Shown here piece after piece: positions 1-64,000 of a stretch of 64,000 nt of DNA. Made by a program: the position numbers and the translations under genes. The stretch covers positions 23,003 to 87,002 of the forward strand of contig JAENZP010000014.1 of the NCBI GenBank assembly GCA_016841205.1, in the 5' to 3' direction. Position 1 is the first letter of the stretch, and every line of letters starts with the position of its first letter. Origin of the DNA: Desulfoscipio geothermicus. Its GTDB lineage: Bacteria > Bacillota > Desulfotomaculia > Desulfotomaculales > Desulfallaceae. The notes under the pieces were generated by a model that searched no databases, was not told the origin of the DNA, and worked only from the letters and a program-made list of their open reading frames with translations.

Positions 1-194
1 TAGCCACGCTATATACTGAGCCAATGACAAAGGGGCAGCTTAGAAACCATTTAACGCAATAAACGAACAGGTAATCTATGTTAAACGCCCCCTTAAAATC
101 TAATCCTTGAAAAGAAGTAAAGCACCAAGGCGCTAGATAACATTAGTAAGCTCCATAACTGGGCCAATTCCGACCCGGTTAATACCGGCCACAT

Positions 195-353
195 TTAGAA
201 CCATCCTTCCCGTGTGGCTACCTCCCAGAGGAATTTCATGCCGGTTATAACAATTAAAATCATCAACAATATAGCTATAATCATTTCTCCGTATGATAAA
301 CTTTGTATTATTTCAAAAACACCGTGAGGTGTTAGAACCTGATATTTAAGCAT
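195..353 (-). CDS. Small single-TM phage protein (52 aa), hypothetical
   Basis: Own translation: MLKYQVLTPHGVFEIIQSLSYGEMIIAILLMILIVITGMKFLWEVATREGWF. Below the 60-aa cut-off of the ORF track. Its stop overlaps the ATG of a second 33-aa hydrophobic ORF (93..194). The SD is weak. Confidence 0.3.
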   Translation of the reverse strand: MLKYQVLTPHGVFEIIQSLSYGEMIIAILLMILIVITGMKFLWEVATREGWF

Positions 354-400
354 TATTTATCCCCACTAATAGAATTACATATCTCTTAATGAAAAACAAT

Positions 401-500
401 GACACGTTTTTGACAACTTTTTGACATGTTTTTAGCACGTTTTTAGTATATTTTTTAATATATTTCTGACACTTTTTTGACACATTTTTGACAAAAAAGC
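401..500. repeat. Nine tandem, helically phased 11-bp repeats (T5-GACA on + strand; TGTCAAAAA on - strand)
   Basis: GACA or variant cores start at 401, 412, 423, 434, 445, 456, 468, 479 and 490, each preceded by a T4-6 tract. The outer six copies are near-perfect and the middle three are degenerate (AGCA/AGTA/AATA). Confidence 0.85.
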
Positions 501-520
501 AACTCCTATATGAGTTGCTT
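493..520 (-). terminator. Rho-independent terminator of the 519..758 gene
   Basis: 9-bp stem AAGCAACTC / GAGTTGCTT (497-505 / 512-520) with a 6-nt loop, followed on the minus strand by a T-run. The stop codon sits inside the stem. Confidence 0.7.
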
Positions 521-758
521 AATTAAATTTAAAAAGCACTTTCAACTTGCATAAAACTTGTAAACGATATCTATAGCATGTTCTCGCTGCAACGCCCATC
601 TTTTCCGCTGTCCTTTCAATTGTTAAACCATTTTTATAATGCAAAATAATAAATTCCTGCAAATAATCTGGAAACCCTTCGGTTAAGTAATTACTTAATT
701 CATTTTCTATTTTACTAAATATCATTTTCTCTTTTTTTAATCCTGCAAGTTGGGCCAT
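519..758 (-). CDS. Small HTH protein resembling sigma-70 region 4; candidate phage late-gene activator (RinA/ArpU-like position)
   Basis: GGAGGG SD 7 nt upstream of the ATG at 758, so the longer track ORF to 818 is probably over-extended. C-terminal HTH LTIERTAEKMGVAARTCYRYRL. Last gene of the early leftward module. Confidence 0.5.
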   Translation of the reverse strand: MAQLAGLKKEKMIFSKIENELSNYLTEGFPDYLQEFIILHYKNGLTIERTAEKMGVAARTCYRYRLQVLCKLKVLFKFN

Positions 759-804
759 ATAAATACCCTCCAGTTTGCATTTGGTTATATAAATACGTAG
801 TATT

Positions 805-960
805 TTAATAGTATGCAAACGCGGCGCGAATGACGGTAGGTGAAAACGTCGGCTCGATAGACTTTATCTGCTGAGCATAATGCATCTCCGCCGCTGCATC
901 TTCAAAAATTTTGAGAAGCTGTTGTTCCCGCTGTTCGTTAAACCACGCTTCTATATCCAT
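805..960 (-). CDS. Hypothetical 51-aa phage protein
   Basis: Own translation MDIEAWFNEQREQQLLKIFEDAAAEMHYAQQIKSIEPTFSPTVIRAAFAYY. Its ATG lies 3 nt after the stop of the upstream DUF2786 gene. Confidence 0.4.
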   Translation of the reverse strand: MDIEAWFNEQREQQLLKIFEDAAAEMHYAQQIKSIEPTFSPTVIRAAFAYY

Positions 961-963
961 GTC

Positions 964-1668
964 TCACAAATCACCAGAGGCCAAGGCCATTTTTTCTTTC
1001 GTTTCCCCTTCTGTGATTTTATCGGAGATACTAAACTTTTCACCATCTTCATGGCCTTTTTCATATGCTTCTGAATGACCTTGAAATTTTGTATTAATAT
1101 TAACTTTCCCTTTACTAAATTTAATTTTGTTATACGCATCAATAACCGCCTGGTCTTTAACTAAAACCAGGCCCCATTCTTGGTTAGTTTTTTTCTGAGC
1201 TTCAAACTTTTGGCGCAAACCATATATAAAACCCATTGCATAGTCATTTTCCAGGCCCCTGGTGCTATAACCATACTTAACGTATTCATATTTAATTCTC
1301 TTAACGGCACTGTCTATACAATCAATCGCATATTCTAAAACTATGTTACATACCGTAATATCTTCTTCCCTACCAAGATAAGTAATAGTGTGCGAATACT
1401 TGGTCTTAAAATAAAGCTCACAACCAAAATTATCTGCAATTAACCTTGCTAAATTTGCCTTCCATTTGGCTTTAGTGAAGGATACTTTAGTAATATTTTC
1501 TTTAATGGCATTATTGGAGATATTAAATTCTTTTACTTCTTTGAGAGAAAGTTTATGTTTTGCTAATAGCTCCTGTGCCTTCAACATGGATAATTCAGCT
1601 TCATGTTTATTACTGCTTTCGCTTAAAGCTAACAGCTTTTTTATTTTTTCTATCAGCTTGGTATCCAA
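964..1668 (-). CDS. DUF2786-type phage protein
   Basis: The N-terminal KIKKLLALSESSNKHEAELSMLKAQELLAKH signature is typical of DUF2786 (recalled, not searched). Confidence 0.65.
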   Translation of the reverse strand: MDTKLIEKIKKLLALSESSNKHEAELSMLKAQELLAKHKLSLKEVKEFNISNNAIKENITKVSFTKAKWKANLARLIADNFGCELYFKTKYSHTITYLGREEDITVCNIVLEYAIDCIDSAVKRIKYEYVKYGYSTRGLENDYAMGFIYGLRQKFEAQKKTNQEWGLVLVKDQAVIDAYNKIKFSKGKVNINTKFQGHSEAYEKGHEDGEKFSISDKITEGETKEKMALASGDL

Positions 1669-1792
1669 ACTAACCCTCCTTTCGTCGTATAGTTAAAATC
1701 GCTTACTTGACAAAATAGTTCATTTTGGCCAATCCACTTGACACGCCATGCAAGTTAAGTAAATTGCCGTTTTCAGCCTATTTGTCAAATAA

Positions 1793-2614
1793 TTAGCTCA
1801 TATATTCTCTGTCCCTGTTTAACCGCTGTTTGGCAATTTCCCGCCTGTAGCTTGTTGCCTTTACTCTTACAAAAACATTCCGTTCCAATAGCCGGTCCGT
1901 GGCCCTTTCACCCAACGCCTCACTTAGTCCATCCGTACCGTCAATAGTATTGCAGTTGGTGGTAATGATAGTGGGTAATCGGTGCCGATACCGGTGGTCG
2001 ATAACGGTAAAGATAAATTCTTCTACCCATTTGGTCTGTTTCTGTGCTCCAATATCATCCAAGGCTAAGCATTTAACACTGTGCAGCCATTCCAGAATTT
2101 GAGCTTCTGTCTCCCTACTGCCGTCGTAGGTTGCTTTCACTCGCTTAAGTAGCTCTGCCACAGGCTGGTAAGTAGCTGATATACCATGGTTAATTAACTC
2201 ATGGATCACCGCTGCAGCCAGATGGCTTTTGCCGTTGCCGTATGTGCCGGCCAAAGTAAAACCAGCTCCGGTTCTAAGGCGATCCTCCCAATTATCCACA
2301 AAGGCATGTGCCACCTGCAAGGCATCTTCGGTACCCTGGCGAGACTTGAAATTGGCAAAAGTTAGTTTCTGTACTGCACCCGTTAATCCGCTATTTTTAT
2401 GGATTAGTTTTTGTCGCTCGTTTTGTTCGTGATTCTTTATTTGTGCCATTTTCCGATCAAACGCCTCTATTTCACATTTGCAGGACAAAACAACCGTTAT
2501 TTGCATACCAAATAACTCTGTGGTTTGTGGAATTTTCTCTTTACCACAATATGGACATTTCTCAATTGATGAATAAGTCGTCGGTGTCTTTTTCAGAGGG
2601 ACCAGCGCGCCCAC
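1793..2614 (-). CDS. DnaC/IstB-like AAA+ helicase loader with N-terminal Cys-rich zinc ribbon
   Basis: Walker A GTYGNGKSHL, Walker B LALDDIG, and an IITTN sensor. N-terminal CPYCGK...CKCE. GTG start with an AGGAGG SD 8 nt upstream. Confidence 0.8.
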   Translation of the reverse strand: MGALVPLKKTPTTYSSIEKCPYCGKEKIPQTTELFGMQITVVLSCKCEIEAFDRKMAQIKNHEQNERQKLIHKNSGLTGAVQKLTFANFKSRQGTEDALQVAHAFVDNWEDRLRTGAGFTLAGTYGNGKSHLAAAVIHELINHGISATYQPVAELLKRVKATYDGSRETEAQILEWLHSVKCLALDDIGAQKQTKWVEEFIFTVIDHRYRHRLPTIITTNCNTIDGTDGLSEALGERATDRLLERNVFVRVKATSYRREIAKQRLNRDREYMS

Positions 2615-3470
2615 TGTTACCGCCTCCTTTAGCTTGAACCAATAGCTTATTTATCTGGGTTTTTAAAACGCCAATAGTATATCCGCTATTTTGTATCCAC
2701 GGGTCCTTACTGGCAAAAAAGCGTCTTATTAGCCATAACAGCTTGTCCAGGTCATGTGTACCTAAAAGCTTTTTAATAACAGCGCCATCTTTAGGACCAT
2801 CAATAACCGGCTTTTCACCGAATTTCTGAACAAACTGATCGTGATAGAAGTCAATCACTTGTTTAATCCGGGGGTCAGTTCTCCGTGCACCCCCCTTTTG
2901 GGGGGTAGGGGGGATATATATTTCTTTAGTATGTCTTTCTATTTTCTTTAGGGATGGCGTCACGCCTTGATTCTCCTGGGCTGGGGCTTGGTTAACCCTT
3001 GTACAATCGTACAACCCTTGTATTGTACATTTGTACAACCCTTGTATTTCACAATCGTTTAACCCTTGCACATTTGTGCAACCCTTATCCCATTGTGCAA
3101 CCCTTGTATTAAAGGTATAGGTAGGAATCTTTCCGGGATCATAGGATGAACGCATTATTATATTCCAATTAACCAGTTGTTTAAGTTGTCTTGACGCATA
3201 CGGCTCACTTGTGTCACAAGCCTGAGCAAACTCCTTGAGGGTTATTTGATCCTCTTTTAGTCCCCAGCCATAGGTCCGTCGCCATAGGAAAAGACAAATG
3301 CCTTTCTGTACCCCGTTTAGCTTGGCCATGGCCAGGGCTTCCAGGAGCAAGTTTGCTATTTTTGTATAGCCGTCCTGAGTATCAGCTTTAAATAACTCCC
3401 GGTCACCCTTCGGCACTGACTTCACCCCTGCTAAATTTCTATCCCACACTTCTTTAGTTTGGTGCGCCAA
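2562..3470 (-). CDS. Phage replication initiator / replisome organizer (winged-helix N-domain), contains the origin iterons
   Basis: The N-terminal segment LFLWRRTYGWGLKEDQITLKEFAQACDTSEPYASRQLKQLV resembles lambda-O/DnaD-type initiators. Sits directly upstream of the loader. The start codon (TTG at 3470) is uncertain. Confidence 0.6.
   Translation of the reverse strand: MAHQTKEVWDRNLAGVKSVPKGDRELFKADTQDGYTKIANLLLEALAMAKLNGVQKGICLFLWRRTYGWGLKEDQITLKEFAQACDTSEPYASRQLKQLVNWNIIMRSSYDPGKIPTYTFNTRVAQWDKGCTNVQGLNDCEIQGLYKCTIQGLYDCTRVNQAPAQENQGVTPSLKKIERHTKEIYIPPTPQKGGARRTDPRIKQVIDFYHDQFVQKFGEKPVIDGPKDGAVIKKLLGTHDLDKLLWLIRRFFASKDPWIQNSGYTIGVLKTQINKLLVQAKGGGNSGRAGPSEKDTDDLFIN
2992..3108. repeat. Six iterons (core AACCCTTG; extended TRYAACCCTTGTA): candidate phage origin of replication
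   Basis: Copies lie near 2992, 3010, 3034, 3059, 3077 and 3096. They encode the repetitive peptide CTNVQGLNDCEIQGLYKCTIQGLYDCT inside the initiator gene. Confidence 0.75.
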
Positions 3471-3600
3471 AATTCTTTGCTAATCCCCTGTTTCCGTTGT
3501 ATCTGACTGGTTTTTAGTAATTAGACACAGCCATAGAATGGATGCTAAAGCCATACCCGTTACAAGTCCCGTTGCTAATCCGGTCGCAAATGTCACTTGG

Positions 3601-3933
3601 TTAACCCACCTTCGGCCCTATGCCCATTTTTTGTGCCAGCTTGATCATTGGCTCCAATGTTTCCTGGAGGAACATTAGTCCTTTTTGGAGTTGTTCAGAG
3701 TTATTATCAACCCATGATTGAATTTCTGAGGTTTGGCGATTGACTTCTTCGGGATCTGTAAAGTCTTTAGTCCTGTATTTAATATCAGTGAAACCGTTAT
3801 TAGATGGATTAGCGCCTATTAGCTCTACTTTTTTACCTGCTTTGCCCTCAAATATACGCACTGCCATGATCACGGCATCCCTAATGTTCTCTGGAACATT
3901 GGGGATTGTTTTTGATAAACCAGGGAAAAACAT
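3601..3933 (-). CDS. Hypothetical phage protein (110 aa)
   Basis: Track ORF co-oriented with the flanking phage genes. No recognisable motif. Confidence 0.5.
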   Translation of the reverse strand: MFFPGLSKTIPNVPENIRDAVIMAVRIFEGKAGKKVELIGANPSNNGFTDIKYRTKDFTDPEEVNRQTSEIQSWVDNNSEQLQKGLMFLQETLEPMIKLAQKMGIGPKVG

Positions 3934-4076
3934 ATCAATGAAATCCTCCTTTTTTATATGAATTGCACTTTTAATATAAAAAAGACAACTAATACGCCAA
4001 ACGCTAATAAGTTAATTATGATTAATTTTTTACTCACGTTTAGACACTCCATCCGCTTGCAAAGTCCTATTGCAGC

Positions 4077-5564
4077 CTAACCATGTTGTGATACTTCCTC
4101 TTGCACCCATACCGCCGTTGGGCTTAGTTCCCATGCACCGGCCTGGTTCACCAACAGCGTTCGCAATATCTGTTTGCCAATCGCTTTGGCCGCAGGCGGC
4201 GGTACCGCATTTCCAATTCTCTCCCGCCACCGGGCATCCGATTTCCCGGCTAGTACCACCGGGCTGCCGTCCGCCATGGATATCGGAAAGCCTTGCAAAA
4301 CTAGCATCTCCCATGTGGTAAGCGGCCTATGCCATGTGCCATCCAGTGAAATTATCACCGGTGGCGGGTCCAGCACTTCCGTGTCCCTTGGTATTCTTGG
4401 GTCGGCTACAGCCGCAGCCCCAGCATGTATATCTCCAGCGCCTATGACCGTCTTTGCTGGTTCATCCCAGCGCATTACTCCATAAGTTCCAGACCTTGGG
4501 TTACATTTAATCCTTGGATCTGCTACCCCAGATATCCCATTACTTCTTCCTGTTCCAGTGCTACCGGTTACGGTGGGAGCAGTATCTTCCCAATGTAGGA
4601 GCTTAAAAGATCCACTTCTTGGAGAGTGATTTAATCTAGGGTCAGCTATGGATATTGCTCCGTTGTTAGGCCTATGGGCTCCGGTAACAGTGGTTGCGGA
4701 ACTATCCCAAGGGATGATCTGATATACATTGGCGTAGCAATCCCGGTTCAGATCCCGCCAGTCTCCGCCAGCCGGAATCAATGCCAACCTAACCCATGTT
4801 TTCCATTGTAGCCGTGGCATCCGGTGCATTGACCCTCCGACCGGATCATCGGGTAATGGTAACGGACCAATGACCTCCCCGATACACTGCACCCGTAATT
4901 TCGGTGGTAAGTAAATAAAATTCATTATCTTTTCTTTGTGCCGGGCGATAAGTAAGTATCGTTTCCTATGCTGCCCCAGGCCGCCCAACTCTCCACAGTC
5001 GTGCGTACCTTCGTGAAAAAGGTACCCGTGGGCGGCCAGCAGGGCCTTTGTTTGGCGTAGCAACCCATCTCCTCGGCTCGTAATTCGGGGGACGTTCTCT
5101 AGCATGATAATGCCCGGCAAATCGTCCCTGAACGCTTCCAAGGCTAACTTAAGACCGCGCACCGTGAGCCTGTTTAATGCTTGGTACTTCTGGCTTTTAG
5201 CGCTCTTTGTGGGCAGTAAGCCGCTAAAGCCCTTACATGGTGGGCTGGTAAATATCACGTCCGGTGCTATCCCCCCGGTGGCCGCTCGTATGTCTGCCGG
5301 TGTCGCCTCCCGCCAATCCTGTGGCGGTTCGTGCCCATGGAAATCCCGGTAGTCCTCGCGGTTGAATAGGTCCATTTGCACAGCCGGTGCACCGGTCAGC
5401 ATTTCAAAGTCGGCACATGCTTCCGGGTCCACGTCGATCCCGGCCAGTGTGATGAAGTTTCCATGCACGCCTTTGTATTCGGATTCTGCTGCTTGCATTC
5501 CTAAAGCCGCGCCTCCAATACCGCAAAATAAATGGAGAACACTAAAAGTTGACTGTTTGTTTAT
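4077..5564 (-). CDS. DNA (cytosine-5)-methyltransferase; start extended upstream of the first ATG
   Basis: Motif IV SPPCKGFS, motif VI ENV, motif X GNAVPPP. Motif I LFCGIGGAALG is encoded upstream of the track ATG (5498). An in-frame TAG lies at 5565-5567 and a GGAGG SD at 5573-5577. Confidence 0.85.
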   Translation of the reverse strand: MNKQSTFSVLHLFCGIGGAALGMQAAESEYKGVHGNFITLAGIDVDPEACADFEMLTGAPAVQMDLFNREDYRDFHGHEPPQDWREATPADIRAATGGIAPDVIFTSPPCKGFSGLLPTKSAKSQKYQALNRLTVRGLKLALEAFRDDLPGIIMLENVPRITSRGDGLLRQTKALLAAHGYLFHEGTHDCGELGGLGQHRKRYLLIARHKEKIMNFIYLPPKLRVQCIGEVIGPLPLPDDPVGGSMHRMPRLQWKTWVRLALIPAGGDWRDLNRDCYANVYQIIPWDSSATTVTGAHRPNNGAISIADPRLNHSPRSGSFKLLHWEDTAPTVTGSTGTGRSNGISGVADPRIKCNPRSGTYGVMRWDEPAKTVIGAGDIHAGAAAVADPRIPRDTEVLDPPPVIISLDGTWHRPLTTWEMLVLQGFPISMADGSPVVLAGKSDARWRERIGNAVPPPAAKAIGKQILRTLLVNQAGAWELSPTAVWVQEEVSQHG

Positions 5565-5646
5565 CTAACCCACCTCCCGAAGTCTGGCGTTAATTGCTGA
5601 TATCAATATTCACTTTATTTTTAACTCCCTTTCATAGGCGCTCGCT

Positions 5647-5826
5647 TCATTCCTCCTTCGGCTTATAATGCCAGCACGGGTCTACCTTAACTCTGCCAAG
5701 CATTGGAGTGTTGAATTCCTCATACTCCAGCCCTTCGCCAGTGCACCACTCGCAATCCGAATATTGACATGCGGCTTGGTCTTCTTTGCATGAGAGACAT
5801 ACGCATTTTGGGTTACATTCGGGCAT
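5647..5826 (-). CDS. Cys-rich small protein (59 aa)
   Basis: GAGGAGG SD 7 nt upstream of the ATG at 5826 (MPECNPKCVCLSCKEDQAACQYSDCEWC...). The longer track start at 5856 overlaps the upstream gene. Confidence 0.5.
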   Translation of the reverse strand: MPECNPKCVCLSCKEDQAACQYSDCEWCTGEGLEYEEFNTPMLGRVKVDPCWHYKPKEE

Positions 5827-5828
5827 CC

Positions 5829-6341
5829 CTACGCCTCCTCTGGTTCCCATTCCCACAGTCCCAGCTTACCTCGGGCCGGTACCGGTTCCGGTAGTGGATT
5901 TACATCCTCCAATATCCAGGCATAACGGCCCGGTGTGTAATCGCCAAAAAGATATTCATAATTATCGGCGATATATCCATGTTCGAGCCATGCCATCATG
6001 CCGTCAGTCTGTTCTACTTTCACACAATCAACTAGGTTACAGGTTAAGATGACCGCGCCATAAGGTAGATTATAAGGATTGTTGGTATGTCGCCCTTGTA
6101 TACGACCTTTGGCAATAGTAGTCAAATAAGCATCCTGCCTAAAATATCCTTTTTTCTTTAATGCTGCCCTAAAAGGCTCTTGATGTGGTAATTCTTTCCA
6201 AAACAGCATATGCCGCATATCTTTTGACGTATGTATCGCCAGCGCTCCCCGGTACTTCGCAGCCCAGGACCTGGTTTCAATTTTCTTGGCCTCGATGGCC
6301 ACCAGCGTGGCCCAAGGCTGTTGTAAAGATATAGCTTTCAC
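5829..6341 (-). CDS. ASCH (PUA-like) domain protein
   Basis: The N-terminal ISLQQPWATLVAIEAKKIETRSW signature is typical of ASCH domains. GTG start overlaps the stop of the upstream ORF. Confidence 0.7.
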   Translation of the reverse strand: MKAISLQQPWATLVAIEAKKIETRSWAAKYRGALAIHTSKDMRHMLFWKELPHQEPFRAALKKKGYFRQDAYLTTIAKGRIQGRHTNNPYNLPYGAVILTCNLVDCVKVEQTDGMMAWLEHGYIADNYEYLFGDYTPGRYAWILEDVNPLPEPVPARGKLGLWEWEPEEA

Positions 6342-6577
6342 ATAGCCACCTTTCCGGACCAGTAAAGCGTTATTATCCTTATGGTCCCTTTAGTCTTGCA
6401 ACAAACGGCAACAACGCCAAAGTGACAGCCGCCCAGGTGAAGGTGAAAATACCGCTTGTGTTTTAGACTTCTTCTCCTCACCTGGTAGGCACATTCAACA
6501 GCCTGCCGTAACCCCTCGTGGGGTATGCAGCGCTGATAACATCTAGCATCAGCATGTAATGTGTATTTTACTTTCAT
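6338..6577 (-). CDS. Hypothetical 79-aa protein (DUF4258-like, tentative)
   Basis: Track ORF. HADARCYQRCIP...IRIITLYW loosely recalls DUF4258. Unverified. Confidence 0.4.
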   Translation of the reverse strand: MKVKYTLHADARCYQRCIPHEGLRQAVECAYQVRRRSLKHKRYFHLHLGGCHFGVVAVCCKTKGTIRIITLYWSGKVAM

Positions 6578-6670
6578 AAAACACCGCCTATAAAAGATGT
6601 TTAACGCACTCTCGGTTTACGTTTGCCGCGCCTGATCCATGCCCATAGGCTTCTTAATTTATTGAGGACA

Positions 6671-7048
6671 TCAAACTTGTGCATATCGTATCTTTTCAAT
6701 TAGCGCACTCCTTTGCCGGTTAAAATCCTCTACAACAGGTGAACGCAGTATATAATTGCGCATGATTTCGCTTAGCCCAGCAGATATTGTGCAGGTATCT
6801 ATGCTGCCACCCATATCCAGAAAATCAGCCACATCCTCCGGGTAAATAATATCCCGGTAGGGTATATAGCCGCATCGGTTTCAGTTTGTAATTGCCACCA
6901 ATACACCGCAGGCGCGGGGAAAAATGAAAACCTGATAGCTTGTCCCATGACCGTATATTTCGTATTCGTTTTCGCTGATATTGCTAACGCGTACGGACCA
7001 TGTTTCATTTTTGTACCGAGCATTGGCTATTAATAGGTTATTAGCCAC
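6671..7048 (-). pseudogene. 125-codon frame with a good SD, interrupted by one in-frame TGA at codon 56 (6881-6883): nonsense pseudogene or recoded gene
   Basis: GGTGGTG SD 6 nt before the GTG at 7048. The frame stays open for 69 more codons after the TGA with no SD or start of its own. The local context is ...AITN-TGA-NRCGY... Confidence 0.4.
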
Positions 7049-7126
7049 TTAAAGCACCACCTGAAATTTATTGATGGCCGGGGCCAGCCCGGCCCAGGAA
7101 GGGAAGTATATAAAAATATACAAGCG

Positions 7127-7300
7127 TTATAAGGTCAAATTTTTTCTAAGTACCGGTTCTTCTTGTCCATTAGGCATTCGGACCTTGTACTGTTCTTTTC
7201 CAGTTGCAGTTATTGTTGGACCATCGACGATAACAAGGGCCACCCCAGGCAAATCCCGGTGTTCAACACAGGTACCCGGATTAAGTATTTTTAAGCACAT
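7127..7300 (-). CDS. Hypothetical 57-aa protein
   Basis: Own translation MCLKILNPGTCVEHRDLPGVALVIVDGPTITATGKEQYKVRMPNGQEEPVLRKNLTL. GGTGG-like SD. Below the track cut-off. Confidence 0.3.
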   Translation of the reverse strand: MCLKILNPGTCVEHRDLPGVALVIVDGPTITATGKEQYKVRMPNGQEEPVLRKNLTL

Positions 7301-7437
7301 ATAACCACCATTTCTAGCCAGTCAGCCGTTATTATTTTGCGTCTTTATAGTTTGATATGTGTTAAATTCAGTGATAAAATATAAGCGAATTATTTTTAGG
7401 CCCTTTTGGGGCTATTTTTTTATGCCGGTCTGTATAT

Positions 7438-8175
7438 TTAGCTAAAACTAGCTTCCGGCTCTTCTTCCGGCTCAACTTCATCCTCTAGGCATTCAGTATC
7501 AATCTCAATATCTGCACGGTTTTGATAAAGTTTCAGTAGATAAAGCTTAAATGAATTCAAATATCTTAATGACTCAATAGAAGAATCAATCTTGTCGTCG
7601 AGGTGCCATTCGTAATCCATGAATTTTGAAAGGTATATTCCACGATTAATATTTTCGTCTTTTTCGCATTCAAAAATAATTCTTGCGTGTTTGAAGCTAC
7701 CCCAATCTCTTTTTTCCTCATACTCCACTTCCATAGTTACAGTTACATCCTCATAGGTCGGTTCCTCGTCGGTATTCACTTGAAGATTACTGGTGTCAAT
7801 ATCACTCGCCACATATTTTTTAAACTGCTCAAAAATATCCGATACTTTAACCACTTTTGGTATATCGCCATCAATCATCAGTTCCTTGAAGTTTTCAAGA
7901 ATTTTCTTGTGGTCCAGGGCTGTTTTTTGAAGAATTTCAGTTAAAACACAATCCAGTTTGACAACATATCTTGAGTAATCGAAAGACTCCAACTGTTTTA
8001 CCATGACCTCTTTGATCTTGCTCTCAATCACCTTGGTAACATCGCCATAGTGCCCAAAAAGATTTTCCAGTGCTTTATTGATGCCTTTTTCGAGGTTTTC
8101 GGCTATTAATCTTTCAACTATGCCTTCCTCTAACTTGGCGGTTATCACATCATTGATTTGCTTTTCTATGCTCAT
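7438..8175 (-). CDS. Acidic hypothetical phage protein (245 aa)
   Basis: Long track ORF with consistent orientation. No recognisable motif. Confidence 0.6.
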   Translation of the reverse strand: MSIEKQINDVITAKLEEGIVERLIAENLEKGINKALENLFGHYGDVTKVIESKIKEVMVKQLESFDYSRYVVKLDCVLTEILQKTALDHKKILENFKELMIDGDIPKVVKVSDIFEQFKKYVASDIDTSNLQVNTDEEPTYEDVTVTMEVEYEEKRDWGSFKHARIIFECEKDENINRGIYLSKFMDYEWHLDDKIDSSIESLRYLNSFKLYLLKLYQNRADIEIDTECLEDEVEPEEEPEASFS

Positions 8176-8231
8176 ATAATTACCTCGCTTTCTACAGTGT
8201 TCATGCTTCCCGTAATGTTTGTACTATGTCA

Positions 8232-8726
8232 TTAAAGGGCAGCTAGGCATGACTCACAACCTCCACCGCAAGACGATAACCCTATGCACATCGTTTCGTT
8301 AGTAAACCAACAAATAAAATCGTCAACGGTATTAAATATCCTGTCAGCCCAGTGATGTACCCAGCTCCGTTCCCCCTTGCACGGTTGTCCTACTACAACC
8401 GACCTCTTTCCCAAGCCTACCCCCAAAGCCCAATCTGCATGAGAATCAGATCCACAAGGTAAGAGTAAAATAATAAAGTCTGACCAAATAATTGCTTGTT
8501 TGTTTTCCATGACAACTTGTTTCCATTCAGGCTTGTTTATATATTCGCTGTACTTATGGATAGCGGGATTAAACTCTTCCGGGATTTTTTCTGGCGGTAT
8601 CCCTGGTGTTTTGCGTAAATTAGCGTCAGTAAAGTCGTATACTTCATGCTTCAAATCCCGAAACTTCATTGCTAACTGTCTAACGGTATCCCTGTTCTTC
8701 CAGGATGAACTAATATAAATTTTCAT
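8232..8726 (-). CDS. Hypothetical protein; Rossmann-like N-terminus reminiscent of nucleoside 2-deoxyribosyltransferase/SLOG-type phage proteins (tentative)
   Basis: MKIYISSSWKNRD... start, an LLLPCGSDSHADWALG segment, and a Cys-rich tail CGGGCESC. The functional call is weak. Confidence 0.4.
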   Translation of the reverse strand: MKIYISSSWKNRDTVRQLAMKFRDLKHEVYDFTDANLRKTPGIPPEKIPEEFNPAIHKYSEYINKPEWKQVVMENKQAIIWSDFIILLLPCGSDSHADWALGVGLGKRSVVVGQPCKGERSWVHHWADRIFNTVDDFICWFTNETMCIGLSSCGGGCESCLAAL

Positions 8727-9042
8727 AGTAATAACCCCCTGTCACTTAATTTAGCTACTACACAAATATTGTTCAAACAACCTTAATTGCCTATCTTGGC
8801 CATACCAGCCAGGTATTTGCGCAGGTCACTGACTGTGCCGATGAACGATATAATGCGGTATGCCAAATTACCCACCCCCTTGCCTATCATGATAAGCATT
8901 AAATAATACTAAGCCCGATAAATATAAAAACATCTTGGGAAGCTTTATATATTGTTTTAAGCATGAATATCGCTCTATTCTTGTCCCCCGCCATTTTGAT
9001 CGTGGATTTTCTTTGCAGGGGGCTTGTCCACTGGGGCGGCTC

Positions 9043-9186
9043 TTACGAACCGCTTACTGCTTCCTGTTTTTGCTCCTGCTCCTGATTTCTTTTTTTCACA
9101 ATTTCTATAGCGTCTTTGATGAAGAAACTTAAAAATCTTTTAGTCTGTTCTTCATTAAGCTGAATTTTTAATGGTTTTTCTTCCAT
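9043..9186 (-). CDS. Hypothetical 47-aa protein
   Basis: GGGAGGGG SD 6 nt upstream of the ATG. Own translation MEEKPLKIQLNEEQTKRFLSFFIKDAIEIVKKRNQEQEQKQEAVSGS. Confidence 0.4.
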   Translation of the reverse strand: MEEKPLKIQLNEEQTKRFLSFFIKDAIEIVKKRNQEQEQKQEAVSGS

Positions 9187-9525
9187 TGCACACCCCTCCC
9201 GTAAAAAAATATGCAATTGGATAGCACGGACAACCCTTAGATTAAGATGGTAATATATCCCCTAACGGGAAGTATTTTTCTTTCGTTTATTTGCTGCAAT
9301 TGGGTTGCTTTCGTAAAAAGCAAGGATTTGCCGGTAAATTTCTGTTGCGTTGGCCATATAACTTTCAAAGCATGAATATCGCTCCATTCGTTCCCCTGTA
9401 AATGGCGGGGGTTTTTATTTACTCTTACCAATAACTGGCATATAATAAAAGGTATTCAGAATACTATTTTTTGACCTTTGGCAATGGCTTTGATTGCGCT
9501 CAAATAAGAACATTACACAATAGGT

Positions 9526-9729
9526 TCACTCAGCACCATCGGCGACAAACTTAGTATCAATAATGATGGGCCGCGCTTTTCGTAACCATGTGGATATTTT
9601 TAGTTCTAGCTCCGCATGATCATTTGAGGCCATTAACTTTACCTCGTTATGACGAGGCGGTTTCGGGCTGAATTTGATTAGCTTTGAAGCCTTTTGTTCC
9701 AAGAGAGCTACTCTTTTGTCAATGTCCAT
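9526..9729 (-). CDS. Hypothetical 67-aa protein downstream of cro-like gene
   Basis: The internal ATG (MDIDKRVALLEQ...) avoids the 77-nt overlap that the longer track ORF makes with the XRE gene. Confidence 0.4.
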   Translation of the reverse strand: MDIDKRVALLEQKASKLIKFSPKPPRHNEVKLMASNDHAELELKISTWLRKARPIIIDTKFVADGAE

Positions 9730-9748
9730 TTTTACCGCCCATTCGAAT

Positions 9749-9991
9749 TTATTTTCCGTCGGTGCCGGTAGGTAAATCACGCGAATCGCGTAGTTTGTTC
9801 TCATAAAAAAAATCCTTGATATCAACTCCTAAAGCATCAGCAATAATTAAAGCGTGTTCAAGAGTAAGTTTTTTTCTACCGCTTTCAATATCACAATAAC
9901 TTGATGGAGACATGTTAATCTTATTCGCAACAAATTTGGATTTAATGCCCTTTGAGATTCTTATTTTTCTAATTTTATCTCCAAAAATCAA
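9749..9991 (-). CDS. Cro-like XRE-family HTH regulator
   Basis: HTH KSKFVANKINMSPSSYCDIESGRKKLTLEHALIIADALGV. GGAGGTG SD 6 nt upstream of the TTG at 9991; the track start at 10006 is probably too long. Confidence 0.8.
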   Translation of the reverse strand: MIFGDKIRKIRISKGIKSKFVANKINMSPSSYCDIESGRKKLTLEHALIIADALGVDIKDFFYENKLRDSRDLPTGTDGK

Positions 9992-10016
9992 GTCTATCAC
10001 CTCCAATTACGAACTT

Positions 10017-10055
10017 CGCTTATTGCGTAGTTTAATTATAACTACGCAATAAGCG
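10017..10055. promoter_or_regulatory. Operator: perfect 16-bp inverted repeat CGCTTATTGCGTAGTT / AACTACGCAATAAGCG separated by 7 bp
   Basis: Lies in the 147-bp divergent region between the two XRE genes. A related half-site is repeated at about 10069-10087. Confidence 0.7.
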
Positions 10056-10153
10056 ATTGTCAATATAAAACTACGCATATTGCGAATGTTTATTTATTAT
10101 ATTCGCATACTGTGATATATTAAACTTATTGGCAAAAAAAAGGGGTTTTAAAT

Positions 10154-10612
10154 ATGAGTAAAAGCCTTGGAGAAAGATTAAAATTATCAAGATCAAGAAA
10201 GAATTTGACCCAAGAGGAAGTTTCTAAACTTATTGGAGTTAAGCCTCAAACTATTTCTGGTTATGAAAAAAATTACCGCCAACCAGATTCGGTTATACTG
10301 GCAAAACTTGCTGATATTTATAATACAACAACGGATTATCTCCTTGGCCGCATTGATAGCCCAAACCCGCCCCAAAACACTGACATAGACGAATACATCT
10401 ACCAAGCAAACGACCTTGGACAAGCACTTCTAAAGATAATCGAGCTAGACCATAAACTTGGTTTTGATGATAAAACCTTAGTTGAATTAGTAAAAAAAGC
10501 AAAAGAAAAATACGGTATGCCGGAAGTATCATATGCCGAACCTGCTGCTCATGGACCTGGTTACCCCGGATCAGGTGCCCTTGATGATGAAGATGATGAA
10601 GATGATGAATAA
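10154..10612 (+). CDS. CI/ImmR-like XRE-family repressor with poly-acidic C-terminal tail
   Basis: HTH LTQEEVSKLIGVKPQTISGYEKNYRQPDSVILAKLADIY. AAGGGG SD. Tail LDDEDDEDDE. Confidence 0.8.
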   Translation: MSKSLGERLKLSRSRKNLTQEEVSKLIGVKPQTISGYEKNYRQPDSVILAKLADIYNTTTDYLLGRIDSPNPPQNTDIDEYIYQANDLGQALLKIIELDHKLGFDDKTLVELVKKAKEKYGMPEVSYAEPAAHGPGYPGSGALDDEDDEDDE

Positions 10613-10630
10613 GTATAAGGATGAATTAAA

Positions 10631-11140
10631 ATGGTTACCTTGGATACCTTACTTCTTATTACTGATACACTTGGTATAAAAGTTAAATTTAAGGATTTAA
10701 ATAGAAACCACATTGGATTATTGGGAAAGGCCGACGCAAACAAAAGGAAAGTTGTATTAGATAACTCTTTAAAATTTTGTATGCGTGAACAAAAGTGTAT
10801 TCTCTCCGAAGAAATAGGGCATATTCTCTATCCGCCTAGACCTGGTCATATAGCTTACCACGCTCGCGGTTACTATGACATTGACAACATAGAAAGAAGC
10901 ATAATTAAAGTAACTGTTGCCCAGGATGAGCGTAGAGCGCTCGACTGGGCAACAAATGCTTTAATACCAGATGTCGAATTTTGGCGAGCTGTGGAAGAAG
11001 GTGAAAATATATTATATCAATTAGCTGATTGGTTTGAGGTAACTGAGTGGTTTATGCGCATTAAAATAGGGTATATCAGGCGCAAGGCCCTCGACAATGG
11101 AACACGTTTAAAATGGAACGACATAATAAGGCGTAACTAA
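10631..11140 (+). CDS. ImmA/IrrE-family (DUF955) metallopeptidase-like anti-repressor
   Basis: Immediately downstream of the repressor. SEEIGHIL stands in place of the HExxH motif (first His is Glu), followed by ERRALDWATNALIP, which resembles E..AN.FA..LL.P. Confidence 0.6.
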   Translation: MVTLDTLLLITDTLGIKVKFKDLNRNHIGLLGKADANKRKVVLDNSLKFCMREQKCILSEEIGHILYPPRPGHIAYHARGYYDIDNIERSIIKVTVAQDERRALDWATNALIPDVEFWRAVEEGENILYQLADWFEVTEWFMRIKIGYIRRKALDNGTRLKWNDIIRRN

Positions 11141-11229
11141 CTACACCCTTAAAATCCACATAAAAGAAAATGGCTATTTTATAAAAGAGGTGGATTACTT
11201 AGATAACACACCAATAAAAAGAGGACATA

Positions 11230-11530
11230 ATTCGCCGTTTGAACAAGCCAAAAAACAAACAGTCACGGCGTAGACTATTGGTCTGCAAATGATTTGCTGG
11301 CATATTGGAATACAAACAATTTCGCAACTTATAAATAGCATAAAAAAACTATGGAATCCTGTGAGAATAGTGGGTACAAAACATCAGACCATTTTGCTGA
11401 AGTTAACAGGTTGGTCTGGGCTCAAACGCATAAAGAGAAATTGAAGACTATATACTTTCGCGCTATGCTTGTTACTTAGTTTGAAGGAAAAACCAAAAAG
11501 AAAAATTAGCAACCCGCCTACGGGGTGGTA
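11230..11530 (+). pseudogene. Decayed dinD-like (DNA-damage-inducible protein D type) gene
   Basis: Similarity has to be followed through three frames: PFEQAKKQT / GVDYWSANDLLAYWNTNNFATYK*HKKTMESCENSGYKTSDHFAEVN / VGLGSNA*REIEDYILSRYACYLV. There are at least 2 frameshifts and at least 2 stops. Confidence 0.6.
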
Positions 11531-11595
11531 ATGGTATATATTGTCTATAATTGGAAGCTAATACCAGCACATTATAAGAGTGAGGAGTATGGGCT

Positions 11596-13338
11596 ATGTC
11601 TTATTCTAGTGATGCAGTAAATACAATATTTCAAGAACGTGGTGATTTTATAATTATTGGCCTTACGGGAAGAACTGGCTCTGGTTGTACAACCGTTTCG
11701 AAGATATTATCACAAAATGATTTTGACGCACTTTCTCTACAAACACCTAATGATTATGATTTTAAAGATAATGAACAACGCAAATATAGGCTTATATATA
11801 ATTATGCAAAGGAAAATTGGACCCCTTTCAGATCGATTGGGATGTCCATAGTGTTAGCCTCATTTATTTTTGAAAAAGGTTATAACACTATTAAAAATTT
11901 TATTGATTCCCAAAACGATATTAAAATTCATAGAAAAGAAGAACTATTATCAGAACTTGATACCTTGTCGTCGTCTATTGATGAAATATCACAGGATTTA
12001 AAAACCTTTATAGATGCAAATGGGCGTTTAAAGCGAGATTCTCCTGAAATACAAAAAGGAGAAGTTACGCTATTAGCAAAGATAGATACTGCAACAACTA
12101 ATTTTAAAAACATTTTGAAAAAATATACGTTAACGCAAGATATTGAGGTCGAAGGTGAAAAACAAGAATGTGTTGCGCAAGCATACACATACTTCTTTCA
12201 ACTATTTGGTAATAATGTTAGAGGGAGTGGTAATCCTTTAGACAATTCTTTTAGTGGCAAAAACATGTTTGACTTAGCCATACGTGCAAACGATTTTATA
12301 AAAGCTATTCGTGAATCTCAACAGCTAAAGAACAAACCAACACTTATATGTATTGACGCACTAAGAAACTCCTTCGAAGTAACCTATTTTCAAGATAGAT
12401 TCTCTGCCTTTTATTTAATGGCAATTGTTACGGATGATGAAGAGCGACAACGTCGCTTAGCTGAAATGAACAAAAAACAAATATTAAGTTTAGATGCAAT
12501 GGAGTATCCTAACAAGCTCACGGATGAAAAGCTGTTCAAGCAACAAAATATAGCTGCTTGCTTGGAAATATCAGACATTCATGTTTATAATCCTCAAACA
12601 TCTACTATAAAGAATAATTACTATTTAACTACACAATTGATAAAGTATGTAATGCTAATGAAGCATCCAGGACTTGTAACTCCGACACATATTGAACGGT
12701 GCATGCAAACTGCTTATAATGCTAAATTAAATTCCGGTTGTTTATCACGACAAGTGGGAGCTGTTATTACAGATAAAAACTTTAGTATTAAGGCTGTCGG
12801 TTGGAACGATGTGCCTTCTGGTCAAATATCATGTAATTTAAGAGATGTTAATTCATTATATGTTAATAAAGATTATAATTCGCATAGTAAATTTGAAATA
12901 GAAAATCAGGAGTTTTCTAATAAAATTAACAATCTTAATTCTAAAATTGATTATTCACGACTTAAAGGCCGACTATACCCATATTGTTTCAAGGATATTC
13001 ATGATAAAAAGAATCAAGTCCATACGCGCTCATTACATGCTGAAGAAAATGCCTTTTTACAAATTGTAAAGTATGGAGGAATTGGGATAGAAGGAGGAGT
13101 CTTATTTACAACTGCCAGTCCATGTGAATTATGTTCAAAGAAAGCATATCAACTTGGTATCAAACAAATATATTATATAGATCCATATCCAGGTATATCT
13201 AAAGACCATATATTAACCTTTGGAGATAATAATCCAGAAATAAAACTTTTTTTTGGTGCAATTGGATGTGCTTACACAAAATTATATTCACAACGATTGT
13301 CAATAAAAGATGAATTGAAAATGTTAAATGAAGGATAA
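11596..13338 (+). CDS. P-loop NTPase/kinase-like N-domain fused to CMP/dCMP-type zinc deaminase; AvcD / dCTP-deaminase-type antiphage protein
   Basis: Walker A GLTGRTGSGCTT near the N-terminus. C-terminal deaminase motifs HAEENAF and PCELCSKK. GAGGAG SD. Very AT-rich relative to its neighbours. Confidence 0.7.
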   Translation: MSYSSDAVNTIFQERGDFIIIGLTGRTGSGCTTVSKILSQNDFDALSLQTPNDYDFKDNEQRKYRLIYNYAKENWTPFRSIGMSIVLASFIFEKGYNTIKNFIDSQNDIKIHRKEELLSELDTLSSSIDEISQDLKTFIDANGRLKRDSPEIQKGEVTLLAKIDTATTNFKNILKKYTLTQDIEVEGEKQECVAQAYTYFFQLFGNNVRGSGNPLDNSFSGKNMFDLAIRANDFIKAIRESQQLKNKPTLICIDALRNSFEVTYFQDRFSAFYLMAIVTDDEERQRRLAEMNKKQILSLDAMEYPNKLTDEKLFKQQNIAACLEISDIHVYNPQTSTIKNNYYLTTQLIKYVMLMKHPGLVTPTHIERCMQTAYNAKLNSGCLSRQVGAVITDKNFSIKAVGWNDVPSGQISCNLRDVNSLYVNKDYNSHSKFEIENQEFSNKINNLNSKIDYSRLKGRLYPYCFKDIHDKKNQVHTRSLHAEENAFLQIVKYGGIGIEGGVLFTTASPCELCSKKAYQLGIKQIYYIDPYPGISKDHILTFGDNNPEIKLFFGAIGCAYTKLYSQRLSIKDELKMLNEG

Positions 13339-13543
13339 TGCTAACTCCTTATTACATATTCCCGTTAGGTTAATAATGGGAAGCATAAGACTAGTAAAGT
13401 TCGTGGCATCCTTATTCGATGTGAACATACTGATGATTAGTGTTGTACATAGCCCAATAATTCATTTACTTGATAATTTTATATTTTTATTGGATTACAG
13501 TAGAATACTTGGTACTATATAGTTTAAATCAGCAGTCTCACTA

Positions 13544-15916
13544 ATGGGAGTGGTGGTGACAAATATAGTCATGGAAAAAAGGCAATTAACTGAGCAGGAA
13601 ATCAGAACTCAATTTATTACTCCTGCCATTAAAAATGCAGGTTGGACAAATGCTCAACTGCGAGAAGAATATCCCATTACAAAAGGGCGCATTATTGCGC
13701 GTGGTGGTACCTACAAACGAGATCATGCCAAGTTTGCCGACTATATTCTTTTTTACAAGTCGCATATCCCCCTTGCAGTTGTGGAGGCAAAGGATAATAA
13801 CCACGCTATTGGCGAAGGTATGCAGCAGGCGCTGGACTATGCCCAGCGCATGATGATCCCGTTCGTATTCACATCCAACGGTGATGGATTTACGTTTCGC
13901 AACCGTATTGATTCAAGCGAAAAAGTTATTGGTTTGACTGACTTCCCTTCCCCGGAATCGCTTTGGCATATTTATAGACAGAATGCCAGAATTGACGGTC
14001 AGCAAGAAAAAGTAATAACACAGCCTTATTATTTAGAGCGCGAGGACAAGGCCCCGCGCTATTACCAACTTAATGCAATCAATCTAACGGTGGATGCCGT
14101 GATACGCGGGCAAGACCGTGTCTTACTTGTCATGGCAACAGGAACAGGCAAAACATATACGGCTTTCCAAATTATCTGGCGGCTTTGGAAAGCGAGTGTT
14201 AAGCACCGCATTTTGTTTCTTGCTGACCGCAATGCCTTGATTGACCAAACCTATGTCAACGATTTTGCGCCGTTCAAGGATAAAATGACGATTATCCGCA
14301 ACCGGAAGATTGATAAATCCTATGAGATCTATCTTGCGTTGTATCAGGGGCTGACCGGTAATGGTGACAAGGATGTCTTTAAACAGTTCAGCCCGAATTT
14401 CTTTGACCTGATTATCGTGGACGAATGCCATCGTGGCAGCGCAAAAGCGAACAGTGAGTGGCGCGAGGTGTTGGAGTATTTCAAACCCGCTGCGCAAATT
14501 GGACTGACTGCCACGCCGAAAGAAGATAAAGATGTGTCGAACATCGATTATTTCGGCAAGCCTATCTATACATACTCGCTCAAGCAAGGTATTAACGACG
14601 GTTTTCTCGCGCCGTACCGGGTGATCCGCGTGCTTTTAGACAAGGATGCCGAGGGCTTCCGACCCTATCTCGGTCAGACTGACCGCTTTGGCAATGAGAT
14701 CATCGACCGCGAATACAACGTCAGCGACTATGATCGCGAACTGGTTTTGGAGCAGCGAACAAAAATTGTTGCCACAGTGGTTTCGAACTATCTGAAAAAG
14801 CATAACATCCGTTATGATAAGACCATCTTTTTCTGTGTAGATACAGAACACGCAGACCGAATGCGGCAGGCTCTTGTCAACGAAAACCGCGATTATGTGA
14901 TCGAAGACGAACGTTATGTCATGCGTATCACCGGCGATGACGACCCTGGTAAAAAGCAATTGGACAATTTTCGTGATGTATCCAGCAAATATCCTGTGCT
15001 TGTTACCACATCAAAGCTGCTCACTACCGGCGTTGACGTCCAGATGGTAAAAAATATCGTACTGGATTCCAATATTAACAGCATGACGGAGTTTAAGCAG
15101 ATTATTGGCCGTGGAACACGCGTCCGTGAAGACTTAGGCAAGATGTTCTTTACCATCTTCGACTTCCGCGATGTTACACGCCACTTTGCCGACCCTGACT
15201 TTGACGGGGCTGTGGAGCAAGACGAAGCTTTTACTCTGGGGCCAAACGAGGAAATTCCACCTTTGCCGAATGACCCGATTGACGATCCCCCCGCCGGTGA
15301 TGACCCAGATTGGCTAGTACCTTCCGGTGGTGACGATCCGCCTACAGGTCGTAGACAAAAATACTATGTCAACGATGTGCCGGTCACCGTTTTAAAGCAA
15401 CGTGTGCAGTATATCGACAAGGACGGTAAGTTGATCACCGAGTCGTTGACTGATTACACGCACCGCAATATGCGCAATCAGTATGCCACGTTGGAGGAAT
15501 TTCTGTCGGCTTGGAACAGTGCAGAACGCAAGCAAATAATTATGGACGAGCTAGCAGCACAGGGTGTTTTCATCGAAGAATTACAGGAGCAAATCGGGCA
15601 GGAGTTTGACCCGTTCGATTTACTTTGCCATGTCGCTTTTGACCAGCCACCACTAACACGGCGCGAGCGGGCAAACAACGTAAAGAAGCGTAACTATTTT
15701 GCGAAGTACGGCGAACAGGCTGCGGCCGTACTAGACGCCTTGCTTGAGAAATACGCCGATTCTGGGGTTTCCAATCTGGAAAGCATGGATATTCTCAAGG
15801 TCAATCCCATTCGGGACTTCGGTTCGCCGGTACACATTGTGAACCGCATTTTCAAGGGGAAAGCGAACTTTGAACAGGCTCTGCGGGAGCTGACCCACGA
15901 ACTCTATGTAGCGTAA
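13544..15916 (+). CDS. hsdR: Type I restriction enzyme R subunit
   Basis: N-terminal EQEIRTQFITPAI, helicase motif I MATGTGKT, DEAD-box IVDECHRGS, GLTATP, TTGVD. The true start may be the ATG at 13571. Confidence 0.9.
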   Translation: MGVVVTNIVMEKRQLTEQEIRTQFITPAIKNAGWTNAQLREEYPITKGRIIARGGTYKRDHAKFADYILFYKSHIPLAVVEAKDNNHAIGEGMQQALDYAQRMMIPFVFTSNGDGFTFRNRIDSSEKVIGLTDFPSPESLWHIYRQNARIDGQQEKVITQPYYLEREDKAPRYYQLNAINLTVDAVIRGQDRVLLVMATGTGKTYTAFQIIWRLWKASVKHRILFLADRNALIDQTYVNDFAPFKDKMTIIRNRKIDKSYEIYLALYQGLTGNGDKDVFKQFSPNFFDLIIVDECHRGSAKANSEWREVLEYFKPAAQIGLTATPKEDKDVSNIDYFGKPIYTYSLKQGINDGFLAPYRVIRVLLDKDAEGFRPYLGQTDRFGNEIIDREYNVSDYDRELVLEQRTKIVATVVSNYLKKHNIRYDKTIFFCVDTEHADRMRQALVNENRDYVIEDERYVMRITGDDDPGKKQLDNFRDVSSKYPVLVTTSKLLTTGVDVQMVKNIVLDSNINSMTEFKQIIGRGTRVREDLGKMFFTIFDFRDVTRHFADPDFDGAVEQDEAFTLGPNEEIPPLPNDPIDDPPAGDDPDWLVPSGGDDPPTGRRQKYYVNDVPVTVLKQRVQYIDKDGKLITESLTDYTHRNMRNQYATLEEFLSAWNSAERKQIIMDELAAQGVFIEELQEQIGQEFDPFDLLCHVAFDQPPLTRRERANNVKKRNYFAKYGEQAAAVLDALLEKYADSGVSNLESMDILKVNPIRDFGSPVHIVNRIFKGKANFEQALRELTHELYVA

Positions 15917-15935
15917 CGAACGGGAGGAACATGAA

Positions 15936-17375
15936 ATGGCAGTTTCAAACACCACCAAAGCCTTAAAGGATATCATGCGTATTGACGCAGGCATCAACGG
16001 TGACGCGCAGTATATTGAGCAGATCACGTGGATGCTGTTCCTGAAGGCATTTGATTATAAAGAACAGGAATGGGAACTAACCGAGGACGATTATTATCCT
16101 GTCATACCCTATGAATACCGGTGGAGTGTTTGGGCGGACGATCCCGAGGGTATCACAGGTGACGCACTGGTTGCCCATGTAGACACGATGTTTGTCACCC
16201 TGCGTAATCTAGATACTTCTGACGACACAAAAAAGCGCAAATGGCTAATTAGGGAAGTCATGGATGGTATTAACAATTTTATGAAGTCCGGCACGCTACT
16301 GCGACAGGTCGTGAACAAAATCAACGCTGACATCAATTTTGACGAGGTCAGAACAGCCCATTTGTTCAACGGATTATATGAAACCATGCTCAAAGATCTG
16401 CAAAGCGCGGGCAAGGCAGGCGAGTTTTATACGCCTCGCCCTGTGACCCGCTTTATTGTGGAGAAAATTGACCCTAAGCTGGGCGAATTCGTCCTCGACC
16501 CGGCATGCGGTACGGGCGGCTTTTTGACCAGCGTGGTTGACCGTTACACAATCAATACAACAGAGGAATATAAGACGCTGCAAGCAACGATAAAGGGTAT
16601 TGAGAAGAAGCCATTTCCCTACTTACTTTGCGTGACCAACCTGATTGCGCACGGAATCGACGTACCGAATATCCGTCATGATAACACACTCCGCACGCCT
16701 GTCGCCGATTATGGCGTCAAGGACAAGGTAGATGTAATTGTCACCAATCCACCTTTCGGCGGCGCGGAGGAAAAGGCGATTTCACAATCCGTATCGGCGG
16801 AATTACGCAACACCGAAACCGCCGACCTGTTCCTTGTACATATTATGGCGCTGCTCAAAGACGGCGGGCGCTGCGGCCTTGTTTTGCCGGACGGCTTCCT
16901 GTTCGGTACCGGCGTTAAGTCCGCCATTAAGAAAAAGTTGCTGGAAGAAAACGACCTGCATACTATCGTGCGCCTGCCAAAGGACGTTTTTGCGCCGTAC
17001 ACAAACATAAACACAAATCTGTTGTTTTTCAAAAAAGGCCGTCCAACAAAAGGCGTATGGTTTTACCGGCTGGAAATGCCTGCGGGTTACAAGCATTTTT
17101 CCAAAACGCGCCCCATGTTAGACGCACATTTCGACCCCCTGCGGAATTGGTGGAACGCCCGCAATGATAGCGACGTTTCGCAGTATGTACCGGTGGAGGA
17201 TATCATTGCAGGCGATTATAACCTTGATCTATGCGGCTTTCAGCACGATACGTTAGAAATTTTGGCTCCTGATGAGTTTATCAATCAATATTTGAATAAT
17301 AAGGCTGCAATCTCTGCTCGTATTGAGAATATATTGGCGCGCATTTCCGCCGCGATGGAACAGGAGGATGTATGA
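15936..17375 (+). CDS. hsdM: Type I R-M N6-adenine DNA methyltransferase subunit
   Basis: AdoMet motif LDPACGTGGFL and catalytic NPPFGG. Its stop overlaps the hsdS start (ATGA). Confidence 0.9.
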   Translation: MAVSNTTKALKDIMRIDAGINGDAQYIEQITWMLFLKAFDYKEQEWELTEDDYYPVIPYEYRWSVWADDPEGITGDALVAHVDTMFVTLRNLDTSDDTKKRKWLIREVMDGINNFMKSGTLLRQVVNKINADINFDEVRTAHLFNGLYETMLKDLQSAGKAGEFYTPRPVTRFIVEKIDPKLGEFVLDPACGTGGFLTSVVDRYTINTTEEYKTLQATIKGIEKKPFPYLLCVTNLIAHGIDVPNIRHDNTLRTPVADYGVKDKVDVIVTNPPFGGAEEKAISQSVSAELRNTETADLFLVHIMALLKDGGRCGLVLPDGFLFGTGVKSAIKKKLLEENDLHTIVRLPKDVFAPYTNINTNLLFFKKGRPTKGVWFYRLEMPAGYKHFSKTRPMLDAHFDPLRNWWNARNDSDVSQYVPVEDIIAGDYNLDLCGFQHDTLEILAPDEFINQYLNNKAAISARIENILARISAAMEQEDV

Positions 17376-18997
17376 TGAAAGCGTCGGAACTCCGCCAATC
17401 CATTCTGCAAGCGGCTGTGCAAGGCAAGCTCGTACCACAAAACGTCCATGACGAACCAGCGGTAGAGTTGCTGAAGCGCATCCGGCAGGAAAAGACACGG
17501 CTTGCAGAGGAAGGCAAAATCAAAAAAGAAAAGCCCCTTCTGCCGATTACAGAGGACGAAATTCCATTCGATTTGCCTGATGGGTGGGTTTGGTGTAGGT
17601 TAGGCACAGTGGCTGATCACTCGCTTGGGAAAATGCTTGACAGTCAGAAAAATAAAGGAGTGAATCAGAAATATCTTAGAAATCAAAATGTACAGTGGTT
17701 TCATTTTGATTTATTAGATTTGAAAGAAATGAAAATCGATCAATCTGAACAGGAGAGATATTCTGTTTCAAAAGGTGATCTTATAATTTGTGAAGGCGGT
17801 TATCCTGGTACATCAGCAATTTGGGAAGAAGAATCTTCGATATTTTTTCAAAAAGCTCTTCACCGCGTCAGATTTTTCCTGCAGGGTATGAACTATTACT
17901 TTCATTATTGTTTATACTTGTCTGCTCTTTCCGGTGACCTAAACAGGTATTATACCGGCTCGGGTATTCAACATTTTACCGGATACTCGTTAAATAGATT
18001 TGTTTTCCCCCTGCCGCCCCTTAGTGAGCAACAGCGCATCGTCGTAAAATTGAACGAGTTGATGACGCTGTGTGATGAACTGGAAGCAGCGGAAGAAGAA
18101 CTAAATGCGCTGGAAAACCGCTTTACCGAGTACCTGCCAAAATCCATCCTGCAGGCGGCGGTGCGGGGTAAACTTGTGTCACAAAACGTCCATGACGAAC
18201 CGGCATCTGAGCTGCTCAAGCGCATCTGGCAAGAAAGGGCACGGCTTATTAAGGAAGGAAAAATCAAAAAAGAAAAGCCTCTCCCCCTGGTTACAAAGGA
18301 TGAAATCCCATACGATTTGCCGGTTGGGTGGGTTTGGTGCAAAATAGGAGATATTGCAAATATATATACTGGCAATAGCATTAATGGAAATGATAAAAAA
18401 ACTAAGTACACGGGCTTGTCAGAAGGATATTTCTATGTTGCAACAAAGGATATAGGACAAGATAATTATATAAACTATGAAAATGGAATTGTAATTCCTT
18501 TTGACAACACTAACTTTCGAATAGCACCTGCATTCAGCGTACTTCTTTGCATTGAAGGTGGAAGTGCAGGTAAAAAGATTGCAATTACTAATCAAGATGT
18601 TTGCTTTGTCAACAAGTTGTGCTGTTTCTCATCTTATATACTTGACAGCAAGTACTTATTCTATTATCTGAAAAGTCCAGTGTTTTCTTCTTTATTTCAG
18701 TCATGCATGACTGGAATCATCGGTGGCGTTGGAGTAAATAGTATTAAAAAATTATTGTTTGTACTCCCGCCCCTCGCCGAGCAGCAGCGCATCATCGCCA
18801 AACTGGACGAACTGATGGCGATGTGCGATGAACTGAAAGACTCAAGGAATATACCCATAAAACCGGTTGTTTCAAATGTCGTGCCATTTCAGCCTAAAGA
18901 GAAATGGGATGAACTGCTTATTGCAGCTCGCGGTGATGCTTCACAAGGCTTGTCCGATAAAGCACAGCATGACGTCGACGAACTGTTGGGGGATTAA
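17372..18997 (+). CDS. hsdS: Type I R-M specificity subunit (two TRDs, duplicated conserved frame)
   Basis: Two copies of SILQAAV.GKLV.QNVHDEPA.ELLKRI...GWVWC and of LPPL.EQQRI..KL.ELM..CDEL flank two AT-rich variable regions. Confidence 0.9.
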   Translation: MMKASELRQSILQAAVQGKLVPQNVHDEPAVELLKRIRQEKTRLAEEGKIKKEKPLLPITEDEIPFDLPDGWVWCRLGTVADHSLGKMLDSQKNKGVNQKYLRNQNVQWFHFDLLDLKEMKIDQSEQERYSVSKGDLIICEGGYPGTSAIWEEESSIFFQKALHRVRFFLQGMNYYFHYCLYLSALSGDLNRYYTGSGIQHFTGYSLNRFVFPLPPLSEQQRIVVKLNELMTLCDELEAAEEELNALENRFTEYLPKSILQAAVRGKLVSQNVHDEPASELLKRIWQERARLIKEGKIKKEKPLPLVTKDEIPYDLPVGWVWCKIGDIANIYTGNSINGNDKKTKYTGLSEGYFYVATKDIGQDNYINYENGIVIPFDNTNFRIAPAFSVLLCIEGGSAGKKIAITNQDVCFVNKLCCFSSYILDSKYLFYYLKSPVFSSLFQSCMTGIIGGVGVNSIKKLLFVLPPLAEQQRIIAKLDELMAMCDELKDSRNIPIKPVVSNVVPFQPKEKWDELLIAARGDASQGLSDKAQHDVDELLGD

Positions 18998-19001
18998 GCG
19001 A

Positions 19002-19769
19002 ATGAACAACCCGGAGACCAAAGCAAAATGGGTGCTTGAGACAAAAGGTATTTCTGGTGTTCCGGCAGAATCCCTCAAAGCAATCGCCGACAGTGAAAGG
19101 ATAAAGCATAGATATAATGATTACCCAGAGGACGCATGGGACGGTATGCTGCTTTATAAAGGAGATAGAAAAGCCATACTTGTGAACATACGTAGGGGCA
19201 ATACCGGAAAGCATCATTTTACATTCGCGCATGAACTGGGGCATTATTTTCTAAACCATCCGCCGAGTTATATGAAAAATGGGCAATCGGGTTTTCGCTG
19301 TACCTCCGAGGATATAGAAAAAGAGCAAAAGCCGCGTGAGGCTGAGGCCAATCGCTTTGCGGCGGAGTTGCTGATGCCGCAAGACCAATTTCAACTTAAT
19401 ATGGTCGGTGCTCCGCTGGATTTTGGGCTGATAAATGGCCTCTCCAATCGTTATATGGTATCCAAGCATGCTTGCAGCAATCGCATTTTGCAGTTGACAC
19501 ACTCCCCATGCATTATTATTCGCACAAAAGGCAACCAGATCACCAGTTGGAGTGTTTCCCGTGCCGCAAAAGGTCTCCTACGAAAACTGGATGCTCTCCC
19601 GAAAGATACTGCCGCTCATAAAGCAATCGTCAATAAGTGGGGACATTATGATTTTGTAGAATGCGCTGCGGGGAAATGGCTCATTCGTGACGTGCCCGGC
19701 ATAAAGATATACGAATGCACCCATGTACATGCTGGAAGCGGCACAGCAATGACGATATTGAAGTGGTAA
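19002..19769 (+). CDS. ImmA/IrrE-type (COG2856-like) zinc metallopeptidase domain protein with uncharacterised C-terminal domain
   Basis: HEXXH in FTFAHELGHYFLNH plus EAEANRFAAELLMP. The ATG is 4 nt after the hsdS stop. The track ORF start at 18867 overlaps hsdS and is probably spurious. Confidence 0.7.
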   Translation: MNNPETKAKWVLETKGISGVPAESLKAIADSERIKHRYNDYPEDAWDGMLLYKGDRKAILVNIRRGNTGKHHFTFAHELGHYFLNHPPSYMKNGQSGFRCTSEDIEKEQKPREAEANRFAAELLMPQDQFQLNMVGAPLDFGLINGLSNRYMVSKHACSNRILQLTHSPCIIIRTKGNQITSWSVSRAAKGLLRKLDALPKDTAAHKAIVNKWGHYDFVECAAGKWLIRDVPGIKIYECTHVHAGSGTAMTILKW

Positions 19770-20024
19770 ATTTATTATATATAAAGCTCCTGTAACTTGT
19801 TAAGCCTCCGGTTATCTACATACTCATTAGGCTATAATTAGCAGTTATGTGAATAACGTATTATTTATAATTAAAAGTTTTTGATCGCTATAGCCATAGG
19901 GAAAATCTACGAATCTATTATCGGTTATCCAAGATAATATTGAGCTTAGCCGAACAAAAATACGGTAATCCCGTAGATTGGAAAGATGATGCGGATAAAT
20001 TAATGAAAGGGAAGGAGGGATTTT

Positions 20025-21236
20025 ATGCAAAACATAATTAAATTAAAGATTAGTGACGGTGACAAGATTATTTTCGAGAAGCAATTTCTAATCAATGAAG
20101 CTATGATTACGATAAGTGATGATTTTGTCTTAAATATATTAAGACCTTTCAATATTAACAAGGATTCCATCAAGCATTGCTATTTTACATTTGGGCTTAA
20201 TAATACATTTGTCGATATCAAAGATTATTCTTTGACAAATCAAATTTATATTGAGGGTTTTTTTAATCAACCATCACATATTGCTTTTTTAAGATGTAGG
20301 GATACAAAGTTACATATAGTTAACCAAAATATCGAAAAAATGCAGATTGATGGTTATAGTATGCTGGTTGCTGAATGCAAGATCGGAAAGATAGAATTTG
20401 GATTAAATAAACTAGCTGAAATTCTTAGGAACGATCAAAATATTAATGTAACAGAAATACATATTGACAGTATTGATATTCGGCATAGTGTCATAGATGA
20501 AATAAGTTTATCAGCTTCTTGTGATAATATTAATATTCAAGAGTCCGAAGTAAAAATTTTAAGATTAGGGAACATGTTTGGTATATCAAGAGCTATAAGC
20601 CATATAAACATTTGGCGGAATTGTTTAATAAATTCTATTGAACTAGCTTGCCCTGTTAATGTAATGAAAATGTCTGAATCAACGATTAATTTTATTTTAT
20701 CTAAAGCTCAATGCAAAATTAACTCATTAGATATTAAACAAGTAGCTCTTAATAATGCCTATGATTTTAATTTGAATAGTTTTAATGGGTTTAATGTACA
20801 TTCATGGCTATTAATATCTAAATCTGCTGCATCGTCTAAAGATATTGAGCTTCTTGCCCAAGCAAATTATAATATTTCTGATTTATATATGAAAGAAAAG
20901 CCGTGGAACATCAAAATACCTATGCTATTTTTCAAGGCAACCACTGGATATGGTTATAAGCCATTTAGAATTATCTGGTTTTCTTTAATTGTCTTACTAA
21001 TATTCTGCGGTATATTTTCTTTGATGGATATACATAATTCATGCCAACTTAAGACTGATATTTTATTTGATATCTTTCAAGAAAGGATAATATATTCATT
21101 AAATAGCTTTGCTGGAATTAGTGGAAATCAAAACTTAAAGGTAGAATGTGCATTTACTTTGTTAGAAAACATATTGGGAGTTGTTGCTTTTGCTATGTTT
21201 GTAAATGCTCTCTATGTAAAGTATAAAGCTTCTTAA
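20025..21236 (+). CDS. Uncharacterised protein: ~20-residue Ile/Asn-rich solenoid-like repeats followed by a C-terminal 2-TM + pore-loop-like (ion-channel-like) domain
   Basis: GGAAGGAGGG SD. Hydrophobic segments FRIIWFSLIVLLIFCGIFSLM and AFTLLENILGVVAFAMFVNALYV flank IIYSLNSFAGISGNQ. Very AT-rich. Confidence 0.55.
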   Translation: MQNIIKLKISDGDKIIFEKQFLINEAMITISDDFVLNILRPFNINKDSIKHCYFTFGLNNTFVDIKDYSLTNQIYIEGFFNQPSHIAFLRCRDTKLHIVNQNIEKMQIDGYSMLVAECKIGKIEFGLNKLAEILRNDQNINVTEIHIDSIDIRHSVIDEISLSASCDNINIQESEVKILRLGNMFGISRAISHINIWRNCLINSIELACPVNVMKMSESTINFILSKAQCKINSLDIKQVALNNAYDFNLNSFNGFNVHSWLLISKSAASSKDIELLAQANYNISDLYMKEKPWNIKIPMLFFKATTGYGYKPFRIIWFSLIVLLIFCGIFSLMDIHNSCQLKTDILFDIFQERIIYSLNSFAGISGNQNLKVECAFTLLENILGVVAFAMFVNALYVKYKAS

Positions 21237-21238
21237 TA

Positions 21239-21462
21239 GGGTGCGACGTCCTGTCGCACTCTGACTTTGGGGGCCCTCATTCATCTGATAATAGAGTATT
21301 CCCGACACTAGCCAAGATGAAAGGGAATGGCGCGTCGGGAATGCTCGGGACAATATGCCGGACATCGCTCGTGGCGTCGCCATCAGCCGGGTTTTCAACT
21401 GATGCCGAAATGCCCACATTCGTGGGCATTTCGGGAAGCCACCCCCACGTTATGCGACAGAT
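21239..21462 (+). other. GC-rich, strongly self-complementary intergenic element (candidate structured RNA or MITE-like insert)
   Basis: 13-bp perfect hairpin 21405-17/21422-34; 9-bp stem 21298-306/21334-42; 7-bp stem 21241-47/21253-59; 6-bp stem 21381-86/21399-404. Long-range complementarity 21251-58/21453-60 and G5/C5 21269-73/21442-46. Confidence 0.45.
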
Positions 21463-21486
21463 TAGTAATAGAAAGGAAAAGTTATA

Positions 21487-22494
21487 ATGAATTTTTTATA
21501 TTATCCAACTATTGCAATACCGATAGATGAATTGAAGAAGTATGTTTTATATGCTGACAAAATAAGTAGCATAGTTCCTGATGATTATTGTTTTATTGAA
21601 GATAACGAGGACAATAGATTGAATGAGTCCATAACGTCAATGAGCTATTTAGAAGAAATTGGAATTTATGAAAAAACATATTCTTCTAACGTTCTAATTA
21701 GCTATAAAGATACCCTTATAGATGAATTTATGGCTAGAATAATAAAAGAAGAAATATATAGAAAAGTGAAAGCAGGGCATAGACCCTCAACTTGGTGGGA
21801 GCTTTATACATCTAAACTTGATAATACAATTAAAGAGATGCTAATTGAAGAAGGTTTAGCTGAAAAAAGTACATATAATACAGTAATAGTTGCAACTGAA
21901 ATTGCTAGTATATATATGGGTTTATTAGCAGAGTATGCATCGATCTATGGTAAAACTTTTTATTCTACGGTAACAAATGATAATTATTATAAAGAATTGG
22001 TATATAAGCCAATTATAGAAAATGATAGAATTCTTAAGTTAAAATTTAGCATATTAAGTATTTTGCCGGTACCAACAGAAGATACTTCCTTAGAAGATAT
22101 TGTTCACTTTAAAGAAAGAAGAAAAGAAGAGTTATTAAGATTTCAAATACTTATTACTGATATTCAAGGTATACTTGCAAAAGCTCAAGATGTTAGAGAG
22201 TTCAGAGAGGTAATGGATAAATATGAGAAAGTATTTTGTTTGCAACTATTAGAATTAGAAAGCTTACTCAAAGAAAATAGTATTAGTTTTGTTGGGAATA
22301 CAATTGATTGTTTTATATCAAATTCAATTGAGGATTTAATTGAGGATTTAACTGGTATTAATGTTAGTAGAGGAATATTAAAATTAGGACCAGTTATTGA
22401 GAAAAAAATATTTGGAAAGAAATTATTAATAAGAGCTAATCCGACATCTTACTTATTAAGCGCAAACGGTGACAATATTATTAATATAAGATAA
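21487..22494 (+). CDS. Uncharacterised 335-aa soluble protein (N-terminal LYYPTI...YADKISSIVP recalls DUF6236-type proteins; unverified)
   Basis: Long track ORF with an AAAGGAAAAG SD-like stretch. Very AT-rich. No catalytic motif recognised. Confidence 0.55.
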   Translation: MNFLYYPTIAIPIDELKKYVLYADKISSIVPDDYCFIEDNEDNRLNESITSMSYLEEIGIYEKTYSSNVLISYKDTLIDEFMARIIKEEIYRKVKAGHRPSTWWELYTSKLDNTIKEMLIEEGLAEKSTYNTVIVATEIASIYMGLLAEYASIYGKTFYSTVTNDNYYKELVYKPIIENDRILKLKFSILSILPVPTEDTSLEDIVHFKERRKEELLRFQILITDIQGILAKAQDVREFREVMDKYEKVFCLQLLELESLLKENSISFVGNTIDCFISNSIEDLIEDLTGINVSRGILKLGPVIEKKIFGKKLLIRANPTSYLLSANGDNIINIR

Positions 22495-22670
22495 TTCGGC
22501 GCATAACAGGGCGTTATATGATATTTCAGGTTTTGCGTTTTTTCGTGAGGATCTGAAGAATTATTTTGGATAGTAACTATAGATTTTATTAGGTCTTGGA
22601 AGAGTAGTAAACATCAATTAAAAAGCTAGCAATATTTAAATTTAGAACAAAGCTTCGTATTATTCATATA

Positions 22671-22905
22671 ATGGAATATGGCAACTATTCAACAAGCCAT
22701 AAAAATAGTGTTGTTAAGTTTAACCTAGCTGAAGCCACGACTAGGCTAGCTTTAAAGTATAAGGATGTTCGTGCAATAACTTCTGAAGATCAGGACGCCA
22801 CTTTCACCACGATGATGGTTACCGGGTTACGCCGGGGAAGACTGCTCAGCTTACACTGAGAAATGGATAGATATTTGGCGCTTTATATATTGATTGATAG
22901 ATGCC
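22671..22905 (+). pseudogene. Relic of a tyrosine recombinase (phage integrase) gene
   Basis: ...TTMMVTGLRRGRLLSLH*EMDRYLALYILIDR matches the conserved TGLRrgELl.LrW.DiD first-Arg box and is interrupted by a stop. Only about 40 residues of similarity survive. Confidence 0.5.
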
Positions 22906-22949
22906 ATAATAATATTGAATATGTTAAAGTAATTAAGGAAGGGTTGACT

Positions 22950-23156
22950 ATGAAATTTCCTGTTACGATTCATCCTGGTGAGGATGGATATTTTGTGGCT
23001 GAATGCCCAATCGTGCCTGGATGCGTGTCCCAGGGCAAGACAGCAAAAGACGTATTAGACAACATAAAAGAAGCCATTGAATTATGCCTAGAAGTTAGAA
23101 AAGAACAAGGATTACCCCTTGTATTGCCTCTACATGAAGTTGAGGTGGCTATCTAA
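22950..23156 (+). CDS. hicB: HicB-family antitoxin (UPF0150 fold)
   Basis: MKFPVTIHPGEDGYFVAECPIVPGCVSQGKTAKDVLDNIKEAIELCLE. AAGGAAGGG SD before the ATG at 22950. Confidence 0.75.
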   Translation: MKFPVTIHPGEDGYFVAECPIVPGCVSQGKTAKDVLDNIKEAIELCLEVRKEQGLPLVLPLHEVEVAI

Positions 23157-23233
23157 TGCCGCCCCTGCCAGTTTTCTCAGGCGAAGAGGCAGTCCGTATT
23201 TTTATAAAGGCCGGATGGATGGTTGCTATATAA
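23156..23233 (+). pseudogene. hicA: 5' fragment (25 codons) of a hicA toxin gene
   Basis: MPPLPVFSGEEAVRIFIKAGWMVAI* matches the HicA N-terminus (MPKLP.vSG.e..kaLek.Gw) and then stops. Its ATG overlaps the hicB stop (TAATG). Confidence 0.6.
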
Positions 23234-23248
23234 AGGTGGTTATTAATT

Positions 23249-24691
23249 ATGCGTTGTGCGGTATACCGTCGAGTATCAACTGATATGCAGGCTGAAGAAG
23301 GTTTCTCTTTAGAGGCTCAAAAAGTTCGTTTAAATGCATATGCGGAATCACAGGGTTGGACTATCGTTGAAGACTATTGTGATGAAGGATTTTCCGCTAA
23401 AAATATTGACCGGCCAGAAATGCAAAGACTAATTACAGACATACAAAATAAGAAATTTGATTTGGTGCTTGTTTATCGTTTAGATCGTTTTGTTCGGTCT
23501 GTGGTTGACTTACATGAATTATTGCAGCTTATGGAAAAATATGATGTTAAATTTAAGAGTGCAACAGAAATGTTTGACACTACATCGGCAACTGGTAGGT
23601 TATTTATTACTCTTATAGCAACATTAGCCCAGTGGGAAAGAGAAACAATAGCAGAGCGTGTACATATGGGTATGACAAAAAAAGTAGAACTTGGTGAAAG
23701 AAACGGAGCTCCTGCCCCATATGGATATGATTTAGTAAATAGAGAGCTTATTATAAATGCTCAAGAATCAAAGTGGGTTAAATATATATTTAATCGCTAT
23801 GGTTTAGTTGGTTCACAAACCATAGCAAAAGAACTGAATCGCAAAGGTATTTCTACCAAAAAAGGTGAAGTATGGAGCGATTTTTCTGTCCGCTATATAC
23901 TTAAAAATCCTATTTATACCGGGTTAGTTCGCTGGAATTACGAAAGCGCTAACAAAGGTGTGCGAAAAAAAACAGGTGAAGAAATTATAACAGAGTTAGC
24001 TCAGCCTAATTTTGAGGCAATTATTAGTACAGAGATATTTAAAGAGACACAAAAACTTATGGCTCAAAGAAGCAATCAAGCCTTTAGATCAGATAATTTC
24101 TATCCATTTTCCGGGGTCGCAAAATGTGAAAAATGCGGCTATTCTTTTACCGGTGGCTTTAAAAAGTTAAAAAGTGGGAAAGTTCATCGTTTTTATAAAT
24201 GCCGCGGTAGAATTAATTTTGGTATTTGTGATGTTCAAGTTATTTCAGAGGCAGCAATAGAAGAAGCTTTTTTAGATATTCTTGAGTTAGTTAAAACAGA
24301 ACTAGCAATTGAACAACCTGGACAAACCGTTTCCACTGAGGATATACAAAAACGATTAAATAGGCTTAAACGAAAAAAAGAACGTGCGGAAGAATTATAT
24401 TTAGAAGGAGATATATCAAAAGACAAGTATATTCGTATTACGGAAGGTATTAAAGTTGAAGAAAAGGATCTATATAGTGTCTTGGATACAACAAATAACG
24501 CTCAATCGTTGGATCAAGTTAAAGAATTACTCCAGAATTTAAAAAACGAATGGCAATACTTCCCATACGAAACTAGAAAGCAAGCCGTCCATTCTCTATT
24601 TAAATCTATAACTATTCGTCTTGCAGAAAAAGCTAATCAAGGTCGGGGTAAAAAAGCTAAAATTGAGATTGTAGATTATAAACTTAATTAA
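23249..24691 (+). CDS. Large serine recombinase (phage integrase type)
   Basis: Resolvase-type N-domain with catalytic Ser (AVYRRVSTDMQ), a recombinase domain, a Cys4 zinc ribbon CEKCG...YKCRG, and a coiled-coil C-terminus. Confidence 0.9.
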   Translation: MRCAVYRRVSTDMQAEEGFSLEAQKVRLNAYAESQGWTIVEDYCDEGFSAKNIDRPEMQRLITDIQNKKFDLVLVYRLDRFVRSVVDLHELLQLMEKYDVKFKSATEMFDTTSATGRLFITLIATLAQWERETIAERVHMGMTKKVELGERNGAPAPYGYDLVNRELIINAQESKWVKYIFNRYGLVGSQTIAKELNRKGISTKKGEVWSDFSVRYILKNPIYTGLVRWNYESANKGVRKKTGEEIITELAQPNFEAIISTEIFKETQKLMAQRSNQAFRSDNFYPFSGVAKCEKCGYSFTGGFKKLKSGKVHRFYKCRGRINFGICDVQVISEAAIEEAFLDILELVKTELAIEQPGQTVSTEDIQKRLNRLKRKKERAEELYLEGDISKDKYIRITEGIKVEEKDLYSVLDTTNNAQSLDQVKELLQNLKNEWQYFPYETRKQAVHSLFKSITIRLAEKANQGRGKKAKIEIVDYKLN

Positions 24692-24722
24692 GATATAGGA
24701 TTATTTACAATATGCTTGGTTC
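24692..24722. other. Element/host junction (att half-site region)
   Basis: The PrkA reading frame (minus strand) stays homologous through ...CPMHEEP (codon P at 24717-24719), then diverges (SIL*) and stops at 24705. Confidence 0.5.
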
Positions 24723-25145
24723 TTCGTGCATAGGGCAGTTTTTAATAGCGTAAACCGCACCACGATCCCGTTTGCTATACTGCTCCAGTCCCCTTTTCAG
24801 CATAGCCACCAAGGTGGACTTACCACCACTTACCGGGCCCATTAAAAGTAAAATGCGCTTGCGCACATCCAAACGACGGGCCGCAGGATGAAAATACTCT
24901 TCAACCAGTTTTTCCAGCGTTCTATCCAGCCCAAAGATTTCCTGGTTAAAGAACTTATAACGCTTACCGCCATATTCCAGTTCCTCCACTCCTGCATCAT
25001 AAAGCATATTGTAAATCCTGGCGTGAGCTAATTGTGCTACTGTGGGATTCTCCTTGACTAAATCCAAATAGTCGTAAAATGTACCTTCCCATCTATACTG
25101 TTTTTCCAGAGAGCGGAATTCATCCAATCTCTTAATAAAATCCAC
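24705..25145 (-). pseudogene. prkA: 5' portion (about 143 codons) of prkA (PrkA serine protein kinase, AAA+ P-loop), interrupted by the element
   Basis: Close match to the B. subtilis PrkA N-terminus as recalled: WEGTF.DYL..VKENP.VAQ, HPAA.RLDVRKRILLLMGPVSGGKSTLV.MLKRGLE, AVYAIK.CPMHE. Full-length PrkA is about 630 aa. Confidence 0.85.
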
Positions 25146-25367
25146 TTTTTCACACTCCCCCTATTATTCGTTATTGGATTATAAACTAGCATATGGTTAA
25201 GCAACCAACTTCTCCACACAAACAAGTACTATATTTATATGCAGCAACGTTTAAATGAGTATCCTGCTAAGTTGTAGTAATAGACTATTTTTGTCTGAAA
25301 ACTTATTATTAACGTTATATTTTCGCTGTTATTCGGAGTTTAAAAATTTTTATCTTTAACAATAAAG

Positions 25368-25409
25368 CAAAAAAGGACAGGCGGCTCTCTCGAAAAGAAC
25401 CGCCTGTCC
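25368..25409 (-). terminator. Rho-independent terminator after gatD
   Basis: 10-bp stem GGACAGGCGG / CCGCCTGTCC (25375-84 / 25400-09), followed on the minus strand by T6. Confidence 0.75.
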
Positions 25410-25435
25410 CTACAAAATTACATAACATTAACTTA

Positions 25436-26158
25436 TTAGCTTAACAATCTATCTACCATAGCTTGATTAGCTAGATTTTCTATTTCATCATCCAGCACAT
25501 TTAGCTTGGATGAATAACCTTTCCTTTCTAGGGCCAAAGCGATTATATAGTCGGTCAGGACAGGGTTTTTGGGTAAAAGGGGGCCGTGTAAATAGGAGCA
25601 AAACACGTTTTTGTAGCGGACACCTTCCTGGCCATCCTGGCCATTATTGCCATGACCATATAAAACACTACCCAACGGCTTTTGGCCGTTAATAAAAGTT
25701 TTGCCACCATGGTTTTCAAAACCTACTAATTTAGTTTTTTTACCAGCTAGTTCCGCTTCTAAAACCACATTGCCGATTATTCTCTTATCCCCAGCTTCGG
25801 TATAAAAGTCCAGTAGGCCGAGTCCGGGAATCTCATGGCCTTGGGGGGTGCGGTAATAGCGCCCCAGCAACTGGTATCCACCACAAATGGCCAGCACCAC
25901 CAAACCGTTATCTACCGCCATGCGCAAAGCGTCAACACGAGTTTTCAGATCCGCGGCCATCAAGGCCTGTTCCCGGTCCGAGCCGCCGCCAATAAACAAA
26001 AAGTCATAATCAGCAAACTCTACCGGATCGCCCAGGTTGACCTCCCTAACCTGCACAGACAACCCCCTCCAGCTGCAGCGCCGCATAAAGGCCAGTACAT
26101 TACCACGGTCACCGTACAGGTTCAACAAATCAGGATATAGATGACATACGGTCAGCAC
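25436..26158 (-). CDS. gatD: Lipid II isoglutaminyl synthase glutaminase subunit (CobQ-type GATase)
   Basis: N-terminal HLYPDLLNLYGDRGN, then FIGGGSD and an ICGGYQLLG nucleophile elbow. Overlaps murT. Confidence 0.8.
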   Translation of the reverse strand: MLTVCHLYPDLLNLYGDRGNVLAFMRRCSWRGLSVQVREVNLGDPVEFADYDFLFIGGGSDREQALMAADLKTRVDALRMAVDNGLVVLAICGGYQLLGRYYRTPQGHEIPGLGLLDFYTEAGDKRIIGNVVLEAELAGKKTKLVGFENHGGKTFINGQKPLGSVLYGHGNNGQDGQEGVRYKNVFCSYLHGPLLPKNPVLTDYIIALALERKGYSSKLNVLDDEIENLANQAMVDRLLS

Positions 26159-27548
26159 GATAACTCACCCTCTCGGCCTTTTGCCCTAAGATTTTTTCCA
26201 CCGGCCATAATGCTGTATATGTAGCCAGTATACCCACCGCCGCACCTTCCCCCTGCAAGGCAGCATTTACAGCCCGCTGGTAATCTTTTTCCATTGCCAG
26301 CAGCATAATCGGCACCCCGGCGTACTTCAAACGCAAAGCCATCTCCTCGGCCCGCTGGCCGGAACAAATAAACCGGTTGAATTGCTCCGGGTATTGCGCC
26401 AGTACTTCAAAATCCACATCCCAAAGCCAGGAAATATCCCGACCATCCGCATCGTTATCGTTAATGGCAATCATAATATCCTGCCTCCCCTTTTGCGCCA
26501 GCAACGCTGTTAGGGCTTGGTTAAAGCCGGTAGGATTCTTTACCAGGGTCAAGGTAACTTGTTTATTGCCATAACGAAATGATTCCATGCGACCTGTGGC
26601 CGGAGTATAAGCGGTTAAGCTTAATGCCGCTTTTTCCGGCATTACCCCCAGCGATAAGGCTGTGGTAAAGGCAGCCAACGCATTATAGATATTGTAGATA
26701 CCTTGAACAGGTATATACAGCGGCCATACGCCCCTGCTGGATGAGCTGTGGTCATAAATAATCGCCTTAGTGCCCACCGCATCGCTTGTAACGTCTTCCG
26801 CTTCGATATCAGGCTGCGGCCGGACGAATCCGCACTTCGGGCATTTATAATCGCCCAGTTGGCTATACAAATAAATATTGTAAACAAGCGTACCACCGCA
26901 AAAAGGGCAAAATTTAGACTCCCGGCTGTAAGCAGCTATACTGGACAAAACCGCATCCGGGCGTACCCCATAATATATGGTAGCCTTACCGGTCTCTCTA
27001 GACAAGCGAGCCACCAACGGGTCATCGACATTTAAAATCAATTTAGCTTCTCCAGGCAGCTTGTTTAGGGCATCCAGCACCTTGCTAACGGTAGTGTCCA
27101 ATTCCCCATAACGATCCAGCTGATCCCTAAAAAAATTAGTCACCATTACCCGGCTGGGCTTTATCCACCGCGTAACTATGGGAAAGGCGGCCTCGTCCAC
27201 TTCCAACACCGCATAATCACAGTTTAACCGTGCTGTCAGAGTGCTGGCTTTTATCAAAGCCGTCGCCACCCCCGTAATTAAATTTGCCCCCTCCCGGTTA
27301 GTCACCACCCGATAACCTTCATTTTCCAAAATATCAGCCAGCATATTGCTGGTGGTAGTTTTTCCGTTAGTGCCGGTGGTCATAATTACACCATTACGGG
27401 GCCGGCCCTGGTAATACTTTAATAAATCCGGGCAAATACGCAGCGCCACCATACCCGGCAGGGACGAACCACGCCCCCGTCCAGATAGTTTGCTTAAGTA
27501 CATGGCTAGTTTTGCAGCCACTAGAGCTATAATTAAACGCAGATTCAT
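26130..27548 (-). CDS. murT: Lipid II isoglutaminyl synthase ligase subunit (Mur ligase family)
   Basis: P-loop TGTNGKTTT, a Cys4 ribbon CPFCG...CPKCG, and a C-terminal DUF1727-like region. Paired with gatD. Confidence 0.85.
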   Translation of the reverse strand: MNLRLIIALVAAKLAMYLSKLSGRGRGSSLPGMVALRICPDLLKYYQGRPRNGVIMTTGTNGKTTTSNMLADILENEGYRVVTNREGANLITGVATALIKASTLTARLNCDYAVLEVDEAAFPIVTRWIKPSRVMVTNFFRDQLDRYGELDTTVSKVLDALNKLPGEAKLILNVDDPLVARLSRETGKATIYYGVRPDAVLSSIAAYSRESKFCPFCGGTLVYNIYLYSQLGDYKCPKCGFVRPQPDIEAEDVTSDAVGTKAIIYDHSSSSRGVWPLYIPVQGIYNIYNALAAFTTALSLGVMPEKAALSLTAYTPATGRMESFRYGNKQVTLTLVKNPTGFNQALTALLAQKGRQDIMIAINDNDADGRDISWLWDVDFEVLAQYPEQFNRFICSGQRAEEMALRLKYAGVPIMLLAMEKDYQRAVNAALQGEGAAVGILATYTALWPVEKILGQKAERVSYRADRMSSIS

Positions 27549-27577
27549 GCCCTACCTCATGTCAAAATTTAAAATAG

Positions 27578-28525
27578 TCACACGCTGTAATAATTAATCC
27601 CTTGCTTTTTGGAGTAATTGATTTTTCCATTTGCCACCATAAAGTCCAGGTGGGCCACTATTTCCGAAAGCCCCAGGGCAATACCGAATTTTCTCAAACC
27701 GGGATATATAGCCATGCACAACTGATAAGCGTTGAGTTCCCCCGCCTGTAGATTTGCTTTAATTCGTTCGAACTGTTCCTGATGGTGCTGGCGCGCCACG
27801 TCAATCACCCTGCCATAATCATTAAAGGCACCTCCGTGGCCGGGAAATACCATAGCAACATTCATCTTCTCCATCACCTCAAGCCCAGACAGGTATTGTT
27901 TTAATGCTGGCAAACGCGACCCGGGTTTTTCTTGGTCTGGCTCCATCAGCGGGTTAGGGGTAATATGGGGCAGCAGAAAGTCCCCGGAGAAAAATAATTT
28001 TTGCTCAGGGTCATAAGCGCACAGATGCCCGGGGCTATGCCCGGGAAAATGCATGATGAGCAATTCACCACCGTCAAAGGCGATGCTCTCGCCCCCGCTC
28101 ATTAACTTAATATTTACGCCCGTTAAAGAGGGCTCAGGCAGCTCATCTTTATCACCAATTACTTCCTTCAATACCTCCGCCGGAATGCCGGTTTCCAGGA
28201 TAAATGGCATCCGCTCTTTATAAAAATCCTGCTTTCCCTTTATCTTGCTTTCCTCTAAAGGATGAATAAGCACCGCTGCGCCAGACGCACGAGCAAATTG
28301 TTCCGCCATACCACAGTGGTCGGGATGGGAGTGGGTAACAATGATCCTTTTAATGTCCTCAATCCGGCAACCCAGCATCTCCAGCATATGCCGCAAAACC
28401 TTGTTGGCCTGCGGCGTATCAGGACCGATTTCAATTAGGGTGATAGGATCATTCTTGATCAAATATGCATTTACCGGCCCAACCGGATAAGGAGTAGGAA
28501 TTATTATTTGATATACAGATAGCAA
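27578..28525 (-). CDS. MBL-fold metallo-hydrolase
   Basis: THSHPDHCG motif. Confidence 0.8.
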   Translation of the reverse strand: MLSVYQIIIPTPYPVGPVNAYLIKNDPITLIEIGPDTPQANKVLRHMLEMLGCRIEDIKRIIVTHSHPDHCGMAEQFARASGAAVLIHPLEESKIKGKQDFYKERMPFILETGIPAEVLKEVIGDKDELPEPSLTGVNIKLMSGGESIAFDGGELLIMHFPGHSPGHLCAYDPEQKLFFSGDFLLPHITPNPLMEPDQEKPGSRLPALKQYLSGLEVMEKMNVAMVFPGHGGAFNDYGRVIDVARQHHQEQFERIKANLQAGELNAYQLCMAIYPGLRKFGIALGLSEIVAHLDFMVANGKINYSKKQGINYYSV

Positions 28526-28766
28526 ACTTTTCGTCCCTCCCTATTAAAAAGTATATCATCCAATCCAATACAAAACAATAAACCACGCCCTACGGCATGG
28601 CATTTAAGCCCGGGTACTTCCGGTACTGTTAGATTCCTCACCAACCACCGTTATACCCGGTGCTCAATAATTTACCATCTTTAGCAATCACCGGTACCAT
28701 TTCGGCGCCAAATCTTTCCTAAACTAATTTTTTTACCATTAAATCCACTATTTCGCTCGTTACCAG

Positions 28767-29396
28767 TCACCTCCTGACCCCGGGGATCACTAACGTGGCT
28801 GTAATATCACGGTTATCTACAGTGCTATCCACCTGAAACAACCAGTGCCCCATGGCGTCAAAAATAAACTGCACCTTACCATGCTCGTCTGCTACTAAGC
28901 TATGGGCAAACCCAGTCCCCTCATAAAGATGGTAAGTGGCTTGCACCTGGACACCTGCCAATGGTACGCCGTTATTCAGCACGGTCAAAACAATAGTATC
29001 TCCCGGGCGAAATTCGCCGTAGGTACCCGGCACAATTTCAAGGCCCCGGTTAAGGGCCGCACCGTGCCAGTGCACATGGTGCCCTACGGGCACCAATAAT
29101 CGTGCCCACTGCCCACTTGCATCGTCACTTTCTACCTGCGCCATATACACTCCTTCATGTCCGCATCTGAAAACAAGTACATAGTATGAACCATCTGGAA
29201 CAGGTGTTATTTTCGCGGGTATCTGTGCGCCAGCGGGGTCCGTCACAAATCCTTTCCAGCAAGAGGAGTCCACAGCACCTTCCCTTTGCATGGCCCTTCC
29301 CCATAACACCTTAACCTCAATGTTATCACCGTGATGAAAATGCAGGTGAGTTGGTTCCAGCCAAATGGCCTGCCGAAGCGCCGATTTTTCCGTAAT
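28767..29396 (-). CDS. Hypothetical beta-sandwich-like protein (DUF4198-like, tentative); start uncertain (ATT 29396 or GTG 29309)
   Basis: The frame is open upstream of the track start and encodes IWLEPTHLHFHHGDNIEVKVLWG. A GGAAGG SD lies 9 nt before the ATT, and an in-frame TGA at 29403-05. Confidence 0.4.
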   Translation of the reverse strand: MTEKSALRQAIWLEPTHLHFHHGDNIEVKVLWGRAMQREGAVDSSCWKGFVTDPAGAQIPAKITPVPDGSYYVLVFRCGHEGVYMAQVESDDASGQWARLLVPVGHHVHWHGAALNRGLEIVPGTYGEFRPGDTIVLTVLNNGVPLAGVQVQATYHLYEGTGFAHSLVADEHGKVQFIFDAMGHWLFQVDSTVDNRDITATLVIPGVRR

Positions 29397-29637
29397 TTTT
29401 AGTCACCTTCCTTGTATTCTCCTGTAATATGATCAGGATTGGTGAAAAAAAACCATGAAAACCTGTCTTTTCAGAGACCGGATAGACTTCATGGCTAGAT
29501 ATTCAAGGGTATATATATCTCATGCATTTGTATACTTAACAGAAATTGCTCTAAAATCTTAATGCACCTTGGAAAATTATACTTAATTATATTTTAAAAA
29601 TCAACCTAACATACACAGAAGCATTTTCTTATGCAAC

Positions 29638-29666
29638 TTAAAAACAATCCCCCGCTAATGCGGGGG
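29638..29666 (-). terminator. Rho-independent terminator after rsgI
   Basis: 7-bp GC stem CCCCCGC / GCGGGGG (29649-55 / 29660-66) with a 4-nt loop, then ATTGTTTT on the minus strand. Confidence 0.7.
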
Positions 29667-29707
29667 CTCCATAGTTCAACGGTTTTGTTCCTTTTATCTT
29701 GCCCGGC

Positions 29708-30955
29708 CTAATTTTGTTTAGCTTTGCCTTCGTTCTGCAAATACTTGTTCCGTTGACTTGACTCTGTTTTTTCCGAAAAATAACCATTATCCTGCGAAAC
29801 AGACTGCTTTCCTTGGGCTTTGGTCTGACTATCCTTGTTAGAATTTTGTTTAGCATTGTCTTCGTTCTGCAATTGCCTGTCCTGTTGACCCGGCCCCGTT
29901 TCTTCCGAAAAATAACCATTATCCCGTGGAACAGACTGTTTTCCCCGGGAGTTGGTCTGATTACTTTTATTAGAATTTTGTTCCGCTTGATTATTTTTGT
30001 TTGCGCTATCCGCCTCTGGAGATAATGATACCGGTGTGTTTGACTTGTCAAGATTATCAAGCTGATCGGTTTTGTCAAACCTTACGGATTTATCAGGCTT
30101 ATCAGATTTACCAGGCTTATCGGTTTTACCTAGTCCATTGGGTCTTTCCTTTTGATCGGGTAAGCCAGTTTGGGATTGCTCTTGTATCAATTCCCCAGCC
30201 CGAAAGTTTTTCTGTACTTCCAGTTTCCGAATATTTTCTTCCCTTAATTCTTGATCGGTTATTTGTACCCCGTTCTTCCGCGCTTCCTTCTGCAGTAGAT
30301 AACGACCGGGGGTGACACTGTTCTCACGGGCCTTCTCCAGAGTATCCAAATCAGCGTTAGCTACAATTAATTCCGCGTCCACTCCCGATTCATTTATGGT
30401 GTTATTTATGGAAGTATATACACAATCATAAATCTCTTTAATTTGTACATTTTCCTTACTCTTTGTATCTGTTTTATTTTTCTTGGCATCAGTGACTGTT
30501 GCAAACACAAGATTTTCTTGATCCGGGTTTAAATAATGATATTCAACACACCCGGCAATTATTTTCTGCACACCTTTAGCCAGCGGCTCATGCAGCACAT
30601 CTAACCGTTGTAAAAGTTTTTGTCCATCATCATTAACGCCCCTGGCGGAAATAATCTCATTATTAACATCAATAGCCAATTCCAGGCTGGGGTTAATGTC
30701 CAGGGCAACATAAGCCACCGCCCTGGGAAGCATTGCATTAAAAGCCCACCAGGCTATAACGGCCACCATTATCGAAGCCACTGCCAAATAAGTTGCTTTA
30801 AACCGGTACATTTCTGGCCGGTTAAATATTAATTCCCGCCCAACCTCCACACCGCTACGAGGCTTGGCAACTTCCAGATACTGGCCATCGCCGGTTATAA
30901 CTATACAACTTCGTTTTTTTATTTCCAAAACCAATCCCCGGCTCTGCCCCATCAA
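29708..30955 (-). CDS. rsgI: Anti-sigma-I factor, RsgI family, with repetitive low-complexity C-terminal tail
   Basis: RsgI_N-type start GLVLEIKKRSCIVITGDGQYLEV followed by a single TM. Overlaps the sigI stop. Confidence 0.8.
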   Translation of the reverse strand: MMGQSRGLVLEIKKRSCIVITGDGQYLEVAKPRSGVEVGRELIFNRPEMYRFKATYLAVASIMVAVIAWWAFNAMLPRAVAYVALDINPSLELAIDVNNEIISARGVNDDGQKLLQRLDVLHEPLAKGVQKIIAGCVEYHYLNPDQENLVFATVTDAKKNKTDTKSKENVQIKEIYDCVYTSINNTINESGVDAELIVANADLDTLEKARENSVTPGRYLLQKEARKNGVQITDQELREENIRKLEVQKNFRAGELIQEQSQTGLPDQKERPNGLGKTDKPGKSDKPDKSVRFDKTDQLDNLDKSNTPVSLSPEADSANKNNQAEQNSNKSNQTNSRGKQSVPRDNGYFSEETGPGQQDRQLQNEDNAKQNSNKDSQTKAQGKQSVSQDNGYFSEKTESSQRNKYLQNEGKAKQN

Positions 30956-31713
30956 TTAGCACCCCCTTGCGGTAACCTGACATATGAATTTAAATAAATA
31001 TACTCTTCACGGTGATATAATAAAACGGCTATTCCTATAATGTATTTACGCCCTCGTTCCAGCACCTTGCGACTTATACCCGTGCCCATTTCCACTTCCC
31101 GCATGGGCAGCCTTTTACTGACCTGCAAACTGTCATATAACGAGCTATGCTCCACAATATAACAAGCTGCCCGGATTAATGCTTCCCTGGTGTCCCGGTG
31201 TTTGGGTGATGATTTGACAAGCTCCTGAAACGTTATACCCAGTCTAGTAATTTTCACATTGTAGTCGTTAATTTCCTCTATTCTTTCACGATTAGCAGTT
31301 TCTTTAATATATCTCTCCAAGGAAACATCATTTTCAACTTGACTAATGGTATTTTCCGGCAGGCCTTCAGACATATGCAGTTCTACCCGGTTCCATCTTG
31401 ATTCTTTGCGCAGATAGTCAGTCACCCGGCTCCTTATCACCATGCGAGCGAAAGCGGTAAAAGGTACTCCCATTTTTTCATTAAATCTATCAATTGCCTC
31501 ATTAAAGGCTATCAGGCCAATGCTAAGTTCATCATCGCGCTCCCAGCTCAAGCTGCGACCGCAAAGGCGACCCACCACTCCAGCAATAAAAGGTTTAGCA
31601 TCCGCAATTAACTTTTCTCTGGACGATTCGTCACCTTCCCTAATATTCTGCAGACAATCTTCCAGTTCATCCCCAAATAGCACACTGCCACACTCCCCCT
31701 GGTGCTGCTCCAT
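30952..31713 (-). CDS. sigI: RNA polymerase sigma-I factor
   Basis: Sigma-70 region 2-like LSIGLIAFNEAIDRFN. SigI-type C-terminal domain. Coupled to rsgI. Confidence 0.85.
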   Translation of the reverse strand: MEQHQGECGSVLFGDELEDCLQNIREGDESSREKLIADAKPFIAGVVGRLCGRSLSWERDDELSIGLIAFNEAIDRFNEKMGVPFTAFARMVIRSRVTDYLRKESRWNRVELHMSEGLPENTISQVENDVSLERYIKETANRERIEEINDYNVKITRLGITFQELVKSSPKHRDTREALIRAACYIVEHSSLYDSLQVSKRLPMREVEMGTGISRKVLERGRKYIIGIAVLLYHREEYIYLNSYVRLPQGGAN

Positions 31714-31743
31714 CGCTCCTTCCCGAAGTAAATCTTTTTTTAC

Positions 31744-31776
31744 TATACGGGAATTGATCCGGCTTTTAAGGGGTAA
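31744..31776 (-). promoter_or_regulatory. Candidate SigI-type autoregulated promoter (ACCCC ... CGTA)
   Basis: The minus strand reads GGTTACCCCTTAAAAGCCGGATCAATTCCCGTATAG about 30-60 nt upstream of sigI, resembling the reported -35 ACCCC / -10 CGWA SigI promoters (recalled). Confidence 0.4.
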
Positions 31777-31948
31777 CCTCTGTGGTACAAATTAAATTAA
31801 AATCCACATAAAGCTACGGCCCAATCTTACGTGTTTGTAAATTTCGATATTTTAATATACCGGCCGGTACATCTAGTAGAATAATTCAACATACATTATA
31901 ACCTTCCTCCTATATATAACCCTGCAAACACTTACCAACTTCCCACAC

Positions 31949-32005
31949 AAAAAAAATACCCGAGATCCCATCATCTTAAGAGACAAGATGAAGTCCCGCG
32001 GGTAT
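31949..32005 (-). terminator. Rho-independent terminator after yteA-like gene
   Basis: Long imperfect hairpin (ATACCCG...TCATCTT / AAGATGA...CGGGTAT), followed on the minus strand by T8. Confidence 0.75.
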
Positions 32006-32028
32006 ATCCTGATGGTATAGTATCCCAA

Positions 32029-32730
32029 CTATTCTTTATTGCTCATACCCACATCAATTGTTTCCGCGGGTTCGCTTTCGTCATCCTTACCCCCGGTGCT
32101 TTCATAGAAATTGCCGTCACTGCCCACCTCATAAGGTATGTGGTCAACCAAATCCGTATCGCTAAGACCGAACCCTTCCGATTCGCCGGTGCCATAATAA
32201 GCTCCGGCTCCAGAGAGCGGCGAATGCTCCTGCCACCTGGCCACATCCTGCCAAGCATCTTCGCCGTCGTACGCATTTATGTCAGCAGCATCATTAAAAG
32301 TACGGGCAAAAGGCGGCTCCAGGACATCCTCCTCCACCGGCCGCACATTTTTTCGATGGGGGGGCTCTTCAACCTGAGCCCGACATTGGATGCACTGGGT
32401 GGTATAAGGAATCGCTTGTAAGCGCTCCAAAGGTATTTTTCCACCACACACTTCACAAAGACCGTAAGTACCGTTTTCCATCCTTTGCATTGCGTGTTCA
32501 ATTGCCTGTACTTTTATCATGGTGTCCTCGCGCAAGGCAAAGTCTTTGCTGCGCTCAAACATTTCGGTGCCCACGTCCGCCGGGTGCTGATCATAGGTGG
32601 ATAATTCCTCTATGGATTCCGACAGAGAGACGCCCAGACCCCCATCATCAATATGACTTATAGTATTCATTAAATTATTTTTTTCCTGTTCCAATTGACG
32701 TTTAAAATCATTCAATAATCCCTGTTTCAT
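32029..32730 (-). CDS. yteA: TraR/DksA-family C4 zinc-finger protein, YteA-like
   Basis: CEVCGGKIPLERLQAIPYTTQCIQC zinc finger and an N-terminal coiled coil. Confidence 0.7.
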   Translation of the reverse strand: MKQGLLNDFKRQLEQEKNNLMNTISHIDDGGLGVSLSESIEELSTYDQHPADVGTEMFERSKDFALREDTMIKVQAIEHAMQRMENGTYGLCEVCGGKIPLERLQAIPYTTQCIQCRAQVEEPPHRKNVRPVEEDVLEPPFARTFNDAADINAYDGEDAWQDVARWQEHSPLSGAGAYYGTGESEGFGLSDTDLVDHIPYEVGSDGNFYESTGGKDDESEPAETIDVGMSNKE

Positions 32731-32747
32731 CTCTCTATTACCCCCTG

Positions 32748-33101
32748 TTATTTTTTCCCTAGCTCCAATTGTACTATTTTAACCAAATCGGCAATAAAAT
32801 CGCCAATGACAGGTAAATTTAAGGTTACCAGTCTTTGCAGAATCATAACAATTATTGCCCCCAAAACGGCAAACCCGATGGCAATGCCAAACCCCCTGGC
32901 AATACCGCTAATAAAATTAACATACATCAGCTTATATGGCTTTTCCAATAAGTCCACATATTCAGCCAGCTTCATCTTTTCCATATTTATAGCCAGCACA
33001 CTGACTTTTTCCTCCAGGGTCTGTAAAACTTTATTCTGATTGCATAGGTCGTTCTCCCCAGGGTCCAAAAAGTATTTGCGCGATTTATGCTTTTTATACA
33101 T
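32748..33101 (-). CDS. Small membrane protein (DUF5665-like, recalled)
   Basis: FISGIARGFGIAIGFAVLGAIIVMILQRL hydrophobic core. Confidence 0.5.
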   Translation of the reverse strand: MYKKHKSRKYFLDPGENDLCNQNKVLQTLEEKVSVLAINMEKMKLAEYVDLLEKPYKLMYVNFISGIARGFGIAIGFAVLGAIIVMILQRLVTLNLPVIGDFIADLVKIVQLELGKK

Positions 33102-33145
33102 TGCAATAACCCTCCAAACCTTGTTATAATTTACCCCGGTTTATA

Positions 33146-33182
33146 CAAAAAAATAAATGGCACCGGCAAAACGCCGTGCCAT
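33146..33182 (-). terminator. Rho-independent terminator after secF
   Basis: Stem ATGGCAC / GTGCCAT (33157-63 / 33176-82), then a T-rich run on the minus strand. Confidence 0.65.
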
Positions 33183-33230
33183 TTTAACAACCAAGTAACA
33201 TTAAATTTACGTGGTATTTCGGGCAAACTA

Positions 33231-34097
33231 TTATTTAGTTGCTTTTTTTTCCAAACGCTTCAAATCAAACCATACCGGACTGGCATTAAATATTGATGAA
33301 TACATACCCGTCGTCACCCCAATTAATAAGGCCAGAACAAAGGTTTTAATAGTGGTACCGCCCAGGAAATATAATGCTATTAACACAAATAACACTGTCA
33401 TTACAGTATTTATGGACCGGGCAAGAGTCTGCCACAAACTAACATTGATCAAATCCACCAAAGCGTCACCTTTTTTACGCATCCTTAAATTCTCTCTAAC
33501 ACGGTCAAATATAACGATTGTGTCATTAATAGAATAACCAATGATGGTTAATATGGCCGCCACGAAGGAGCTATCCACTTCAATCTGGAATATGGAGAAT
33601 ATACCCAAAACCACCAGCACGTCATGCAATATCGCGGTAATTGCCGCCAGGCCTTGTTTAAATTCAAAGCGAAAGGATATATACACCAGCATAAGCGCCG
33701 CTGCAATCAGCAAGGCCAATATGGCATTAATGGTTATTTCTCTACCAATCACCGGTCCTACCCGGTCGTTGCGCATAAGTTGAACATCTCCCACTTTTTG
33801 CTTCATGGTTGAAATCAGGGTAGCGCTTTCTTCTTCAGTAAGCTCCCGGGTTCTAATTAAATAAGTTCTGGTACCGCTTTCCTGAACATTTTTGGAAGCT
33901 GCGTAGCCCAACCCCTCCACAACACCGCGCACTTGCTCAATCTTAACGCCCTGCTCCAACTGAACTTCCACAAGATTACCACCGATGAAATCAATGCCCA
34001 GGTTAAAACCACGGGTCACCATGGAGAACAGGCCCGGCAATATAACAAACAGCGAAATGATGTACCAAATCTTTCTATGTTGTATAAAGTTAAACAT
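33231..34097 (-). CDS. secF: Protein translocase subunit SecF
   Basis: Typical SecF TM pattern and GIDFIGG motif. Follows secD. Confidence 0.9.
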   Translation of the reverse strand: MFNFIQHRKIWYIISLFVILPGLFSMVTRGFNLGIDFIGGNLVEVQLEQGVKIEQVRGVVEGLGYAASKNVQESGTRTYLIRTRELTEEESATLISTMKQKVGDVQLMRNDRVGPVIGREITINAILALLIAAALMLVYISFRFEFKQGLAAITAILHDVLVVLGIFSIFQIEVDSSFVAAILTIIGYSINDTIVIFDRVRENLRMRKKGDALVDLINVSLWQTLARSINTVMTVLFVLIALYFLGGTTIKTFVLALLIGVTTGMYSSIFNASPVWFDLKRLEKKATK

Positions 34098-34111
34098 TTG
34101 TCCCGCCCCCC

Positions 34112-35380
34112 TTAAGCGCCATAATAGCGAGGATCTTTAACCACATTGGCAGCAGCGGTCAGGTGCAAGAACCATCTGGTTAAAGTGATGGCTGTGAACA
34201 TACTGACCAAAATACCAATGCTTAGCGTCACCGCAAATCCGCGGATCATACTGGACCCGAAAAAATACAACACAAATGCAGCTATCAGCGTAGTGACGTT
34301 AGCATCGAACACGGCCACAAAGCCCCGCTTAAATCCGGAGTCAATGGCGGAACGAATGCTTTTACCGGTACGCAGTTCTTCCTTAACCCGCTCGAAAATT
34401 ATCACGTTGGCGTCCACGGCAATACCCAGGGACAGCAGAAAACCGGCAATTCCGGGCAACGTCATGGTAGCATGAATGCCAATAAATATGGCCAGCACAA
34501 CCAGTGCATAAAAAATCAGTGCTAAATCGGCGATTAGTCCAGGAATGCGGTAATATATAAGCATAAAAACTAAAATAGCCACAATACCGACAATGCCGGC
34601 ATTAATAGATCTATTCAGGGAATCCTGGCCCAACTGTGGGCCCACGGTCCGCTTCTCCATGACATCAAGCTGAACAGGCAATGCGCCGGAGCGCAGCAGA
34701 ATGGCAATGGTGTGCGCTTCATCCAAATCTTCATAACCTGTAATTCTAGCCTGGCCGTTGGTAATGGGCTCCTGCACCACCGGGTTCTGCAGCAGTTTGT
34801 TGTCCAGGTAAATACCGATGTTCTTACCTACGTTGGCAGCCGTAGCCTGGGCAAATTTACTGGTGCCCTCTTTGGTAAAAGTAAGATCCACCTCTACCTG
34901 ACCGGAGCCGGGGTCCCGAGACTCTAGGGCGTTCTTCAAATCGGCACCCGTTATAATAGTCTGGCCCAGCTCATTTTTAAATTCCAGGTAAGCAGGCTTT
35001 ATTAAATCCATGACAGCTTGTTCGGGGTCATTTATTCCCGCCAGCTCCACAATTATTCTTCGTTCACCCTGGCGCTGGATAATAGGCTCGGATACCCCGG
35101 TTTCGTTAATCCTTCTTTCCAACACAGCTTGAGCCCTTTTCATTGTTTCCTCATTGACTTTGGAAGTAGGCGTATCCTTGGCTTCCAACACCACGTGCAC
35201 ACCGCCCTGCAAGTCAAGGCCGAGAATAGTTTGATTGCCCCAGGGCAGCCATGAAATATTCTTGAACATTGGCAACGGCACCGCTGCTGTTATGCCCAGG
35301 ACTACTATGGCCAGCATAACGGCGGCTATGGACAATAGCTTACTCCATCTCATTTTGTCTCTCCCCCTTAGCTCAATCAC
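34112..35380 (-). CDS. secD: Protein translocase subunit SecD
   Basis: LGLDLQGG motif and a C-terminal 6-TM bundle. The start may be the internal ATG at 35353. Confidence 0.9.
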   Translation of the reverse strand: MIELRGRDKMRWSKLLSIAAVMLAIVVLGITAAVPLPMFKNISWLPWGNQTILGLDLQGGVHVVLEAKDTPTSKVNEETMKRAQAVLERRINETGVSEPIIQRQGERRIIVELAGINDPEQAVMDLIKPAYLEFKNELGQTIITGADLKNALESRDPGSGQVEVDLTFTKEGTSKFAQATAANVGKNIGIYLDNKLLQNPVVQEPITNGQARITGYEDLDEAHTIAILLRSGALPVQLDVMEKRTVGPQLGQDSLNRSINAGIVGIVAILVFMLIYYRIPGLIADLALIFYALVVLAIFIGIHATMTLPGIAGFLLSLGIAVDANVIIFERVKEELRTGKSIRSAIDSGFKRGFVAVFDANVTTLIAAFVLYFFGSSMIRGFAVTLSIGILVSMFTAITLTRWFLHLTAAANVVKDPRYYGA

Positions 35381-36060
35381 AGTAACTTGGCTCCGTTCAC
35401 TATCAGCTCAAAAACACAATTTAAAAATACCGCCGCCCTTCTGCATAATATCATTCTGGTTAAAAATATTTCGAAATACTCCATCACAGGTGTTATCTTT
35501 ATATTGATGGTTAACTCCATGGTAATTGTTCGCTTCTTTTCGTCCACCCAAACAAGTGAGTTTTCCACAGCATAATTAACCCGGTCATGGATATCAAAAG
35601 TGGCAAATTCCAGGTTGCGAACTCGGGAGCGATGCACGTCGGACTTGTCCGCCAGTATCAGGGCCGCCGCCACTGCGCTTACGGGCTGTCCGTACTGCTC
35701 CTCATGATTGGCAATGGCTGATATAACGGTGGCCACCTCATCAGGATCCATACCCATTTGCAGAAGTATGGGGCAACAAATAGTAGCACCGGAGATGCCG
35801 TGCTCATTCCGGCTCACTACATTACCCAGATCATGCAGGTAGCCTGCAATAGAAGCCAGTTCGGCCTCCCGCTTACTATAGCCCAGCTTGTCCAGTATAT
35901 TTTTGGAAATGCTGGATACCAGGTTGACATGTCGGTAGCTATGTTCTGTAAAACCCATGGTACCCAGAAATTCGTTACCCTTGCGGATAAAACTGTCCAA
36001 TACAGGGTTCCTTTTAATATCATCAAGGATTACCAAATACAAATGCCTCCCATGCTGCAA
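35377..36060 (-). CDS. HD-domain phosphohydrolase
   Basis: GYLHDLGN HD motif. Confidence 0.7.
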   Translation of the reverse strand: MQHGRHLYLVILDDIKRNPVLDSFIRKGNEFLGTMGFTEHSYRHVNLVSSISKNILDKLGYSKREAELASIAGYLHDLGNVVSRNEHGISGATICCPILLQMGMDPDEVATVISAIANHEEQYGQPVSAVAAALILADKSDVHRSRVRNLEFATFDIHDRVNYAVENSLVWVDEKKRTITMELTINIKITPVMEYFEIFLTRMILCRRAAVFLNCVFELIVNGAKLL

Positions 36061-36104
36061 ATAAGATCAATAAAAAGAGTAGACCGGGTCTACTCTCACA
36101 AGAA

Positions 36105-36386
36105 TCAATCCTTGTCATTTTCACCGCTTGAAATAGCTTGTGCCACTGCACTCTTCAAGATTTCGATACGCACGTTTTCAGCTATTCTCAATATAAAGGT
36201 ATCTTCCTTAACCTTGATGATAGTGCCGTAAATGCCACCGGCCGTAATAATATGATCATTTACCTTAAGACCGGCCACCATTTGCGCATGTTTCTTTTGG
36301 CGCTGCTGCTGGGGTCTGATCATAATAAACCAGAGTACCGCAAATAAACCGACCATATATAAAATGCTTATAGTGGTTTCATTCAC
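36105..36386 (-). CDS. yajC: Preprotein translocase subunit YajC
   Basis: N-terminal TM, then QQRQKKHAQMVAGLKVNDHIITAGGIYG. Confidence 0.85.
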   Translation of the reverse strand: MNETTISILYMVGLFAVLWFIMIRPQQQRQKKHAQMVAGLKVNDHIITAGGIYGTIIKVKEDTFILRIAENVRIEILKSAVAQAISSGENDKD

Positions 36387-36496
36387 TCTGTTCTCCCCCC
36401 CTTTCCAAGTTATAAATCAAAACATATACTTATTCTTTATTATTATTAATTTCCCTTTTTTATTTTCATCATGTAAATTAATGTATAATGATATAC

Positions 36497-37627
<1,131 letters not shown>

Positions 37628-38650
37628 TCATATTATCAACATAGCATCGCCAAAGCTAAAAAACCGGTAGCGCATCTGCACTGCCAGAGCATAAGCATCC
37701 AACAGCCGCTCCCGGCCAACCAGCGCACTCACCATCATCAGCAATGTGCTGCGAGGCAAATGAAAATTAGTCACCAGGGAATCCACCACCTGAAAATTAT
37801 AGCCGGGATAAATAAATATTTCGGTCCACCCCGCCCCCGGCTGCACCATACCATTTCCCAGAGCCGCTGTTTCCAGGCACCGGGTGGTGGTGGTACCCAC
37901 CGCAATTACCCGGCCGCCCCGGGCCTTGGTTTCGTTAATCACCCGTACCGTTTCCGTTGGTACGGAATAATACTCGGCATGCATCCGGTGACTGGTTACC
38001 TCGTCCACTTTAACCGGCCTAAAGGTGCCCAATCCAACGTGCAACAGCACGGGGACAATGGGTGTACCCCGGTCCCTTATTTTTTGCAGCAGCTCCGGCG
38101 TAAAATGCAGCCCCGCTGTGGGCGCGGCCGCTGAGCCGGGATCCCGGGCATATACCGTCTGATAGCGGCCGGGATCATTAGGTTGTTTCCTAATATATGG
38201 TGGCAGGGGCATGACTCCCAATTTATCCAATACCTGTTCAAACAAACCCCGGTACTGAAATTTGATTAGGCGGCATCCTTCATCGACCACAGCCTCAACA
38301 ATACCGGTCAATTCATTGCTGAATATAATAGTGGTTCCAGGCGGGACACGCCGCCCCGGGCGCACCAGCGTTTCCCAGGTATATTCACTCCGGCGGGTTA
38401 ACAATAAAACTTCTATGGTTGTCCCCGTACCATCTTTTTTACCCCATAGACGCGCAGGAATTACCTTTGTGTCATTGATTACCAGCACATCCTGCGGCTT
38501 AATATATTCAATAATATCTTTAAATAGCCTGTGTTCAGGCGCTCCGCCATTTTTATGCAGCACCATCAGCCTGGATTCATCCCGCACAAGCGAAGGCTCC
38601 TGGGCAATCAAATCTTCGGGCAAATAATATTCAAAGTCGGCTACCCTCAT
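37628..38650 (-). CDS. queA: S-adenosylmethionine:tRNA ribosyltransferase-isomerase
   Basis: MRVADFEYYLPEDLIAQEP start and AAPTAGLHFT. Confidence 0.95.
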   Translation of the reverse strand: MRVADFEYYLPEDLIAQEPSLVRDESRLMVLHKNGGAPEHRLFKDIIEYIKPQDVLVINDTKVIPARLWGKKDGTGTTIEVLLLTRRSEYTWETLVRPGRRVPPGTTIIFSNELTGIVEAVVDEGCRLIKFQYRGLFEQVLDKLGVMPLPPYIRKQPNDPGRYQTVYARDPGSAAAPTAGLHFTPELLQKIRDRGTPIVPVLLHVGLGTFRPVKVDEVTSHRMHAEYYSVPTETVRVINETKARGGRVIAVGTTTTRCLETAALGNGMVQPGAGWTEIFIYPGYNFQVVDSLVTNFHLPRSTLLMMVSALVGRERLLDAYALAVQMRYRFFSFGDAMLII

Positions 38651-38660
38651 GCAGTACCCC

Positions 38661-40076
38661 TTAATATTTAATTAGCTCAACGCCTGTATAATAGTATTGC
38701 AAAATATCCTGGAAACTATAACCTTGGCCAGCCATACCGGCCGCGCCATACTGTGACATGCCCAGCCCGTGCCCCAAACCGCTGCCGCTAAATGTAACAC
38801 TAATAATCCCTTGTCCTTGGGGGTCGGTTTGCTTTTGCATTGTAAATAAAGCGCTCTGTAGTCCGAGAACAATGCGCACCCGATCGGCATTGACCACTGT
38901 ATACGCTCGCTGGTTGCCCTCAGCATCAAAGCCCTTTATCAATAACTTTTTAACTCTATAGCCGGAAGCACACCATTCCAGTTCCTTTAAGTCTGTTAAA
39001 ACGGCTAACTCAATAAACTCACTGCTATTTATATATCTTTTCAATTGCTGGTTAATTAATGTAACTAGTTCACTAGCGGAGTAAGTAACCGACCAGTTAT
39101 AATGCTTGCTATTGTTATCGTAGGGGTCTTCCTTGGTTCGGATAAAATCCAGTTTATCATTCCAGACATCTTCGCTGTTTTCGGTGCAACCACCGCTGGA
39201 AGAATGGAAAAACGCCGCAACGGGCTGGCCATGACTGGCCAGCACCATACCATTGGTGGCATCAACAACCATGCTGGTCGCCGGGTTTTCTCCATCATAC
39301 CCCTGGTACACCTGGTCGGACTGGTTGTCCAGCACATCAAAGCCTAAATTTGCATAACTGCCCAGTTGGGCAATTAAATAACTGCGTGCCGCAACCGCCT
39401 GGGCCTTCAGCGCTTCCGTAGGAAATGACGCAGGCATCTCCGCAGGGACTACACTATACAGGTACTGTTCAATAGGTAATTCGTTGATCACTGTCAGGCC
39501 TTTTTCACCGGGTCTGATCTCTAAATTTCCCCGGTAATGTTTTACCTGCCCGCCCTCTTTCAGACCGATAATATTTAATCCCCCCCGGGGTAACTGCTTA
39601 ACCTGGCCATTTTGATCAATAACAGCACAGCTTGCCTGATCTGTATTCAGGTAATTAATATCACCACCAGCCCCCTGTACCGCCAGGCCGTCAAGGGAAT
39701 CCTGCTGCAGCAGCGTAATATCGCCGGATAAAATAGCCCTTACACCGGCATTAAGGCTTTCGACTTTAATGGGCCCATTGTATAATCCCACATATTCACC
39801 ACCTCTTAATACCTGGCATAAACCGCCGGCATATTCCACCACCCAGCTTCCTTCTCCATCCCCGGCAATCACCTGATCTGTATAATCATTTATTAACTTA
39901 TAATCACCTTGCAAAACAAAAGACACCTGCGACATGTTTTGCATAAGTCCCACCCGCACATTATTGGGAACCACCTGCACGTCACACCAGGCCGGACCGC
40001 ACGGCAATAAAACAAGCAGCAATAATACAGCTATAATCCCTAAACCGGGACAACATTGTTTATTACCCACCGTCAT
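38661..40076 (-). CDS. spoIID: SpoIID/LytB-domain protein (stage II sporulation protein D family)
   Basis: AVAARSY, QVYQGY and HSSSGGCTE motifs. Start placed at MTVGNKQ... (GGGGGAGG SD, signal-like TM) rather than the longer track ORF. Confidence 0.8.
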   Translation of the reverse strand: MTVGNKQCCPGLGIIAVLLLLVLLPCGPAWCDVQVVPNNVRVGLMQNMSQVSFVLQGDYKLINDYTDQVIAGDGEGSWVVEYAGGLCQVLRGGEYVGLYNGPIKVESLNAGVRAILSGDITLLQQDSLDGLAVQGAGGDINYLNTDQASCAVIDQNGQVKQLPRGGLNIIGLKEGGQVKHYRGNLEIRPGEKGLTVINELPIEQYLYSVVPAEMPASFPTEALKAQAVAARSYLIAQLGSYANLGFDVLDNQSDQVYQGYDGENPATSMVVDATNGMVLASHGQPVAAFFHSSSGGCTENSEDVWNDKLDFIRTKEDPYDNNSKHYNWSVTYSASELVTLINQQLKRYINSSEFIELAVLTDLKELEWCASGYRVKKLLIKGFDAEGNQRAYTVVNADRVRIVLGLQSALFTMQKQTDPQGQGIISVTFSGSGLGHGLGMSQYGAAGMAGQGYSFQDILQYYYTGVELIKY

Positions 40077-40204
40077 AAAAAAAGAACCTCCCCCGCATAA
40101 CCATATCGTGGAAAGTTCGACATAAATGAAATTTATCCTGCCGAATCTCACAATATTCATCGTTAAATAGTAAATATTATAAATAATAAACAATAAGGCC
40201 ATGC

Positions 40205-40426
40205 TTACCTTCTAAATAGCAAGTTTAACAGTAGGGTTAACACAATACTGACAATAATCATTGTGACCACAGGGAAATAAAAAGTAAAATTGCCCCTTTG
40301 CACGAATATATCCCCGGGCAACCTTCCAAGTCCGGGTATTCTACCCATCACCATCACAAGACCACCGGCAACCACCATAAATAAACCTATAATTAATATT
40401 ATTTTACCCAAATCTGTCAGGTTCAT
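40205..40426 (-). CDS. DUF2905-type small membrane protein
   Basis: GRLPGDIFVQRGNFTFYFP signature. Confidence 0.7.
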   Translation of the reverse strand: MNLTDLGKIILIIGLFMVVAGGLVMVMGRIPGLGRLPGDIFVQRGNFTFYFPVVTMIIVSIVLTLLLNLLFRR

Positions 40427-40995
40427 TATGGTTCCCCGCCCCCGGCTCTTTTAGCTTTATTTTTATATTGCTTGTCATAGCGGTCCCTTTCACTGTATAT
40501 ACAACCGCAATACTGCTGCCTATACATGTTGAGCGAACGGGACATTTCCGTAGCCTCCCGGTAACCAGGTCTGAAATCATCGTAATAAAAGCGAACCCCC
40601 GCTTCTTCACCCATAGCACTGCCGATTTCGGCAATTAAGTCATGTTTTTGAAATGGGCTGACCAGTAAAGTGGTACTGAAAGCATCGAATTTACCGCGCC
40701 GCGCTACTCTGGCCGCCTGCCGCAAGCGCATGGTGTAGCAATACCGGCAGCGCACACTTTCCCGGTGCACAACCTCACGCAGGTAGCCTTCCAAATCATA
40801 ATCCTCGTTAACAATTACCTTTAAATCGTTATCCCGGGCATAATCCAGCAGGGTTTCTTTTCTTTTCTGCCACTCGGTATAGGGATGAATATTGGGATTA
40901 TTAAAATAACCGCACACCTCATGGTTATCGGATCTTAGTTTTTTCAGAGGGTAAATGGTACAGGGGCCACAACAGGTATGCAATAAAATTTTCAT
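40426..40995 (-). CDS. queH: Epoxyqueuosine reductase QueH (DUF208)
   Basis: MKILLHTCCGPC start and conserved Cys pairs. Confidence 0.8.
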   Translation of the reverse strand: MKILLHTCCGPCTIYPLKKLRSDNHEVCGYFNNPNIHPYTEWQKRKETLLDYARDNDLKVIVNEDYDLEGYLREVVHRESVRCRYCYTMRLRQAARVARRGKFDAFSTTLLVSPFQKHDLIAEIGSAMGEEAGVRFYYDDFRPGYREATEMSRSLNMYRQQYCGCIYSERDRYDKQYKNKAKRAGGGEP

Positions 40996-41010
40996 GATGA
41001 TTCTCCTTTA

Positions 41011-42042
41011 CTACCATAACGTGGGCTGTTTAGGCCCGGGTATTTCCACCCCCAGATGCTTGTAAGCTGCGGGGGTGGCCACCCGGCCACGTGGGGTGCG
41101 GGCCAGTAGACCCAATTGCAGCAAATAGGGCTCATAAACATCCTCTACGGTGTCCGCCTCCTCGCCGGTGGCCGCTGCAATGGTTTCCACCCCAACAGGA
41201 CCGCCGGCAAACTTGGTTATCACCGCCATTAATACCCTGCGATCGGCCTGATCCAGTCCCAACGGATCCACTTCAAAAAACTCCAGCGCCTCGGTAGCCA
41301 CCACTTGGGTAATTGCCCCATCGGCCTTTACCTGGGCATAATCGCGTACCCGTTTCAAGAGGCGATTAGCAATACGGGGAGTACCCCGGGACCGGCGGGC
41401 GATTTCCCCGGCACCGCCGTTATCGATAACTACGTTTAAAATTCTAGCGGCACGGGTAATAATCGTAACCAGGTCAGTGATACGATAATAGTCAAGCCTG
41501 CTAATCACACCAAACCGGTCCCGCAGGGGTGAGGTCATTAAACCCGCCCTGGTGGTGGCGCCAATCAATGTAAAGTGGGGCAAATCAATTCTTATAGAAC
41601 GGGCCCCGGGACCTTTGCCAATGATAATATCCAGCGAAAAGTCCTCCATAGCAGGGTACAATATTTCTTCCACCGTACGGCTGAGCCGGTGCACCTCATC
41701 GATGAACAACACATCGCCCTGCTGCAGGTTGGTTAATATAGCCGCCAAATCCCCGGGACGTTCAATAGCCGGCCCGGAGGTGGTACGAAGGTTTACTCCC
41801 AGCTCATTGGATATGATATTAGCCAGCGTAGTTTTACCCAAACCGGGCGGTCCGAATAAAAGCACATGGTCCAGCGTTTCGCCACGCTGCAAGGCGGCTT
41901 GAATAAATATACCGATAGTCTCTTTAACCTTATCCTGGCCAATATATTCGCTTAACTTGCGCGGCCGCAGGCTTACCTCGATCTCCGCGTCCTCTTCCCT
42001 AATGGCCGCCGTTATTATTCTTTCTTGATTTAGATCCCCCAT
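41011..42042 (-). CDS. ruvB: Holliday junction branch migration helicase RuvB
   Basis: [14 protein letters not shown], and overall RuvB collinearity. Confidence 0.95.
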
Positions 42043-42124
42043 ACAATACCCCGGGCATTAAAAAGCCCACCCTCCTTTTGTTTCCATAACTTATACCATG
42101 TTTTAATCAAAATATGCTATTGTA

Positions 42125-42745
42125 TTACTTGGATTTATCTAAAATACGCAAAGCCATCTTAATAATTTCCGCCACACCGGCTGTTTTACCCAACGCTGAG
42201 TCCATCGTGCGTTGCACAGCATCTCGGGCTTCGCCGGTACTATAGCCCAGTGCTAAAAGACCGGCCAGGGCATCATCTAATGGGTCTGCTGCCGCTGCTT
42301 CACCCGGTATCGCCGGCGTTTCCGTAAGTTTAATAGTTAACTTTTTAAATTTATCCTTTAATTCTAGAACTATCCGCTGGGCAATCTTTTTGCCCACCCC
42401 CGGTACTCTGGTAAGTGCAGATATATCCTCCAGCGTTACAGCCCGGGCCATTCCCTGCGGCGTTAAATGGGACAAAACAGCTAAAGCAGCCCGCGGACCT
42501 ACGCCGTTCACACCTAACAACAATAAAAAAACATTTATTTCGTCGGTGCTAAAGAAACCATACAACTGCAGGTCATCTTCCCGGACGATCAAATGCGTAT
42601 GTAAAGATACTTCTTGATTAACCATACCCGACAGATTAGCGGCACATGCGGCAGTCACGTTAACCTTATAGCCCACACCGTGCACATCAAGTACTACTGC
42701 TTCGGCTTCCACTCTAGCCACAGCGCCCCTTAAAAACGCAATCAT
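42125..42745 (-). CDS. ruvA: Holliday junction DNA helicase RuvA
   Basis: MIAFLRG start and HhH motifs (PGVGKKIAQRI). Confidence 0.9.
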   Translation of the reverse strand: MIAFLRGAVARVEAEAVVLDVHGVGYKVNVTAACAANLSGMVNQEVSLHTHLIVREDDLQLYGFFSTDEINVFLLLLGVNGVGPRAALAVLSHLTPQGMARAVTLEDISALTRVPGVGKKIAQRIVLELKDKFKKLTIKLTETPAIPGEAAAADPLDDALAGLLALGYSTGEARDAVQRTMDSALGKTAGVAEIIKMALRILDKSK

Positions 42746-42794
42746 TACAGTGTCGCCCACCTTATATATGCTGTTATGCATTAATAATTATGTT

Positions 42795-43280
42795 CTATAT
42801 CATAAATAAACCACTATGGTTATTGACATGACAGACGGCCACAGCCAACGCGTCCGCCACATCATCGGGTTGGGGAACAACAGGTAATTTCAATATAATC
42901 TTGATCATATACTGTACCTGTTGTTTGCCAGCCCGGCCACGACCCACCACAGCCTGTTTCACTTGCAAAGGCGTGTATTCATAAACCGCCAATTCCGACT
43001 GGGCAGCCGCCAGTATAATTACCCCCCGGGCCTGGCCAACAGACATAGCGGTTCGCACGTTACGATTAAAGAACAACTCTTCCACAGCCAAACATTGGGG
43101 ACGATATTTAACTATTAAGTCTTTTAATTCGTTGTATAATTTATTCAGCCTCAAATGCGGCGGTATGTCCGCCGCACTCCGTATACAACCGTAGTCCACA
43201 GGGCTAAAGCTGTTACCTGCAAAGTCTAAAATACCATAGCCGGTAATGGCGATTCCGGGGTCTACCCCCAAAACACGCAT
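42795..43280 (-). CDS. ruvC: Crossover junction endodeoxyribonuclease RuvC
   Basis: MRVLGVDPG catalytic Asp start. Located next to ruvAB. Confidence 0.9.
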   Translation of the reverse strand: MRVLGVDPGIAITGYGILDFAGNSFSPVDYGCIRSAADIPPHLRLNKLYNELKDLIVKYRPQCLAVEELFFNRNVRTAMSVGQARGVIILAAAQSELAVYEYTPLQVKQAVVGRGRAGKQQVQYMIKIILKLPVVPQPDDVADALAVAVCHVNNHSGLFMI

Positions 43281-43352
43281 TAAATCACTCCACATCTTTA
43301 TGTTTAGTAAAATAGTAACACAATGACAAGTTTATCACAACATTTGTTCCAT

Positions 43353-44015
43353 TTAGGAATCACCATATTCATCAAAATTTTCCAGCAAAACGTTAAGTGA
43401 TTGCTCATCGGTGAATTCCAAGGTGTTTTGGAGATCAAGCTTTTCATCAGCACTCAAATTAGCAAAGCTATTGGCCTTTTTTAGCTTGTCCATAAACGAT
43501 TCCGGCAATAGGTTAATATTTATGTTTGTCTCTTTTCGCAATAATATTTCATCATGGCCCAGCGGTCCCTGGTAAACAGCCAACTGACCATCATTAATAC
43601 CTAAATGCCTGTATTCTCTATGCATACCGCACAAACCTTCTATCTGTCTTGTAATAACCACTTCGTCTCCCTGAACGACAACAGACCATCCATCCTGTCG
43701 GGTATACTTCATCCGCAGCCGGTTTTCATCCAAACCGATTAAATCACGCTTGGCCGGACCCTGGTAATATACCTCCACATCACCGCAAGCTGTATATTTA
43801 TTCTCCTGGCGCACAATAGTAGTAGACTTGATTAATGGTTCTACCTTATCACCGATAAACATGGGCTTCATGGCCGGGTTACTAACTGAGTTTAAAGTAA
43901 AATACACGGCTATAGCAACCAAAAACACCGCCACAGCTGCTGATAGAATACCCAATAATTTCTTTAGCACGGTAATACTCCTTCGTAAAGTATTAATAGC
44001 TCTGAGATAATTCAA
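43353..44015 (-). CDS. bofC: BofC-like sporulation protein (tentative)
   Basis: N-terminal TM. HLGINDGQLAVYQGPLG resembles BofC YIGVSDNGVISTFHGRP. Position next to ruv genes matches B. subtilis. Confidence 0.5.
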   Translation of the reverse strand: MNYLRAINTLRRSITVLKKLLGILSAAVAVFLVAIAVYFTLNSVSNPAMKPMFIGDKVEPLIKSTTIVRQENKYTACGDVEVYYQGPAKRDLIGLDENRLRMKYTRQDGWSVVVQGDEVVITRQIEGLCGMHREYRHLGINDGQLAVYQGPLGHDEILLRKETNININLLPESFMDKLKKANSFANLSADEKLDLQNTLEFTDEQSLNVLLENFDEYGDS

Positions 44016-44111
44016 TGTCTAAACTGTTTTATGTTATACTTTGCTATATCTTACTAAAAGGATTATTGCCACATTTATACAAAAAATAACATAGGTTGCT
44101 ATAACAGCAAC

Positions 44112-44849
44112 CTATTCTTCGTCAACTATATCAAAATTTGCAAAAACCTCCTGCACATCATCATGATCCTCCAGTATATCCATTAGCTTAAGCATTTGCT
44201 CCTGTTGGCTGTCGGTAAGCATCACTGTAGTTTGGGGTATCTTGGTTACTTCAGAATCGCTTACTTTTATCCCTTCCACCGCCAGTGTTTCAGTCACCTG
44301 TTCTAAAACATCCGGCTCAGTGATTATTTCAAAGGTGTCGTCTTCCTCCTTGACATCTAACGCCCCGGCATCAAGAGCAGTAAGCAAAAATTCATCACTA
44401 TCCACTTTCAGATCGGCCTTTTCAACGATCAGTACCCCGCGGGTATCAAACATCCAGGAAACACAGCCGGTTTCACCTAAGTTGCCGCCATATTTAGAGA
44501 ACAAATGCCTTAATTCACCGGCGGTACGATTTCGGTTATCCGTCAGAATATCCAACATAACGGCCACTCCCCCGGGGCCGTAACCTTCATAGGTTAATTC
44601 TTCAAAATTGGCACCGCCTAGTTCGCCAGTGCCACGCTTAATAGCCCGCTGGATGTTATCATTAGGTATGTTTACCTCCTTTGCCTTAGCAATAGCGTTT
44701 TTTAACCGTAAATTAGCTTCAGGATCTCCGCCGCCTTGCCTGGCTGCTGCAATTATTTCTTTAGCTATTCTGGTGAAAACTTTTCCCCGCGCCGAATCAA
44801 CTTTGGCTTTTTTTCTTTTTATAGTTGACCATTTAGAATGTCCTGACAT
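44112..44849 (-). CDS. yebC: YebC/PmpR-family transcriptional regulator
   Basis: [15 protein letters not shown] start. Confidence 0.9.
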
Positions 44850-44890
44850 CTAATTCATCTCCTTTTAAATACATGTCCGGAAAATGTCTA

Positions 44891-45637
44891 TTATAGCGGA
44901 GGCATGGCCGGCAGTTGCTTTTTATGCATACTCTTCATGGCCAGGTCATCAACTATTTTTTTCACCCTGTCATCAGCCTGTCCGGTCAAAATATATCGAT
45001 CTAACTCTTCGTAAGTGATGCCCATTTCTTTTTCATCAGTTTGCCCCTCCCACAAACCGGCGGAAGGTGGCTTATCAATAATAGCAGTGGGAATTTCCAG
45101 GTACTTGGCCATTTCAATAACCTGTTTTTTGACCATATTGCCAATAGGCAGCAAATCTACACCGCCATCTCCGTGTTTGGTAAAGTAGCCCACTGTGAGC
45201 TCACTGCGATTGCCGGTGCCCACCACCAGGCTTTCCCTTTTAGTTGCATAATAATAAAGTGTTGTCATCCTAAGACGGGGCTTAATATTAACAGTAGCCA
45301 ACTCTTTTTTCCCCGGGTCATAATCTGCACCAGTAAGCAATTTGACCATTTCTGCAAATGGTTTGTCCAGTTGTACCGTTATATATTCAATGCCTATTGA
45401 TTTAGCCAGCAACTCAGCATGCTCTGCATCTTCGGGATTACTATAACAGGGCATAATCACACCTAAAGTAGTATTCGGACAAACATTCCGGCATAATGCC
45501 GCCGTGACCGCTGAATCAATACCACCGCTCAACCCGACAACAAAACCTCTGACTCTTTTATCTTTAACTTGTTCCTGCAGCCAAGTCTCAATTTTTTTGG
45601 CTAGGTCGCCAATCAGCACTATTTGACCCCCATTCAT
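44891..45637 (-). CDS. nadE: NH3-dependent NAD+ synthetase
   Basis: SGGIDSAV PP-loop. Confidence 0.85.
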   Translation of the reverse strand: MNGGQIVLIGDLAKKIETWLQEQVKDKRVRGFVVGLSGGIDSAVTAALCRNVCPNTTLGVIMPCYSNPEDAEHAELLAKSIGIEYITVQLDKPFAEMVKLLTGADYDPGKKELATVNIKPRLRMTTLYYYATKRESLVVGTGNRSELTVGYFTKHGDGGVDLLPIGNMVKKQVIEMAKYLEIPTAIIDKPPSAGLWEGQTDEKEMGITYEELDRYILTGQADDRVKKIVDDLAMKSMHKKQLPAMPPL

Positions 45638-45894
45638 AGCCTAAGTACACGCACGTGTTATTTTATCACATTTTTTTTATATTAGGCAAACAGGTATGTG
45701 TTTGGGGGTCTCTCTATATACCAAAATGTACTCTCCTATTACTATAAATATATTATAATCTATCAAGTTATTCCAATTGAGTAAATAAGCAAGAAAAAAG
45801 CTCCATTTAAGGAGCACTTGAACTGTAGCTTAACCTTTTATTCGCTAAAACAATACCTCGTCTACCTTTATTAATACCTTAGCCGAATAAGCCT

Positions 45895-46440
45895 CTAATC
45901 AACCTGGCACTCTTCCAAGGACACCCGTACCAAACCCTGGTGACAACGTGGTGGCAGTGCCAAATAATAGGCAGTGGAGCCATCAAGGGCTTGTCGTTTT
46001 GCATCATTTATATCAGCGACAGCTTTAGCCGGCGCCCCAAGGACCAGCTTAAAGGGGGGAATAACTGTTTTCTCAACAACCAACGCTCCAGCACCTATAC
46101 AACAACCATCACCAATATTAGCATAGTCCATAATGATTGCCCCCATACCTACCAAAACATGTTCCCCAAGAGTGGGTGTATGTAATATAGCACCATGCCC
46201 AATGTGACTCCTGGGCCCAAGCAAAGCCTTTTCATCAGGGAAAACGTGAATAACGGCGTTTTCTTGAATATTAGAACCGGAACCAATCTCAATGGCACCC
46301 CAATCACCCCTGATGCATGCCCCGGCACCGATATAACAACCCTCACCAATGATTACATCACCAATAATAGTAGCATCAGGATGTACAAAAGTACCCTTAC
46401 CGATAGACGGTTTTTTGCCCTCGAACTGGTAAATACCCAT
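45895..46440 (-). CDS. Gamma-carbonic-anhydrase / hexapeptide-repeat (CaiE/PaaY-like) protein
   Basis: Left-handed beta-helix hexapeptide repeats. Confidence 0.75.
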   Translation of the reverse strand: MGIYQFEGKKPSIGKGTFVHPDATIIGDVIIGEGCYIGAGACIRGDWGAIEIGSGSNIQENAVIHVFPDEKALLGPRSHIGHGAILHTPTLGEHVLVGMGAIIMDYANIGDGCCIGAGALVVEKTVIPPFKLVLGAPAKAVADINDAKRQALDGSTAYYLALPPRCHQGLVRVSLEECQVD

Positions 46441-46512
46441 TTTAAAAACCTCCTTAAATACGTCTTAAATCTTTAGAAATGTCGAAAAATACGCACATGT
46501 TATTTATTTTAC

Positions 46513-47298
46513 TTATTTACCTTGAAAATTAGGTTTGCGTTTTTCTATAAAGGCCGAAGTACCTTCAAAGCGATCCTCGGTGGAAAAGGCAATTGTCGAA
46601 GCGAATTTTTCTATTAACAGCCCCGAATTAATATCGGTGTTAGCACCCATGTTGATGGTTGCTTTAGCCAAACTGATTGCCATCGGACCTTTGGCCATTA
46701 TTTTTTGGGCCATTTCTTTGGCGGCCGGCAGCAAATCTTCAGTTCTCTCCACTACTTTATTTAACATGCCAACTTCTTTGGCTTCCTGAGCACTGATAAC
46801 ATCGCTGGTAAAAATCAATTCCTTGGCCTTGCCAATACCCACTAATCTTTGCAGTCTCTGAGTACCACCCGCCCCTGGTATAAGACCCAAGTTTACTTCC
46901 GGAAAACCTAGTTTGGAACGACTGGTGGCAATTCTAATATCACAGGCCAGAGCCAGTTCACATCCGCCACCCAGGGCAAAGCCGTCAATAGCAGCGATAA
47001 CAGGCTTATCCAGGTTTTCCACATCATTTAGCGATCCCTGTATTAAGACTTCAAATTCTAATACTTCTCGAGTATCGAAATCTTTTAGGATACGGATATC
47101 CGCACCGGATGCAAATGCTATACCACCTGCACCGGTGATAATAACCACTCGCACATCATTATCAAGACAGCAATCCCGTATAGCATAGCGTATCTCTTCC
47201 CACATGGGGGGGTTCAAGGCATTGCGCACTTCCGGACGGTTTAAGGTAATTACTGCAATATTACCGTCTCTTTCAAGCAATAAATTTTGATATTCCAT
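46513..47298 (-). CDS. Enoyl-CoA hydratase/isomerase (crotonase) family protein
   Basis: NRPEVRNAL, ITGAGG.AF.SGADI, and GGGCELALACD. Confidence 0.9.
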   Translation of the reverse strand: MEYQNLLLERDGNIAVITLNRPEVRNALNPPMWEEIRYAIRDCCLDNDVRVVIITGAGGIAFASGADIRILKDFDTREVLEFEVLIQGSLNDVENLDKPVIAAIDGFALGGGCELALACDIRIATSRSKLGFPEVNLGLIPGAGGTQRLQRLVGIGKAKELIFTSDVISAQEAKEVGMLNKVVERTEDLLPAAKEMAQKIMAKGPMAISLAKATINMGANTDINSGLLIEKFASTIAFSTEDRFEGTSAFIEKRKPNFQGK

Positions 47299-47705
47299 AT
47301 TGGTCCCTTCCTTCCTATTTAAATTTACAATATCAGTAAGTATATAAATATAATTTACAAAACTTCATTTTGCAAAAGACATCCGAAATGTTGGTGTTTT
47401 CAACGATAAATCCTTTTATTGCTTAATGCAATGAGAAGTCCAGACAATACTTCTCCATTAAATTTCAATTTTTCCCCATCGCATTCCTGCATTATCTTGG
47501 CTTAATTTTAAACAATAAAACCCCAGGCACAAAACCAGGGGCTGTTGTTTAAAATTTAACAAACATATCTTCACTGTTGATGAGTATTGTCTGGTATCTC
47601 AGGGTGATCATAGCTGTAAATTTTTGATAATCTATAATAACAAACAAAAAAACATCTTTAATATTGATTGAAAGATGGCGCATCTCTGGGTTTTAGTCCA
47701 GGAAT

Positions 47706-48305
47706 CTAATCAGGCTTAGTTAAGCCTTCCGCAATATAATCAATAATTTCGTCCATAATTTGTGGAAATAAACCTATACCCAACTCTTCCTTATGCAATC
47801 GAAGCAGCATAATGGCATGCAGGATTCCATTAATTACTTCGGGGTCCTGTTTTCTTAGCACCCCACACTGAATTAAAGCCTGTACAAAAGGTATTCCCTT
47901 TTTTACATTATCTTGTGAGTAATCCTTGATAAGATGCTTGGGTAATTTGCGTATTATCCGTTCACGTTCACCATTTTGAAACCACTGTTGCAAAAGAGGG
48001 TTTTCATCGGCCAAATCAAAAGCAAGGTGAAAGAAAGAAGAAATAAACTTCTTGGGAGGGAGATTCTCCTTAAGATGTTCGCCGATTAACCGGTTTGTGA
48101 TCTCTTCCTGTTTATTTAATATAACGTAAAAAAGTTCCTCTTTTGAACTAAAGAACTTATAAAAAGAACCTTTAGCAATACCACATGCTTGCACTAAATC
48201 ATCAATGCTGGTTTTGGCCAGGCCATATTGAGTAAAAAGTTCTTTGCCTTTTTCCAATAGGCATTGATATATTTGTTCCTTTTCGCTTTCGGTAAACTTA
48301 GCCAT
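47706..48305 (-). CDS. TetR/AcrR-family transcriptional regulator
   Basis: N-terminal HTH GLAKTSIDDLVQACGIAKGSFYKFF. Confidence 0.85.
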   Translation of the reverse strand: MAKFTESEKEQIYQCLLEKGKELFTQYGLAKTSIDDLVQACGIAKGSFYKFFSSKEELFYVILNKQEEITNRLIGEHLKENLPPKKFISSFFHLAFDLADENPLLQQWFQNGERERIIRKLPKHLIKDYSQDNVKKGIPFVQALIQCGVLRKQDPEVINGILHAIMLLRLHKEELGIGLFPQIMDEIIDYIAEGLTKPD

Positions 48306-48338
48306 ACCTAAACTCCTTTAAAATTTGATGACTACTCA

Positions 48339-48367
48339 TTGACATTTAGTCACCAGGTCTTTATAAT
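48339..48367 (+). promoter_or_regulatory. Consensus sigma-A promoter (TTGACA-17 nt-TATAAT) bracketed by TGACTA/TAGTCA inverted repeat
   Basis: TTGACA at 48339-44 and TATAAT at 48362-67. Inverted repeat at 48329-34 / 48347-52, a candidate TetR operator. Confidence 0.6.
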
Positions 48368-48648
48368 AATTATATCAGTCAGATTTATAAATGTAAACTT
48401 TAGGCTGTTTTTAGGGCAGCCTTTTCTTCAGGGTTGTTGGTGACTGAGGATACTATTATAGTCACTTTGTTTGTTTTAGCTTTAAGAGCAAAGTGTTTAC
48501 TACACGGTTTGTAGCTTTTTAATGAAAGGAGTTAATTACCTATGGAACATCTAAATTAACTAATTAAATATTTTTGATGCCAGTAGTAAAATAGCTTATT
48601 TAGCAAAATAAACCAAGTAAAAAATAATATAAAAGGAATGATAAAATT

Positions 48649-49440
48649 ATGCCTTTTGCCAATATTAATGGTATTAACCTTCATTATGAAATTCGTGGCA
48701 CAGGACCACGCACCCTCTTTATCCACGGCATAGGTGCCGACTTAAAGAACCCAATAGGTATCTTCAACTCTCCATTCCCGCAGTATTTTACCGTGCTTGC
48801 TTTTGATCCCCGCGGGCTCGGAGAATCAGACAGCCCAACCGTTTCCTGCAGTATTGCCAACCTTGCCGATGACGCCGCTGGTTTGGCGGAAGCAGCTGGC
48901 TGGGACCGCTGCCATGTACTTGGCGTCTCAATGGGCGGGATGGTAGCTCAAGAACTGGCTTTACGTCATCCCTTGCTAGTGGATCGGCTTGTTCTGGCTG
49001 TTACCAATGGTGGCGGTTCAAATTCAGGCCCTCGAGTTATAGATAAAATGTTCGATTTGCCTACTTCAGAAAAGCTTAAATTGTCAGATCTCAGGAAAGA
49101 CGAAGCATGGGCAGCCGCAAACCCGGAAATGGTTAGAAGTTTTGAGGAACAGTTAAAGGCCACCAAAGAAGCATTGTATGCAAACCCGTCACTTATCCGG
49201 GGATATAACAACCAGGTGAATGCAGTATTAAAGCACGATACTTTTGGCCGCCTGCCACAGATTAAGGTTCCTACCCTCGTTTTCGGCGGTCGTTACGATG
49301 GCAGTTGCCCACCGGACATAACACGGGCTTTGGCCGGCCAAATTCCGAACGTACGCTACGAACTCCTTGAATCCGGGCACGGTGATTGGTACTTTGACCC
49401 GGCTGCCTGGAATATGATTATTGATTTCCTCCGTGATTAA
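48649..49440 (+). CDS. Alpha/beta-fold hydrolase
   Basis: GVSMGG nucleophile elbow and a C-terminal His (SGHGD). Confidence 0.85.
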   Translation: MPFANINGINLHYEIRGTGPRTLFIHGIGADLKNPIGIFNSPFPQYFTVLAFDPRGLGESDSPTVSCSIANLADDAAGLAEAAGWDRCHVLGVSMGGMVAQELALRHPLLVDRLVLAVTNGGGSNSGPRVIDKMFDLPTSEKLKLSDLRKDEAWAAANPEMVRSFEEQLKATKEALYANPSLIRGYNNQVNAVLKHDTFGRLPQIKVPTLVFGGRYDGSCPPDITRALAGQIPNVRYELLESGHGDWYFDPAAWNMIIDFLRD

Positions 49441-49541
49441 GTGGTGTATAACAAGTAATATCTTTAATAAAAAAACCATAGGCCGGGAACATTTTCACTT
49501 TCATCTTAGTCTATAATCACTAACATTATAAATACAAAAAA

Positions 49542-50630
49542 ATGAAGGTGAAAGCATTGAAAAAGTTCCTGCTTGTTTTAATGGTTATCTTATTGTTTAC
49601 TTCCGGATGTGCTATAAAGAACCCCAACAATACAAGTAGCCCACCAAAAGCCAGTACTCCGCTTAATAAGGCACATACTGCCGAGATAACTGAAATGAAT
49701 ACACTAAAATACTTCGTTCCCAGTACAGTCACGCCGGATGGTTCGCTATTTGGTATGGCCGGCAACAACTTAACCCTCTGGAATCCCAAAACCGGTGAAA
49801 TTAAAGCCATGGGCAGCGCCTGGTCCGGGATGCTTTCTCCGGATGCCACTAAGCTTGCGTATACCAATGAGCAAGGATTACATATTCTTGACGTGGACAC
49901 CGGCTTAGTTACTTCCGTGGTTCAAAACCCGTCCCAGGGTAACTCATCCCTGGCCCTCGGGTTGTGGTCCCCGAATTCTGGTAAATTTATGTATATGTTC
50001 GTGTGGGAATGGTCATCAGATTACTTTATTTATAACGTAGAGAGCGGGGAAAAGACCGCATATGAGTTTCATGATATCCCCAAATTCCTTTCTAGTCCTG
50101 TTGACTGGCTTGATAGTGGCCTACTTTTTATTGTACACGCCAATAAATCTAAATCAGGTGAACAAGAGTACAGGGAAAACGGTTACCGCTCGGATCTGAT
50201 GCTGGCAGATATGGATGGTAATATTACACCGGTAACCAGTTTGGATGACGGCCAATTTATTTTATATGGTGGTACAACCAGTAATAACCGTAACATATTA
50301 ATGTCGGTATGGGGAGGGGGATCTAAAACTTCAGTCGGGCTGCTCAAAATTGGCGAAGAAAAAATAGATCCCCTGCCTGTACAAGAAAACACTGTTGAAA
50401 GCAGTATCAGCCCGGATGGCAAATTCGCCATGCTAATAACCTCTGCCAAAGACGGCCGATTGAGCGCCCAGGTATTTGATCTGGTGAGCAGGACCGTTAT
50501 TTGTAAAAAGGAACTTACCGGTTACGGACCCCCAGGTTATTTTATGTGGAGCAAAGACGGGCGCGCCGTTTATTTTGGACAACTGGATGACAATGATAAC
50601 GGTATACTTTACACAGTAAATATAAATTAG
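49542..50630 (+). CDS. Lipoprotein with TolB/PD40-like beta-propeller repeats
   Basis: Signal peptide plus lipobox LFTSGC. Repeated SPD(A/G)..(L/F)A(Y/M) motifs. Confidence 0.7.
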   Translation: MKVKALKKFLLVLMVILLFTSGCAIKNPNNTSSPPKASTPLNKAHTAEITEMNTLKYFVPSTVTPDGSLFGMAGNNLTLWNPKTGEIKAMGSAWSGMLSPDATKLAYTNEQGLHILDVDTGLVTSVVQNPSQGNSSLALGLWSPNSGKFMYMFVWEWSSDYFIYNVESGEKTAYEFHDIPKFLSSPVDWLDSGLLFIVHANKSKSGEQEYRENGYRSDLMLADMDGNITPVTSLDDGQFILYGGTTSNNRNILMSVWGGGSKTSVGLLKIGEEKIDPLPVQENTVESSISPDGKFAMLITSAKDGRLSAQVFDLVSRTVICKKELTGYGPPGYFMWSKDGRAVYFGQLDDNDNGILYTVNIN

Positions 50631-50713
50631 GCTTTTGATATCAATCGCACAGCAAGACGCTAAGTATATCCACACAGCCATACAATGACAGTAATTTTTC
50701 TTTGTTATACATT

Positions 50714-50740
50714 AACCCCCTGACGCATAACCAGGGGGTT
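50714..50740 (+). terminator. Hairpin terminator (possibly bidirectional) between the lipoprotein gene and the 5S-like gene
   Basis: 9-bp stem AACCCCCTG / CAGGGGGTT. Followed by only a weak T-run on the + strand. Confidence 0.5.
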
Positions 50741-50754
50741 ATTAAAATTTAATT

Positions 50755-50866
50755 CCGGCAACAACATGGTATCCAAGGAAACGAGCCCAAATACCATCAA
50801 ATTGAAGCGCTTAGCTTCCTTGTTCGGGATGGGGTGGGGTGTATCCTCTTCATTATGGTCACCGGA
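50755..50866 (-). rRNA. Orphan 5S rRNA-like gene with atypical 3' third
   Basis: CCGGUGACCAUAAUGAAGAGGAUACACCCCACCCCAUCCCGAACAAGGAAGCUAAGCGCUUCA...GAUGGUA is collinear with bacterial 5S. Helix I closes with GUUGCCGG. The loop-E GAGAGUAGG segment is absent. Confidence 0.6.
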
Positions 50867-51080
50867 AAAACTTATTATTTATTTCAATTTATAATGTTAT
50901 CATTGAGAGGACTGTAGTGCAACAGGTAATTGTGCCTGATAAGTCTTAACAGTATACTTAGGCAGCTGCAGCAACCGGTGACCATGTTTCATAATTTAGT
51001 CTGATGTTATAAGCAGCAGTTATAAAGGCAACTTTGACTTTAACCAGGCCTCCATGTCCTTGCATGGTGTGTATGGGCTA

Positions 51081-51488
51081 TCATTTGTTTTCCTGAAACA
51101 CCAGTCCTTGTGCTACAGCAATCAGTTTCCCCTGATCATCCTCTATGGTTATTCTATAATTTGCTGTGCGCCTGCCGGAATGGATCTCTTCAGCGGTGGC
51201 CACCAGCACATCACCAGGCTTACTTGGTTTAATGAAATTTATGTTAACACTCACAGCCACCGACGCTTGCCCCCGGGCATTACTAGCGATGCCCAAGGCC
51301 ACATCAGCCAATGTAAAAACTATACCTCCGTGCGTAATACGAAGTATATTGGTCATGTGCTCCTGCACCTTCAAAGATACCTTGGCGAAACCCGGTGAAA
51401 GCTTGATAATATCAATTCCCAGGTGTCTGGGAAAAGGATCGTCCAATATTTTTACCGCAATCTCATCATTGACATTAATATCCTGCAT
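51081..51488 (-). CDS. PaaI-family hotdog-fold thioesterase
   Basis: THGGIVFTLADVALG motif. Confidence 0.8.
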   Translation of the reverse strand: MQDINVNDEIAVKILDDPFPRHLGIDIIKLSPGFAKVSLKVQEHMTNILRITHGGIVFTLADVALGIASNARGQASVAVSVNINFIKPSKPGDVLVATAEEIHSGRRTANYRITIEDDQGKLIAVAQGLVFQENK

Positions 51489-51777
51489 TGATGCTCCTCC
51501 TTGACTTTGTTTAACTTATTGCTATATTTTACACTTTATACTGGCAAATTACTATAAATTGTAACTGAAATAATATTTTGTGACATAACATTTATATGCT
51601 TTTACATTTAAATATTCTTATAAAATGTTAAATCATGTCTTTAAAAACATAATAATATAATTTAATATTATAATTGACATTCATACCTTTTAGCTTGACG
51701 GGAAAACTTGCTTTAAGCAAAATATTATTTTTCAGTATGTACCGTTTCTTATTGTTCAATGAAAGGGGTTTTCATTT

Positions 51778-52863
51778 ATGACCATCAAAATAGGTATTAA
51801 CGGTTTTGGTCGCATCGGACGCAATCTATTCCGGGCAGCGCTCGACAATCCCGAAGTAGATGTAGTGGCGGTTAATGATTTAACAGACGCTAAAACATTG
51901 GCACACCTACTTAAATATGATTCCGTCCACGGTGTCCTAAACGCCGACGTGAGAGTTGCTCAAGATGGCTTTACTGTAAATGGCAAAAATGTAAAAGTTC
52001 TGGCTGAAAAGGATCCCGGAGCATTACCCTGGGGTGAATTAAACGTTGACATAGTAATTGAATCCACCGGGCGTTTTACTAATGGCGAAGATGCGGCCAG
52101 TCACCTGCGGGCCGGCGCTCGAAAAGTAATTATCAGCGCTCCGGGAAAAAATGTGGATGCTACCATAGTAATGGGGGTAAACCATGACGCTTATGACCCC
52201 GTAAAGCATAATATTGTCTCCAATGCATCTTGCACCACTAATTGTCTGGCTCCCGTTGTTAAAGTGCTGCACCAGCACTTTAAAATTAAAAACGGCATGA
52301 TGACCACAGTACACTCCTATACCAATGATCAGCAAATATTGGACCTACCGCACAAGGATTTACGTCGGGCCCGGGCAGCCGGGGTATCCATAATACCCAC
52401 CACTACTGGTGCCGCCAAAGCCGTTGGACTGGTTATCCCCGATCTAAAGGGCAAACTAAACGGTTTGGCCATGCGGGTGCCTACCCCTAACGTTTCTGTA
52501 GTGGACTTTGTCGCAGTGCTGGAGCGAACCGCAACAGTGGATGAAGTTAACGCTGCGCTGCGCCAGGCTGCCGATGGTGAGCTAAAAGGGATCATGGCCT
52601 ATAGTGACGCGCCATTGGTATCTAAAGATTATTACGGGGACGCCCACTCTTCAATCGTAGACGCCCTTTCCACCATGGTGATGGATGGCGGTCTGGTTAA
52701 AGTAATTGCGTGGTACGATAATGAGTGGGGTTATTCCTGCCGAGTACTTGATTTAGCGCTATATATGGCCAAGCGGAAGTCGGGCAATGTGCCTAAGATA
52801 ACCTGGACCGGGATAAGCCGTGACAACATGTATCATAGTGTTTCCGCCGCTTATACGGAGTAA
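51778..52863 (+). CDS. gap: Glyceraldehyde-3-phosphate dehydrogenase (type I)
   Basis: INGFGRIGR and [12 protein letters not shown] active site. About 25 extra C-terminal residues. Confidence 0.95.
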
Positions 52864-52896
52864 ACCAGCCCCCGAGAACGCATATGCTTATATTAA

Positions 52897-52928
52897 AAAT
52901 CGCGGTTTTATTTCCGCGATTTTTTTAA
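52897..52928 (+). terminator. Rho-independent terminator after gap
   Basis: Stem AATCGCGG / CCGCGATT followed by T6. Confidence 0.8.
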
Positions 52929-53049
52929 TAGTTCGAACACAAACTGATCAATTAATTTTTCAGCAAAGTTACCTTGTTAATTACACCTACCTTAAGTCCT
53001 TTTGGTTTTATGCAATATGTGATAAAATTTTGGTAAACTACAAGGGCAT

Positions 53050-54075
53050 ATGGATATGGTGGACATTATGCATACCAATAACAGCAGGTACAATATATAT
53101 TCCAGGCACTTAATCAATAAATTCGGGCAAAAGGTCTATAAACTACCGGTCAATTTACCCGGCAGTTGTCCCAACCGGGATGGCACCCTGGGCTATGGCG
53201 GGTGTATTTTCTGTGATGAACAAGGCTCCGGCTTTGACGCATTATCCAATACTCTGTCAGTAACAGAACAGCTCAGGCAAAATAAAGAGTACTTCCGCCA
53301 GAGGTTTAACGCCAATAAATATATTGCCTATTTCCAGGCGTTCACCAACACCTACTTGCCTCCCTCACAATTTTCTGCCAACATCAACTGCGCGGCGGCG
53401 GAAGAAAACATAGTGGGTATATCTGTATCCACCAGGCCAGATTGTATCAGCGAGAAATACCTGGATATATTATCCAAAGCCCAAGCCGAAAAAAATATAG
53501 ATATTAATATAGAGCTCGGATTGCAAACCGTTAACTACAATACACTCCGAAAAATAAACCGGGGCCATACCCTGGCGGAATTTATTGACGCAGTGCTGCG
53601 TATTCACCGCCGGAAATTTGAAATATGTACTCACTTAATATTAAATTTACCGTGGGATAATATGCATGATGTAATCGAGAATGCCAAACTTATATCTGCT
53701 CTGGGTATCCGTTATGTTAAACTACACTCACTATACATTGTCCGGGGTACTGAACTGGGAAACATGTATGAACGCGGTGAGTTGGATTTAATAACACTGG
53801 AACAATACGTTAGACGTGTGATTACCTTTCTGGAATACCTGGACCCGAATATTGTCATTCAGCGTCTAGTAGGCAAAGGTCCTCAAAACGAAGTGCTCTT
53901 CTGTAATTGGGATACTAGTTGGTGGAAAATAAAACAACAACTTGAGCGACTGCTGGAAATAGAGGATACCTGGCAAGGTAAAAAGTATAATTATTTAAAT
54001 GGCAAAGCTTTAAGCCGGGTCTGGCATACCGGCGCAAATCAGCCCAACTGCCACCCGGCTAGAAAAAATATTTGA
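53050..54075 (+). CDS. Radical SAM protein, TIGR01212 (YtqA/YhcC) type
   Basis: CPNRDGTLGYGGCIFC cluster motif. The start may be the ATG at 53068. Confidence 0.8.
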   Translation: MDMVDIMHTNNSRYNIYSRHLINKFGQKVYKLPVNLPGSCPNRDGTLGYGGCIFCDEQGSGFDALSNTLSVTEQLRQNKEYFRQRFNANKYIAYFQAFTNTYLPPSQFSANINCAAAEENIVGISVSTRPDCISEKYLDILSKAQAEKNIDINIELGLQTVNYNTLRKINRGHTLAEFIDAVLRIHRRKFEICTHLILNLPWDNMHDVIENAKLISALGIRYVKLHSLYIVRGTELGNMYERGELDLITLEQYVRRVITFLEYLDPNIVIQRLVGKGPQNEVLFCNWDTSWWKIKQQLERLLEIEDTWQGKKYNYLNGKALSRVWHTGANQPNCHPARKNI

Positions 54076-54114
54076 AACATTAAACAATTTGGAAATCAAG
54101 ACACATAACTTTCT

Positions 54115-54408
54115 TTATTTAAACACAATTTCCTCATCTTCTAGAAGAATTTTAACTATTTCCTTTACTTTATCATTGGCTACTTTGTAAATAACTTCGG
54201 TACCATGGCGCACCCCATCCACAATGCCCTGGTTGCGCAATATAGCCAGTTGCTGTGATACCGTAGATTGCGGCAGGTTCAAACATTCTTTCATTTTGTT
54301 AACGTTACAGCTATCACTCATTAACCCGGCGACAATACACAGGCGGGTGGGATGAGCAAGCGCTTTTAATACCCTGGCGGGTTCCTCGTATTTAGAGTAT
54401 TCTTTCAA
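54115..54408 (-). CDS. ArsR/SmtB-family transcriptional regulator
   Basis: LAHPTRLCIV...LPQSTVSQQLAILRNQGIV. Confidence 0.85.
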   Translation of the reverse strand: MKEYSKYEEPARVLKALAHPTRLCIVAGLMSDSCNVNKMKECLNLPQSTVSQQLAILRNQGIVDGVRHGTEVIYKVANDKVKEIVKILLEDEEIVFK

Positions 54409-54480
54409 TTTATATATCCTCCAAAGTACTTATTATAAAATACTATATTATAATATTATGTTTGGCACAATACTAATTTA

Positions 54481-56007
54481 TTATTTTATAAGTCTTTTCC
54501 TTATCGCAACAGTTTCTTCAATATTAAACAACATCAAGACCAGCACATAAGCAATTCCCGCAGTACCAATCGCAAGTGCCATACCAAGTAGCTGCCCTAA
54601 AAGGGATATATTTGCATTAAACAGACCAACAGCCCCGCCTACCCACCACAATAAGCCGGAAAAGATTAGTGTAGCAGCAATGATTTTTAACTGATCGACA
54701 CCCTGCTGCCTCCAATCAAAACCCGGTAAACGGCGGTATAAAAAAACCAGGAAAAGCACAGCAGTAACCCAAAATCCTATGGTATTGCCCAAAGCCAGGC
54801 CGGCATGACCCATCCGGCCAACAAGCAGGTAGTCTAACAATATATTTACAATAAGCCCGGCAAGCCCCACCCAAAAGGGCAACAAGGCGTCACGCAAGCT
54901 TAAATATGTATAAGTCAGCACGGAGATTGCCGACATGGCGGCTACAGATAAAGCGTAAAAACTTAATGCCGTTGCAGTTACAGCGGTAGCAGTCACATCA
55001 AAGGCACCCCGTTCAAAAAGCAGCCTTACAACCGGGACTGTCAACACCAGCATCAATGCCGTACAAGGGTATGTCACCAGGGCTACCAGACGCAGACCCA
55101 TGGCAGTTCTATCGCATAGCAATTGCAGATCTTGGCGTTTGGCAGCCGCTGCTAAAGCCGGAAACAATACCGAAGATATTACAGCGACAAATAAACCATA
55201 AGGCAGTTCACGTACCCGGTTGGCAAAGCTAAGGGCAGCAATGCTCCCTTCGACTAGCTGAGAGCCAAACCAGCGATCCAAAAACACGAATCCCCGGCTG
55301 GTTAGAGCAGTTAGCATCACCGTTACAGACATTAGCAATACCCTGCTCACATCGGGGTCACTAATATTCAGCAGCGGACGACGGGGAATACCAAACCGCC
55401 CCATCGCCGACAGGTTGTACAGGTAAAATACCAGCGCCCCGGCCAAAGTGCACCAGGCCAGGCCAGGCCCCATAAACTTGCCAAAGGGGATAATCAGGGC
55501 GATAAAAATTATATTCTGTAGCACCGGTGCCATGGCCGGAACGGTAAATTCCCGGTGGGCATTAAGCACAGACTTGGCTAAAAAACCCATAGTGAGCAAA
55601 ATAGTTGAAGGGAGCATTACCCGGGTGCATAACAAAGCTATTCGCCTGGACTCGCCGGTAAAGCCGGGAGCGAGCAAATCCAGCACCTGCGGAGTAAAAA
55701 CCATCCCAAGTACCGTCAACATCGTTACCAGGGCACCAACAACATATGACACTGTAGAAGCCAGGTAAGCACGATTGGCATCTTGCAAACGTCCTGTGTA
55801 CAGAGGCAGCAGGGCATTACCCGCCGAAACGCCAATAATAGTAGAGAAGGTAAAAGGAATCGTCGCTGCTACCACAAAGGCATCGGACTGCAGCGTTGTA
55901 CCTAGAAGAGCGGCAATCACCTGCTCCCGTACAAAGCCCAACACCTTACTGGCCACAAACAGAACCAGCAAAATTGAGGAAGCGTGAAAAATATTATGCC
56001 TTGACAT
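54481..56007 (-). CDS. murJ: Lipid II flippase MurJ (MviN)
   Basis: 14-TM MOP-family pattern and an N-terminal KVLGFVREQVIAALLG. GGAGGC SD before the ATG at 56007. Confidence 0.85.
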   Translation of the reverse strand: MSRHNIFHASSILLVLFVASKVLGFVREQVIAALLGTTLQSDAFVVAATIPFTFSTIIGVSAGNALLPLYTGRLQDANRAYLASTVSYVVGALVTMLTVLGMVFTPQVLDLLAPGFTGESRRIALLCTRVMLPSTILLTMGFLAKSVLNAHREFTVPAMAPVLQNIIFIALIIPFGKFMGPGLAWCTLAGALVFYLYNLSAMGRFGIPRRPLLNISDPDVSRVLLMSVTVMLTALTSRGFVFLDRWFGSQLVEGSIAALSFANRVRELPYGLFVAVISSVLFPALAAAAKRQDLQLLCDRTAMGLRLVALVTYPCTALMLVLTVPVVRLLFERGAFDVTATAVTATALSFYALSVAAMSAISVLTYTYLSLRDALLPFWVGLAGLIVNILLDYLLVGRMGHAGLALGNTIGFWVTAVLFLVFLYRRLPGFDWRQQGVDQLKIIAATLIFSGLLWWVGGAVGLFNANISLLGQLLGMALAIGTAGIAYVLVLMLFNIEETVAIRKRLIK

Positions 56008-56106
56008 GCTCCAATGCCTCCATAAATATACTAAACGTAGAGTCACGATTTAGTCTTTACAACAATTACTATATTAGCACATTTTAGCTTAAGGGGGGAG
56101 ATTACC

Positions 56107-56844
56107 ATTTTTCCACAAACTCATGTCTTTTTTGCCGAAATGGTGCTGGGGCATACCTCTGACGCTATCACCATGGGCAGTCTATTCCCCGATTTGATTA
56201 TCAGTACCAAGGTGGAACATGCTATAGCCCACAGCCTGGGCTCGGAATTGCTGCATGTGGTGCAAGAAAACCATGTCCTGGCTGATTTTGCCCGTGCTAT
56301 TATCACCCACGGTATAACCCCGCAAGGTCTTGATTATTTTGGCGATGAAAAATACCAGGACTGCGAGCGCGGTTACTGCTTTGCTAAAGGCCGCCCGCTG
56401 GTAGAGCAAACCATCGAAGCTTGCCATATACCCCCCGAGCTGGGCTGGTGGAAAGCCCACAATATTGTGGAAATGGGCATAGAATTACTCATTAGCAACC
56501 GCGGTGATTATGGAGGTTTTATTCGCCAGGCCTTTAATAACCATGAACTAATTAATCAAATTATCGACCTGCTACCAAAGCAAACCAACTGCTTAGAACA
56601 AGGACTTAAAAAAAGAATTACCGGTTTTGGAGGTGTAATTGAGGTTTATCAAGCCACTGCCGAATCGCTGGCCGACAAGTACCGATTGCAAATGTACTAC
56701 CGGCATGGTTTTAATATTAATACAACCAAGGTAGCCCGGCTGATTGAAACGGCGGCCGAACGGGTTGAAGATGACCTGGCGGACTTTTTTCGTTATTCTT
56801 ATGCCAACGTACTTCAAGAACTCAACAAAATAGCTGGCTATTGA
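56107..56844 (+). CDS. Hypothetical metal-dependent-hydrolase-like protein; probable non-ATG (ATT) start upstream of the track ATG
   Basis: The frame is open upstream of 56140 and encodes FPQTHVFFAE-MVLGH.... An AAGGGGGGAG SD at 56091-56100 sits 6 nt before the ATT at 56107. There is no SD before 56140. Confidence 0.4.
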   Translation: MFPQTHVFFAEMVLGHTSDAITMGSLFPDLIISTKVEHAIAHSLGSELLHVVQENHVLADFARAIITHGITPQGLDYFGDEKYQDCERGYCFAKGRPLVEQTIEACHIPPELGWWKAHNIVEMGIELLISNRGDYGGFIRQAFNNHELINQIIDLLPKQTNCLEQGLKKRITGFGGVIEVYQATAESLADKYRLQMYYRHGFNINTTKVARLIETAAERVEDDLADFFRYSYANVLQELNKIAGY

Positions 56845-56858
56845 TAACAAATTGGTCA

Positions 56859-56887
56859 ACCCGGCGTACAAAAGCCGGGTTTTTTAT
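56859..56887 (+). terminator. Rho-independent terminator
   Basis: Stem ACCCGGC / GCCGGGT followed by T5. Confidence 0.8.
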
Positions 56888-56989
56888 ATGTCATAATTAC
56901 CTCTGTTAAATAATATATTCCAACAAGGAAACATGGACATTTCTTTACTGCAGACAATTTCCCGGATATATTGATCAGGAGAGGTAATT

Positions 56990-59773
56990 ATGCAAAACCA
57001 TAGCATTGATAATTTTTTCTCACAGGTTGATAACTTAACCCAAACCCACCTAAATCCTGAAGAAGTGCCTACCGTGGTAGTCATGGGCACCTATAATTCC
57101 GGCAAATCTACCCTAATTAATAACCTTTTAGGGCAGCACCTTTCACCCGTGGATATAATACCCACCACACCAGCCCCGGTCCGGTTCAGTTACGGCGAAC
57201 GTTTTCTTGCTCGGGTATATTATCCCGACCGGCAGATGCATATTTTAACGGCAGATGAACTAGCGCGCCTTTTGACTCGCAAAGAGCTGCGCGGGGGTGA
57301 AATCACCCATGTCGAAGTACGGTACAAGCATGATCTGCTAAACAAAATGCATATTGTTGACACACCAGGTCTAGATGCCTTACATGAACCGTCATCATTG
57401 CTAAGCCGTTTCCCTGCATCGGAACATATTGTTTATCTATTGCAGCAAAGGGGGCTTAACGAGGCAGACAGGCAACAGATACAAAAACTGGTCAGCAGTT
57501 ACCCCCCCGGAATCATTTCTTTCTGGATAAACTGCAACCTGGGTGTCCACGACGGTACATCACTAGAGGAATCCCGCCAGTATTTACGTCAAATCTGCGG
57601 TAGTGAAGTAACTGTACATCTGATCAACACCATGAATCATGAGGATATCCACAAATTTCAACTATTTATTGAAAACCAGGCGGCAATTTTTAAACTACAA
57701 AAAATTAGCGATAAACTAAAAAAACTGGACGTCCAAATAACTGATATGCTCGCCGCCTCTATACGCGAAAATGATGATGCCAAATTTCTTGAACGGCTCT
57801 GGCCGGCCATTGAACAAGCCCGCTTAATTATCCACGGCCAAAATATGATAAATACCTTGCCCCCTGTATCGCAGCAAATAGCCTCGTTACTGGAAAAACC
57901 GGCTGGCCCGGCATTTGACCCCGGCGGCGTATCATTAGTATACAAAACCGCCGGTCCCCAACAAGATCCGGCAGCGACACGAGAAAAAATTATATCTATA
58001 GTAGAACAAGCCTTAGCTGACCCACTCCTGATACTATATACCGATTCTATTAAGAAACTGAAGTCACTGCATAGTCAATTAAAAAAGGAGAATTACTTGG
58101 TAACCGCCGCTGGGGGATTTTCCAGCGGTAAATCCACATTTTTTAATGCTTTAATGGGTGAAACAATACTGCCCGTTCAAAACCGCCCGACCACATTTGC
58201 TATTACACTGCTAAAACACGGCAATATAAAAAAAGCAACGATCAACTATTCCCGGCAGGTGACTATCCCAACCCATTATATAGAGGGTCAGCAGGCCACC
58301 ATTTGCCGGCATGAACTGGCTGCCCTGGAGCAGTGGATCACCGAACCGGAACTGATAGCACAAATATACGCCATAGAAAAAAGCAAAAACGGCCGGCTAA
58401 CTAAAATCACCATTGCCGAACTATTGCAGCAGATAGAGCTGTTAAAAAAATCCTTTGCCCGGGTTAAGCGAGATTTCCCGAATAAAAAGCGACCATGGAA
58501 ATCCCTGTTCAAAAAAATAGCGGCCCAAAATTTTATGGCCAGTGAATTAGCCGATTATTTTAGCGTGTATTTTAAAACCGCGACAAAAGAGGAAATTGAA
58601 CTGGATTGCCCTGCCGGCCGAGCCACGCTGAACAAAATAGCAGCCACTCATCTGGCCCTGAGAGTATCGGACATTGTTATAGAGCACCCGGCGGAACTGC
58701 TGCGCCTGGCCACGTTCGTGGATACACCGGGACTGGATTCGGTTTACCACCACCACCGGGAAATAACTACCCGCTACCTGCCGTCGTCAGATTGTTTTCT
58801 CTTTTTTTTAAATGGCAAACATATTCTAACCCAACCTGACATGGGTATTTGGGAAATACTTCGCCGGGCGATGCAAGACAAGCAACAACCGAGCCGCAAA
58901 TTATTTATCGTAGTTAACTTCGCCGATACCCTGACCAGCAAGGAACGAGATAAGGTAAAAAATTACCTGCAGGAAAATTTAGTTAAACCCTCGCGAGGAG
59001 CGGTGGACCCAAGCAATATTTATTTTATTTCCGCCCTGGATGCCTTAACCGGGCGTAATAAGACAATTTTCTCCCGGTTTATAGGACATTTAAAAGAACG
59101 CATTTGGGAATTGCGTTGCGCAGATAAATACCGTGAATATATTCAAATTTTTAAACAAGTCCTGCCCCGTGCAGTTCAAGCAGAGACAAATCCAGAATAT
59201 AAAGAAGTGGATAAACATCTGGATTTATTGAAAAGTGAAACCGCGGATCTACTGGTGTCAATTAAGCAAAGGATGGCTTACTGGCAAGCACAAATAGCCT
59301 CCTTCAGCAATCAGGAAGATTTTTTCGGCCTTCGGGAAGGCCAAAAATCAATTAAAAAAGGTTTTCTCGGTTTGTCCCGCAAGGCGGTAACGGTGCCCTC
59401 CTGCCAGGACATATCTGATAGCGTAAATTTATTGTTGAAAGACTTTCATCGTAAATGGGCCGGTCATACAAATAGCCTGACTATCTACGTTCTAAATACA
59501 ACGGAACTGCAAAAAACCATTGATAATTTACTGGCTAATTTTAAATTATCGCAAGCCCACAGTGTATTAAGTAAATATATCAGTGTCCAAGAGGAACGTA
59601 TAAACTCATTCATTAATACAATGGCCAACCAAATTGAGCATAATTTAAAGATGAATGCGCCAAAAACGAAAAGTTATAATATATCCCCCGCAGCATTGGC
59701 AGCTACCCATCAATATATTAAAGAGATAAACAAACTGGAAGAGAACATCTACGGCATCAGTCAGCCGGAGTAA
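56990..59773 (+). CDS. Bacterial dynamin-like protein with two GTPase domains (DynA-type fusion)
   Basis: G1 MGTYNSGKST plus G3 VDTPGLDA in the N-half. A second G1 AAGGFSSGKST plus G3 VDTPGLDS in the C-half. Confidence 0.8.
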   Translation: MQNHSIDNFFSQVDNLTQTHLNPEEVPTVVVMGTYNSGKSTLINNLLGQHLSPVDIIPTTPAPVRFSYGERFLARVYYPDRQMHILTADELARLLTRKELRGGEITHVEVRYKHDLLNKMHIVDTPGLDALHEPSSLLSRFPASEHIVYLLQQRGLNEADRQQIQKLVSSYPPGIISFWINCNLGVHDGTSLEESRQYLRQICGSEVTVHLINTMNHEDIHKFQLFIENQAAIFKLQKISDKLKKLDVQITDMLAASIRENDDAKFLERLWPAIEQARLIIHGQNMINTLPPVSQQIASLLEKPAGPAFDPGGVSLVYKTAGPQQDPAATREKIISIVEQALADPLLILYTDSIKKLKSLHSQLKKENYLVTAAGGFSSGKSTFFNALMGETILPVQNRPTTFAITLLKHGNIKKATINYSRQVTIPTHYIEGQQATICRHELAALEQWITEPELIAQIYAIEKSKNGRLTKITIAELLQQIELLKKSFARVKRDFPNKKRPWKSLFKKIAAQNFMASELADYFSVYFKTATKEEIELDCPAGRATLNKIAATHLALRVSDIVIEHPAELLRLATFVDTPGLDSVYHHHREITTRYLPSSDCFLFFLNGKHILTQPDMGIWEILRRAMQDKQQPSRKLFIVVNFADTLTSKERDKVKNYLQENLVKPSRGAVDPSNIYFISALDALTGRNKTIFSRFIGHLKERIWELRCADKYREYIQIFKQVLPRAVQAETNPEYKEVDKHLDLLKSETADLLVSIKQRMAYWQAQIASFSNQEDFFGLREGQKSIKKGFLGLSRKAVTVPSCQDISDSVNLLLKDFHRKWAGHTNSLTIYVLNTTELQKTIDNLLANFKLSQAHSVLSKYISVQEERINSFINTMANQIEHNLKMNAPKTKSYNISPAALAATHQYIKEINKLEENIYGISQPE

Positions 59774-59829
59774 GTAAAACGGCACCGGCATCCTGTGAAT
59801 TTCACCATAAACCCCGGGAGGGATATACC

Positions 59830-60012
59830 ATGCAAAACGCCAGAGCACTGGACGAAAGGTTGCGCAAAATAATTAGGGAAGTCAGCGATAGCACTGGCCA
59901 GGAAATCAAACGCGATTTAATTAAAGAGCTGGCTAGCGTAGTTAATGAAAACCAGACCAAGGAAATATACAGTTTCCTGGAGTCCTTTAACCGGGCCTTG
60001 AAAAAATTATAA
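59830..60012 (+). CDS. Small coiled-coil protein (60 aa)
   Basis: GGGAGGG SD. Tightly spaced after the dynamin-like gene. Confidence 0.6.
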   Translation: MQNARALDERLRKIIREVSDSTGQEIKRDLIKELASVVNENQTKEIYSFLESFNRALKKL

Positions 60013-60028
60013 AAAGGGGGAACAGGTT

Positions 60029-60289
60029 ATGTTCAAAGGTCAAGATAACGAAATACAAGGCATAATCACGGATATTCTAATCGGTTTGAGAGGTAAATTT
60101 GTTCAGCCCGTATTAGATGAAAACGGCCGGCTGTTAAACATGCTGGAGGACCTAAAAAGACAGGACCAGGAGGGAATTGCTGATCTAAAGGAACGGGTTG
60201 CCCTGCTGGAACAAAAAATTGAAGAAATACCCCTGCTGGTTCTTTCCGCTATCAGGGATGCCATTAACCAGGCCACCGAGGGAGAGTAA
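60029..60289 (+). CDS. Small coiled-coil protein (86 aa)
   Basis: AAGGGGG SD. 16-nt gap from the previous gene. Confidence 0.6.
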   Translation: MFKGQDNEIQGIITDILIGLRGKFVQPVLDENGRLLNMLEDLKRQDQEGIADLKERVALLEQKIEEIPLLVLSAIRDAINQATEGE

Positions 60290-60291
60290 AC

Positions 60292-60609
60292 ATGGCCAAG
60301 CTTTATGAAATTAACCAAAAGTCCGCCCCTGGAGAAATAACACATTCCTTAGCTCAATCTCTTAAGAAAGGGCTTTTTGCGCCAACGGAAAAAAAATTTA
60401 ATACCCTGGAAACGGAAATTTTCAACCTCATGCAGATTATTGAGCTTGAAACAGGAAAACTAGCCTTAGAGGTCAATGAAAAATTTAATCATTTAGAAAA
60501 TGAAAATGAGCAGTTAAAAAAAATGTTTCACCTCAGCATAGCACTGTCTATTATAAGCCTGGTTAGCATCATCACCACTTTAATTTTTTTGTATAACTGG
60601 TACAGCTAG
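60292..60609 (+). CDS. Tail-anchored coiled-coil membrane protein (105 aa)
   Basis: GAGGGAGAG SD. 2-nt gap. C-terminal TM LSIALSIISLVSIITTLIFLY. Confidence 0.6.
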   Translation: MAKLYEINQKSAPGEITHSLAQSLKKGLFAPTEKKFNTLETEIFNLMQIIELETGKLALEVNEKFNHLENENEQLKKMFHLSIALSIISLVSIITTLIFLYNWYS

Positions 60610-60782
60610 ACAACGGCGGCGGCGTAGCACACCGGTTTCAACTTTGGGCCAATTACGCTCTTTTTGCATTTTTTCTTGAACTCTTGACAGATATTTATAT
60701 ATAATTATATATGTTGTATTAGTCTGACCCAACAAAGGCGTAATTTTCCTAATTTACAGCGTGAAGTGAAAAGAGGTTAACC

Positions 60783-62132
60783 ATGTCAAATTACCATTCA
60801 TCTATTAAAGCACTACCCAGCCTGACCATCTACCGTAATGTATTAGAAGACCCTGTAGTTAAAGCGGTTACTAGGCACCTGGAAGCACTTTCCGCGCCCA
60901 CCGGCGCAATCCACCCAATCCACAGTTACAGCGAGGTCTGTCACTTGCTGTCTATGACCAGTAATCCTTTTGAAACCGACGTGGATGCGTGGCAAAACCA
61001 CCTGCTTGATCTTATTTTAAGCGACGTAAACCCGTTCAGCCGGGCAGCATATACACCGGGAGAGAATTACACCGTTTTTTCCGAGGCCATTCGTTGGGAT
61101 TTATCAATTTTACGAAGTTTATTTGAACTCAGCGCAGTTTATATGCACGACGCCACCATGTCCGTACTACAGTGTTTCTTTCATGCTACAGAAGAAGACG
61201 TTCCATTACCACCATTGGTAGGCTCCCAACCGGTGGTGGATCAGAAGAGCTTGATTTTTAATAACGATTACATGCAAATTAAAGAGGAATTGGCGGCTTC
61301 ATCACAATGGGACATGTTAGAAGAAGAGCTGGCTCATCATTATGCCACCTATGGCTGCGGTGTCTTTGGCCGTTATATCGCCTTTAGATGGCAAAACGGT
61401 GCATTGCACGGCATAAGCCGGCCAGACACTATAAAGCTAAGCGAATTGATAGACTATACGGATATGCGTGAACAAATTATTGATAATACACTACAATTTT
61501 TACACGGTTATCCTGCCAACAACCTGCTGTTTTACGGCGACAGGGGCACAGGCAAATCTTCTACTATCAAAGCACTGCTCAACGAATATTGGCCGATGGG
61601 TTTACGTCTGATAGAAGTGCCTAAAAATCAGCTGGCGGATTACCAGTTAATTATCCAAGAGCTGCGCCACCGCAAGCACCGGTTTATTTTGTTTGTGGAT
61701 GACTTATCCTTTGAAGAAAATGAAACGGATTTTAAAGATCTTAAAGCACTTTTGGAAGGTGGCATTGAAGAAAGACCCGATAATGTGCTGATTTATGCAA
61801 CTTCCAATCGCCGTCATTTAATTAAAGAAACGTTTGCAGACCGCACCAAAAACGATGACAGCAGTGAAATCCATGGCATGGACTCGGTGCAGGAAAAGCT
61901 GTCCCTGGCCGACCGTTTTGGCATTACTATTATATTCCCTTCGCCGGACCAGGAAACCTTTTTAGAAATTGTCTTTGGGCTGGCTGCACAGCGACAACTG
62001 CCGGTATCGCAACAGGAACTGCGCCAGCGTGCGTTAAAGTGGTCCATATGGCACAATGGGCGTTCACCCCGGTCAGCCCGCCAGTTTGTCGATAACCTGG
62101 AGGGACAGCTTGCTATGGGAAAACTAACCTAA
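60783..62132 (+). CDS. AAA-type ATPase of the DUF815 kind with ~230-aa uncharacterised N-domain
   Basis: Walker A GDRGTGKSS and Walker B FILFVDDLSF. Confidence 0.7.
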   Translation: MSNYHSSIKALPSLTIYRNVLEDPVVKAVTRHLEALSAPTGAIHPIHSYSEVCHLLSMTSNPFETDVDAWQNHLLDLILSDVNPFSRAAYTPGENYTVFSEAIRWDLSILRSLFELSAVYMHDATMSVLQCFFHATEEDVPLPPLVGSQPVVDQKSLIFNNDYMQIKEELAASSQWDMLEEELAHHYATYGCGVFGRYIAFRWQNGALHGISRPDTIKLSELIDYTDMREQIIDNTLQFLHGYPANNLLFYGDRGTGKSSTIKALLNEYWPMGLRLIEVPKNQLADYQLIIQELRHRKHRFILFVDDLSFEENETDFKDLKALLEGGIEERPDNVLIYATSNRRHLIKETFADRTKNDDSSEIHGMDSVQEKLSLADRFGITIIFPSPDQETFLEIVFGLAAQRQLPVSQQELRQRALKWSIWHNGRSPRSARQFVDNLEGQLAMGKLT

Positions 62133-62293
62133 TTCCGTCACTGCTTCGATAACGGCATCAGCTCCGGCGGCATCCAGCTGTTCTCGCACGCAAACCCGGA
62201 CAGCACCCCTATGCCGCCCGCGCCCACTTCTTTGATTATTCCCTGATCTCTTCGAATCTTGATTCGTTGTAACCAGATAAAAAATTTTTTCTC

Positions 62294-62569
62294 TTAATTC
62301 TTAATTTCTGATATTTTTTGTTTCAAATCTTCGATATTTTGTTGGGAAGCAAGGATTTTCTGGCATAGTTCCGATACTGGACTATCCGGGTTTTCCTTAT
62401 CCCGTTCGAAAATAAATTGTCCGATTTCCCTATAATATTGTTTGATCTGCTTTTCTTCAGAGGAAATCGTACTATTCAGTTTTGTTACTTCTGCAATCTC
62501 CTTGGCTTTATCCGTTGCTGTTTCCGCCACATTACCGATTTTTTTCCCTAACTCATTAAAAAATGCCAT
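62294..62569 (-). CDS. Small coiled-coil protein (91 aa)
   Basis: Track ORF, last gene of a leftward three-gene cluster. Confidence 0.55.
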   Translation of the reverse strand: MAFFNELGKKIGNVAETATDKAKEIAEVTKLNSTISSEEKQIKQYYREIGQFIFERDKENPDSPVSELCQKILASQQNIEDLKQKISEIKN

Positions 62570-62620
62570 TTTATATCACTCCATTTTGATTGATGACTCG
62601 TAAAACTGTACCGACTGTTC

Positions 62621-63676
62621 CTATAAGTTGGAGCATACCCCTCCCCATTCAACAACTGTGTAATTATACCTTTCTATTTTTTTGACTTGATCAATAATCT
62701 TAAAATCTTTTTGCTCATTAAATTCTTCAATTAAAAACCATAACCTGAAAACACTGTCCGGCCTGGGCACGATCGTTAGCGGCATAATGCTGTCCAGCGT
62801 ATCCCTGCCCTGCGGGTAGAAGACATAATTTTTTTTCCCTGTAAGTTTATCTCCCCAATATTCCAGGAAATCGCCCTTCTCTTTTTCATTAAACCCATAC
62901 CTGTCCAGCATTTGTTCCATATCTGCTTTCAATCTTTGCCCGTGCATGACAAAGCCTTCTTCCCGCTGCAGTCCCTGATCAGGAATTCTGGCTTCGTAGA
63001 ACAAATAGTCATTGGTACCGTTGATAGATCCCCTCTCAACTTTCGCATTCCAACCCTCTTGTTGATCATACGCCGGAATAGACGCTGTAATATATTGATA
63101 AGGTTCAATCTTAACATTTGCCGTAATGTCTTTTGGGCAGTAAATATAGATATTCGGTTTGTAAACGCCTAAAAAATTCAATAACGGATTGCCGATATGC
63201 TTTTTCAGCCAGGAACCAATTGTACTCATTGCCTGAACTACCTTAACTGAAGTAATAATATTTTTGGCAAAATCCGCACAGATTTTCACTCCGACCGTAA
63301 CGGCAACAATAACAGGGATAGAAGCCCCGCCCAGGACAATTCCGGCGATGAGCCCTCCAGCCGCCGCGGAGTTTATCCCCAGTTCAATATAATCCATGCC
63401 CGTGGCGTTGTTGCTGAAAGCTTTTACCAATCCGGAACCGATATCATAAAAAGAATTACCCAGTTCAAAAACCGCACCGCCAAAACCTGCACCCGATAGA
63501 ACAAAGGAAAAAGCCGAATCGACAACAAAACCTTCCGTACCGTTCAACTCAAGAAAATCTGAAACGATGCCTGACTCAGCCTCTTGCTGAACCGAAAAAG
63601 TAATCAGTAGCACCAAGATTATCAAGGCAAACAATAGCCGTACGGTTATTTTATTTTTTTGCATGATTTCCAGCAT
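62621..63676 (-). CDS. Membrane protein with Gly-rich hydrophobic N-half and soluble C-domain, uncharacterised
   Basis: N-terminal TM and a GGLIAGIVLGGASIPVIVAVTVG segment. Its start overlaps the stop of the TPR gene (TAATG). Confidence 0.6.
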   Translation of the reverse strand: MLEIMQKNKITVRLLFALIILVLLITFSVQQEAESGIVSDFLELNGTEGFVVDSAFSFVLSGAGFGGAVFELGNSFYDIGSGLVKAFSNNATGMDYIELGINSAAAGGLIAGIVLGGASIPVIVAVTVGVKICADFAKNIITSVKVVQAMSTIGSWLKKHIGNPLLNFLGVYKPNIYIYCPKDITANVKIEPYQYITASIPAYDQQEGWNAKVERGSINGTNDYLFYEARIPDQGLQREEGFVMHGQRLKADMEQMLDRYGFNEKEKGDFLEYWGDKLTGKKNYVFYPQGRDTLDSIMPLTIVPRPDSVFRLWFLIEEFNEQKDFKIIDQVKKIERYNYTVVEWGGVCSNL

Positions 63677-64000
63677 TATCTTTCCTCCGGAAAAAATCTT
63701 TCTTTTAAGTCCGGATAATCCTTGATTTCATCTTCCAGCTTGCTGATTTGAACCGCCAAGTCCCGCTGCTGAGAATAAGCCGGACAGTTTTTCGCTTTCT
63801 CAATAAAGGTCAGCGCTTCGGCAAATTCCATCTTCTTCATCTTGCTTTGCGCCAGGCTGTAATAAATCCTAGGATTATCAGGCACAATTTGCAGCGCTTC
63901 GGCATAAAAATACTCCGCAGAACGATAATTTTTATTCCGATAATAAGCCTCGCCGGCATAATAACATCCCAGCCACATTTCCGGTTCCAGCAAAACGGCT
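63676..64000 (-). CDS. TPR-repeat protein (partial; frame open to the window edge)
   Basis: TPR-like YYAGEAYYRNKNYRSAEYFYAEALQIVPDNPRIYYSLA. Confidence 0.6.
   Translation of the reverse strand, partial: AVLLEPEMWLGCYYAGEAYYRNKNYRSAEYFYAEALQIVPDNPRIYYSLAQSKMKKMEFAEALTFIEKAKNCPAYSQQRDLAVQISKLEDEIKDYPDLKERFFPEER

What the first reader, a model, noticed from the sequence alone, without database searches (positions are those of the whole stretch)
20025..21236. Orphan solenoid-repeat + ion-channel-like membrane protein: candidate abortive-infection effector
Seen:
- This 403-aa ORF is much more AT-rich than the host and has a strong SD.
- The first ~300 residues contain ~20-residue Ile/Asn/Ser-rich repeats, such as INVTEIHIDSIDIRHSVIDEIS / LSASCDNINIQESEVKILRLGN / ISRAISHINIWRNCLINSIE / LACPVNVMKMSESTINFILSKAQ / CKINSLDIKQVALNN, suggesting a beta-solenoid.
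- The C-terminus has two hydrophobic helices flanking IIYSLNSFAGISGNQ. That is a 2-TM/pore-loop layout without a K+ selectivity filter.

Inference: a sensor domain fused to a membrane-permeabilising pore is a common logic for abortive infection. I cannot place this protein in any named defence family.
Basis: inference. Interest (0 to 1): 0.7.

Follow-up and report, generated by a model that had tools for sequence, protein, structure and literature searches.

The report
Prophage channel protein, likely anti-phage
A prophage gene encodes an uncharacterised membrane protein: a potassium-channel-type pore that has lost its potassium filter, fused to a large cytoplasmic beta-strand repeat domain. 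Its relatives sit inside or beside known anti-phage systems, so it is a good but untested candidate for a one-gene phage defence that kills the infected cell by opening an ion leak.

Summary
ORF 20025-21236 (+) encodes 403 aa, has 28% GC against about 44% in the flanks, and has a GGAGG site 6 nt before the ATG. It is under purifying selection (dN/dS 0.15-0.21).

It is not an orphan. About 93 clusters at 50% identity share the same ~400-aa architecture.
- C-terminal ~150 residues: a helical linker, an invariant GYGYKP motif and TM1-pore loop-TM2. This module is homologous to 2-TM K+ channels. 41 of 73 relatives hit Pfam Ion_trans_2, and hhalign against a pentapeptide-repeat channel protein gives probability 99.2.
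- Selectivity filter: 35 of 73 relatives keep TTxGYGD. The window's clade has a 2-residue deletion and a degenerate loop (FAGISGNQ).
- N-terminal 250 residues: a confidently modelled beta-solenoid-like domain (pLDDT 91) with no significant match by sequence or fold. It is not detectably a pentapeptide repeat.

The gene lies in a prophage cargo block with a dCTP deaminase, a type I R-M system, a CapP-like peptidase and a serine recombinase. Homologs sit inside BREX operons, next to Gabija, or on integrative elements, with no conserved partner gene.

The only solved structure with similar overall architecture is HalA, the Hailong defence channel, but the match is weak and no HalB partner is present.

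Verdict: a plausible stand-alone sensor-channel abortive-infection protein. Function is untested.

The parts
20014..20018 (+). Shine-Dalgarno GGAGG, 6 nt upstream of the ATG
   Evidence: Read directly from the sequence.
20025..21236 (+). Whole ORF, 403 aa plus stop. Member of an uncharacterised ~400-aa family that fuses a solenoid-like domain to a K+-channel-derived pore.
   Evidence: ORF call. 15 homologs in the 5.8e9-protein database and 93 representative clusters. dN/dS 0.15-0.21.
20025..20159 (+). Residues 1-45: small N-terminal beta/alpha cap (three strands and one helix). Most variable region of the family.
   Evidence: AF2 secondary structure with pLDDT ~90. Mean pairwise identity 0.15 in alignment A3.
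20160..20774 (+). Residues 46-250: cytoplasmic beta-solenoid-like repeat domain, interrupted by a helix at 127-135. Presumed sensor or regulatory domain.
   Evidence: AF2 domain model pLDDT 91, pTM 0.88. Internal duplication by hhalign, probability 95 and 87. The best Foldseek matches are beta-helix and LRR proteins, but none has E<1e-3. No PDB sequence match. No similarity to pentapeptide repeats.
20775..20945 (+). Residues 251-307: three-helix linker (helices 258-270, 274-291, 294-310). Conserved, and shared with pentapeptide-repeat channel proteins.
   Evidence: AF2. Among the most conserved regions after TM2. Aligned by hhalign to the Aeromonas pentapeptide-channel protein.
20946..20969 (+). 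Residues 308-315, GYGYKPFR: near-invariant family motif at the cytoplasmic entry of TM1.
   Evidence: Across the 73 sequences of A3: G308 in 73, G310 in 72, P313 in 72, Y/F309 in 73. Aligns with CGYGEAPMR of the Aeromonas protein.
20961..21038 (+). Residues 313-338: outer transmembrane helix TM1.
   Evidence: Mean hydropathy 1.65. AF2 helix 313-338.
21054..21137 (+). Residues 344-371: pore helix and degenerate filter loop, ...IIYSLNSF--AGISGNQ. It carries a 2-residue deletion relative to the TFTTxGYGD of distant relatives.
   Evidence: Column extract of A3. hhalign alignment of the close-clade profile A2 to a canonical channel.
21138..21224 (+). Residues 372-400: inner helix TM2, with conserved E381 and the hinge glycine G385. 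The protein ends 3 residues later.
   Evidence: E381 in 67 of 73 and G385 in 67 of 73. Hydropathy. Most conserved segment of the family.
19002..19769 (+). Context only: CapP-like M78 metallopeptidase, directly after hsdS and 255 bp upstream of the ORF. No CapH partner is present.
   Evidence: PADLOC capP E 4e-44 and Pfam Peptidase_M78. GC 0.466 matches the hsd genes rather than ORF403.
13544..18997 (+). Context only: type I restriction-modification operon hsdR-hsdM-hsdS.
   Evidence: Pfam and PADLOC.
11596..13338 (+). Context only: anti-phage dCTP deaminase.
   Evidence: PADLOC dCTPase E 1e-124 and Pfam dCMP_cyt_deam_1.
23249..24691 (+). Context only: large serine recombinase at the end of the element, abutting a truncated prkA (24705-25145, minus strand).
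   Evidence: Pfam Resolvase, Recombinase and Zn_ribbon_recom. AAA_PrkA matches only profile positions 2-127 of 358.

Best explanation
ORF403 is a prophage-carried, stand-alone ion-channel protein that most likely works as a self-contained sensor-effector for abortive infection or superinfection defence.

**Shown**
- The C-terminal ~150 residues (three-helix linker, GYGYKPFR, TM1, pore helix and loop, TM2) are homologous to the 2-TM K+ channel pore.
- In this clade the K+ filter is destroyed by a 2-residue deletion and loss of GYGD.
- The 250-residue N-terminal domain is a soluble beta-solenoid-like repeat with no signal peptide.
- The gene and its relatives travel singly within defence loci and mobile elements.

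**Inferred**
- Four subunits form a central pore, as in all K+-channel-type pores. The four solenoid domains hang in the cytoplasm: K/R residues flank the cytoplasmic ends of both TM helices, which gives an N-in, C-in topology.
- In the lysogen the channel is kept shut at the inner-helix bundle. The hinge glycine G385 and E381 are conserved.
- A phage product or an infection-induced change acts on the variable solenoid or cap, and the signal passes through the conserved linker and GYGYKP junction to bend TM2 open.
- Because the filter is degenerate, the open pore passes cations non-selectively. This collapses membrane potential and ATP synthesis, so the superinfecting phage cannot complete its cycle.
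For: **Pore homology**
- 41 of 73 family members hit Pfam Ion_trans_2, best E 1.8e-15.
- The family profile hits K2P, Kir, Shaker, NaK and KcsA chains in the PDB at E down to 2e-7.
- hhalign of the family profile against an Aeromonas pentapeptide-channel protein gives probability 99.2, E 7e-20, over linker plus pore.
- The close-clade profile alone still aligns, at probability 76 and E 2e-5.

**Filter loss**
- 35 of 73 members are canonical.
- About 28 members, including the window protein, carry the deletion.

**Structure**
- Two TM segments.
- Full-length AF2 model: pLDDT 83.6. N-terminal domain model: pLDDT 91.

**Context in the window**
- PHROG phage replication genes and a repressor plus ImmA pair.
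- dCTP deaminase, type I R-M and a serine recombinase inserted in prkA.
- CapP-like peptidase.
- The gene is on the same strand as the repressor and the recombinase.

**Context of homologs**
- Between pglX and pglZ of BREX, with 12-13-nt gaps.
- After Gabija gajA/gajB.
- Next to AbiGi, HNH and a transposase.
- On serine-recombinase elements beside a HEPN protein.
- In an integrase islet with a Card1-like nuclease.
- No neighbour is conserved across loci.

**Distribution and precedent**
- Very patchy: 7 loci among 185,579 species genomes.
- The top Foldseek PDB hit of the whole model is HalA, the Hailong defence channel. Hailong-type HalA proteins are described as pentapeptide repeats plus an IRK K+ channel domain (PMC13586616). 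HalA depolarises cells when it is de-repressed (PMC13434031).
Against: - There is no phenotype, and the protein matches no PADLOC, PHROG, NCBIfam or Pfam model.
- No homolog was found in the phage or plasmid collections or in IMG/VR.
- One homolog locus (L022) shows no clear defence gene.
- Several loci border polysaccharide clusters, which are variable regions but not defence regions.
- A related pentapeptide-channel gene in Aeromonas sits in an ordinary chromosomal context.
- The neighbourhood sample is about 11 lineages with no formal enrichment statistic.
- With a 2-residue deletion in the filter, conduction itself is unproven. The loop could be non-conducting.
- The HalA resemblance is weak (E 0.036, TM 0.23-0.27) and has no sequence support.
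Confidence: 0.5

Rival explanations
1. It is an ordinary regulated cation channel for ion or osmotic homeostasis or signalling. It happens to ride on mobile DNA, and the solenoid domain is a ligand- or protein-binding regulatory domain unrelated to phages.
For: The pore module is shared with widespread pentapeptide-repeat channel proteins. At least one of these, in the Aeromonas caviae chromosome, lies between a response-regulator/TPR gene and exonuclease III, with no defence genes nearby. Half of the family keeps a canonical K+ filter. Locus L022 has ABC-transporter neighbours.
Against: - Extremely sparse distribution, 7 of 185,579 species genomes.
- Strongly atypical GC.
- Repeated placement inside BREX operons and next to Gabija, R-M systems and recombinases.
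- Repeated loss of ion selectivity, which is hard to reconcile with a homeostatic K+ channel.
Confidence: 0.17
2. It is a prophage superinfection-exclusion or membrane-modifying protein that blocks DNA entry or phage assembly at the membrane without killing the cell. The degenerate pore would then serve only as a membrane anchor or oligomerisation scaffold.
For: It is located in the lysogeny-side cargo region of a prophage, on the same strand as the repressor and the integrase. The filter is deleted or degenerate, so conduction is not guaranteed.
Against: - The inner-helix hinge glycine and E381 are conserved in 67 of 73 members, and TM2 is the most conserved segment. This argues for a working gate rather than a mere anchor.
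- The large domain is cytoplasmic, not external, so it is poorly placed to block adsorption or injection.
- Many homologs are not in prophages but inside BREX or Gabija loci.
Confidence: 0.13
3. It is the toxic half of an addiction or stabilisation module of the mobile element, a membrane toxin held in check by a neighbouring gene such as the downstream DUF6236 protein or the HicB-like protein. It would have no dedicated anti-phage role.
For: A channel without a selectivity filter is potentially toxic. An orphan HicB-like antitoxin gene (22863-23156) and a DUF6236 gene with the same low GC (0.273) lie downstream.
Against: No neighbour is conserved across about 11 homolog loci. DUF6236 and HicB do not recur. 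In BREX loci the gene is flanked only by pglX and pglZ. A 250-bp GC-rich spacer separates it from the DUF6236 gene.
Confidence: 0.08
4. It is a phage-benefit viroporin, like the chlorovirus Kcv channel or a pinholin. It would be used by the resident phage during its own lytic cycle, for host depolarisation or lysis timing.
For: It is virus-encoded and a K+-channel-derived pore, and it is AT-rich like other phage cargo.
Against: - It is not in a lysis or structural module. It lies between the repressor and the integrase, among defence genes.
- It has no PHROG match and no hit in 50,697 phage genomes or IMG/VR.
- Homologs occur in non-phage loci such as BREX and Gabija.
Confidence: 0.05

Closest known systems
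Hailong HalA (PDB 9nyi), the DNA-gated tetrameric ion-channel effector of the HalA/HalB anti-phage system (Tan et al. [quoted passage not shown]
   Same: - Overall plan: a cytoplasmic beta-repeat 'crown' domain followed by a K+-channel-type membrane pore.
- Genomic setting: encoded in defence loci or on mobile elements.
- It is the top Foldseek PDB hit of the full-length model and the only hit covering both domains (E 0.036, probability 0.84).
- The expected output, cation leak and depolarisation, is the same.
   Different: - No HalB nucleotidyltransferase partner in the window or in any of about 11 homolog loci.
- No sequence similarity to 9nyi from profiles A2, A3 or A6.
- TM-score is only 0.23-0.27.
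- The N-terminal domain is not a detectable pentapeptide repeat.
- The protein is 403 aa against 333 aa for HalA.
- It must therefore be gated differently, with no constitutively made oligo-dA inhibitor.
Pentapeptide-repeat / 2-TM ion-channel fusion proteins, annotated by PGAP as 'pentapeptide repeat-containing protein' (for example Halomicrobium salinisoli WP_226024059.1 and an unannotated 320-aa ORF in Aeromonas caviae NZ_AP026896.1)
   Same: The homologous C-terminal module has the helical linker, GYGxxPxR, TM1, pore helix and filter, and TM2 with E...G. hhalign gives probability 99.2, E 7e-20. tblastn gives 25-26% identity over about 200-235 residues.
   Different: - Their N-terminal domain is a bona fide pentapeptide (Rfr) helix, with PDB hits to pentapeptide proteins at E 1e-20.
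- The domain in ORF403 shows no similarity to it (hhalign probability 0.2) and has longer strands.
- They keep TTLGYGD, whereas ORF403 has lost it.
Prokaryotic 2-TM K+ and cation channels (KcsA, KirBac, NaK, MthK pore; Pfam Ion_trans_2 PF07885)
   Same: TM1, pore helix, TM2 topology. Gly hinge in the inner helix. Family-level HMM matches. Foldseek TM 0.55-0.65 normalised to the small channel chains.
   Different: - The window protein itself does not reach any Pfam threshold.
- The filter is shortened by 2 residues and lacks T-x-G-Y-G-D.
- There is a 310-residue N-terminal extension of unknown family.
- It is mobile-element cargo rather than a core gene.
Lambda RexAB and mycobacteriophage Sbash gp30/gp31, prophage-encoded systems in which the membrane protein (RexB / gp31) is proposed to act as an ion channel, depolarising infected cells
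   Same: Prophage-encoded and proposed to be lysogenically expressed. [quoted passage not shown]
   Different: Those are two-protein systems with a 4-TM RexB-type channel that is unrelated to K+ channels. ORF403 fuses sensor and pore in one chain. There is no homology.
Single-protein or ligand-gated pore effectors of defence: Rip1, and the membrane-embedded CARF effector Chp1
   Same: They combine sensing and membrane permeabilisation in one polypeptide (Rip1; PMC13434031) or form tetrameric gated pores (Chp1; abstract seen).
   Different: Different folds and triggers. Rip1 forms a ring around phage small terminase or portal. Chp1 is cyclic-oligoadenylate-gated through a CARF domain. ORF403 has neither domain.

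Membership tests
2-TM K+ channel pore superfamily (Pfam Ion_trans_2 / IRK) | Significant profile match to the pore-domain model | tested here: met
   The single sequence gives no hit. Through its family the match is clear: 41 of 73 members hit PF07885 (best E 1.8e-15), 15 hit Ion_trans and 4 hit IRK. The family profile against PDB K+ channels reaches E 2e-7. The close-clade profile against a canonical channel gives hhalign probability 76.
2-TM K+ channel pore superfamily (Pfam Ion_trans_2 / IRK) | Two transmembrane helices flanking a re-entrant pore helix and loop | tested here: met
   Hydropathy peaks at ~310-340 and ~373-398 only. AF2 helices at 313-338, 344-362 and 372-400.
2-TM K+ channel pore superfamily (Pfam Ion_trans_2 / IRK) | Selectivity filter T-[VIT]-G-[YF]-G-[DE] | tested here: not met
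   The window protein has SF--AGISGNQ, with a 2-residue deletion and no GYGD. 35 of 73 relatives keep the canonical filter.
2-TM K+ channel pore superfamily (Pfam Ion_trans_2 / IRK) | Glycine gating hinge in the inner helix | tested here: met
   G385 is conserved in 67 of 73 members, with E381 four residues upstream also in 67 of 73.
2-TM K+ channel pore superfamily (Pfam Ion_trans_2 / IRK) | Homotetramer with a central conduction path; measurable ion flux | not testable with these tools
   Only monomer models could be built.
Pentapeptide-repeat / ion-channel fusion proteins | C-terminal module: helical linker, GYGxxPxR, 2-TM pore | tested here: met
   hhalign of A3 against the Aeromonas 320-aa protein gives probability 99.2, E 7e-20, over 152 columns. 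The motif is conserved in 72-73 of 73 members.
Pentapeptide-repeat / ion-channel fusion proteins | N-terminal pentapeptide (A[DN]LXX) repeats, Rfr quadrilateral beta-helix | tested here: not met
   No Pentapeptide Pfam hit for the window protein. Only 1 of 73 relatives hits, at E 5e-4. The N-terminal profile against a pentapeptide protein gives hhalign probability 0.2. The N-terminal profile gives no match to any pentapeptide protein or to HalA at E<=10 (the only hit, ribosomal protein L20 at E 0.54, is not meaningful).
Hailong (HalA effector) | Adjacent HalB nucleotidyltransferase gene (two-gene operon) | tested here: not met
   The window neighbours are a CapP-like peptidase and a DUF6236 protein. 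No NTase domain was found in the neighbours of homologs.
Hailong (HalA effector) | Sequence homology to HalA (PDB 9nyi) | tested here: not met
   Profiles A2 and A6 give no match to HalA (9nyi) at E<=10 (A2 gives no hit at all; A6's only hit is an unrelated ribosomal protein at E 0.54). With profile A3, 9nyi is not among the 60 best hits, which are all classical K+ channels.
Hailong (HalA effector) | Fold similarity to HalA: cytoplasmic crown plus tetrameric channel | tested here: inconclusive
   9nyi_A is the top Foldseek PDB hit, but at E 0.036, probability 0.84, TM 0.23-0.27 and rmsd 14.9 A over 394 columns.
Hailong (HalA effector) | Channel held closed by oligodeoxyadenylate | not testable with these tools
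   This is a biochemical property (PMC13434031).
Anti-phage defence / abortive infection systems (functional class) | Recurrent location in defence islands or on mobile elements | tested here: met
   Window: prophage cargo with dCTP deaminase and type I R-M. Homologs: BREX-embedded, next to Gabija, next to AbiGi, HNH and an IS, on recombinase elements with HEPN, in an integrase islet with a Card1-like nuclease. One locus has no defence neighbours. The evidence is qualitative, with no formal statistic.
Anti-phage defence / abortive infection systems (functional class) | Match to a model of a known or candidate defence protein | tested here: not met
   The best PADLOC hit is BrxB at E 0.031 and 11.9 bits, which is not meaningful.
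Anti-phage defence / abortive infection systems (functional class) | Protection against phage; infection-triggered cell death or depolarisation | not testable with these tools
   Requires experiments.

The most novel reading that the evidence does not exclude
This family is a new single-gene anti-phage system. It would be a K+-channel-derived tetrameric pore that has repeatedly discarded ion selectivity and is gated directly by its own novel cytoplasmic solenoid domain, in effect a partner-less, self-sensing counterpart of Hailong HalA. It is inserted inside BREX operons and directly behind type I R-M and Gabija loci. It may therefore act as a second-line guard that fires when a phage disables the co-located first-line system, as PrrC does for EcoprrI.
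Probability: 0.35. Interest if true: 0.75.

Novelty: new variant of a known kind. Interest (0 to 1): 0.6.

Why it matters
If confirmed, this would be a compact one-gene immune system of about 1.2 kb, built from a eukaryote-like K+ channel pore.
- It would show that channel-type abortive-infection effectors such as Hailong HalA exist in a partner-less, self-gated form.
- It would provide a natural series for studying how a selective K+ channel evolves into a killing pore: canonical TTxGYGD, then partly degenerate filters, then a 2-residue-deleted filter.
- The N-terminal solenoid has no recognisable relative. It would be a new phage-sensing module whose trigger could be found through escape mutants.
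- The placement inside BREX, Gabija and R-M loci adds a testable case of layered or guard-type defence.
- The family occurs in gut Firmicutes (Roseburia, Subdoligranulum, Catenibacterium) and in archaea, where few defence systems have been characterised.

Tried and rejected
- **Direct family scans.** Pfam, NCBIfam, PADLOC and PHROG scans of the protein gave nothing meaningful (EF1_GNE E 0.14; BrxB E 0.031).
- **Single-sequence repeat periodicity.** The BLOSUM autocorrelation was not significant. The first attempt at this script timed out.
- **N-terminal domain searches.** Foldseek against PDB and BFVD gave no hit with E<1e-3, only generic beta-helix and LRR matches and spurious APOBEC matches. 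The N-terminal profile against PDB sequences gave nothing relevant.
- **Pentapeptide-repeat origin of the solenoid.** Rejected at the detectable level.
- **HalA homology by sequence.** Not found. The primary Hailong paper, the Chp1 preprint and the supplements of the NAR paper are not held, so no HalA sequence could be aligned directly.
- **HalB-like partner.** The HEPN protein next to P0008 (L006) has no NTase domain and no PDB relative. The window's DUF6236 protein has no PDB relative.
- **Sbash gp30/31.** I recalled this system as being K+-channel-like. The paper shows it is RexAB-like with a 4-TM channel, so it is an analogy only.
- **Third word-indexed search.** Using the wide profile, it was swamped by generic channels and added nothing.
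- **Locus scans.** The search for related loci with the wide alignment failed because no stretch was conserved enough. With the close alignment it found 7 genome loci and no viral contigs.
- **Phage and plasmid collections.** blastn and tblastn gave no match for ORF403.
- **Promoter and terminator scan.** Uninformative in this AT-rich DNA.
- **Exact lookup.** The window protein is not on record in the contig index.
Full report
**1. Observation**

- A GGAGG sits at 20014-20018, 6 nt upstream of the ATG.
- The gene has 28.1% GC. The type I R-M genes and the CapP-like gene immediately upstream have 42-48%, and the window as a whole has 42.8%.
- It is a real gene under purifying selection. dN/dS is 0.15 against an 84%-identical Desulfosporosinus homolog and 0.21 against a 59%-identical one.
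- Hydropathy shows exactly two membrane-spanning segments, at ~310-340 and ~373-398.
- The claimed ~20-residue repeats are not significant as a simple sequence period. Profile comparison of family sub-blocks does detect internal duplication (probability 95 with E 2e-8, and probability 87).
- AlphaFold2 models residues 51-246 as a regular series of short strands, about two per 20 residues, with high confidence (domain model pLDDT 91, pTM 0.88; full-length model pLDDT 83.6).

**2. The family**

The protein matches nothing in Pfam, NCBIfam, PADLOC or PHROGs on its own, but it is not an orphan.
- The word-indexed database of 5.8 billion proteins holds 15 relatives.
- The exhaustive search of 1.84 billion representatives finds 93 clusters with E<=1e-3. 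Nearly all are ~400 aa and match end to end.
- Sources name them only 'hypothetical protein' or 'Ion channel'. Hosts include Desulfosporosinus, Roseburia intestinalis, Subdoligranulum, Catenibacterium, other Clostridia, and Methanomicrobiales and Woesearchaeota archaea.
- Among one genome for each of 185,579 species, only 7 loci were found.

**3. The C-terminal module is a K+-channel pore that has lost its filter**

I aligned 73 full-length members (alignment A3).
- 41 of the 73 hit Pfam Ion_trans_2 (best E 1.8e-15), 15 hit Ion_trans and 4 hit IRK.
- The family profile matches K2P, Kir, Shaker, NaK and KcsA chains in the PDB over profile positions ~314-405.
- The pore-loop columns show that 35 of 73 members carry a canonical 'YFS..TFTTxG[YF]G[DE]..P'. 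About 10 have point-degenerate versions.
- About 28 members, the clade that contains the window protein, have a 2-residue deletion and loops such as 'AAI--AGQSG' or, in the window protein, 'NSF--AGISGNQ'.
- Even the close-clade profile alone aligns to a canonical channel with exactly this gap (hhalign probability 76).
- The inner helix keeps E381 and the hinge glycine G385 in 67 of 73 members. TM2 is the most conserved segment of the protein.
- Just before TM1 there is a near-invariant GYGYKP(F)R motif (G308 in 73 of 73, G310 in 72, P313 in 72).

**4. Link to pentapeptide-repeat channel proteins**

- A tblastn search with a canonical member found 'pentapeptide repeat-containing protein' genes in a Halomicrobium plasmid and in an Aeromonas caviae record.
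- hhalign of the family profile against the Aeromonas 320-aa protein gives probability 99.2 and E 7e-20 over 152 columns. The aligned region covers the three-helix linker, the motif (CGYGEAPMR aligned with TGYGYKPFR) and the whole pore.
- ORF403 therefore belongs, through its C-terminal 150 residues, to the wider group of proteins that fuse a beta-repeat domain to a 2-TM channel.
- Its N-terminal domain is different. The N-terminal profile has no similarity to pentapeptide repeats (hhalign probability 0.2) and no meaningful PDB sequence match at E<=10 (the only hit is ribosomal protein L20 at E 0.54).
- Foldseek gives no significant match in PDB or BFVD. The nearest folds are beta-helix and LRR solenoids at TM 0.3-0.4.
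- There is no signal peptide, and K/R residues flank the cytoplasmic ends of both TM helices. This gives the usual N-in, C-in channel topology, so the 310-residue N-terminal part is cytoplasmic (inference from the sequence).

**5. Genomic context**

*In the window.*
- Positions 1-24691 look like a temperate phage.
- PHROG replication and DNA-metabolism genes lie on the minus strand at 519-8726, and an Xre repressor plus ImmA-like protease lie at 10154-11140.
- A same-strand cargo block follows:
  - an anti-phage dCTP deaminase (PADLOC E 1e-124);
  - a type I R-M operon (hsdRMS);
  - a CapP-like M78 peptidase (PADLOC capP E 4e-44) with no CapH partner;
  - ORF403;
  - a DUF6236 gene;
  - a HicB-like gene;
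  - a large serine recombinase that abuts a prkA gene truncated after ~146 residues.
- ORF403 has its own 255-bp AT-rich upstream region, and its GC content is unlike that of the R-M and CapP-like block. It therefore looks like an independently acquired cassette.

*Homolog loci.*

| Homolog / locus | Neighbourhood |
|---|---|
| P0013 and P0012 (68% identical to each other) | Inside type 1 BREX operons, 12-13 nt from the upstream gene (pglX in the P0013 locus; an unassigned 364-aa gene in the P0012 locus) and from pglZ downstream |
| P0010 (L001) | 2 kb downstream of Gabija gajA/gajB and other ATPase systems |
| Acidaminobacteraceae relative (L017) | 73 nt after a Gabija-like pair |
| P0005 (L003) | Next to AbiGi, an HNH protein and a transposase |
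| P0008 (seen on 28 contigs; L006-L009) | On an element with three serine recombinases, Xre regulators and a convergent HEPN protein |
| Clostridia relative (L013) | Integrase islet with a Card1-like nuclease |
| P0002 (L010) | Phage-like region |
| P0015 (L022) | No clear defence gene |

No neighbour is conserved across these loci, and no nucleotidyltransferase appears in any of them.

**6. Comparison with known systems**

- The full-length model's best PDB match is 9nyi_A, HalA of the Hailong system. It is the only hit spanning both domains, but the match is weak (E 0.036, probability 0.84, TM 0.23-0.27).
- According to a 2026 review, HalA is a homotetrameric DNA-gated ion channel with a cytoplasmic crown. 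It is held shut by oligo-dA made by HalB and depolarises the cell when a phage nuclease removes the ligand (PMC13434031).
- ORF403 therefore works on the same plan but fails the membership tests. It has no HalB, no sequence similarity to 9nyi, and a non-pentapeptide N-terminal domain.
- RexAB and Sbash gp30/31, Rip1 and Chp1 are functional analogies only.

**7. Mechanism**

*Shown.*
- The pore descends from K+ channels and has a destroyed filter.
- The gate elements are conserved.
- The solenoid is cytoplasmic, and together with the N-terminal cap it is the most variable part of the family.
- The gene stands alone among defence and mobile DNA.

*Inferred.*
- The protein forms a tetramer that is closed in the lysogen.
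- An infection cue acts on the solenoid or cap.
- The conserved linker and GYGYKP junction transmit the signal to TM2.
- The filterless pore leaks cations, membrane potential collapses and the infection aborts.

I give this explanation about 0.5. The rivals are:
- an ordinary regulated channel riding on mobile DNA (0.17), supported by the chromosomal Aeromonas relative;
- a non-lethal exclusion or scaffold role (0.13);
- an addiction toxin (0.08);
- a phage-benefit viroporin (0.05).

**8. Novelty and score**

- The class, ion-channel abortive-infection effectors built on a K+-channel-like pore, is now known through Hailong.
- This family is unrecognised by every library tested, has no partner gene, has a new sensor fold, and shows progressive loss of ion selectivity.
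- I rate it a new variant of a known kind with interest 0.6. It is a well-supported, directly testable candidate, but it is not proven and is not categorically new.

Noticed in passing
window 1-25145: The left 24.7 kb of the window is a temperate-phage-like element. It has PHROG replication genes, an Xre repressor plus ImmA and a cargo block, and it ends in a large serine recombinase (23249-24691). The recombinase abuts a prkA gene cut off after ~146 aa (24705-25145, minus strand), so the element appears to be inserted in prkA, a sporulation-associated kinase gene. The other half of prkA is not in the window.
   Followed up: partly
window 11596-13338 (+): A 580-aa protein combining an N-terminal P-loop domain (weak AAA_18 match) with a dCMP/cytidine deaminase domain. 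It matches the PADLOC dCTPase (anti-phage dCTP deaminase) model at E 1e-124. It is also low in GC (0.316).
   Followed up: partly
window 19002-19769 (+): A CapP-like M78 metallopeptidase (PADLOC capP E 4e-44, HEXXH motif) starts 5 nt after the hsdS stop. It has the GC content of the R-M operon, and no CapH-type HTH partner lies next to it. CapP normally works with CapH, so an R-M-linked orphan is unusual.
   Followed up: no
window 21237-21486: A 250-bp spacer with 52% GC lies between two genes of 27-28% GC. It contains three strong hairpins (13/13 bp at 21405-21434, 12/13 bp at 21294-21346, 9/10 bp at 21238-21262). It is unique in the window, absent from the homolog loci, and has no Rfam match.
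   Followed up: partly
window 21487-22494 (+): A 335-aa DUF6236 protein (Pfam E 2e-8; phrog_23128 E 1e-7) with the same very low GC (0.273) as ORF403. It has no PADLOC or PDB match and does not recur next to ORF403 homologs. Function unknown.
   Followed up: partly
window 22671-23156 (+): A HicB-like antitoxin (22863-23156) is preceded by a 62-aa ORF (22671-22859) that matches no HicA or other Pfam family. This may be an orphan antitoxin or a novel toxin partner.
   Followed up: no
L003 4764-6061 and L019 4962-6262: A gene pair of 152 aa (faint Zn_ribbon_3 match) and ~280 aa (no Pfam match) occurs near ORF403 homologs in two unrelated loci. In one of them it lies inside a BREX operon between brxC and pglX. 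It may be another embedded two-gene defence candidate.
   Followed up: no
L006-L009 11324-12580 (-): A 418-aa protein with a C-terminal HEPN domain (E 3e-11) and an unassigned 290-aa N-terminal region lies convergent to the P0008 homolog. The arrangement is conserved in four metagenomic contigs on a serine-recombinase element. No NTase domain was found.
   Followed up: partly
P0043 (family member) residues 292-403: A canonical-filter member matches phrog_15350 (a 494-position phage family of unknown function) at E 2e-11 through the channel module only. Some phages therefore carry large proteins ending in the same pore module.
   Followed up: no
window 50753-50866 (-): A 5S rRNA is the only Rfam match in the whole window at gathering threshold.
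   Followed up: no

What the first reader, a model, noticed from the sequence alone, without database searches (positions are those of the whole stretch)
23249..25145. A serine-recombinase prophage is inserted inside the sporulation gene prkA
Seen:
- The minus-strand ORF 24705..25145 encodes the first ~143 residues of PrkA, including the P-loop LLLMGPVSGGKST and ...AVYAIKNCPMHEEP.
- The frame then diverges and stops 14 nt from the 3' end of a large serine recombinase gene (23249..24691).
- Everything to the left is phage-like.

Established:
- PrkA is about 630 aa and is a sporulation-associated (mother-cell) gene in Bacillus.
- skin/sigK, SPbeta/spsM and similar intervening elements are excised by large serine recombinases in the mother cell to rebuild the split gene.

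Inference: this element may be a prkA-intervening prophage, reconstituting prkA by developmentally timed excision while remaining in the spore germline. I do not recall prkA among the classic examples.
Basis: partly seen in the sequence, partly recalled or inferred. Interest (0 to 1): 0.7.

Follow-up and report, generated by a model that had tools for sequence, protein, structure and literature searches.

The report
Prophage splitting the sporulation gene prkA
The window holds the integrase end of a prophage that a large serine recombinase inserted into codon 142 of the sporulation gene prkA; other genomes show this is a conserved phage attachment site that I could not find described, and it probably behaves like the skin and SPbeta elements that are cut out in the sporulating mother cell.

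Summary
Window 24705..25145 (-) encodes PrkA residues 1-141/142 and then diverges. It sits 13 nt from the stop codon of an intact 480-aa large serine recombinase (LSR, 23249..24691 +). To the left lie phage lysogeny and replication genes and a defence island. The element runs off the left edge of the window, and I could not retrieve its far end.

Comparison settles what the site is. Every relative of this LSR that I checked at 54% identity or more sits at the same prkA position. These are a metagenomic prophage, Brevibacillus brevis, Parageobacillus thermoglucosidasius, Pontibacillus and Paenibacillus larvae. The free P. larvae phage Likha carries a symmetric attP centred on the GA of ATGCATGAG-GA.

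In P. thermoglucosidasius a roughly 10-kb remnant lies between both prkA halves. Joining them at GA gives a gap-free 631-aa PrkA. Its LSR is under purifying selection across strains.

Two unrelated LSR lineages split prkA at residues ~258 and ~290. A 42-47 aa ORF accompanies the LSR in all six compared elements and is a candidate directionality factor.

Mother-cell excision is inferred, not shown. I found no paper that names prkA as such a target. Verdict: a new member of a known kind.

The parts
24705..25145 (-). 5' stub of prkA. It holds codons 1-141 plus the first two bases of codon 142, then 4 phage-derived codons and a stop.
   Evidence: Pfam AAA_PrkA, profile 2-127 of 358. tblastn gives 79% identity over residues 1-142 of D. 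australicus PrkA. Sequence read.
24697..24746 (-). Integrase-proximal hybrid attachment site (B-O-P'). The host B arm covers about 24746..24723. The phage P' arm ACCAAGCATATTGTAAATAATCC covers about 24720..24697.
   Evidence: The junctions of six related elements and the Likha attP align in register as ATGCAYGARGA plus a P' arm. The attB consensus comes from 73 intact prkA genes.
24721..24722 (-). Predicted crossover dinucleotide GA, the first two bases of the second Glu codon of CPMHEE (codon 142).
   Evidence: GA is the symmetry centre of the Likha attP, TTACTTATC-N12-GA-N12-GATAAGTAA. Around that position the only stretch common to attL and attR of the P. thermoglucosidasius element is AGA. 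This is a prediction for the window.
23249..24691 (+). Large serine recombinase (integrase), 480 aa, convergent with the prkA stub.
   Evidence: Resolvase, Recombinase and Zn_ribbon_recom domains. PHROG 95 integrase, E 6e-133. 31% identical to TP901-1 Int. Relatives at 54% identity or more all lie beside a PrkA stub.
9043..9186 (-). 47-aa ORF (MEEKPLKIQLNEEQTKRFLSFFIKDAIEIVKKR...), a candidate recombination directionality factor. It lies downstream of the cro-like gene in the early operon, after a 99-aa ORF (9526..9825) and an untranslated gap.
   Evidence: It is the only non-recombinase ORF shared by all six compared elements, including the degenerate P. thermoglucosidasius remnant. It is identical in six P. 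thermoglucosidasius strains. It has no Pfam or PHROG family. Its function is inferred.
9749..11140 (.). Lysogeny switch: cro-like HTH (9749..10006 -), cI-like HTH repressor (10154..10612 +) and ImmA/IrrE-like peptidase (10631..11140 +).
   Evidence: Pfam HTH_3 and Peptidase_M78. Homologues occupy the same position in Likha, L092 and L082.
11596..23156 (+). Cargo and defence island between the repressor module and the integrase. It holds a dCTP deaminase (11596-13338), type I R-M hsdR/M/S (13544-18997), a CapP-like M78 peptidase (18867-19769), a 403-aa membrane protein, a DUF6236 protein and HicB (22863-23156).
   Evidence: PADLOC dCTPase 1e-124, REase_I E=0, capP 4e-44. Pfam results.
1..8726 (-). 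Phage early and replication region, truncated by the window edge. It holds Phage_rep_O (2562-3470), an IstB/DnaC-like loader (1793-2614), a C5 DNA methylase (4077-5498) and DUF2786/DUF7168 (964-1668).
   Evidence: Pfam. Homologues of the loader and of the 245-aa ORF occur in the L090 and L092 prophages.
25146..25411 (-). prkA's own upstream region. It has a terminator of the upstream gatD gene (25411..25373) and a conserved promoter-like -10 GCATATAAAT (25242..25233) with ACTCATTT (25260..25253).
   Evidence: Terminator scan. The -10 block GCATATAA is conserved upstream of prkA across Desulfotomaculia loci. Bacillaceae loci carry CATGTT-N14-GCATAGAGTATA there, which I read as sigma-E-like from memory of the consensus. 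The promoter assignment is inferred.

Best explanation
The window holds the integrase-proximal junction of a temperate prophage longer than 24.7 kb. The phage's own large serine recombinase integrated it into a roughly 50-bp attB. That attB is the invariant coding stretch ...GCPMHEEPLHLIP... of prkA, and the crossover is at the GA of codon 142.

Integration leaves a 141-residue P-loop stub under the intact prkA promoter. It moves the remaining 489 codons to the far side of the element.

Shown:
- The junction, the recombinase and the phage and defence content are in the window.
- The recombinase clade and this attB go together in at least six hosts and in free virions.
- In a relative with both ends, recombination at GA rebuilds a full 631-aa PrkA.

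Inferred:
- Excision needs the recombinase plus a directionality factor, for which the conserved 42-47 aa early-operon ORF is the candidate.
- As with SPbeta in spsM, excision happens on prophage induction and also in the terminally differentiating mother cell. PrkA would be made there while the spore keeps the prophage.
For: (1) Junction and domains.

(2) Conserved target. Relatives of the recombinase at 74%, 68%, 58%, 56% and 54% identity lie convergent to a 141-residue PrkA stub, and the 55%-identical Likha recombinase lies beside the corresponding attP. The junction register is identical, ATGCAYGARGA plus P'. Relatives at 45-47% identity sit beside other genes. A further nine recombinase/stub pairs share a contig length, besides the window and B. 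brevis pairs already counted.

(3) The free phage Likha (virion isolate, Fernvirus) has an attP with inverted arms TTACTTATC/GATAAGTAA around ATGCATGAG-GA-GCC. A P. larvae genome has the corresponding prophage in prkA.

(4) Both halves are found in P. thermoglucosidasius. The element is 9.0-10.0 kb. Joining at GA gives a 631-aa PrkA that aligns gap-free, 1-631, with D. australicus PrkA at 74.6% identity.

(5) Signs of selection for excision in the P. thermoglucosidasius remnant:
- It has no Pfam-recognisable phage structural or replication genes and varies by an IS insertion and a 1-kb deletion.
- All six strains read keep a 482-aa recombinase. It differs by up to 20 nt but by only 0-3 residues.
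- All six keep an identical 42-aa ORF, and wherever a prkA half lies inside the fetched locus it is intact.

(6) Independent recombinase lineages (32% and 28% identity to this one) split prkA at residue ~258 (L053, L078, L032) and ~288-291 (L004, L007, L042). L053 is a 4,032-bp minimal element whose excision at an 18-bp direct repeat restores 631 aa.

(7) prkA is a sigma-E-regulon sporulation gene needed for normal sigma-K expression in B. subtilis. Its CATA-type promoter block is conserved upstream of the window's stub.
Against: - The far end of this particular element was not seen. Frame restoration is therefore unproven for the window itself.
- No expression or excision data exist.
- The motif upstream of the small ORF has a CATA -10-like block, but its -35 region does not fit my recollection of the sigma-E or sigma-K consensus.
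- The window's element looks like a recently active prophage. Intact prkA halves would also be expected after a recent plain insertion.
- As I recall the B. subtilis work (not re-read here), prkA loss reduces sporulation but does not abolish it, so lysogens might simply tolerate the knockout.
- The small ORF has no similarity to any known directionality factor, including TP901-1 Xis.
- The host of the window is only inferred to be a spore former. The evidence is SigI, YteA, a SpoIID/LytB-domain protein and relatives in Desulfotomaculia.
Confidence: 0.55

Rival explanations
1. Plain lysogenic insertion into a safe-harbour gene. The phage uses the invariant CPMHEEPLHLIP coding stretch only because it is the same in many hosts and because prkA is dispensable in growing cells. 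prkA stays off in lysogens, possibly weakening or delaying sporulation. It is restored only when the prophage is induced or lost. There is no mother-cell programme.
For: The attB is the most conserved DNA stretch of the gene, with all first and second codon positions at 90% or more over about 50 bp in 73 genomes. This alone explains its use and the wide host range. As general knowledge, large serine integrases often target conserved coding genes. The window's element is a full-looking prophage with an SOS-type switch (cI-like plus ImmA), and close relatives have S24 LexA-like repressors. No sporulation promoter could be assigned.
Against: Degenerate remnants would be expected to lose the recombinase, and the split gene would be expected to decay. 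Instead the P. thermoglucosidasius remnant keeps an intact recombinase under purifying selection, at most 3 residue changes against up to 20 nt changes. It also keeps an invariant small ORF, and the prkA halves that could be read are intact, across strains. The 4-kb L053 element keeps essentially only a recombinase and an ImmA-like fusion protein. Three independent recombinase lineages converge on the same sporulation gene.
Confidence: 0.35
2. Phage-imposed control of host development. Disruption of prkA is itself the adaptive outcome for the phage. It delays or lowers sporulation so that lysogens keep growing, or it alters spore properties. Excision is not coupled to sporulation.
For: A prophage-like element in yabG of C. 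botulinum changes the timing of sporulation (PMC10747680). PrkA modulates sigma-K expression. P. larvae, whose infective form is the spore, carries such prophages.
Against: This does not explain why non-phage remnants that can no longer benefit as phages keep a functional-looking excision module. No phenotype data are available.
Confidence: 0.08
3. An artefact or decaying pseudogene: a mis-assembly, or an old random disruption of prkA next to an unrelated recombinase gene.
For: Only one junction is visible in the window.
Against: The same junction recurs to the base register in independent assemblies, species and a virion genome. The stub has no internal stops or frameshifts and keeps 79% identity to intact PrkA.
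Confidence: 0.02

Closest known systems
SPbeta prophage in spsM of Bacillus subtilis (SprA integrase with SprB directionality factor)
   Same: It is an active-looking prophage integrated by a large serine recombinase inside a mother-cell sporulation gene. The recombinase gene lies at one end. A small early-region protein is the directionality factor (58-aa SprB there, by my recollection; a candidate 42-47 aa ORF here). Excision rebuilds the reading frame (PMC4191935, PMC5499854).
   Different: The target gene differs (prkA, not spsM). The recombinase is only distantly related: SPbeta integrase matches at E 1e-11 in the PDB search. The candidate factor has no sequence similarity to known ones. 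Sporulation-dependent excision is demonstrated for SPbeta and not here.
skin element in sigK (SpoIVCA) and the small remnants vfbin (spoVFB) and vrin (spoVR, in G. thermoglucosidasius C56-YS93)
   Same: The roughly 10-kb P. thermoglucosidasius element and the 4-kb L053 element in prkA look like these. They are degenerate, non-infective remnants that keep the recombinase between two intact halves of a sporulation gene. By my recollection, spoVR and prkA are often neighbours or functionally linked. In the loci read here, only the yhbH-like DUF444 gene downstream of prkA was seen.
   Different: The window's own element is large and phage-like, not a remnant. prkA is absent from the targets named in the papers I could read. 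The 2013 paper that described vrin could not be read.
Listeria A118 / phi10403S prophage in comK (active lysogeny)
   Same: A serine-integrase prophage splits a host regulatory gene and restores it by precise excision.
   Different: In Listeria the trigger is life inside the phagosome and the prophage re-integrates. Here the proposed trigger is terminal mother-cell differentiation. This comparison rests on general knowledge, not on a tool result.
Lactococcus phage TP901-1 integrase with Orf7 (Xis)
   Same: It has the closest solved catalytic domain (E 4e-35) and is 31% identical over the whole protein. Its excision factor is also a small protein (64 aa) encoded in the early lytic operon.
   Different: TP901-1 Xis shows no similarity to the small ORF family. 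TP901-1's attB is not in prkA.

Membership tests
Large serine recombinase (phage serine integrase) | N-terminal resolvase catalytic domain with the nucleophilic serine, followed by a recombinase domain and a zinc-ribbon domain | tested here: met
   Pfam Resolvase 8e-40, Recombinase 3e-18, Zn_ribbon_recom 3e-11. The motif VYRRVSTDMQ is at residues 5-14. PHROG 95 integrase.
Large serine recombinase (phage serine integrase) | Short (about 40-50 bp) attP with imperfect inverted arms around a central dinucleotide, and hybrid attL and attR sites after integration | tested here: met
   The Likha attP is TTACTTATC-N12-GA-N12-GATAAGTAA. The attL and attR of the P. thermoglucosidasius element share AGA at the centre. 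The window shows the B-O-P' hybrid in the same register. The window's own attR was not seen.
Sporulation-gene-intervening element (skin / SPbeta / vfbin / vrin / gin class) | The element interrupts the coding sequence of a host gene and carries its own site-specific recombinase next to a junction | tested here: met
Sporulation-gene-intervening element (skin / SPbeta / vfbin / vrin / gin class) | The interrupted gene is a sporulation gene expressed in the mother cell | tested here: inconclusive
   This holds for B. subtilis prkA (sigma-E regulon). For this host there is only a conserved CATA-type promoter block upstream of prkA. There are no expression data.
Sporulation-gene-intervening element (skin / SPbeta / vfbin / vrin / gin class) | Both gene halves are present in the same orientation and join in frame at the attachment-site core | not testable with these tools
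   The far end is outside the window and the contig could not be retrieved. The feature is met in relatives: L085 at the same site and with the same recombinase clade, and L053 at a second site. Both give a 631-aa gap-free PrkA.
Sporulation-gene-intervening element (skin / SPbeta / vfbin / vrin / gin class) | The recombinase or its directionality factor is expressed from a sporulation-specific (sigma-E or sigma-K) promoter | tested here: inconclusive
   A conserved GGGTYGTCC-N14-CATAnnnT block (in window, L082, L090; the other three elements keep only the CATA or CATG block) precedes the candidate factor. Its -35 part does not fit the sigma-E or sigma-K consensus as I recall it.
Sporulation-gene-intervening element (skin / SPbeta / vfbin / vrin / gin class) | Precise excision occurs in the mother cell during sporulation, and the element is retained in the spore genome | not testable with these tools
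   This needs PCR, long reads or reporters in sporulating cultures.
Temperate tailed phage (prophage) | A lysogeny switch, a replication module and virion structural and lysis genes | tested here: inconclusive
   The switch and replication genes are present. Structural genes would lie beyond the left edge of the window. The relative Likha, with a 55% identical integrase and the same attP core, is a complete siphovirus genome isolated as virions.

The most novel reading that the evidence does not exclude
prkA may be a general, so far unrecognised hot spot for developmentally excised elements in endospore formers. At least three unrelated serine-recombinase lineages hit it at three positions. 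The elements range from infective phages (P. larvae Fernvirus) to 4-10 kb domesticated remnants fixed in a species (P. thermoglucosidasius). The conserved 42-47 aa protein would be a new family of recombination directionality factor that switches excision on in the mother cell.
Probability: 0.4. Interest if true: 0.7.

Novelty: new member of a known kind. Interest (0 to 1): 0.55.

Why it matters
If excision is developmental, prkA joins sigK, spsM, spoVFB, spoVR, gerE and yabG as a sporulation gene that is rebuilt by DNA rearrangement. Here the same gene is targeted by at least three recombinase lineages, from Desulfotomaculia-like anaerobes to Bacillaceae and Paenibacillus. That strengthens the view that mother-cell genes are preferred, low-cost landing sites for mobile elements.

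Practical consequences:
- It gives a well-defined new integrase/attP/attB set, with an attB that is almost invariant across Bacillota.
- It provides a candidate directionality factor that can be tested in vitro.
- It predicts that split prkA annotations ('serine protease', 144 aa) in P. thermoglucosidasius and other genomes are not pseudogenes.
- It raises the question of whether lysogeny by Fernvirus phages alters sporulation of Paenibacillus larvae, whose spores are the infectious agent of American foulbrood.

If excision is not developmental, the finding is still a clean, conserved prophage integration site that inactivates a sporulation regulator.

Tried and rejected
- Retrieving the window's own contig. 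Exact-protein look-ups for the recombinase, the stub, MurT and P0001 all returned nothing. Cluster look-up gave no accession.
- The single genome-contig scan found only relatives at 80% identity or less.
- A protein search with the PrkA C-terminal 489 residues returned only proteins at 86% identity or more, nearly all full-length. None sat on a 95,228-bp contig.
- Viral-contig scans with the recombinase and with an attP pattern found nothing.
- The metagenome attR pattern found three sites, but not the far end of the closest prophage L082.
- The small ORF was searched against Pfam, PHROGs and TP901-1 Xis without a significant match.
- I tried to read the motif upstream of the small ORF as a sigma-E or sigma-K promoter. 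The -10 fits (CATA) but the -35 does not, so I do not claim it.
- I considered that the P0036 recombinase might be the vrin (spoVR) recombinase of G. thermoglucosidasius. I rejected this because it lies directly beside the prkA stub and the prkA 3' half.
- L006 (frame break near residue 418) and L056 (break near 272) were not resolved. I do not count them as recombinase insertions.
- The 2013 Mol Microbiol paper on vfbin and vrin could not be read. A mention of prkA there cannot be excluded.
Full report
**1. What is in the window**

The minus-strand ORF 24705..25145 encodes 146 residues. The first 141-143 are PrkA: Pfam AAA_PrkA, profile positions 2-127 of 358, E 2e-35, and 79% identity to residues 1-142 of the 631-aa PrkA of Desulfofundulus australicus.

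After ...NCPMHEEP the sequence reads SIL-stop, where intact proteins read LHLIP. Thirteen bases further on is the stop codon of a convergent 480-aa gene (23249..24691). That gene has Resolvase, Recombinase and Zn_ribbon_recom domains and a catalytic-serine motif, so it is a large serine recombinase (LSR).

No other PrkA-like segment exists in the 64 kb.

The host side, to the right, carries a strong terminator after gatD/murT (25411..25373). It also keeps an intact prkA upstream region.

The region to the left of the LSR contains:
- HicB, a DUF6236 protein and a membrane protein
- a CapP-like peptidase
- a complete type I R-M system
- a dCTP-deaminase defence gene (PADLOC 1e-124)
- a divergent cI-like/cro-like switch with an ImmA-like peptidase
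- a leftward early operon with Phage_rep_O, a DnaC/IstB-like loader and a C5 methylase

G+C content is patchy across this region, 28-52%. The element continues beyond position 1, so it is at least 24.7 kb and its far end is not in the window.

**2. The insertion site is a conserved attachment site**

The identical recombinase is on record on a 95,228-bp NCBI contig, but that contig could not be fetched. Its relatives could be fetched. I examined the genomic context of relatives at six levels of identity:

| Source | LSR identity to window |
|---|---|
| Metagenomic prophage (L081-L084) | 74% |
| Brevibacillus brevis (L090) | 68% |
| Parageobacillus thermoglucosidasius (L085-L087) | 58% |
| Paenibacillus larvae genomes (L100, L101) | 56% |
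| P. larvae phages Likha, Riker, Norbert, phiERICV | 55% |
| Pontibacillus (L092) | 54% |

In every genomic case the recombinase gene is convergent with a PrkA stub that ends at residue 141. The junctions line up base for base as ATGCAYGARGA followed by a related phage arm (...RWAAGTAA...). For the phage row, attP was read in Likha and one record end in phiERICV.

Nine further recombinase relatives (73% to 49% identity) share a contig length with a PrkA stub found in a separate search. At 45-47% identity (B. licheniformis, B. cereus) the neighbouring gene is different. The prkA specificity therefore belongs to one clade.

Phage Likha, a complete siphovirus isolated as virions, carries the sequence gaTTACTTATCatATGCATGAGGAGCCattgatacGATAAGTAAccc directly after its integrase gene. 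This is a textbook serine-integrase attP. It has 9-bp inverted arms 24 bp apart, and its centre falls on the GA of ATGCATGAG-GA.

The host site is the coding stretch for YG/AIKGCPMHEEPLHLIP. In 73 intact prkA genes, every first and second codon position over about 50 bp is at least 90% conserved. That explains both the choice of site and the broad host range.

By this register the window's crossover dinucleotide is at 24722..24721, and the P' arm runs to about 24697. This is a prediction.

**3. Does excision rebuild the gene?**

For the window this cannot be tested. The contig is not retrievable. A search with the C-terminal 489 residues of PrkA was swamped by proteins at 86% identity or more, nearly all full-length.

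In P. thermoglucosidasius both halves are on one contig, in the same orientation and 9,959 bp apart:
- attL reads ...ATGCATGAAGAagcatacatatgataagtaa...
- attR reads ...tttacttgccgtatgcacgcAGACCCCCTCCATTTAATTCC...

Around the centre the two sites share only AGA. Joining at GA yields a 631-aa protein that aligns gap-free, 1-631, with D. australicus PrkA at 74.6% identity.

A metagenome scan for attR-like sites found the same junction twice. It also found a third, different element next to PrkA residues 136-631.

**4. Evidence on whether excision serves the host**

The P. thermoglucosidasius element has no Pfam-recognisable phage structural or replication genes. It holds YkuD, YjcZ-like, cupin and response-regulator genes and a cI-like HTH gene.

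The stub is indexed in 58 blocks of the collection. These include the complete genomes CP016916, CP063414 and CP002835 (C56-YS93) and the 3.85-Mb record BHZK01000001.

The element varies between strains. Five strains give 9,018 to 9,983 bp; the sixth (CP016916) carries an IS and its far junction lies beyond the fetched locus. Even so, all six strains examined keep a 482-aa recombinase. Their recombinase genes differ by up to 20 nucleotides but by only 0-3 residues, roughly dN/dS 0.05. All six also keep an identical 42-aa ORF. A remnant that had merely knocked out prkA would be expected to lose these.

prkA is also split elsewhere by unrelated recombinases (32% and 28% identity to this one):
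- At residue ~258 in L053, L078 and L032. In L053 a 4,032-bp element holds little more than an ImmA-like fusion protein and a recombinase. It is flanked by an 18-bp direct repeat, and its removal restores a gap-free 631-aa PrkA.
- At residues ~288-291 in L004, L007 and L042.

Among the 80 best species-representative loci, none was interrupted at codon 142. Seven are cut short at residues ~258-291. For three of these (L042, L053, L078) a recombinase or prophage genes are visible beside the break. L006 has an unresolved frame break, L002 and L020 run off their contigs, and the rest read through at 629-636 aa.

This pattern of several recombinase lineages, elements ranging from active phages to minimal remnants, and intact halves is what has been described for sigK and spsM (PMC4191935, PMC6957869).

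PrkA itself belongs to the sigma-E regulon. It is an ATP-dependent protease needed for normal sigma-K expression in B. subtilis. A CATA-type promoter block is conserved upstream of prkA from Bacillaceae to the window's lineage.

**5. A candidate directionality factor**

I compared all ORFs of six elements against each other: the window, L082, L090, L092, the P. thermoglucosidasius remnant and Likha. Besides the recombinase, only one family is common to all. It is a 42-47 aa protein, M-K-I-x-L-N-x-E-Q-T/A-K-K/R-F-..-I-V/A-K-K/E-R with a charged tail.

In the prophages it lies just downstream of the cro-like gene in the early operon. In the window it is at 9043..9186 on the minus strand. In the remnant it is divergent from the recombinase.

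A weak match (E 2.5e-4) also sits at the same place in the B. cereus prophage, whose recombinase has a different target.

The family has no Pfam or PHROG match and is unrelated to TP901-1 Xis. Co-occurrence, size and position make it the best candidate for the excision cofactor. This is inference only.

In the window, L082 and L090 a conserved GGGTYGTCC-N14-CATAnnnT block precedes the ORF; the other three elements keep only the CATA or CATG block. The CATA part resembles mother-cell -10 elements, but the upstream part does not fit the sigma-E or sigma-K consensus as I recall it. I leave it unexplained.

**6. Comparison with what is known, and novelty**

Mechanistically this is the SPbeta/skin class: a serine-recombinase element inside a mother-cell sporulation gene.

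Literature searches returned no paper that links prkA to a prophage, an attachment site or an intervening element. They combined prkA with intervening element, serine recombinase, prophage, attB, integration site and Paenibacillus larvae.

The papers read name sigK, spsM, spoVFB, spoVR, gerE and yabG. The 2013 paper on vfbin and vrin is not in the library. It studied strain C56-YS93, which also carries the split prkA, so an earlier mention cannot be excluded.

I rate this a new member of a known kind. The integration and its site specificity are solid, about 0.95. Sporulation-coupled excision is plausible. I put it at about 0.55 for the clade, and somewhat lower for this particular, still phage-like element.

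**7. Rivals**

The main rival is a plain insertion into a conserved, dispensable gene, with excision only on induction (0.35). The extreme conservation of attB and the SOS-type switches favour it. The selected excision module in the remnants argues against it.

A variant is that the phage benefits from disabling prkA (0.08). An artefact is excluded by the recurrence of the junction (0.02).

Noticed in passing
window 11596-19769: There is a defence island inside the prophage, between the repressor module and the integrase. It holds a P-loop/deaminase fusion matching the PADLOC dCTPase (dCTP deaminase) model at 1e-124, a complete type I R-M (hsdR, hsdM, hsdS) and a CapP-like M78 peptidase with no obvious CBASS partner.
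   Followed up: partly
window 21236-21460 (+): A GC-rich intergenic stretch of about 210 nt lies between a 403-aa membrane protein and a DUF6236 gene. It folds far better than shuffles (MFE -95.4 kcal/mol, z -4.6) into several long hairpins. No Rfam family reaches threshold (RAGATH-12 at E 0.06 only). It may be an undescribed structured RNA of a defence or cargo module.
   Followed up: partly
window 2741, 6938, 8383, 9022, 9228, 10418, 18948 (and L082, L090, Likha): The octamer GGACAASC occurs 11 times in the window against 2.9 expected, 7 of them inside the prophage. Five of those seven lie on the strand of the early operon. Copies flank the small candidate-RDF ORF in the window, L082, L090 and Likha. 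This may be a regulator-binding site.
   Followed up: partly
window 8985-8996 and 9400-9411: A perfect 12-nt inverted repeat, CCCCCGCCATTT / AAATGGCGGGGG, brackets the small candidate-RDF ORF, with 403 nt between the arms.
   Followed up: no
window 50753-50866 (-): A lone 5S rRNA gene (Rfam 55 bits) has no 16S or 23S rRNA and no tRNA gene anywhere in the 64-kb window.
   Followed up: no
L094 10001-13216 (B. cereus) and L093 8277-10303 (B. licheniformis): More distant relatives of the recombinase (47% and 45% identity) abut an asparagine-synthase gene (595 aa) and a molybdopterin-oxidoreductase-like gene (197 aa). I did not check whether these genes are split. From memory only, the B. subtilis asparagine synthetase asnO is sporulation-related.
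   Followed up: no
L085 1608-9443 (P. thermoglucosidasius element): The 10-kb prkA-intervening remnant carries a YjcZ-family small protein, a cupin, a single-domain response regulator and a YkuD-domain protein. From memory, YjcZ is a sporulation-protein family. The cargo may be sporulation-related.
   Followed up: no
L095 35464-37026 (phage Likha): Likha encodes a second, unrelated serine recombinase (520 aa, 26-28% identical to the integrase clade) in its late-early region, plus a HicAB pair. The window's prophage also carries a HicB-like gene next to its integrase.
   Followed up: no
window 29708-31713 (-): A SigI sigma factor is paired with a probable RsgI-like anti-sigma protein. The C-terminus of the latter is a low-complexity, internally repeated N/Q/K/S-rich region.
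   Followed up: no
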